Part shown: piece after piece, positions 1 through 32,666 of the stretch | Position numbering within the stretch: position 1 is the stretch's first letter | How the letters are laid out: each line of letters starts with the position of its first letter | NCBI GenBank assembly: GCA_002269645.1 | Contig: NIVC01001891.1 | Coordinates: forward strand, 92,885 to 125,550 | Length of the DNA: 32,666 nucleotides | From: Macrostomum lignano | Lineage: Eukaryota | Reading direction: 5' to 3' | Made by a program: the position numbers and the translations under genes | Notes under the pieces: model-generated | Seen by the model: the letters and a program-made list of their open reading frames with translations, nothing else | Told to the model about the DNA's origin: nothing | The model's database searches: none

Positions 1-799
1 TTAAGCGCGTAGTGAGAGAACTTATTACATATAATGAGTAATAAATAAGCTTTAACGGCGCGAGAGTGTTAATTTGGTATTTATTTATTTTTATTAAACC
101 TAATTTTAATTGTTATTGAATTGCAACAGCTATCTAGTTAACGAGCAATATGAGGGAAGCAAACTTAATTAATTATAACAACAATAAAGTAGTTCTTGCG
201 AAATTTTCACGCCTTCAGCTGGTGCAAACGCCGCTAGAGATTGATAATAATATTTGATAGATGACAAAAAAGGTTAAACAGTTGGTTGCGAATGTATTGG
301 ATTGCCGATTTTAAGAAGCCTGACAATATATATGAATTAGATATGATTTCAAACACATTAACTAGCTACACAATGTTCAAACGACTTGGCCAAACGAACG
401 CACAAAAACGATCAAAGTGGAACAGCGAAAGCGTGAGATTAAAATGTGACAAGTTTTGGACACCGAAGCTTCCAATTATCTGCAAAACTAAGTGAATACA
501 AAAAACTTCAAAAAATATTTATAATATATAATCATTTAACAAAGAAATCCGGACAAACAGAATGAAAATAGCAACTCTTTCAACAAGGAAAAACAAAACA
601 AAACTGGTAGACAACTGAAACACGGGTCAGCACGTGAATTAAATGACAAGGTCGTTAACAAAAAAGACTTGTGTAACGGACGAAAGACACAATTATAATA
701 AGAATGAATCAGGACTGATAATAGTCATATTGATCTGTAAGTATGTACAGCTCTCTGTTCTGGAAAACATACTGCGCAAAAATGGAATGACAATAATTG

Positions 800-852
800 C
801 TGGCTGCCTGCCTGTCTGTCTGTCTGTCTGTCTGCCTGCCTGCCTGCCTGCC

Positions 853-885
<33 letters not shown>

Positions 886-886
886 T

Positions 887-925
<39 letters not shown>

Positions 926-926
926 T

Positions 927-961
<35 letters not shown>

Positions 962-962
962 T

Positions 963-1009
<47 letters not shown>

Positions 1010-1024
1010 GCCTGCCTGCCTGCC

Positions 1025-1079
<55 letters not shown>

Positions 1080-1116
1080 GTGTCTGTCTGTCTGTCTGTC
1101 TGTGTGTCTGTCTGCC

Positions 1117-1155
<39 letters not shown>

Positions 1156-1220
1156 GTGTCTGTCTGTCTGTGTGTCTGTCTGTCTGCCTGTCTGTCTGTC
1201 TGCCTGTCTGTCTGTCTGCC

Positions 1221-1251
<31 letters not shown>

Positions 1252-1338
1252 GTGTCTGTCTGCCTGTCTTTACTGTCTGTCTGTCTGTCTGTCTGCCTGT
1301 CTTTACTGTCTGTCTGTCTGTCTGTCTGTCTGCCTGTC
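800..1338. repeat. (TCTG)n/(GACA)n microsatellite, about 540 bp
   Basis: Directly visible, with CCTG, TGTG and TTTC variants; it accounts for the VCLS/RQTD pseudo-ORFs. Confidence 0.98.
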
Positions 1339-1781
1339 TAACACAAGAAAAGCACAAGTACCAACTGTACATAAAAAGCTGAAAACGGCAAAAAAGGAAA
1401 CGCAGAGCTTGCAAACGAACAGGAAAAAACCAAGTACAGAAAAATGGCGCCAAGAGAATATTAATTTTGTAGTGAACACGCGCACGAACCAATGTCGGAC
1501 AAAAAAGGTAAAATTTTAGTCACCCAGGTAATTGAATACTTGTGCAAAGAATTATTGCCATAGTAACTTTATTAAACGCATAGACTTTCAACAGTTTAGG
1601 AGCGGGGATGACGCAATCACAAAATAACTTAAAAATATTAAACATATATTATATAGTCGTGAATGAGCAGACACCGGATAATTTGCTTGCAATGATAAAT
1701 TGAGTCTTGATTATCTCATGCTTATGGATTATGTAAGCCAATGAGAATCTATGTACAGACCCCAGGTCTAGGGATTCAGAA

Positions 1782-2278
1782 TTGGGATATTACATCGCCC
1801 ATAAATCTACAAGACTACAAAGCATGGCATATTACACTGACCAATAGATCTACAGATTACTAAACATTGGGATATTACACTGACCAATAGATCTACAGAT
1901 TACTAAACATTGGGATATTACACTGACCAAAAGATCTACAGATTACTAACCATGGGATATTACACTGACCCATAGATCTACAGATTACTTAACCTTGGGA
2001 TATTACACTGACCCATAGATCTACAGATTACTAACCATGGGATATTACACTGACCCATAGATCTACAGATTACTAACCATGGGATATTACACTGACCCAT
2101 AGATCTACAGATTACTAACCTTGGGATATTACACTGACCCATAGATCTACAGATTACTAACCATGGGATATTACACTGACCCATAGATCTACAGATTACT
2201 AACCTTGGGATATTACACTGACCCATAGATCTACAGATTACTAACCATGGGATATTACACTGACCCATAGATCTACAG
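1782..2278. repeat. 42-bp minisatellite, about 11-12 copies
   Basis: Unit CATAGATCTACAGATTACTAACCATGGGATATTACACTGACC; degenerate at the left end. Confidence 0.97.
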
Positions 2279-2375
2279 AATACAATTCATAGGCCACAGC
2301 TAGATCTAAACAACCTGCAGACCAAACGTTCCTATAATCAATAAACGAGCTGACAGCTCAGAACCACACAAAGCA

Positions 2376-5300
2376 TCAATTAGCGGGCGACTCAGCCAGA
2401 GTCGGCAGCGGCGGCGACAGAGATTCCGGCGATTGAGGCCGCGACGACGAAGGCGACATTGTTGTCGACGAAGATGATTGAGTGGCAATCATAGCAGCGG
2501 CGGCCACGTTAGACGGATAAGTCACGTGACCGTCGCTGGTGGACACGATGCAGCTGTAGCCAAACAGTTCGTCAGCGCTAGTCGGCGATGAGCCAGCAGA
2601 CGTCGCCGCCACCGGCACTGCCGCTATGCCGGCTGTCAAATAAGTCGGGAAGTACCGAGTGCCATAGAACACATGGTCCAGCACCCAGTTGTCGCCATTA
2701 AACGGTTCCAATGCGATCACATTGTTGCGCGCTTCAATTTGTAGGCAGATTTCGCCAAGCAGATCTGAGATCAAATACAGGGTGCTGCGACGCTCCTGCT
2801 GCATCAGACACACGGTGGAGCTCTTCACAACCTCGTGCAGCACCTGCAAATGTACGTAGTGGAATTCATTTATCTTGCAACAACTGTTTAGTTGTGATAG
2901 TTATTGTCATAATCTCTGCATTCAGAACCTGTTAACCTGTGCATTCAGAACCCGATAATCTCTGCATTTAGAACCCGATAATCTCTGCATTTAGAACCCG
3001 ATAATCTCTGCATTCAGAACCAGTCGATAATCTCTGCATTTAGAACCCGATAATGTCTGCATTCAGAACCCGATAATCTCTGCATTTAGAACCCGATAAT
3101 CTCTGCATTCAGAACCTGATAATCTCTGCATTCAGAACCCGATAATGTCTGCATTCAGAACCAGTCGATAATCTCTGCATTTAGAACCCGATAATCTCTG
3201 CATTTAGAACCCGATAATCTCTGCATTCAGAACCCGATAATCTCTGCATTCAGAACCCGATAATCTGTGCATTCAGAACCCGATAATGTGTGCATTCAGA
3301 ACCCGATAATCTGTGCATTCAGAACCAGTCGATAATCTCTGCATTCAGAACCCGATAATCTGCATTCAGAACCCGATAATATGTGCCTTCAGAACCCGAT
3401 AATCTCTGCATTCAGAACCTGATAATCTCTGCATTTAGAACCCAATAATCTGTGCATTCAGAACCCGATAATCTCTGCATTCAGAACCCGATAATCTCTG
3501 CATTCAGAACCAGTCGATAATCTCTGCATTCAGAACCCGATAATCTGTGCATTCAGAACCCGATAATGTGTGCATTCAGAACCCGATAATCTCTGCATTC
3601 AGAACCAGTCGATAATCTCTGCATTCAGAACCCGATAATCTGCATTCAGAACCCGATAATATGTGCATTCAGAACCCGATAATCTCTGCATTCAGAACCT
3701 GATAATCTCTGCATTTAGAACCCGATAATCTGTGCATTCAGAACCCGATAATCTCTGCATTCAGAACCCGATAATCTCTGCATTCAGAACCAGTCGATAA
3801 TCTCTGCATTCAGAACCCGATAATCTGTGCATTCAGAACCCGATAATCTGTGCATTCAGAACCCGATAATCTCTGCATTCAGAACCAGTCGATAATCTCT
3901 GCATTTAGAACCCGATATTCTGTGCATTCAGAACCAGTCGATAATCTCTACATTTAGAACCCGATAATCTGTGCATTCAGAACCCGATAATCTCTGCATT
4001 CAGAACCAGTCGATAATCTCTGCATTCAGAACCCGATAATCTGCATTCAGAACCCGATAATCTGTGCATTCAGAACCAGTCGATAATCTCTGCATTCAGA
4101 ACCCGATAATCTGCATTCAGAACCCGATAATCTGCATTCAGAACCCGATAATCTGTGCATTCAGAACCAGTCGATAATCTCTGCATTCAGAACCCGATAA
4201 TCTGCATTCGGAACCCGATAATCTGCATTCAGAACCCGATAATCTGCATTCAGAACTCGATAATCTCTGCATTCAGAATCCGATAATCTCAGCATTCAGA
4301 ATCCGATAATCTCAGCATTCAGAACCCGATAATCTGTGCATTCAGAACCCGATAATCTGCATTCAGAACCCGATAATCTGTGCATTCAGAACCCGATAAT
4401 TTGTGCATTCAGAACCCGATAATCTGCATTCAGAACCCGATAATCTGCATTCAGAACTCGATAATCTCTGCATTCAGAATCCGATAATCTCAGCATTCAG
4501 AAACCCGATAATCTGTGCATTTAGAATCCGATAATCTGCATTCTGAACCCGATAATCTCTGCATTCAGAACCCGATAATCTGTGCATTCAGAACCCGATA
4601 ATCACTGCATTCAGAACCAGTCGATAATCTCTGCATTCAGAACCAGTCGATAATCTCTGCATTCAGAACCCGATAATGTCTGCATTCAGAACCAGTCGAT
4701 AATCTCTGCATTCAGAACCCGATAATCTGCATTCAGAACCCGATAATCTGCATTCAGAACCCGATAATCTGCATTCAGAACCCGATAATCTGCATTCGGA
4801 ACCCGATAATCTGCATTCAGAACCCGATAATCTGCATTCAGAACTCGATAATCTCTGCATTCAGAACCCGATAATGTCTGCATTATGAAACCAGTCGATA
4901 ATTTCTGCATTCAGAACCCTAATATCTCTGCATTCAGAACCCTATAATTTCTGCATTCAGAACCCTAATATCTCTGCATTCAGAACCCTATAATTTCTGC
5001 ATTCAGAACCCTAATATCTCTGCATTCAGAACCCTAATATCTCTGCATTCAGAACCCTAATATCTCTGCATTCAGAACCCTATAATCTCTGCATTCAGAA
5101 CCCTAATATCTCTGCATTCAGAACCTGATAATCTCTGCATTCAGAACCCATGCTGAGATTTGAGTGCTAGCAGGAATAAATATAGAATACTCATCGTACA
5201 CGCAATGCCTCACCTGCAGATACTGAGCCCTCAGTTCAAAATCTTTGTCAGACGGAAAGTGCGAAGTCAAATAAGACTCAATCTTAGCTCGCTGTTTCCT

Positions 5301-8300
5301 CAAGTCGGGAAAGTCGATAAAGAACCTGGAGCACATGTACTTCTCCAGGTGGACAACGTCCAGACCTTGAGCAGGTAGGAAGCCTTCAACTAGCAGTTTG
5401 CAGTACTTCAACAGACCGCCGCCTCGAATTTCTTCAGGATTGCGGGTGCAGATCTCCTTCCGGACCAGGTGAGCGTAGGCCTCGGCAAAGCTGCCACTAA
5501 CTGACTCGGCAATCACCGTAGGATAAAAGTGCTCAGTGATAGCCGTAGGCCTCGGCTGAAGCCGATAAAATGTCAGCAGCGAGTCCAGAATAATCTGGAA
5601 ACTGTCGACGGTGAATTCGAATTTCCGACGCATTCGATCGACAAATTTTAGTTCGACAGTGACGCCGTCGGTCTGGTGGGCGGCCGAGTCGCCCAGGCTG
5701 ATGAGGTACCAGCTGTCAGTGTTCTGAATGCGCACCAGCTTTTGAACGTAGCCTTCAATTGGATCAGCTGGAGCGTGGCGGCTGCCAGACGAGTACTGGC
5801 GTCTGCGAACTGACTGCTGCTGCTGCTGCTGATGCTGCGGCACTTCCGGCGCAACAGCAGCCGACGAAGCGATGGAACCTTCCGGTAGAAACGAACGCAG
5901 ACAATCCAATACCACTCGTTTGATTTCGTCCACTGTACCGGGTGGGCTTAAATCAACGCCGAAGAGTAAGTCTAAGTCGTTGTAGGTGTGCACCGAGTCC
6001 ATGCCTGTTATTTTGTGTGCGTGTGCGAGTTAACGTGGCATTAATTGTTGTCAATTCTTGACAGTCATAAGACAGTCATGGTTACTCCTACCGTTTACCC
6101 AAAATTGCGTTAATTTTGCTTTAGGGTTTCTTTCGCAGGTAAGTCGCATTTTTGGCCAAAAACTACGTCGCATTTTTGTTAAAACTAAGTTGCACGGCCA
6201 ACCGAATTTTGGAGGTTGCGCATGTATGACCTGATTCACCACCCGCGAAGGTCAACCAAACTGTTGTTTGTTTTTCAACTACTCATCTGTTTTTGCTAAC
6301 ATTTTAGAAATATTTTCAAGCATGTCCTTTTCATAGAAAAACTCGCCAATTCACTGAAATCAATATAAGAGCATATTTAACTGGCTACTCAAAAATATTG
6401 CGGTCTAAAAACTATCGACAGAGAACCTGACGCGCAAACACGCATATCGCCTTAAAGATAAGCTCAAATCTACATAATACTAAGGCTTAGGAGTAAGATC
6501 CCACCGTATAGTTATGGGAGTGCAGACACCTGGTCCACCTGGAACTCCGAGATAAGACAGGTGTGGAAATTTTTCCTCTTAGCTCTTGAAGCAAAGTAAA
6601 TAAAAGTATTTCAAGTTGCATAAAGTATAACCACTATATATACACTCTGGCTTATATGGTAGCTATGTACTATTTAAATACGTAAGAACAGCCACTTAAG
6701 CTTGACGCCAATGGACTAGTTTTAGCTAAATGTATCTAATAAAATTGAGTGACTTTGTCAACACGCTTTTAATTAGAAAACACCTGGCAAATTTTCTTAG
6801 AACTCAAGTCTGCCTCCATTTTGTCTGCTAGCTAAATTTGACTAGAAGGGGGAATGGTGGCGCCATCTGACTGAAGGACCGGCAGGCGGAATGTGGCGCC
6901 ATCTGACTGAAGGACCAGCAGGGGGATTGTGGCGCCATCTGAAGGACCAGCAGGGGGATGGTGGCGCCATCTGAAGGACCAGCAGGGTGATGGTGGCGCC
7001 ATCTGACTGAAGGACCGGCAGGGGAATGGTGGCGCCATCTGAAGGACCAGCAGGGTGATGGTGGCGCCATCTGAAGGACCAGCAGGGGGAATGGTGGCGC
7101 CATCTGAAGGACCAGCAGGGTGATGGTGGCGCCATCTGAAGGACCAGCAGGAGGAATGGTGGCGCCATCTGAAGGACCTGCAGGGGGAATGGTGGCGCCA
7201 TCTGAAGGACCAGCAGGGGGAATGGTGGCGCCATCTGAAGGACCAGCAGGGTGATGGTGGCGCCATCTGACTGAAGGACCGGCAGGTGGAATGGTGGCGC
7301 CATCTGAAGGACCAGCAGGGGGAATGGTGGCGCCATCTGAAGGACCAGCAGGGGGAATGGTGGCGCCATCTGAAGGACCAGCAGGGTGATGGTGGCGCCA
7401 TCTGAAGGACCAGCAGGGGGAATGGTGGCGCCATCTGAAGGACCTGCAGGAGGAATGGTGGCGCCATCTAAAGGACCAGCAGGGGGAATGGTGGCGCCAT
7501 CTGAAGGACCAGCAGGGTGATGGTGGCGCCATCTGAAGGACCAGCAGGGGGAATGGTGGCGCCATCTAAAGGACCTGCAGGGGATGGTGGCGCCATCTGA
7601 AGGACCTGCAGGGGGATGATGGCGCCATCTGAAGGACCTGCAGGGGGATGATGGCGCCATCTGAAGGACCTGCAAGGGGATGGTGGCGCCATCTGAAGGA
7701 CCTGCAGGGGGATGGTGGCGCCATCTAAAGGACCTGCAGGGGAATGGTGGCGCCATCTGAAGGACCTGCAGGGGGATGGTGGCGCCATCTAAAGGACCTG
7801 CAGGGGGATGATGGCGCCATCTGAAAGACCTGCAGGGGGATGGTGGCGCCATCTGAAGGACCTGCAGGGGGATGGTGGCGCCATCTAAAGGACCTGCAGG
7901 GGAATGGTGGCGCCATCTGAAGGACCTGCAGGGGGATGGTGGCGCCATCTAAAGGACCTGCAGGGGGATGATGGCGCCATCTGAAGGACCTGCAGGGGGA
8001 TGGTGGCGCCATCTGAAGGACCTGCAGGGGGATGGTGGCGCCATCTAAAGGACCTGCAGGGGGATGGTGGCGCCATCTGAAGGACCTGCAGGGGGATGGT
8101 GGCGCCATCTGAAGGACCTGCAGGGGGATGGTGGCGCCATCTGAAGGACCTGCAGGGGGATGGTGGCGCCATCTGAAGGACCTGCAGGGGGATGGTGGCG
8201 CCATCTGAAGGACCTGCAGGGGGATGGTGGCGCCATCTGAAGGACCAGCAGGGGAATGGTGGCGCCATCTGAAGGACCTGCAGGGGGATGGTGGCGCCAT

Positions 8301-9366
8301 CTGACTGAAGGACCTGCAGGGGGATGGTGGCGCCATCTAAAGGACCTGCAGGGGAATGGAATTTAATAACTGCATGACACTTGATTTGATTTTAATCTGC
8401 AAAGGAAATTCAGGAGGCTAGAGAGTAAATAGAACGCTGATTTATTTTGCAAAAGAATTGATGGGGTTGGTGAAATCCTAATGGCAAGACAAATTGAGCG
8501 GAAAGGAAGTAAGGGCCTAACCCGTCTCTCCCTCTTCTCTACCCACCTACCTACTAACCTACCTACTTAATGGACTCCAGCGCCTTCTCAGCAAGGTTAA
8601 CTGCGTTGCACACGCTTCAATGCAGAGCATGAATAGTAAAAAAATTCCCTACACATTTTAGCTAGCATTAGAATGCACTGCTATCTGCGATCTTTAAAGC
8701 GGAATTTTTTTGTGGGCACAATTTGGTGGCAGACTAATAAAATAGCCGATTGCTTGCTATGGGCCCTTAATGCTTTTCGATCGATATCTGGGCCGAAAAA
8801 AAACCAACAACCCTACGGTAAAATAAACTCTCTAGTGCCAGCTCCCATGCAGCTCCGCTTGCAGTGCTCAGGCAATTCTGCCCATTCCGGCTGACATAAA
8901 CACGAGCTCACGCATGCAGGGTGTATAGAGGTCCTGACTTTCTAATCGTCAGGCGTGTACACTCTCTGTGCCTTCGGGGTTGCCTCTCACGGCTCACGGT
9001 AGTGAGGTGAATCGCATGCACGACAATCCCCTTTATTGATGATGTTGCATTATCACTTCACTTGATTAGCTTGATTAAAAACACAAGCTCACACAAACAC
9101 ACACATTTTAACGTGAAAGAATAAGAAAATTTATATTTTCAAATTCTATAAACGCAATTGTAAGCTTTAAGGTTTTCTTACTTTAAGGAAATTTTATTGA
9201 ATTGATTAATAAATTTGAATGCTTTAATGAAAATCCCTAAATCCCTAACGGCTTATGTGCTAAGCTATGGGCAGATCAGGTTACTCCTGCTATGCTATGC
9301 CACTATCAGATCTTTAAATATTCTAGCGAATGAGAGGGGGCACAACTATAGGAGTAGCAGTAGGGT

Positions 9367-9400
<34 letters not shown>

Positions 9401-12210
9401 TATTAAGAAAAGCTCTCTAGCAGCAAGCACGTGACTTGCGATGTCGGGAAATTGATTTGGAGACTGGAAGAGGTGCTGTGCTCTATAAATAGCCACATAT
9501 ATATATATAGTTTATGCGCGGATCACATGATATTCTATAACGGGTGGAAAACTACTGAGCTGCAGTCGGGAGGCAGGGGTAAGGGCGAGGCCTACTCCGT
9601 TTCTCCTGTTATTTCAGCAGGGCTTAGTCGTCACCCTCCTCATTCCTTCCTTCTCTCTTCCCCTTTCTCTCCTCATTCTTGAGAGGCCATCCATCCCATC
9701 CTTCAAAGCCAACTGCATCCCTTAGACGCGCTGCTGAGCTCAGACTCTGCTGCAGCAGTGCGTGGGCGGTAGCGGGCGGCGGCGGGAACTCTGAGCTAGC
9801 GTGAGCAGTGTACATCAGCTGCAGATCTATAGGACTTTTCCTCAATTATTAGCCACTGTCAGACACGATGAGACTGAGAGTACGAAAGAACCAAGAAAGT
9901 TCCTCTTTCCCCACCCCTCTTAGATTGAACTTGGCGAGTGAAAACTTTCCTTATAAAGAAATCGGTCGACTGTTTTCTCTCCTGGCAAAGGCACACCTGT
10001 AGTACCTGTGCCTCAGTACACAAACTGGCAGTAGGAACCTCGCTACTCCCTAACACATTTTTCATCTCCTTAAACTCGTTCAATTCTCGCCCAACTGCCG
10101 GGGAGGAGGGCTGGGCGAGGTCTAAAAATAGCCGCGTGGGCAAAGCGATTTTTATTAATGCAGCGGAGAATTTTATGAGAACCCAGATTATAAAAACCTC
10201 TGTAAGGCAATTAAACTGAAACTGAAACTTTTATCTCTACTTAAGCTTGCAATTATAAATGTAACAGATATAATTCGCGCGCAATAACAATTAAATAACT
10301 GTGTGATTTTAAATTGACATTGCGTTTTACAATACGATGCAACACAAAGTTAGCTTCTGCTTGTATTGATTAGACTGACCTAACTAGTTCGGCTTTTACT
10401 TGGCAGCGAATCTCCGACCTCCTGACCTGATGCAATAAATAAGCTCCTCATTCTCATTTCTGTTCTCAGTGTGTCTCAATATTCCCCTACCAATCCTTCA
10501 TCCTAATCTACTTCTCTCTCCCTCTGCCTCATTCCATCTCACTATCAACTTCTCTCTCCCTCTGACTCAGTCCATCTCACTATCAACTTCTCTCTCCCTC
10601 TGCCTCAGTCCATCTCACTATCAACTTCTATCTCCCTCTGCCTCAGTCTATCTCACTATCAACTTCTATCTCCCTCTGCCTCAGTCCATCTCACTATCAA
10701 CTTCTCTCTCCCTCTGCCTCAGTCCATCTCACTATCAACTTCTCTCTCCCTCTGCCTCAGTCCATCTCACTATCAACTTCTATCTCCCTCTGCCTCAGTC
10801 TATCTCACTCATCTAACTTCTATCTCCCTCTGCCTCAGTCCATCTCTACTATCAACTTCTCTCTCCCTCTGCCTCAGTCCATCTCTCACTATCATTCCAC
10901 TCTCTCTATCTCCCTCTGCCTCAGTCCATCTCCTAGATCTACTTCTATCTCCCTCTGCCTCATTCCATCTCCCTAGATCTACTTCTATCTCCCTCTGCCT
11001 CATTCCATCTCCCTAGATCTACTTCTATCTCCCTCTGCCTCATTCCATCTCCCTAGATCTACTTCTATCTCCCTCTGCCTCATTCCATCTCCCTAAATCT
11101 ACTTCTAACTCCCTCTGCCTCATTCCATCTCCCTAGATCTACTTATATCTCCATCTGCCTCATTCCATCTCCCTAAATCTACTTCTAACTCCCTCTGCCT
11201 CATTCCATCTCCCTAGATCTACTTCTATCTCCCTCTGCCTCATTCCATCTCACTATCTACTTCTATCTCCCTCTGCCTCATTCCATCTCCTTAGATCTAC
11301 TTCTATCTCCATCTGCCTCATTCCATCTTCTTATCTACTTCTCTAGCCACCTAGTCTCTATCTGCTTCATTCCATCTCCCTATCCACTTTCTACTTCTCT
11401 TATCCACCCTCTGTTTCATTCTCGAGTGGTGTAGGCAGAATGTTGCAGAGGTAAGTCACATTTAAGAAGGAACACACGCAGGAAATGCTGTCTGAGCCTG
11501 GGGGATTGGAGGCGGGCAATGATTGATTTCTAAGACTTTCTTTCCTACGTCCGCGCCCCAGTCTGTTTTCTTGTCTCGGTATCTTGCCTATCATTATAGG
11601 CCTCTAAATCAGAACAATTGACACTGGTGACTGGATGGATGAACGATGGTCAGAGCAACCAAAATGTGCCAAAAATTTGTCATAGTCAAAAATCTGGATA
11701 AAAATCTGACCTCCAAGTTAGAGTATACAAATTATACAAATATAAAATAAACAAAACAGCGCGTGCATAGATTTGGGTGGGAACACAGGCACTGTTAGTC
11801 TATAGTTAATAGTATAGTATATCATGTGACTAGCTAATTTTTTAAATGACAGATTCTGCGCAAATCTAGCTAAAACCAAAATTAAATAATCTTTAAAACA
11901 TTGAAACGCTAGCTAGCTTACCAATAATAAAAGTGGCGCCGCCGCCGTTCAATCGCAGATCCCTGAGCCCGATGTTACTGGCCTCCAACTGTTGGCACAC
12001 ACGTTGAATCATGTCGCGCAATGTCAGCTTGACACTAGGACAGCAGTGCCCTCGGCCGTGTATTGTCACCTCCTTCTCCATGAACTCGTGCAGTCGAAGT
12101 ACCTGCTCGTAGCAGAGCACGCTATAGCGGTTGTTGTTGTCGTTGTCCGTCACTTTCTCCTTGACCTTGCCATTGGCATTGTTGTTATCATTGCTCGCTA
12201 TGCAAGTCAT
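2376..12210 (-). CDS. TENT5: Terminal nucleotidyltransferase 5 (TENT5/FAM46) non-canonical poly(A) polymerase; 3 coding exons: 12210-11922, 6004-5214, 2843-2376 (1548 nt, 515 aa)
   Basis: FAM46 motifs in order. Exon 1: YEQVLRLHEFM..VTIHGRG..LRDLRLNGGGATFII. Exon 2: YNDLDLLF, YVQKLVRI, WYLISL, VELKFVDRMRRKFEFTVDSFQIILDSLL, NPEEIRGGGLLKYC, MCSRFFIDFPD. Exon 3: LHEVVKSSTVCLMQQERRSTL. Splice sites are GT-AG and phase-compatible: G|gtaagc (11921) to aacag|GC (6005), phase 1; CAG|gtgagg (5213) to ttgcag|GTG (2844), phase 0. An in-frame TGA lies just upstream of the ATG at 12210; the stop is TGA at 2378-2376. Confidence 0.95.
2910..5148. repeat. 21/23/26-bp minisatellite, about 2.2 kb, filling TENT5 intron 2
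   Basis: Core unit GATAATCTCTGCATTCAGAACCC, with shortened (GATAATCTGC..) and lengthened (..AACCAGTC) variants. Confidence 0.98.
6067..6228. mobile_element. Truncated copy of the 28950-29247 MITE, inverted, in TENT5 intron 1
   Basis: About 160 bp closely similar to the reverse complement of 28950-29110, including one TIR (GTTGCGCATGTATG, 6215-6228). Confidence 0.8.
6848..8357. repeat. GC-rich ~32-33-bp minisatellite, about 1.5 kb, in TENT5 intron 1
   Basis: Unit GGTGGCGCCATCTGAAGGACC(A/T)GCAGGGGGA(A)T; it accounts for all MAPP/RWRHH pseudo-ORFs. Confidence 0.98.
8860..8985 (-). mobile_element. SINE-like repeat, internal fragment, in TENT5 intron 1
   Basis: The minus strand reads GAAGGCACAGAGAGTGTACA...TTAGAAAGTC...CCGGAATGGGCAGAATTGCCTGAG, matching the 19180-19442 copy. 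No tRNA head. Confidence 0.55.
9365..9400. repeat. (GA)n microsatellite
   Basis: Directly visible. Confidence 0.9.
10500..11400. repeat. 38-40-bp pyrimidine-rich minisatellite in TENT5 intron 1
   Basis: Unit CTATCAACTTCTCTCTCCCTCTGCCTCAGTCCATCTCA grading into CTAGATCTACTTCTATCTCCCTCTGCCTCATTCCATCTCC. Confidence 0.95.
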
Positions 12211-12404
12211 TATTAACTCGAATCACGCAAGGTTGGCAGTGGAAAATTTACTATAAACTTGCGTCGTTGCGAGACAGTCGAATTTAGTTGAAAAAGCTGG
12301 TTAGGCTTTTCGAAATAATTATAGTTTCAAGTAGCTTTTGGCCTAAGACAAAAATCTAAGATTAATAAGATTGATTGGTTGCACAAGTTATTGAAAAAGG
12401 CCTA

Positions 12405-12605
12405 TAGTTCTGAGTGGGCTTGGCTGTTCTATTTATACACGCAACAAGCTTCACTCTAAAGCGAAACCCCTAGTTCTCTCTGTCCACACGACCTGCTTCA
12501 CTCTTCAGTGTACATTAGACCGGACCAGTGCGTACAATCTTAACCCCGTCCCTTGCAAGCCAGCCAATGAGAGGCCGCGTCCTTCAATCCGATCATTGGC
12601 GCAAC
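12405..12605 (-). promoter_or_regulatory. Possible TENT5 core promoter (TATA + CCAAT)
   Basis: Minus-strand TATAAATA at 12437-12430, about 220 nt upstream of the ATG; CCAAT-type motifs near 12565 (+) and 12596 (-). Motif-only evidence. Confidence 0.3.
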
Positions 12606-13944
12606 CCCCTTGCTGAGAAATTTCCAGAAAGTTGTTTGAAATAGCCAGACTGAGGAGTGGGGAGGAGGCAGAAGGGCTAACGGCATAGCTCTGCCAAGCT
12701 CCGAGTGGTCCCCTGCTTGTCGGATCGGAATGAAGTCGATAATAAGGTTAGAAAGCATATGGATAAAGCGTGTAGAAGTGGGGGGGGGGGCACGGGACGG
12801 GATGCTGATTAGTGCATAGACGACCTGCGCTAAAAATAGATTCGCTTGCATCAGCCGGAGGAACTCCGCCTGGGGCGAGCGAGGACCGCAGAGTCACGAG
12901 AGTCTGAGGCTGGCAGGCGGGCCCAGGCCCACAAGCTAAAACAAATAGGAAGTCCTAGAGCAGAAAAATTCATATAGACAGCTAGGCAACCCATCGTATT
13001 CAAATTAATGCAAACTGCCGCCATCCTGCTTCCCTATTTCCGTAGGTTTGTAGGAATCGAGAAATGAGGAATGTTCAGACTAACTAAGCAGATTTTTATA
13101 TTATTTTCTAGTAAAGCTAACTACAGGAAGAGTGACGATTTATCAAGCAAAAATATGCGACTCTCCTTGTGCGTGCGTGCTTGCTAGCGTGTTCTGCTCT
13201 GCTTCGTGCGTGACTAAGGTAAAAATTGCCTCCGGGCAGGCAAAGGAGAAAATACGAATAACTCTCGAACTAGCGTTAATCCAAACAGTTATTGATAGTT
13301 TATAGGCTGCTAGCTATGTATATATAGCTTTCTTGCTTTTAAAGGCACTCTTTCCATTTCGTTAGAATTGGAGAAGATGAATGAAGACTCGCATCGAGTG
13401 CCTCAACTTTTTTTGGTCATAAATCATAAAACTTCTAGGTGCCTAATATAAGTACCAGCAAACTTAAAAAAATGAATGCAATAGCCATCGCCATTCAGTT
13501 TTCCTATTTTCAAGTCTCCTCGCCCTCGGCCCTCATACCTTATTACACCCGCCCTCACTCAATTCTCAAGAGTCGTCTTTTAGAAGAGCCCCCCCCCCGA
13601 GTGTCCCAATTCCAGTTTCAACCGACCACCCCCACTCGCCACCCACAGCCCCTGCAGTCTCAGCTGGGCTAGACGTATCAAGCGCGTAGGTGGTTTGAGC
13701 AGGGAAGGCGTGGTTGGGAGGAATAAATTTGGCTTCTATTTTTAGACCGGACAGCAACATTCTCCCTTCCTACTGTATAAGCTGTGTCTTGAGTTCTCAA
13801 AGCAAACTAGAGACTTCCTCATCAAAAGCAATACGTTTTCGCTTGTACTAAAAGAGATTTAAATTTAAGCGGCGACCGAAAAAAATCCTCTTAGAGATTG
13901 GAATGCTCGGACTTTCTTATTCTGTCTCGCAACTTCAACTTATA

Positions 13945-14956
13945 GGGTTTAATACCTAGAATTCCCTTCTGATGTATGATACCTTAGAATTGAGTGTTAT
14001 ACCTTAGAACTCCCCTCTTGAGTGTTAATACCTTAGAATTCCCTTCTTGAGTGTTAATACCTAAGAATTCCCTTCTTGAGTGTTGATACCTCAGAATTCC
14101 CTTCTTGAGTGTTGATACCTCAAAATTCCCCCTTGAGTGTTGATACCTCAGAATTCCCTCTTGAGTGTTGATACCTCAAAATACCCCTCTTGAGTGTTAA
14201 TACCTCAGAATTCCCTTCTTGAGTGTTGATACTTCCCTCTTGAGTGTTGATACCTCAGAATTCCCTCTTGAGTGTTGATACCTCAAAATACCCCTCTTGA
14301 GTGTTGATACCTCAGAATTCCCTCTTGAGTGTTGATACCTCAGAATTCCCCTCTTGAGTGTTGATACCTCAGAATTCCCTCTTGAGTGTTGATACCTCAG
14401 AATTCCCTCTTGAGTGTTGATACCTCAGAATTCCCCTCTTGAGTGTTGATACCTCAGAATTCCCCTCTTTGAGTGTTGATATATCAGAATTCCCCTCTTT
14501 GAGTGTTGATACATCAGAATTCCCCTCTTTGAGTGTTGATACCTCAGAATTCCCCTCTTTGAGTGTTGATACATCAGAATTCCCCTCTTTGAGTGTTGAT
14601 ACCTCAGAATTCCCCTCTTGAGTGTTGATACCTCAGAATTCCCCTCTTTGAGTGTTGATATATCAGAATTCCCCTCTTTGAGTGTTGATACATCAGAATT
14701 CCCCTCTTGAGTGTTGATATATCAGAATTCCCCTCTTTAGTGTTGATATATCAGAATTCCCCTCTTGAGTGTTGATACCTCAGAAGTCCATCTTTATAAG
14801 TGTTGATACCTCAGAAGTCCATCTTTATAAGTGTTGATACCTCAGAAGTCCATCTTTATAAGTGTTGATACCTCAGAAGTCCATTTTTATAAGGTTTAAT
14901 ACCTCAGAATTCCATCTTAAGTGTTAATACCTTAGAATTCCCCTCTTGACTGTTAA
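13945..14956. repeat. 28-30-bp minisatellite, about 1 kb
   Basis: Unit GAGTGTTGATACCTCAGAATTCCCCTCTT(T). Confidence 0.97.
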
Positions 14957-14959
14957 TGG

Positions 14960-15309
14960 GAGCCCGCAGACGAATTGCCCGTCGAGATTTGTCCTCAATG
15001 CTTAATAAGTCTTAATAAAGAGATTCACCCAAGCAAAAAGTTTCGATGGTAACTACATACAAATGCATATTTTTTCTTGTAAGGTTTTCATTTCTATATA
15101 CATACAGGGGTAACATCTGTGAGCTATTAACTCATGCATATGCCATGTCGCTTTGCCCCCGAAATCTCTTATTAAGACTTACAAAGTAATGGGGGGGGGC
15201 AACGCAGACAAAATCTGCCGCGTAGCAAAATGCGCTGCAGGAAAAAAGCATTGTGGGTAAATCTTCCGCGGGCAAATCTCGGCGGGCAATTCATCTGCGG
15301 GTGATTCTC
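14960..15309. mobile_element. Non-autonomous TIR element (MITE), Sola2-like
   Basis: 32-bp inverted repeat with 3 mismatches (14963-14994 / 15270-15301). Termini are GAG...CTC if a 5-nt deletion in the left TIR is allowed. Flanked by the 4-bp direct repeat ATGG (14956-14959, 15310-15313). Confidence 0.7.
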
Positions 15310-16072
15310 ATGGACCCAGCTGAGCTAGCACCAGCTGCCTGCTGGCTCAAAGAGCTGTTGGGGAAACAAAGACGCCGGCTGGCTTTTGCTTGCTCAAATT
15401 AAAATGATTGCGCCAACTTTTGCTGAAGTCCCGCTGAATCAACTACAAGTAAAAAAATGTTTTTTTTACCCATTCCCTTGAACTTGAACTTTGAGCCGTT
15501 GTGTACGAGCGTAACAGTTATGCAGCTGTAGTACACTGGGAATTTGGTTTAAATCTACAACTGGCTGCAGATCAAGAGTGACATGCAGGTCAACTCAAAA
15601 TAAGTCGTAACTGAGATTACATGTAATAAGCTCGCATGGGAGACGGAAACAAGCAGTTCAATTTCAGACTAAATTGTGTAAACACCAAAAACGCTATACT
15701 TCAAAAGTACATTGAATCTCGAGCCATAATTTTGTCGACATTGAATTAAAATTTATTGCGTTTGGGGTTCTAGCGTCGCAATTGACAGGCCGATTCTGTT
15801 GCAAAAGAAAGATTTTGTTTGCAGCAATCCTGATGTAGTAGCGACTCACCAGCAAAGAACTCGTTTGAGGAAGAGCTGGAGTGAGAGAAAATCCAATATT
15901 AGCATTCTGCCAATGCTTTCAACTTATGTACGCTCGCTCGTACAGTGTATGTTTGCCTTGTACGAGCTATTCTACACGGCATAGCAGACTATGCACACTG
16001 TACGGCATACTATTCATAGACCACCAAAACGCCCCAACAGCTACAGGTCGGAGGATCAAGTATGTCATCGAG

Positions 16073-17220
16073 TTGACTTGACTTACTTGACTTAGCTGCA
16101 GGGGGCTCCGTGCGTCCGGAAACAGCGAGGAGGCGTTGCCGCCCATTTCGCTAACCCCTGGCGACCACGGGCAGCTAGTGCTGCGGTGTCGCGCAGGGAG
16201 TTCCGGTGGCGCCGGCGTCCGCAGCGCGGTCCCCCTCCGGAGAGTCCAGGAGGTGGATTGTCGCTCGCCCGGTAGCCCTTAGGTAGCGGACGAGCTGGCA
16301 GAGATTCTCGAGCCTGAAAACGTCGGAGAAGTCCGGGTTTGGGCCGAGGTACCGTAGGTGAGCCTTCCTGAGTAAAGGCGGGGCATTCACAGATAAAGTG
16401 CTCCGCATTCTCGACACCGGAGAGGCAGAATGGCATTCCTCATTGAGGATTTTTCCCTGGAGGTGACGATGCCTGGCAAAACAGCCATGACCCGAGAGGG
16501 CCATGGTCACCGCCCTGATGTCCCTGCGGTTGAGTCCAAGCAGGGCCCTGCGCAGGGCGGAGGGAGGAAGGACAGGGGACAGCCGCGCGGGATTGCCGGC
16601 AGTCGGTGGCGTTAGCCCACCTCTCCCTGTGCTTAGAAGCCACCCACTGGTTGATCCGAGTGGTGACAACAGCGATGGGGGTGGGGGCCACGGGCAGGGG
16701 ACCAGTTAGAAGAACCGGTCGAGCCAGCCTTGGCCAGGCTCGTTGCCGGAGTGGCCCGAATGTCCGGGGATCCACCTTAGGGACACCTTGATAGAGGCGC
16801 CTAAGCGGTTGAGCTGCCCGATGCAGTCGAGGACTGTGCGCGAGCAGGTGGTGGTGCGCTCAAGGACGTGGATCGCCGCTTGACTGTCCGAGTGAAGGAT
16901 AATCTCCTTCCCCCCGACGCACTGATTGTACAGGTCCATGGCGCAGGAGCTGACGGCGAGAACTTCGTTCTGGAAGACGGTGGAGCAGGTGCCGGTGTGC
17001 TGGGAGAAGGTCGCCACTGTTCTCCCTCCAGACACGATGCAGTAGCCGTAGCCAGATGGATTTGGAACCCATCAGTAAAGCAGTGGATTTCAGTTACTGA
17101 AGCGCTTCGTCCATCCCAGGTGCCGAGGAAAGTGGGAACGACGGACGGCCTCAGGATGACGTAGATATGATTTTTTGCGAGGTCAGCAGTCTGCATGGCT
17201 TCCAACTCTGCAGCGCTGGA
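16073..17220 (-). mobile_element. 5'-truncated, degenerate non-LTR retrotransposon 3' end (RNase H + CCHC zinc knuckle; LOA/R1/I-group-like)
   Basis: Across frames: IHCFTDG, SGYGYCIV, VFQNEVLAV, IILHSDSQAA and [14 protein letters not shown] (non-LTR RNase HI), then MALSGHG..RHRHL and ECPFC...ENAEHFICECPAF (C-terminal CCHC). At least five frameshifts. A short AAGTC-type tandem tail lies at about 16073-16093. No RT domain and no TSD found. Confidence 0.88.
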
Positions 17221-17629
17221 CAAAGTTAGAAAGAGTCTATTCCTTCATTCCTTCATATTGCTGCATCGCGAAAACATCTGCGACTTCAAAAAAAGATTGA
17301 CCAAAAATGTTTTGCGAAAAAATGGATAATTAAAGCAATCAACGTTAATTGTTGTACGAGCGCATTTAAGTCTTTTTTCTAGCTGGTGGACGCAAAAAGA
17401 GTCTGTAGTGAGCGCTTCTATTAAATGCTGGTAGTTGAGCAAAAATAATTTAAGAAAATCTGTAAATCACTTGCACCTGTGCAGCTTAGGTCGGGCATTG
17501 GACAAAAAACAGGACAAAAAAAGAACAAATTGCATGGTACGCTCGTAGTTATAGTAATATTTTCGAGCATATAGTTAGAGACAATTTTCTTGTTTACTAG
17601 GACTCAGCTACATTTGCTCTTTGGCAGGG

Positions 17630-17995
17630 CAGGGGTCGGCAAACTCTGGCCCACGGGGCCACATGCGGCCCGAAAAACCTCTCGATCCGGCCCTCGGGTC
17701 CTTTGAAACTTCACACACAATAGCAACGCGGCCCGCTCAAGGTTTGTCTCTTCTCAGTTTTTTCCCAATCTCCTCTCTTTACTAATCTCCCCTCTCCCCT
17801 CTTTCCTCTCTCCTCTCATCTCCAGCCTTCTCCTCTCTCATCTCTCATCTCTCATCCCGCCTCTCTCCTATCTCTCACCTCTCTGCCCTTCTCTCCCATC
17901 TCTCTTCTATCCACTCTCTTTTCTCTCCCCTCCACTCTCATCTCTCTGATCCGCAGTCTTCTGTTAGATTCTCTATCTGGCCCTTCAGTTAAAAT
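17630..17995. mobile_element. hAT/Charlie-like MITE, right terminus missing
   Basis: Begins CAGGGGTCGGCAAACT..GGCCC..GGGCCACATGCGGCCC, typical of Charlie/MER58-type hAT ends. The matching subterminal ATCTGGCCCTT..AAAA lies near 17975-17994, but the expected AGTTTGCCGACCCCTG is replaced by the mariner fragment. The interior is CT-rich. Confidence 0.65.
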
Positions 17996-18000
17996 GCTCT

Positions 18001-18650
18001 TAACTGGGGATAAATGCTGGATCTACCACTATGACCCCGAGTCTAAGCGAGATTCCATGGAGTAGCGGCTCCCTTGGGAAGGCCCCCCCGCAAGTTTAAG
18101 CAAGCGAAGTCAGCTGGAAAGATCTTTGGCTGTTTCTTCTGGGACTGTCAGGGGATCCTGCTCGCCGGGTACCTGCCTGTTGGATATACTGTCACAGGTG
18201 TCCGGTACGCTGAACAGCTTGGCCGGCTTCGTCAGGCAGTTGTCCAGAAGATGCGGGGGAAGCTGAGTGCTGGCCCCTTGCTGCTTCACGACAATGCCCC
18301 AGCTCACACCGCCCAGGTTGCGGTGAATGCTGCCACCACTGCGGGGTTTGAAATCCTCCCCCATCCGGCCTATTCACCAGACCTGCAGGCATCCTCTGAT
18401 TTCCATCTATTCCGTCAGCTCAAGCGGCCAATTCGTGGGCACCATTTCGAGTCCAACGAAGAGGTCATCACCATCGCCAACCAGTGGCTGGAGGACCAAC
18501 CGGCCGACTTCTTCACCAGCGGTATCCGGGCGCTGCGCGACCGATGGCAGAAGTGCATTGATCGCCAGGGGGACTTATGTTGAAAAATAATGCAACATTA
18601 TTCCGAAATTTCTGCTCTTACTATGTAAACGACAAAACTTTGATAACTTT
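18001..18650 (+). pseudogene. Mariner-family transposase C-terminal fragment (DDD domain), disrupted
   Basis: TGDKCWIYHYDPESK (first D), AGKIFGCFFWD, LLHDNAPAH (second D), HPAYSPDL..SDFHLF (third D), RWQKCI..GD(Y)VEK*. In-frame TAG at 18063-18065, a frameshift near 18075 and another near 18576. No N-terminal HTH and no complete TIR. Confidence 0.93.
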
Positions 18651-19179
18651 TACTCCTTTCCTAGTTGCCTCCAGCTATCGGTGGGACAAAATTTGCTAGT
18701 AGGCATCAAATTTCCAGTCAGATATCCCTCGTAACTAAAAAAGTCCTTAATCATGGCAACGTCCACCAGTGAGTTAATATCATAAGCTAGCTATATAATT
18801 AATCAGGTTCGTCAGTCGTGGATAAAACTAGCTATCTTGTAGTACCCATCCAATTATTAATGACTGAGGCGACAGGATATGTGAAGTATAAAAGTAAGAT
18901 ACTATTCTATCCCTATCACATGGGCAGTGAGACGAAGTAAGTTCCACACGTGGAATAAGCTAGATTTCTAAGAATACTTTAGTAAATTAAATTAGTTATT
19001 GACTTGTTTTTTTCGATTCTACTCGTGGCTCTGCATCGGGGCGAACCTAAAAAAGTACGAAGCTAGACAACTACAAAAAGGGGCTTCATTTTTAAGCCCT
19101 GGTGGAACTCTATAAAAGGCGATAGTAACTACTACTATTTGGTCCTATCGTATCCAGTGCAGTGTAGTCCCGATAAGAA

Positions 19180-19442
19180 CAATAATAATAATTACAGGAG
19201 GGCTGTGACCACACTGTGACCACAATGCAACGCCTTCGGCGACATCATCCAACGTACATGTACAAACCCAGCGCTTAGGCAATTCTGCCCATTCCGCTGC
19301 CTCCTGAGCACCTACGAGTGTACAAACGAGCCAATACGGTACGCAGGCACACACCCATACACACGCGCAAACAAGGTGTGCGTGGGCCAAGACTTTCTAA
19401 TTGTTAGGGATGTACACTCTGTGTGCCTTGAGGGTAGGCCCC
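19180..19442 (-). mobile_element. SINE-like repeat, 5'-truncated copy with (ATT)n tail
   Basis: The minus strand reads CAAGGCACACAGAGTGTACA...GCTCAGG..CGGAATGGGCAGAATTGCCTAAG and ends in ATTATTATTATT; the same motifs occur at 8860-8985 and 25835-25985. Confidence 0.55.
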
Positions 19443-19526
19443 TATGCATGAATTAATAGCTCACCGATGTACCTCTGAATAAGAATGAAAACCTACAAGA
19501 AAAATAAGCATGCAGTTACTTTCGAA
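19443..19526 (-). repeat. Interspersed fragment homologous to the interior of the Sola2-like MITE
   Basis: The reverse complement matches 15043-15140 (TTTTTCTTGTA(A)GGTTTTCATT...GTGAGCTATTAA.TCATGCATA). Confidence 0.7.
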
Positions 19527-19774
19527 GGATCTTGGCACGAAAGACAGATGGGTTTACAGCTGCTATACTTAGCCCCGGTTTAGTTTATTGATGAACGAAT
19601 TCAATAGTTTGACTGTCTATGGTCTAAATTTGGTCCAAATACGGTTTAAACTCCTATTTGAGACAATAACTCACTTAAGCCACTTTATACAACGGTCCAG
19701 TAAGTTAATTAGTTTAATTTTCTTTGATAGAACGAACTTAGGTTCGCTATCACAGCCTGAAGAAAGTTAACAGC

Positions 19775-22700
19775 ATGCCATCTCTCGAGCCCAGACTGTT
19801 GAAGGCGGTGTCTGATTACACGGCTGAGGCCACAAACTCCGAGGCCGACCCATCTGACAGTGCTCAACAATTAGCTAACATTAATAACGACATTAGCGGA
19901 CATCGAGTGCATCGATTGCTTGACAGGTTCAAACAGTCGCTAATTGGAGGTCTGCTGCGTATTTCTGGTTCGCTGAAAGAGGCCCACAACGGTCAGTGTA
20001 ATCCTTAATTTGGTGACGCGGTTACCTGTGTACCTTCTTAAATCATTATACGCATACTATGAATGAAACTTAAATTAAAACATCTCGCAAGAATGCACCC
20101 GAAACAACCTAAGAAGGGAGCCCTAAACCATCCCACTAGAGAACCAGAGGATCGAGCCCTAAAACACCAGGGAATCGAGCCCTAAACCACCAGAGAATCG
20201 AACCCTAAGCCACAAGGGAATCGAACCCTAAGCCACAAGGGAATCGAGCCCTAAACCACAAGGGAATCGAGCCCTAAACCACAAGGGAATCGACCCTAAA
20301 CCACAAGGGAATCGAGTCCTAAACCACCAGGGAATCGAGCCCTAAACCACAAGGGAATCGAGCCTTAAACCACAAGGAATCGAGCCCTAAACCACAAGGG
20401 AATCGAGCCTTAAACCACAAGGAATCGAGCCCTAAACCACAAGGGAATCGAGCCTTAAACCACAAGGAATCGAGCCCTAAACCACAAGGGAATCGAGTCC
20501 TAAACCACCAGGGAATCGAGCCCTAAACCACAAGGGAATCGAGCCTTAAACCACAAGGAATCGAGCCCTAAACCACAAGGGAATCGAGCCCTAAACCACA
20601 AGGGAATCGAGCCCTAAACCACAAGGGAATCGAGCCCTAAACCACAAGGGAATCGAGCCCTAAACCACAAGGGAATCAAGCCCTAAAAATTGGGCTTCTT
20701 GAAGTTTATGTTGATAAAATACTTCCAATTTTGATAGGATCATAATTCCGTCTCTATAGGGGTTATAGCCAATTTGGGCTTCTTGAAGTTTATGTTGATA
20801 AAATACTTCCAATTTTGATAGGATCATAATTCCGTCTCTATAGGGGTTTTTGATGGTGCTGATTTCAAATTTGAGATCCATTTTTTGGTAGCTTTAACCC
20901 AATTATATGTAGCTTAAAGCCAACCACTGGGGCATGGGGAATGGGGGGTTTTAGGGTGGGGAGATTCTTCATAAGGATTGATTTTATCAACATAAACTTC
21001 AATAGAGGCATGGAGACCTATTGAAGATTGTGTTGATTTTTTTCAATCCTAATAGGGGGGCGTTATAGCTTAAAACCAACCACCGGGGCATGGGGAATGG
21101 GGGTTTTAGGGTGGGGAGATTCTTCATGAGGATTGATTATATAAACATAAACTTCAATAGAGGCATGGAGACCGAATTTGCTTACCGAAATCAAGTGCTG
21201 TTATTGCCTTAATACACTAGAATTAGTAAAGTAGCCTTGTACAGTTATTGGTTGAGACTTGAGAAGAGAGGTGCAAAGTGCTTCAAAGTTGCTTTGGCTG
21301 GGTGCAGTTAAAATGCGCAAGTGCAAAGATCAGGCGGGTCGTGACGTGGCAGTTTTTAAAAAAAGCGAACAGTGACATGGCACTGTCTATGCATTATAAG
21401 TAAATTGAAAAACTATTATCATCAACTATAAAAGACAATTGCATATTATTTTTCAGATATTAATATTAATCTTTAATTGGCCTAATGAGGTTCTAGCACA
21501 TGTGCTACTATATGAAAAGTCTAGTGGATACACTTTCAAAAATGTATTTGTAGAAACTTTTGCTTACCGAACCTCATTAAGAGAATAGGAAATCGAGTAA
21601 ATTGTGATTGCACCAACCGTACAGGTAACTTTCTGCTGTTTTATTTGCATTTTTGAGATTTTCGGTGTCCCATAAGTGTCCACCACAAGTTTTAGAAAAA
21701 TCGGAAAATTGGAAGTATTTTATCAATATAAACTTCAAGAAGCCCTAAAAATTTACCTCAAATCGTTTTATACCTCAAGCTTACTACTTTCAATTTCGAT
21801 TGTCGTTTAAGCATACCACTGCCTCCAGTACAGTGTCTGGATCACTGCCGCTAACTCAGGCAAGTTCTATGCTAAACCACCAACTGAATATACCATTGGC
21901 ATTGATTTTAGCGGAAGCTGGTCCGGGCGAAAAAGCTCCCGAAGATGACCAAACCGATGAAAATGCGGCTGTCGAAGGTGGCGCGGCAACCGGCACTGCG
22001 TCCAGCAGACGGAAGCTGACTCGGGCCGCTCTGGCGATGAAGAAAGCTGAGAAATTGTATAGCACCGAGTCCGAACTGTACAGCCTGCAGTAAGAAATAA
22101 CGTTTTTTGACAACAAATTTACTCACATCTAGCTTTTTGTGTGCCAAAATGTAGGTCAGTTTTGGAGACTAGGGTGATAAACCTCTGTGAAGCATTTGAC
22201 TAGTCTGGAATGTCGTCATGGCAAGCAGTCATGTCCATTACGTTGAATATTGAGCTTGCACATGAATACAGATACGTAAAAAGGTTGTTTAAGGTCTATA
22301 GCTGAATTTCTCATTCTTGAGCATGTACATACTCACCGCCTTGTCAGTTGGTCCTCATCGCACAATAGAGAAGCCCGCCGCTCGACACGCATCCCCTCGA
22401 ACTCTAACTCCCTCAGAGGTATACTAGACGACTATCGGTTGAATAATCCTCGAGTACTACCAAAGTCGTTGCGATTTCTTGTCACTCGATCGCGGCGTCG
22501 CGGACGAGGCGACAGCGGCAGCAACGTCGAAGGCGAAGAAGACGCCGCTGATCAAAATCTTGCCGCGGTGCACCCGCTGTTAGACCGGCTTGTCGTGGAA
22601 TTCTGCCAGAGGATGGGCATGATGGAGGCGGGCAGGCTGCCAGTTTATCAGGAGCGAATGTTTCTGTGGCTTAGCCGTGAACAGGCGCTGCGAATGCTGG

Positions 22701-25700
22701 CTGATATTGGAGGCACTGGCGGAGCTAGGGATGCAGTATCGCCAGAACAGGTAATTCAATGAATGTGCTTCTCTGAATAGTACGATCCAGTCAACCAGGG
22801 CCCGCTAGCGAGATTCGGGTGCACTTAATCCACCTTGCCAGGTGTTTTTCATCAACCAAGTGAACCTGGACCGGGTACTGACAGATCTGCAGTGCCTGGT
22901 GGCTCGACTAAGCGGCTGCGTGGCCAGCGAAGGCCAGTGCTACCCGGGGCACTGGTGCCGAGATCCGGAGAAAATTCGCGAACAGCACCGGGGTCCGAGT
23001 GACAAGCCGCCCAAAGTGGCGTTCATTGAAAAGCAGTCGGTACGATTGACGAATCTTGATAAAAAAAATTCATTACCCGATTGGGGATTGTGTTGCACTA
23101 AGGATCCTAGCCGAGATTCGGAAAATTTAGTATGGCTGGTTTTACGTACTGGTCTCCTTGGTTTGCATAAATCTAAAGTTTAGCATGTCCTAAAGTTTGC
23201 ATTTCCTAAAGTCCAGCATAGCCTACATTTCCAAGTGACGAAACAAAGTCGGTTAAAAACGCATTAAGGTGCTGGGGGTAGATCTTCAGGCTTTTTATTA
23301 TCATCATATTACCATATTTAAAAAAAATTTTGGAAGCTTTAAGAAAGCAAAATGACTGTTTTCTCACAAGCTCAGATTTCACTTCTCAAGCTCAAAACTT
23401 CATACCGTTGGGTTCGATTAAGTTGTGACCTTAGCGAAAATCGACGTCCCAGTCCTTATGCAGATCCTTAAAGTTCATTAGAGTTCAACATTCACTGTTA
23501 GCACCATTAAATGAGCTATCAAATCACACGAGGGAAAACCAGATGAGGAGAATACCAAAAAATTGATTTCATTTTTTGGCAGTGTCAACAAGCCTTTACA
23601 TGTAGGTTCTAATTGCCCCTAAAAAAACTCAAAATTCATTGAATGAACCTAGCTCGTAATTCCTTAAATAAGAAATTCTTTAATGCTCGTTAACACCTCT
23701 AGATATCGATTCTATTTCAGATGTGCCACCACATCTACATGAAGCACGACTTTGGTCAGGTGTGCAGTGAACCAGATTGTCCGCAGCGTGGCAAACGGAT
23801 GTGCACCTGCTTCCAGGAGAATTTGTTCATCCCGGACACGATTGTACTGGCTACTAAGAAGAAATTTGAATATGTTTGCGATAATATGCTCAGTAAGTAA
23901 ACCTAGAGCTAAGATAGCTAGTGACAATTGAGCTCTAAGGTAGAACAATTGAGTTCAATCCGTTCACTTTTCAGAGGGTGCCTATGGCGACAAGCAGCGC
24001 TGGTTGATTCGAGCCGCCTCCCTTAAAGGCGGCAACGGAGTTCAGCTGATCGATTCGGCCGCGGAGCTGGAGACTTTTGTGCGCTACGACCTGCATAGGC
24101 GGCTGCGAGGACAGTTCTTTGTGCTGCAAAGGTTATTGGATAACTGGCTGCGTGTCCTATTGCTCAATTGTCCTATTATGCGTCTTTGTGTTCAATTGTC
24201 CCTGTGTCATTAGTGACCTAATGTCTTTGTGCTTTGGTGTCTTGTGTCTTATAGGCCTAGTGTCCTTAGTGTCTTCAACTACCTACATGGAAATAGTATC
24301 CTAATGTCTTGGTGTCCTATGTGTCCTAGTGGTCCCAAGTGTCCTATTGATAGTTGTCCTAAGTGCCCTAGTAGTTCCGAGTATCCTATTTATAGTGGTC
24401 ATAAGTGTCCCTAGTGGTTGTAAGTGTCCTAGTTGACCTAAATGTCGTATTGATAGTTGTCCTAAGTGTCCTAGTGGTCCCAAATATCCTATTGACAGTT
24501 GTCTTATATGCCCTAGTGGTCGTAAGTGTCCTAGTTGTCCTAAATGTCCGAGTGGTCCTAAGTGTCCTAGTTTTCCTAAGTGTCCTGGTGGACCTAAGTG
24601 TCCTAGTGGTCTTAAATGTCCTAGTTGTCCTAAGTGTCCTTTTGTATAGCTTCTCTGTCTTTAGTTTGCAATCTCATAGCAACTTTGGTTTTAGTAACAT
24701 CTTACGGTTCCTGGTCCTAGTGTATTATTAAGTGTTGTGTTCTTGTGCCTTAAGTGTCCTAGTGTCCTACACGTAGTATCTAGTGTCTTAGTCTCTTTAG
24801 CGGCTGTGTAATTGTCTTGGTTTTTGTTGTCTTGGTGTCTTGTGTCCTATGATCTTTACTGCGTAAAACTATTCGAATCAAGATTGCAGCTATATATGTC
24901 ATTCTACTTCGCTTGCACTTGCAGACACCTAACAAATCCTCAGTTGTTAGAAGGCCGACGTTTCGATTTGAGAATGTTCCTACTCGTGTCCGTCCTCACT
25001 GACCGACGGGTCGTTGCCTTCCTTCACCCTGGCTACATTCGCATCGCTCAACGCGAGTACGAAGAGAAAAGCAATGATCTGCGCTGTCACTTCACGTGGC
25101 CGTTCACCTGGGACCCCGACTATTCGAGATATGGCCGGGAAAAGACTGCCTCGAACAGCTCGGCCGATTATTGCCGACCATACGACGATGCGCGCGAATC
25201 TCTCGGCCTGCCGTCTATCACTAATAGTCGCGAGCTCGATTCCGCACTCTGGCCAACGACTTCGTCATCGTCAAATCAGCCTTCGTCGTCGACCTCGGAT
25301 TCGACAAATTCGGAGCATCGATTTTTGCGTCGTTTGCATCGAATTGTTAACAACTTGGCCAGCCAGATTGACAGCATTGTGGGCGACAAGCCAGGCAGCT
25401 GGCAGCTGTTTGGACTGGACCTGATGCTCGACGCCAATAAAGAGATCTGGCTGCATGACGTGATGACTTATCCGGGATGCGATGAGCCGGACGCAAGGTC
25501 TGACACGCAGAATCGCGTCCTGCCAGCCGTGCTGACCGAATCGCTGGCTCTTGTGTTCGAATTGAACCAGCGGGACAAGGCCACGAGAGATGCCGGGCTG
25601 TGGCTAGATCTGCCCGACGTGCCAGTCAATCAGCCTGGTGAATGAAAGCTCTTGGATTGGGATTTAATTAGAGCAAATAGATTGGGAGGGGCCGTAGCCT

Positions 25701-26487
25701 CGTGGTCTAACGCGGCGCTCTAATGTGCCAGCGGCCCGGGCTCGATTCCAAGTGCAGGCACATTAATTGAAGGCTAAATTGGAATCTCGGCTTGGCTCTG
25801 CTCGTGAAATTAACAACCAGCTTGAGGACCAACCCCCAAGGCACAGTGAAGTGTACATGCCGAACTATAAATAAAGTAGGGCCGCTGTACACTCCTGTGT
25901 GAGTGTGTGCCTGTGCGTATGATGGTACGTATCCGCGTGCTTGTGTGCCTGCTCAGGCGAGTCGGTGGAATGGCAGTAATGCCTCTTGCCGGTTGTGCGA
26001 CAAGATAGAGTGCGCCTATGTCGCTTGTCGCTTAGAGTGCGCCAGGGTGCACGCACAGCCACTGGCTCGAATAGCGGAGTTTTCTACCTTGAATCTAACG
26101 ACTGGCTTTCTACATTTTTTACATATAGGTCTAATTTGCGCTCAGAAGAACTTCGTTTGGATGTACTCAACGGATGCTGAACGCCTCATCGGCTTCAGAC
26201 CAAAGCGCCAGCGAACTAAGCCACCTCACTGGTACACACAGTGGCGCATCAACGAAGACTTAAATGACTACGTTTTATATCTGAGGAACTTCCGTATTGA
26301 TACCTTCCCGACGCAACTGGATTCGTTCGTATACGGCCGGAAATCTTTCGAGCATTCGCCAGCAGAGAAGATAAGAACAAAAATTAAAAGTTTACAGGGG
26401 ACTGCCTCTGAAACAAAGACTAATAACCCGGCTCCTGCTTCAGAGAAAACACAAGAGTCTGCAGCCTATGCTGAATGTGACGAATAA
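19775..26487 (+). CDS. Tubulin-tyrosine-ligase-like (TTLL10-like) protein with divergent active site; 8 exons: 19775-19991, 21912-22089, 22348-22750, 22842-23039, 23721-23892, 23975-24131, 24925-25637, 26129-26487 (2397 nt, 798 aa)
   Basis: TTL-family motifs in order: LVVEFCQRMG, FIPDTIVL, WLIRAASLKGGNGVQLI (cf. WIxKP..GxGI), VLQRHLTNPQLLEGRRFDLR, GYIRI, LFGLDLMLDANKEIWL, VLPAVLTESLALVF and CAQKNFVW. The last two resemble the TTLL10 C-terminus as I recall it. All seven introns are GT-AG and phases chain without a stop (1,2,0,0,1,2,1); total length is divisible by 3. Exons 1-2 have no recognisable homology and rest on phase compatibility only. Confidence 0.8.
20140..20690. repeat. 22-23-bp minisatellite in intron 1 of the TTLL-like gene
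   Basis: Unit AGGGAATCGAGCCCTAAACCACA. Confidence 0.97.
20692..21745. mobile_element. Non-autonomous TIR element with GG termini and 8-bp TSD (Merlin-like), in intron 1 of the TTLL-like gene
   Basis: 41-bp TIRs with 1 mismatch (20692-20732 / 21705-21745, GGGCTTCTTGAAG...). Perfect 8-bp direct repeat TAAAAATT (20684-20691, 21746-21753). Internal tandem duplications with 84-bp and about 156-bp periods. Confidence 0.8.
24170..24850. repeat. Degenerate low-complexity GTCCTA/AGTGTCCT repeat filling most of intron 6 of the TTLL-like gene
   Basis: Recurrent 9-10-nt units (AAGTGTCCT, AGTTGTCCT, AGTGGTCCT). Confidence 0.85.
25688..26080 (+). mobile_element. tRNA-derived SINE-like element in the last intron of the TTLL-like gene (3' end approximate)
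   Basis: Pol III A-box-like TAGCCTCGTGG (25695-25705) and B-box-like GGCTCGATTCC (25739-25749). Body motifs CAAGGCAC..GTGTACA and GCTCAGG..GGAATGG.CAG..TGCCT are shared with two other copies in the window. Confidence 0.65.
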
Positions 26488-26627
26488 GAAAGTTTTTTAA
26501 CTTTAACTCCTCTCGATCTCCTTTGCTCATTTTTTCGGAAAAAAATACTTTTTTTACGCTTTTGGGTGAGATTTCAAAACCCTGGAGTCAGGTTTTCGTT
26601 CAAGTGTATGAATCCAATTATTTTGTT

Positions 26628-26633
26628 AATAAA
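26628..26633 (+). promoter_or_regulatory. Candidate polyadenylation signal of the TTLL-like gene
   Basis: First AATAAA after the stop codon, about 140 nt downstream of 26487. Confidence 0.4.
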
Positions 26634-27269
26634 ATAGATCCGATGGATTTGTAAATTCCTTTCTTTTGCCGATTTAAAATGCTTGCTTTTTCATTCATTT
26701 TTGAAGGAAAGAATGGATATTACGCCCATGAACTAGCTTTGACTCGAGAACAATCAATGACTAACATCACTAATAATTAAATACATATAAGATCGAATTC
26801 AAACTGTTGAAACCCGATATTTTAAACCCGCTAAATTCGAATCCTCGGAACTATATTGTTGCATGCATTTTTAAATTTAAAAGTCATTCCTACATCATTC
26901 ATGGACACAAATTGGCTCTCTCTGATATAGCCAGTCATGTCGAAAGTCTTTGCGACAGGTTTAGGTAAACCTTGGCCTTGAGCTCAAGAACAAAGTTACA
27001 GTTTCAACCAAATGCAGCAATTGGTGAAAGCCCATCTTTAGGACTGCATGTCACCGATTTGCAAGAGATTGGTAGAAAATTAATAAGCGCTGCTTCATCC
27101 CTATACATGTAATACAGCACTCATGTTAGTTTCCAATCGCAATCCCAAACCTGAAGTTAAACTAAAAAACAAAACAAAAGCGCGGCTGGGGGTGCCGCGC
27201 AGAATAACGTCTGTCTAAACCTTGCCTTGGCAAATTCTGGCCTCTGCCTCTACTTCCCTCGTGCCCTTT

Positions 27270-27860
27270 AAAACTTCTTTCCCTCTCTTCCCTTCCCTTC
27301 CCTTCTCTTCCCCTCTTTCCTCTCTCCTTTCTTTTCTGATCTTATCTATCAAATATTTTTTCTCTCCTAGCTTTCTCCTCTCTTTTCTCTCTCTTGTCTT
27401 CTCTCTCCTCTCTTCATTCATCCCTCTTCTCTCATCTCTTCTTTCTCCTCTTTATTCTCTCTTCTCTCCCCCCTCTCTCTCATATCTCATCTCTCCTCTC
27501 TTCTTTCTCCTCTTTATTCTCTCTTCTTTCCCCCCTCTCTCTTATCTCTTATCGCTCCTCTCTTCTCTCTACTCTCTCTTGTCTTCTCTCTCTTCTCCTG
27601 TCTCATCCCTCTTATCTCCTCTCTTCTCTTCTCTATCTCCTCTTTACACTCTCTCCTCTCTTCTCCTCTATTCTCCTCTCTTCTCTTCTCCTCTCCTCTC
27701 CTCTCCTCTCCTCTCCTCTCCTCTCCTCTCCTCTCCTCTCCTCTCCTCTCCTCTTCTCTTCTCTTACATGTATATCTTTTCTCGCCTCTCCCTGGACTTT
27801 TATTTTCTTTATTTTCTTTTTTCTTGTCTCTGGACTCTCCCCTGTTGCTCTTCCTAATCT
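27270..27860. repeat. CT-rich low-complexity tract including (CTCCT)n
   Basis: Directly visible; pure CTCCT run at about 27680-27752. Confidence 0.95.
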
Positions 27861-28949
27861 TCTGTTCCATCTCCTTTTAGGTAAGAAGATTTGCAATGGA
27901 TCTTGGCCATAGACAGAGTTTTCATTTTTATAGTTAATTGTCATCTACATATGTAACAAAAAAAGTCCATGAGGATATATAAAACTGACCTCTACTGACC
28001 GCTATTAAAAAGCATCAACTAACGACCGAAGACTTAAGGGGAAAGTCATACCCTTTTAACTATCAACGAAAGCAAACGGTGAGTTATGAAAGACGTGTGT
28101 GCAAGCTAGCCTTAGGCAACGATTAGATTAAATTCTAGTTATTGATATTATAGTGTACATGTAGGAAAACAAAAAAGACTCGAAGCATGCGAACAATTAA
28201 GAATTGTGACTGCTGATACTCAGTTTAGCACATGGGATTTTTTGCCGCTGCATTTCGTTGCCCATTGTGAAAACCACCTACTGATGCTGCAAAAACGTTA
28301 AGTATGTGCTTTATTTGAGTCTACTGATGCTTATTATTTAGCAATAGAAACAAAAAATATTATTTTATGCTTGCACTGCAAGAATTATGGCTACCTTTGG
28401 TATCTACTAGGCATGGGTGTTTAACTGCTTCGATTTTAAATGCACAAACAATAGTGACTTTGAACAGTTTTAAAATTCACTCTTCGCAACTTACGGCTCG
28501 CACATGGCGCATGATCAGCAGGCATTCACATGTTGCTGCTTCTAACGGTTGCAAGCAAGTTAGTGCGCTGCCAGAAGTTAAGATTTTCCCGTTGTTTTAG
28601 TTAAATTAATTTTTTTCTTACTATCTTATGACTATGCAATTTGTATCTAGTTGGTTAGACAATTAGACTTTGTCATAAAACAACTTATCCAATAATAGTG
28701 GCAGTGCCGCAGTGGCACTGTTATCATAACCATAGTCCATATCCATATATCCATAATATGCTATATCCATAGCATAGTTCATCTAAGCTTTAGGCCTAGG
28801 ACTAACATTTATTCAAGACTTCACTTTGAATTTAACTTTTTTGTCAATGATATAGGTCTAGACTCTAATCTACTTAAAAACAGACATAGTGTAGCCTAGG
28901 CCTAGAATTATATAAATTGGTACACTCACTGTACAGTTTAGTTGGTATT

Positions 28950-29247
28950 CATTCATGCGCAACCTCCAAAATTCGGTCGGCCATGCGATTTAGTTTTAAC
29001 AAAAATGTGACATAGTTTTTGGCCAAAAATGCGACTTACATGTAAAAAAACCCTGAAGCAAAATTAACGCAACTTTGGGTAAACGGCAGGAGTAACTATG
29101 ACTGCCTTATTAAGCCAACATGCCTTGTCAGCTACTTAGTACTACTTCTTGGTTATTTTTTCGGGATGGAATTTTTGCGACTTCCTTGGTTGGCTGCCAA
29201 ATCAGTCAGCTGGATCGGCTGACTCGGCTGACTGTTGCGCATGTATG
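28950..29247. mobile_element. hAT-type MITE (298 bp)
   Basis: 14-bp TIR CATTCATGCGCAAC / GTTGCGCATGTATG (1 mismatch) with CA..TG ends. 8-bp TSD ttggtatt / ttggtatc (7 of 8 match). A second partial copy lies at 6067-6228. Confidence 0.78.
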
Positions 29248-29967
29248 TTGGTATCTGTACTGCATAAGCTTGTCAACTTTTAATAATTCAAGCAATTGGT
29301 TAATTCTTGAGCTATTATAGTTTGTGCATAGGGCCTAGTACAGTTGTCAAGTAGCTTAGAGAGTTATATATCATGTGCCCCTTTTATATTACTATAATAG
29401 ACAAAATCAAAATGACTATTCAGTGGCCATAGTCAAGATCATAGTATGCCTGTGCTAGAATGAATCCTATCAAAAAAGTTTGATTGTACCATATTCATAT
29501 ATTATATACTAAAACAATTCTTATCAAAAAAGTTTGCTTGTGCCATGCACCAAAACTATTCCTATATAAAAATTTGTTTGCATTGTGTAGGCTACTGCAA
29601 CTTTTTTAAAAAGCAAAAATCAATAATTGGCATAGTTCTAGTTTACTTTGTTATATTATTTCATAATTCTACTTTACTTCGTTATATTAATTTCATGTAT
29701 TTTCTTGCATCTGTACTCTTACCACAACACTTTCAGCCATTATGGCCTGTCGCCCAGCTGCACCGACCTGCCAAACTTAATTCGTCCGATTTTTTGCTTT
29801 TAGCACCAGTATCTTGATCCGGTTTATTGTCTGGAATCGGCCCATATCCACAGTGTAAAGAAACCGGAACAGAGCCGGACAAAAAGTTACGTTTCAGGAC
29901 CAGGCGTTCAGATTTTATCGCCTTTGCCCTGTTTTATGTCCGGTGATTATTCCGAAGTTTGTTCCGG

Positions 29968-30062
29968 TGCCTGATCCGGTCAAAGAGAGCCAGATGTTGC
30001 GCCAGTTTTGTTCCGGTGCCTGATCCGGTCAAAGAGAGCCAGATGTTGCGCCGGTTGCTGGA
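29968..30062. repeat. 49-bp tandem duplication
   Basis: TTTGTTCCGGTGCCTGATCCGGTCAAAGAGAGCCAGATGTTGCGCC occurs twice with a 49-bp period. Confidence 0.95.
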
Positions 30063-30316
30063 CCGTGGCATTGACCGATCCAAATGGGATCGAGACCGGA
30101 CCGAAAGCCGGACCGGCCCGGTTTAATCTTGAACCGTTCTCTCCGGAGCAGGAGGCAGTCTTCCACGCGAATAGAAAATGAAAAGAAAATTGAAGAGTTT
30201 AAAAGGAAGTACTTTTTTTCAATCCAGGCATTTGTCAACCTTTCCATTTCCATGGCAATTTATTTTTACTTCCGAAACATCGAAAGCACCGAACATCGCA
30301 AATCACACATGGTCCC

Positions 30317-31575
30317 TTACAAATGTGTTGCTTCCCTTCTGGCACTCACAAATGAGTCATAAAGGTGATAAAGGTGATAAAGGATGTTCAATTGGCCGAA
30401 CCAACCGTCAACCACAAGCTTCAGCAAGTCAACGAGGCTACCGGCCGACTGCAAATCGTCCATGCTCGTGACGAGGTTAGCCGTCGTCACTGAAGCCGCC
30501 AACGTATCCGTAGCCGCAGTCGCAGGCGAAGGGTAAATGAGAACCGGATGGTTCTCATCAGGCTCCTCCATGACAACAACGATGGCATGGGAGTCTGTCG
30601 TCGAGGAGGCCTTCTTCGGCCTCTTGGTAGCGCTTGGCCTCGGGCCGCTCGATCCGGGCCTCGGGCCGGTGATACGGCGGCACTTCAGTTTCGGCAGACC
30701 CTGGCGAACGCGTGCCGTCTCACGGCAACGCGAGAAAGCGCGTTGTAGTTGGCGCTTAGTGGCGATGACGCCAACGTTCTGCAGCCACTGCTTAGCGATA
30801 AGCAGTTTGGCTGGGTTAGCGGCAGCAGTCAGCTGGTCCCCCAGCTTTCGGCCCGAGAAATTTGCGCCTGAAAACTCCGTCTCAGAGAACAGTGCCCGCA
30901 AGAGACACTGCAACAGCGACAAATGTTCCGAACGCAGTCTCTATGACAAACAGCATAATGTCTGACGCAGCCTGGCCCAGCGTTCCCGGAAGCGCTGGAT
31001 GGAACGGCTGATGCAGTTGTGCATCAGGTACCGGCAGCGGTGCGTCTTCGTCACTGTCAAAGTCGCCTTTGATCAAAAATGAAACGAATGAAATGACTTT
31101 AGAGGGAGGTGTATATGCATCTGCATCGCAATATGCAATTATAATGTATGTGACATTACTTACTGTCACCGACATCTGAGAAGCTATTACCAGAGTCAGA
31201 TGAGGATGCGACATCAACGCTCTCACAATTAGTCTCGTTGTCTGCAGATGCAGACTCACTGTTACAGTCATCCGCAGGTTCGGTATTGTCACTGTCAGCC
31301 GATGGGTCAACCTGATCACAGCATGCTTGTTGACCAGATGTGCCACCGTCACTGTCACCAGGAGCAGGATCAACAGTAACAGCATCACTGTCATCGTCAC
31401 TGCTAACAGCGCCGTTAGAAGCTGCACTTGCAGCGTCAGCGTCAGCTGACGTGCCAGCGCCGCGTTTCTCCACGGGGGATCGCGATCGGGCTAGAGTTGC
31501 TGCATTTAACTTTCTTCGAAACCGGTATGCCCGCATGTACAACCGCCTGTGCAGCCTTTTTTCATCATCCTCCAT
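30317..31575 (-). CDS. Putative BEN-domain-like protein with basic N-terminus and acidic/Ser-rich linker (spliced model tentative; possibly frameshifted or transposon-borne)
   Basis: Exon 31575-31164 (MEDDEKRLHRRLYMRAYRFRRK...SDVGD) ends at A|gtaagt, with an acceptor at aaag|GC (31066). The downstream frame reads SEHLSLLQCLLRALFSETEFSGANFSGRK...ANPAKLLIAKQWLQ...AFSRCRETARVR, which resembles the BEN pattern LLxxLFSxxE..G...LDPxKL..I...C..RR. Joining the two needs either a second intron (31031-30941, weak gtacct donor) or a 2-nt frameshift near 30940. Confidence 0.5.
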
Positions 31576-32062
31576 ACGTCTAGGCAGCTGAGGGCGGGGG
31601 TATTACTGATTCATTAGCACGCGTACATGTCGAAGGAACAGAATCTACGAGTAAATGAGCTATAAGTTTATAAACTTATCTAGCGGTTTGACTTCTGTGA
31701 CAAACTTAGACTTAGACTTTGACCTAATTTAAAATACTTCTTAGCTATTTCTTGTAGGACCTATGTAGGATATAATGGCCCTGCAGATTTAATGGCCCTG
31801 AAAATATAATAGGACGCGACTCTTAGCCAAGAAAGAAAGAAAGAAAATTTAGGGTTGCTGGATTTTGGATAACGGATGTACGACGTATGGCATAAATAAT
31901 ACAGGAAAGAAAGAACAAGTGCGATAAACAAATTGAACCAAAACAGAAGATGTTTCCACTACATCTTCAGTAACGCATCAATTTATTTGACAAACAAACT
32001 CCCCAACATCTGCGAGGTTGTATTACCCCTCGCTGCTAGCCGCAGTTATCTCAGCAGATCGA

Positions 32063-32110
32063 CTTACGTTAACGTAAGCCTCGACTCTCTTGTAAATTTA
32101 CAAGAGAGTC
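32063..32110. other. Two adjacent perfect palindromes (16 bp and 28 bp)
   Basis: CTTACGTT|AACGTAAG at 32063-32078 and GACTCTCTTGTAAA|TTTACAAGAGAGTC at 32083-32110. Confidence 0.95.
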
Positions 32111-32666
32111 AAGGCTTCTTCAACCCTCCTCCTTTTGCAACCAGGCTTGGGACCGGCTTTGCGGAGTTAAAGACAGCCAGTGTTTCCTACACTCAGCTGC
32201 TTCATTTTCTGGAAGCATCGGTACTTCCAGCCAGAAGCAGCCGAAGAAGAAGCCCATTTTTAGCGGGATAGCAATTATAGCCATTATTAAACCAGCTTTC
32301 CGAACCGGAATATTGTCCGTTGCGTACCGGTGAAACGACGGCTCGGCGCCCAGTCAAAATACCGGGCGAAAATCCGGTACAGAAATGACGCATTACCCCT
32401 CCTGCACCAGTTTTTCGTCACGCTCAAAACGGATGCTCACATAACAAACAAGCGGACAATATTCCGGACGAATAACCGGCGCTCATTGTTCCGGATTTGT
32501 CCGATTCTTGGAATTTATTGGACCGGTCTTTGTCCGGTTTTGTTTTGCTCCGGTTTCGTCCGGTTGTGGTCCGAAAACAAGCTCTTTTCCGGCACAATCC
32601 GGGTGAAGGAGTATAAATTTCAGATCAAAATCTGGCTGCAGAGTTTGGCGGGGAGCTTTTAAACTA

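What the first reader, a model, noticed from the sequence alone, without database searches (positions are those of the whole stretch)
23975..25637. TTLL10-like gene with intact frame but rewritten ATP-grasp active site: candidate pseudoenzyme
Seen, against family consensus: WIxKP becomes WLIRA, QxYI becomes QRHL, KFDLR becomes RFDLR, HLTN becomes HFTW, and LEVN becomes HDVM. The D and R of FDLR, the R of GYIR and the D of GLD are kept. Known (TTL numbering from memory): K150 and K198 bind ATP, T241/N242 contact nucleotide, and E331/N333 coordinate Mg and the acyl-phosphate; E331 mutation abolishes activity. Inference: eight exons splice into 798 aa without a stop, so the gene looks maintained yet unlikely to be a normal glycylase. 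It may be a scaffold or regulator of the tubulin code, or have altered chemistry. This is the strongest novelty candidate in the window.
Basis: partly seen in the sequence, partly recalled or inferred. Interest (0 to 1): 0.75.

Follow-up and report, generated by a model that had tools for sequence, protein, structure and literature searches.

The report
Flatworm TTLL gene with rewired ATP site
This is an intact, selectively maintained gene of the flatworm Macrostomum lignano that keeps the fold of a tubulin-modifying ligase but has replaced most residues that hold ATP and magnesium, so it is probably a non-catalytic or chemically altered relative of tubulin glycylases rather than a normal enzyme.

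Summary
The window is Macrostomum lignano DNA. Positions 23975-25637 are exons 6 and 7 of an eight-exon + strand gene (19775-26487, 775 aa, all GT-AG).

It encodes a TTL-family ATP-grasp core (Pfam TTL, 55.8 bits). An AlphaFold model matches TTLL6 and TTL structures.

Mapped onto TTL numbering:
- Changed: K150R, K198R, N242W, E331D, N333M. I found a further loss: the gamma-phosphate lysine (TTL K74 / TTLL6 K125) is Leu.
- Kept: D200, R202, R222, H239, T241, D318.
- "QRHL" is mostly normal, because QRY is the consensus of the relatives.

Among about 170 relatives this combination occurs only in a three-member subclade: this gene, an M. lignano paralogue and an expressed homologue (bootstrap 200/200). 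The subclade evolves under purifying selection (dN/dS about 0.12-0.16), and Arg198 uses three different codons.

Its sister paralogues keep K/K/E/N. The closest named relatives are TTLL10 polyglycylases, but the gene belongs to a separate clade, so far seen only in Macrostomum, with a Cys/His-rich insertion.

Verdict: a credible candidate pseudoenzyme or altered-chemistry TTLL. It is a new variant of a known kind (compare TTLL12 and human TTLL10). Interest is moderate, and activity is untested.

The parts
19775..19991 (+). Exon 1 (ATG at 19775; MPSLEP...AHN), phase-1 donor
   Evidence: Splice model. It matches the internal part of public model P0001.
21912..22089 (+). Exon 2 (AEAGPGE...YSLQ)
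   Evidence: The junction is identical to P0001.
22417..22750 (+). Exon 3: start of the TTL N-domain (AVHPLLDRLVVEFC...MFLWLSRE). An alternative in-phase acceptor at 22348 would add 23 aa.
   Evidence: The intron position is shared with the paralogue locus L003.
22842..23039 (+). Exon 4: end of the N-domain, with VLTDLQCL (Leu259 at 22887-22889 replaces the gamma-phosphate Lys), and the first part of the Cys/His-rich insertion (CYPGHWC, 22938-22958)
   Evidence: N-domain alignment. Role of TTLL6 K125 from bioRxiv 10.1101/2020.06.07.139295.
23721..23892 (+). Exon 5: second part of the Cys/His-rich insertion (C311-H-H...C324...C329...C337-x-C339, 23724-23810), then the FIPDT motif that opens the central domain
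   Evidence: The insertion is present only in the nine-member clade. AF2 pLDDT is 87-94. No Pfam hit.
23975..24131 (+). Exon 6: WLIRAAS (R379 = TTL K150) and the LKGGNG loop (G385 at the TTLL6 Q180 position, K384 at +5), up to VLQ-R
24132..24924 (+). Intron 6, containing a 9/18/42-bp minisatellite (24313-24640)
24925..25637 (+). Exon 7. Contents: HL of QRHL; RRFDLR (R431, D433, R435); GYIR (R458); CHFTW (H474, T476, W477); a Ser-rich low-complexity insert (25262-25312); FGLD (D584); WLHDVM (H596, D597, M599); ELNQRD
26129..26487 (+). Exon 8: C-terminal extension (NFVWMYST...HWYTQWRINEDLNDYVLYLRNFRID...), stop at 26485-26487
   Evidence: tblastn of P0002 residues 705-790 matches 26128-26388 at 51% identity.

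Best explanation
The locus is a functional gene of Macrostomum lignano. [quoted passage not shown] It keeps the whole three-domain ATP-grasp fold but no longer has the canonical ATP/Mg2+ site.

Shown:
- The gene is intact and spliced.
- It belongs to a three-member subclade that fixed K74L, K150R, K198R, N242(W/L/M) and N333M after splitting from paralogues that keep K/K/K/E/N.
- The subclade has since evolved under purifying selection.
- The arginines that hold the substrate carboxylate and the transferred phosphate (R202, R222), together with D200, D318 and an acidic residue at 331, remain invariant.

Inferred:
- The protein cannot run the normal reaction, which is phosphorylation of the acceptor carboxylate by ATP followed by glycine addition.
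- It instead acts through binding. The most plausible role is as a non-catalytic binder or regulator of acidic tails, of tubulin or of another TTLL10-type substrate, or of its catalytically competent paralogues.
- The clade-specific Cys/His-rich module (probably zinc-binding) and the conserved C-terminal extension would provide partner contacts.
For: Family and fold:
- Pfam TTL 55.8 bits against a cut-off of 20.1.
- PDB TTL E=4e-12.
- AF2 with a 96-sequence alignment gives pTM 0.71, with the core at pLDDT above 85.
- Foldseek top hits are TTLL6 (E=1.7e-14, TMt 0.62-0.64) and TTL (TMt up to 0.70).

Identity:
- 100% match to M. lignano UniRef A0A1I8I2H5.

Active site:
- Residue table. Loss of the N-domain Lys.
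- In TTLL6, K174A, K125A and N264A each reduce activity to background. R219/R241 (= TTL R202/R222) are essential. D346/E359 bind Mg.
- TTL E331Q is catalytically dead.

Maintenance:
- Eight GT-AG exons and no stop codon.
- The subclade is monophyletic in 200/200 bootstraps, and the nine-member clade in 199/200.
- dN/dS is 0.15/1.29 between P0002 and the P0003 locus, and 0.385/>2 between P0002 and this gene.
- This copy shows no rate acceleration.
- Of 44 columns at least 90% conserved in the TTLL10 group, 32 are invariant in the subclade. Nine of those are fixed to a new residue.
- Arg at K198 is encoded by CGT, CGC and AGA in the three genes.
- Most intron positions are shared with the paralogue.

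Expression of the type:
- P0002 is an intronless 3-kb contig with UTRs, identical in two runs. It comes from the same run as the canonical-type paralogues P0004 and P0006.
Against: - No biochemical data exist.
- K150R, K198R and E331D are conservative. From memory (not tested here), other ATP-grasp enzymes such as carbamoyl-phosphate synthetase use arginines at phosphate-binding positions.
- A Lys conserved in the subclade at +5 in the beta5-beta6 loop (LKGG) could compensate for lost lysines.
- The strict conservation of the remodelled pocket argues that it still binds a ligand, possibly a nucleotide.
- N242 is already variable in the sister paralogues that keep K/K/E/N, so its loss alone is not diagnostic.
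- Transcription of this exact copy was not verified. The spliced protein could not be looked up.
- dS is saturated, so the omega values are averages over long branches and cannot exclude recent relaxation.
- Tubulin as the partner is assumed only by family analogy.
Confidence: 0.55

Rival explanations
1. It is still an active ATP-grasp ligase with a rewired nucleotide/metal site or altered chemistry. Arg replaces Lys at two phosphate contacts. Asp or Glu is kept at 331. A relocated Lys sits in the glycine-rich loop. Aromatic H/Y at 330 reshapes the base pocket. Such an enzyme might use another nucleotide, another metal geometry or another acceptor/donor pair.
For: - The substitutions are conservative or invariant across paralogues at about 50% identity, not random.
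- R202, R222, D200, D318 and T241 are kept.
- K384 at +5 is conserved in all three subclade members.
- The position equivalent to the donor-pocket residue TTLL6 K377 is hydrophobic (RVLP), as in glycylases (by-eye alignment).
Against: - Three non-conservative losses hit residues that are experimentally essential or metal-binding: K74/K125->Leu, N242/N264->Trp and N333->Met. Met cannot coordinate Mg2+.
- No relative with this combination is known to be active.
Confidence: 0.3
2. It is an ordinary, normally active TTLL10-type polyglycylase, and the motif differences are tolerated variation.
For: - The nearest named relatives are TTLL10.
- The fold is complete.
Against: - The K150/K198/E331/N333 positions are each 87-92% identical across the 186 aligned domains, and this combination is unique to the subclade.
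- The Gln that is invariant in TTLL10 at the TTLL6 Q180 position is Gly here.
- M. lignano has separate canonical TTLL10-like genes: P0010, P0014, P0015.
Confidence: 0.07
3. It is a recently inactivated, decaying pseudogene or an unexpressed duplicate in a duplication-rich genome.
For: - M. lignano carries many TTLL paralogues.
- Expression of this copy is unverified.
- Three private changes occur at conserved positions (Y185H, I330H, N242W).
- The public model has a 2-nt frame difference in the last exon.
Against: - A 2,328-nt ORF runs over eight exons with all GT-AG sites and no stop or frameshift in this window.
- There is no branch acceleration relative to its homologues.
- The C-terminal exon is still 51% identical to P0002.
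Confidence: 0.06
4. The substitutions are sequencing, assembly or gene-model artefacts.
For: Early M. lignano assemblies are indel-prone (from memory, not tested here). The public model is chimeric at both ends.
Against: - Each change needs at least two nucleotide substitutions.
- The same residues occur in an independent genomic paralogue (L003) and in RNA contigs from two runs.
- The protein is 100% identical to the independently derived P0001 over the core.
Confidence: 0.02

Closest known systems
TTLL10 (protein polyglycylase, glycine-chain elongase)
   Same: - It is the best-scoring named relative (Pinctada, Pecten, Schistosoma bovis, Polyodon, Elysia TTLL10).
- It has the same three-domain TTL core.
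- It shares the QRY hinge, GYxR, the 'NF..ly' motif after the C-domain, and a hydrophobic residue at the TTLL6 K377-equivalent donor position.
   Different: - This gene is not nested in the TTLL10 group. It lies on a separate long branch. The TTLL10 HMM is better than other group HMMs by only 11-15 bits.
- It lacks the invariant elongase Gln (Gly385).
- It has a Cys/His-rich insertion of about 70 aa and a distinct C-terminal extension.
- Five of six nucleotide/Mg residues are changed.
Human TTLL10 (naturally inactive glycylase)
   Same: It is a TTLL10-lineage protein that lost enzymatic activity while remaining a gene (Janke 2014, PMC4137062).
   Different: The human case is a recent lineage-specific inactivation. 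By my recollection of Rogowski 2009 (not read here), it rests on two substitutions. Here the ATP site is extensively remodelled, and the remodelled state is itself conserved across paralogues and probably across species.
TTLL12 (proposed TTLL pseudoenzyme)
   Same: It is a TTL-family protein with no detectable glutamylase or glycylase activity, proposed to be a pseudoenzyme that acts by binding (PMC10883266, PMC3520985).
   Different: TTLL12 is ancient, widely conserved and carries an N-terminal SET-like domain. This gene has no SET-like region. It arose independently inside an expansion so far seen only in Macrostomum.
Yeast Pby1 (TTL-like ATP-grasp domain that binds Dcp2)
   Same: It is a precedent for a TTL-like domain whose known biological effect depends on partner binding at the active-site face rather than on catalysis. 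The E693Q mutant still suppresses (PMC7293026).
   Different: Pby1 keeps all catalytic residues and is predicted to be active. It has different partners and a SurE-like N-domain.
M. lignano paralogues P0005 (PAA89652), P0007/PAA94486, P0036 (PAA65136) and transcripts P0004, P0006
   Same: They share the architecture: N-domain, Cys/His insertion, TTL core and C-terminal extension. They fall in the same clade (199/200 bootstraps).
   Different: P0004-P0007 keep K74, K150, K198, E331 and N333. P0036 is degenerate in a different way (D200T, R222I, N333G).

Membership tests
TTL/TTLL family (Pfam PF03133, ATP-grasp fold) | Significant match to the family HMM | tested here: met
   PF03133: E=5.4e-15, 55.8 bits against a gathering score of 20.1. 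TTL chains in PDB: E=4e-12.
TTL/TTLL family (Pfam PF03133, ATP-grasp fold) | Three-domain (N, central, C) TTL core fold | tested here: met
   AF2 pTM 0.71, with the core at pLDDT above 85. Foldseek: TTLL6 E=1.7e-14 and TTL TMt 0.63-0.70 over about 500 columns. This is a prediction, not a solved structure.
TTL/TTLL family (Pfam PF03133, ATP-grasp fold) | Nucleotide- and Mg-binding residues (TTL K74, K150, K198, N242, E331, N333) | tested here: not met
   The residues here are L259, R379, R431, W477, D597 and M599. Only the acidic character at 331 is retained.
TTL/TTLL family (Pfam PF03133, ATP-grasp fold) | Substrate-carboxylate / phosphoryl-transfer residues (TTL D200, R202, R222, D318) | tested here: met
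   D433, R435, R458 and D584 are present. They are invariant in the three subclade members.
TTL/TTLL family (Pfam PF03133, ATP-grasp fold) | ATP-dependent amino-acid ligase activity | not testable with these tools
   Requires biochemical assays.
TTLL10 orthogroup (glycine elongase) | Closest named relatives and best subfamily profile are TTLL10 | tested here: inconclusive
   The top named hits are all TTLL10. The TTLL10-group HMM scores 144 bits against 133 and 129 for two other groups. Few labelled references for other TTLL subfamilies were available.
TTLL10 orthogroup (glycine elongase) | Phylogenetic placement inside the TTLL10 clade | tested here: not met
   The NJ tree places the nine-member clade (199/200) on a long branch outside the 79-member TTLL10-containing group. 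The deep nodes are unsupported, so sister-group status is uncertain.
TTLL10 orthogroup (glycine elongase) | Invariant Gln at the TTLL6 Q180 position (elongase signature; initiases have Arg) | tested here: not met
   Gly385 in this gene, and Ser or Gly in its two homologues. TTLL10-like relatives have NQGKG.
TTLL10 orthogroup (glycine elongase) | Non-basic residues at the donor-pocket positions (TTLL6 K283/K377 equivalents), as in glycylases | tested here: inconclusive
   The K377-equivalent is Leu (RVLP), consistent with a glycylase. The K283-equivalent region is not reliably alignable (by-eye alignment).
TTLL12 (SET-like + TTL-like pseudoenzyme) | N-terminal SET-like domain | tested here: not met
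   No Pfam domain was found upstream of the TTL core at E<=10. The region folds as the TTL N-domain plus a Cys/His insertion.
Pseudoenzyme (operational definition) | Enzyme fold retained, catalytic residues lost, sequence under purifying selection | tested here: met
   Fold. Residues. dN/dS about 0.12-0.16, with the remodelled residues invariant.
Pseudoenzyme (operational definition) | Demonstrated lack of catalytic activity and expression of the protein | not testable with these tools
   mRNA evidence exists only for the homologue P0002.

The most novel reading that the evidence does not exclude
The subclade is a TTLL-derived protein whose remodelled but strictly conserved pocket (R/R/L/M with R202, R222, D318 kept) has a new function. 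One possibility is an ATP-independent 'reader' that docks on acidic or glycylated/glutamylated tails and controls the catalytically competent paralogues of the same Macrostomum expansion. The other is a ligase with a different nucleotide/metal requirement. Either way it would be an independently evolved non-canonical branch of the tubulin-code machinery, in a genetically tractable flatworm.
Probability: 0.2. Interest if true: 0.65.

Novelty: new variant of a known kind. Interest (0 to 1): 0.4.

Why it matters
TTLL enzymes write the tubulin code. Inactive family members (TTLL12, human TTLL10) are known but poorly understood.

Here a non-canonical ATP site is itself conserved. It sits next to canonical sister paralogues in one organism, which forms a natural experiment. 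Comparing and back-mutating six residues could show what a TTLL fold does when it stops being, or changes as, a ligase.

M. lignano has RNAi, transgenesis and rich RNA-seq resources (from memory, not checked here), so the question is testable.

The wider impact is limited. The clade appears lineage-specific and nothing is yet known about its expression or partners.

Tried and rejected
1. AlphaFold with only the three close homologues failed (mean pLDDT 31.6). It was repeated with 96 sequences.
2. Two of the three word-index homology searches gave nothing new. The alignment query was swamped, probably by the low-complexity N-terminus of P0001. The P0003 query returned only itself. No further subclade members could therefore be recruited.
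P0001 is not on record as a called gene.
4. The UniProt names 'TAZ-type domain' (this gene) and 'Doublecortin domain' (paralogues) were checked. There is no Pfam support for zf-TAZ or DCX, so I did not use them.
5. A TTLL12-like reading was rejected because there is no SET-like domain.
6. A retrocopy origin was rejected. The gene has seven introns, and most positions are shared with the paralogue.
7. dN/dS between this copy and its homologues is limited by saturated dS. I report it only as an upper-bound style average.
9. Literature searches for Macrostomum with TTLL or tubulin tyrosine ligase found nothing.
Full report
**What is at the coordinates.**
- The window is eukaryotic DNA with GT-AG introns and many minisatellites.
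- A spliced translation of the region is 100% identical to UniRef A0A1I8I2H5 of the free-living flatworm Macrostomum lignano (P0001).
- I rebuilt the gene on the + strand as eight exons, all with ag/gt boundaries: 19775-19991, 21912-22089, 22417-22750, 22842-23039, 23721-23892, 23975-24131, 24925-25637 and 26129-26487. This gives 2,328 nt and 775 aa with one terminal stop.
- The finding's span (23975-25637) is exactly exon 6, intron 6 and exon 7, which is the catalytic core.
The public model and both homologues support 22417.
- The public model is wrong at both ends. Its N-terminus is an antisense translation of a neighbouring gene. Its C-terminus differs by a 2-nt frame shift from this window. 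Here the frame stays open and remains 51% identical to the homologue P0002.

**Family and fold.**
- The core matches Pfam TTL (PF03133; 55.8 bits, cut-off 20.1) and solved TTL structures (E=4e-12).
- AlphaFold with three sequences failed. With a 96-sequence alignment it gave pTM 0.71 and pLDDT mostly above 85 from the N-domain to the end of the C-domain.
- Foldseek against the PDB returned TTLL6 (E=1.7e-14) and TTL (TM-score up to 0.70 on the target) over about 500 columns.
- The protein is therefore a complete TTL-type ATP-grasp core, not a fragment.

**The motif observation.**
- I used the HMMER alignment to chicken TTL chain 9ixb_F, whose numbering reproduces the published K150, K198, R202, R222, N242, D318, E331 and N333.
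- Changed: K150R (R379, CGA), K184R, Y185H, K198R (R431, CGT), N242W (W477, TGG), I330H, E331D (D597) and N333M (M599, ATG).
- Kept: Q183, D200, R202, R222, H239, T241 and D318.
The lysine of the 'LTxK/KDKQ' motif, equivalent to TTLL6 K125 (TTL K74), is Leu259 in VLTDLQCL.
- Literature on the roles of these residues:
  - In TTLL6, K174 (= K150) binds the alpha-phosphate, N264 (= N242) the beta-phosphate, K125 the gamma-phosphate and T263 the ribose.
  - K174A, K125A and N264A each drop activity to background.
  - R219/R241 (= R202/R222) hold the transferred phosphate and are essential.
  - D346/E359 (= D318/E331) bind the two Mg2+ ions (bioRxiv 10.1101/2020.06.07.139295).
  - TTL E331Q is catalytically dead (PMC3563685, PMC7293026).
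  - The role of N333 as a Mg ligand is general ATP-grasp knowledge and was not verified in a paper here.

**Is it more than chance or error?**
- In 186 aligned domains from the 150 best relatives in a 1.84-billion-protein library plus cluster members:
  - K150 is K in 163 and R in 5.
  - K198 is K in 172 and R in 5.
  - E331 is E in 171 and D in 3.
  - N333 is N in 161 and M in 4.
- The combination R/R/M with a hydrophobic residue at 242 occurs only in this gene (and its public model), in P0003 (an M. lignano paralogue on contig NIVC01001827) and in P0002.
- 'QRHL' is less remarkable. QRY is the consensus of the nearest relatives, and only His420 is private to this copy.
- Each key change needs at least two nucleotide substitutions. 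The same residues are present in an independent genomic locus and in RNA contigs. Sequencing error is excluded.

**Relatives and classification.**
- The deep profile search found 1,422 relatives at E<=1e-3 but only seven at E<=1e-30.
- Proteins P0004-P0007 and P0036 share the whole architecture. Those of known origin are all M. lignano.
- That architecture is:
  - a TTL N-domain;
  - a Cys/His-rich insertion of about 70 residues between the N-domain and the 'F-x-P-E-T' motif, with conserved C282, C311-x-H313, C324, C329 and C337-x-C/H339;
  - the core;
  - a C-terminal extension.
- The insertion is absent from TTLL10-like proteins, has no Pfam match and is modelled confidently. A zinc-binding role is my inference.
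- In a neighbour-joining tree of 144 domains, the three R/R/M proteins group in 200/200 bootstraps and the nine-member clade in 199/200.
- The next-best hits with names are TTLL10 polyglycylases from molluscs, Schistosoma, a coral and a fish.
- The clade sits on a long branch outside the 79-member TTLL10-containing group. A TTLL10-group HMM beats the other group HMMs by only 11-15 bits.
- The Gln said to be invariant in TTLL10 elongases (TTLL6 Q180 position) is Gly385 here.
- M. lignano also has canonical TTLL10-like genes (P0010, P0014, P0015).
- 'TTLL10-like' is therefore acceptable as a nearest-neighbour label, but the gene is not a TTLL10 orthologue.

**Polarity of the changes.**
- The sister proteins P0004-P0007 keep K74, K150, K198, E331 and N333. 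The R/R/L/M state is therefore derived and arose once, on the stem of the three-member subclade.
- The HLTN loop is already degenerate across the whole nine-member clade (A/G, T/K, T/A, E/E). Loss of N242 therefore predates the subclade and is weaker evidence on its own.
- P0036 is degenerate in a different way (D200T, R222I, N333G). This suggests repeated loss of canonical sites in this expansion.

**Maintenance.**
- Nei-Gojobori estimates are dN=0.15, dS=1.29 between P0002 and the P0003 locus. Between P0002 and this gene they are dN=0.385, dS about 2.4, which is saturated. The averaged omega is about 0.12-0.16 or lower.
- This copy is no more distant from the outgroups than its two homologues.
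- Of 44 columns that are at least 90% conserved in the TTLL10 group, 32 are invariant among the three subclade proteins. Of these, 23 keep the ancestral residue and nine are fixed to a new one, including both K->R changes and N->M.
- Arg at the K198 position is encoded by CGT, CGC and AGA in the three genes. The amino acid is therefore held while the codons drift.
- Most intron positions are shared with the paralogue, so the gene is not a retrocopy.
- P0002 is an intronless 3-kb contig with 5' and 3' UTRs and an upstream in-frame stop. It is identical in two SRA runs, which makes it an mRNA.
- P0004 and P0006 come from the same run. R/R/M-type and canonical-type paralogues are therefore co-expressed in that organism, whose identity I could not determine.
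- Transcription of the window's own copy could not be checked.

**Interpretation.**
- Canonical catalysis needs the three lysines and N242 to position ATP, and D318/E331/N333 to hold two Mg2+ ions. Here one lysine is Leu, two are Arg, N242 is Trp and N333 is Met. A normal ATP-dependent glycylase reaction is unlikely.
- The pocket is not decaying. The new residues are conserved, and the substrate-side arginines and acids are intact.
- The best reading (0.55) is a selectively maintained non-catalytic TTLL. It would work by binding acidic tails or paralogous enzymes, by analogy with TTLL12 (PMC10883266) and with the catalysis-independent action of the TTL-like domain of Pby1 (PMC7293026).
- The main rival (0.30) is a still-active ligase with a rewired nucleotide/metal site. 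In that reading a subclade-conserved Lys at +5 of the glycine-rich loop (K384) could compensate.
- An ordinary active TTLL10 (0.07), a recent pseudogene (0.06) and an artefact (0.02) are less likely.

**Novelty and score.**
- Inactive TTLL family members are known: TTLL12, and human TTLL10 (PMC4137062).
- This one is an independent origin, inside a clade so far seen only in Macrostomum, with its own insertion and tail and with a conserved remodelled site. I found no literature on Macrostomum TTLLs.
- I rate it a new variant of a known kind, with interest 0.40.
- It is a well-founded, testable candidate in a tractable model. It is lineage-restricted and has no expression or biochemical data.

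Noticed in passing
window 2379-2900, 5121-6029, 11896-12222 (minus strand): An upstream, divergently oriented gene encodes an NTP_transf_7 (FAM46/TENT5-type) nucleotidyltransferase. Pfam PF07984 gives E=4e-81 on the middle exon.
   Followed up: partly
window 11917-12213 (+) and 26129-26180: Public model A0A1I8I2H5 (P0001) is chimeric. Its N-terminus is an antisense translation of the FAM46-like exon. Its C-terminus ('LICSEEFRLDVLNGC') reflects a 2-nt frame difference just after 26137. In this window the frame stays open for 119 codons and matches the homologue's C-terminal extension.
   Followed up: partly
window 18047-18580 (+) and 16709-17071 (-): Transposable-element remnants lie upstream of the gene: a mariner-type DDE transposase fragment (PF01359/PF13358) and a retroelement RNase H fragment (PF00075).
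   Followed up: partly
window 20151-20687 and 24313-24640: There are intronic minisatellites. Intron 1 has a 23-bp unit in about 23.6 copies (93% matches). Intron 6 has a 9/18/42-bp unit (TGTCCTAAGTGTCCTAGTGG-like), which is responsible for the strong AT skew of that kilobase.
   Followed up: no
window 25690-25760 (intron 7): A tRNA-like stretch has box A/box B-like motifs (…TGGTCTAACGCG…GGCTCGATTCC…). It may be a tRNA-derived SINE head. Neither ARAGORN nor Rfam calls it.
   Followed up: partly
window 643-1519, 6831-8391, 10439-11431, 27219-27909: Several long low-complexity tandem arrays create spurious long ORFs on both strands, for example the CLSV/DRQT, MAPPSPCRSFRWRHH and SPLLSS repeats.
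   Followed up: no
P0036 (M. lignano PAA65136/PAA68623), related locus not in window: Another member of the same clade is degenerate at different catalytic positions (D200T, R222I, HLTN->EEEA, N333G). Loss of canonical sites may therefore have happened more than once in this expansion.
   Followed up: no
L001, L004, L005 (Logan run SRR30276812): One RNA run of an unidentified organism contains full-length mRNAs of three clade members. One is R/R/M-type (P0002) and two are canonical-type (P0004, P0006). P0002 is about 78% identical to the M. lignano P0003 locus, so the run is probably from another Macrostomum-like species.
   Followed up: partly
window 30320-31602 (minus strand): Long ORFs downstream of the gene (207, 202 and 148 aa) have no Pfam match. 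They may be exons of an unannotated gene.
   Followed up: no
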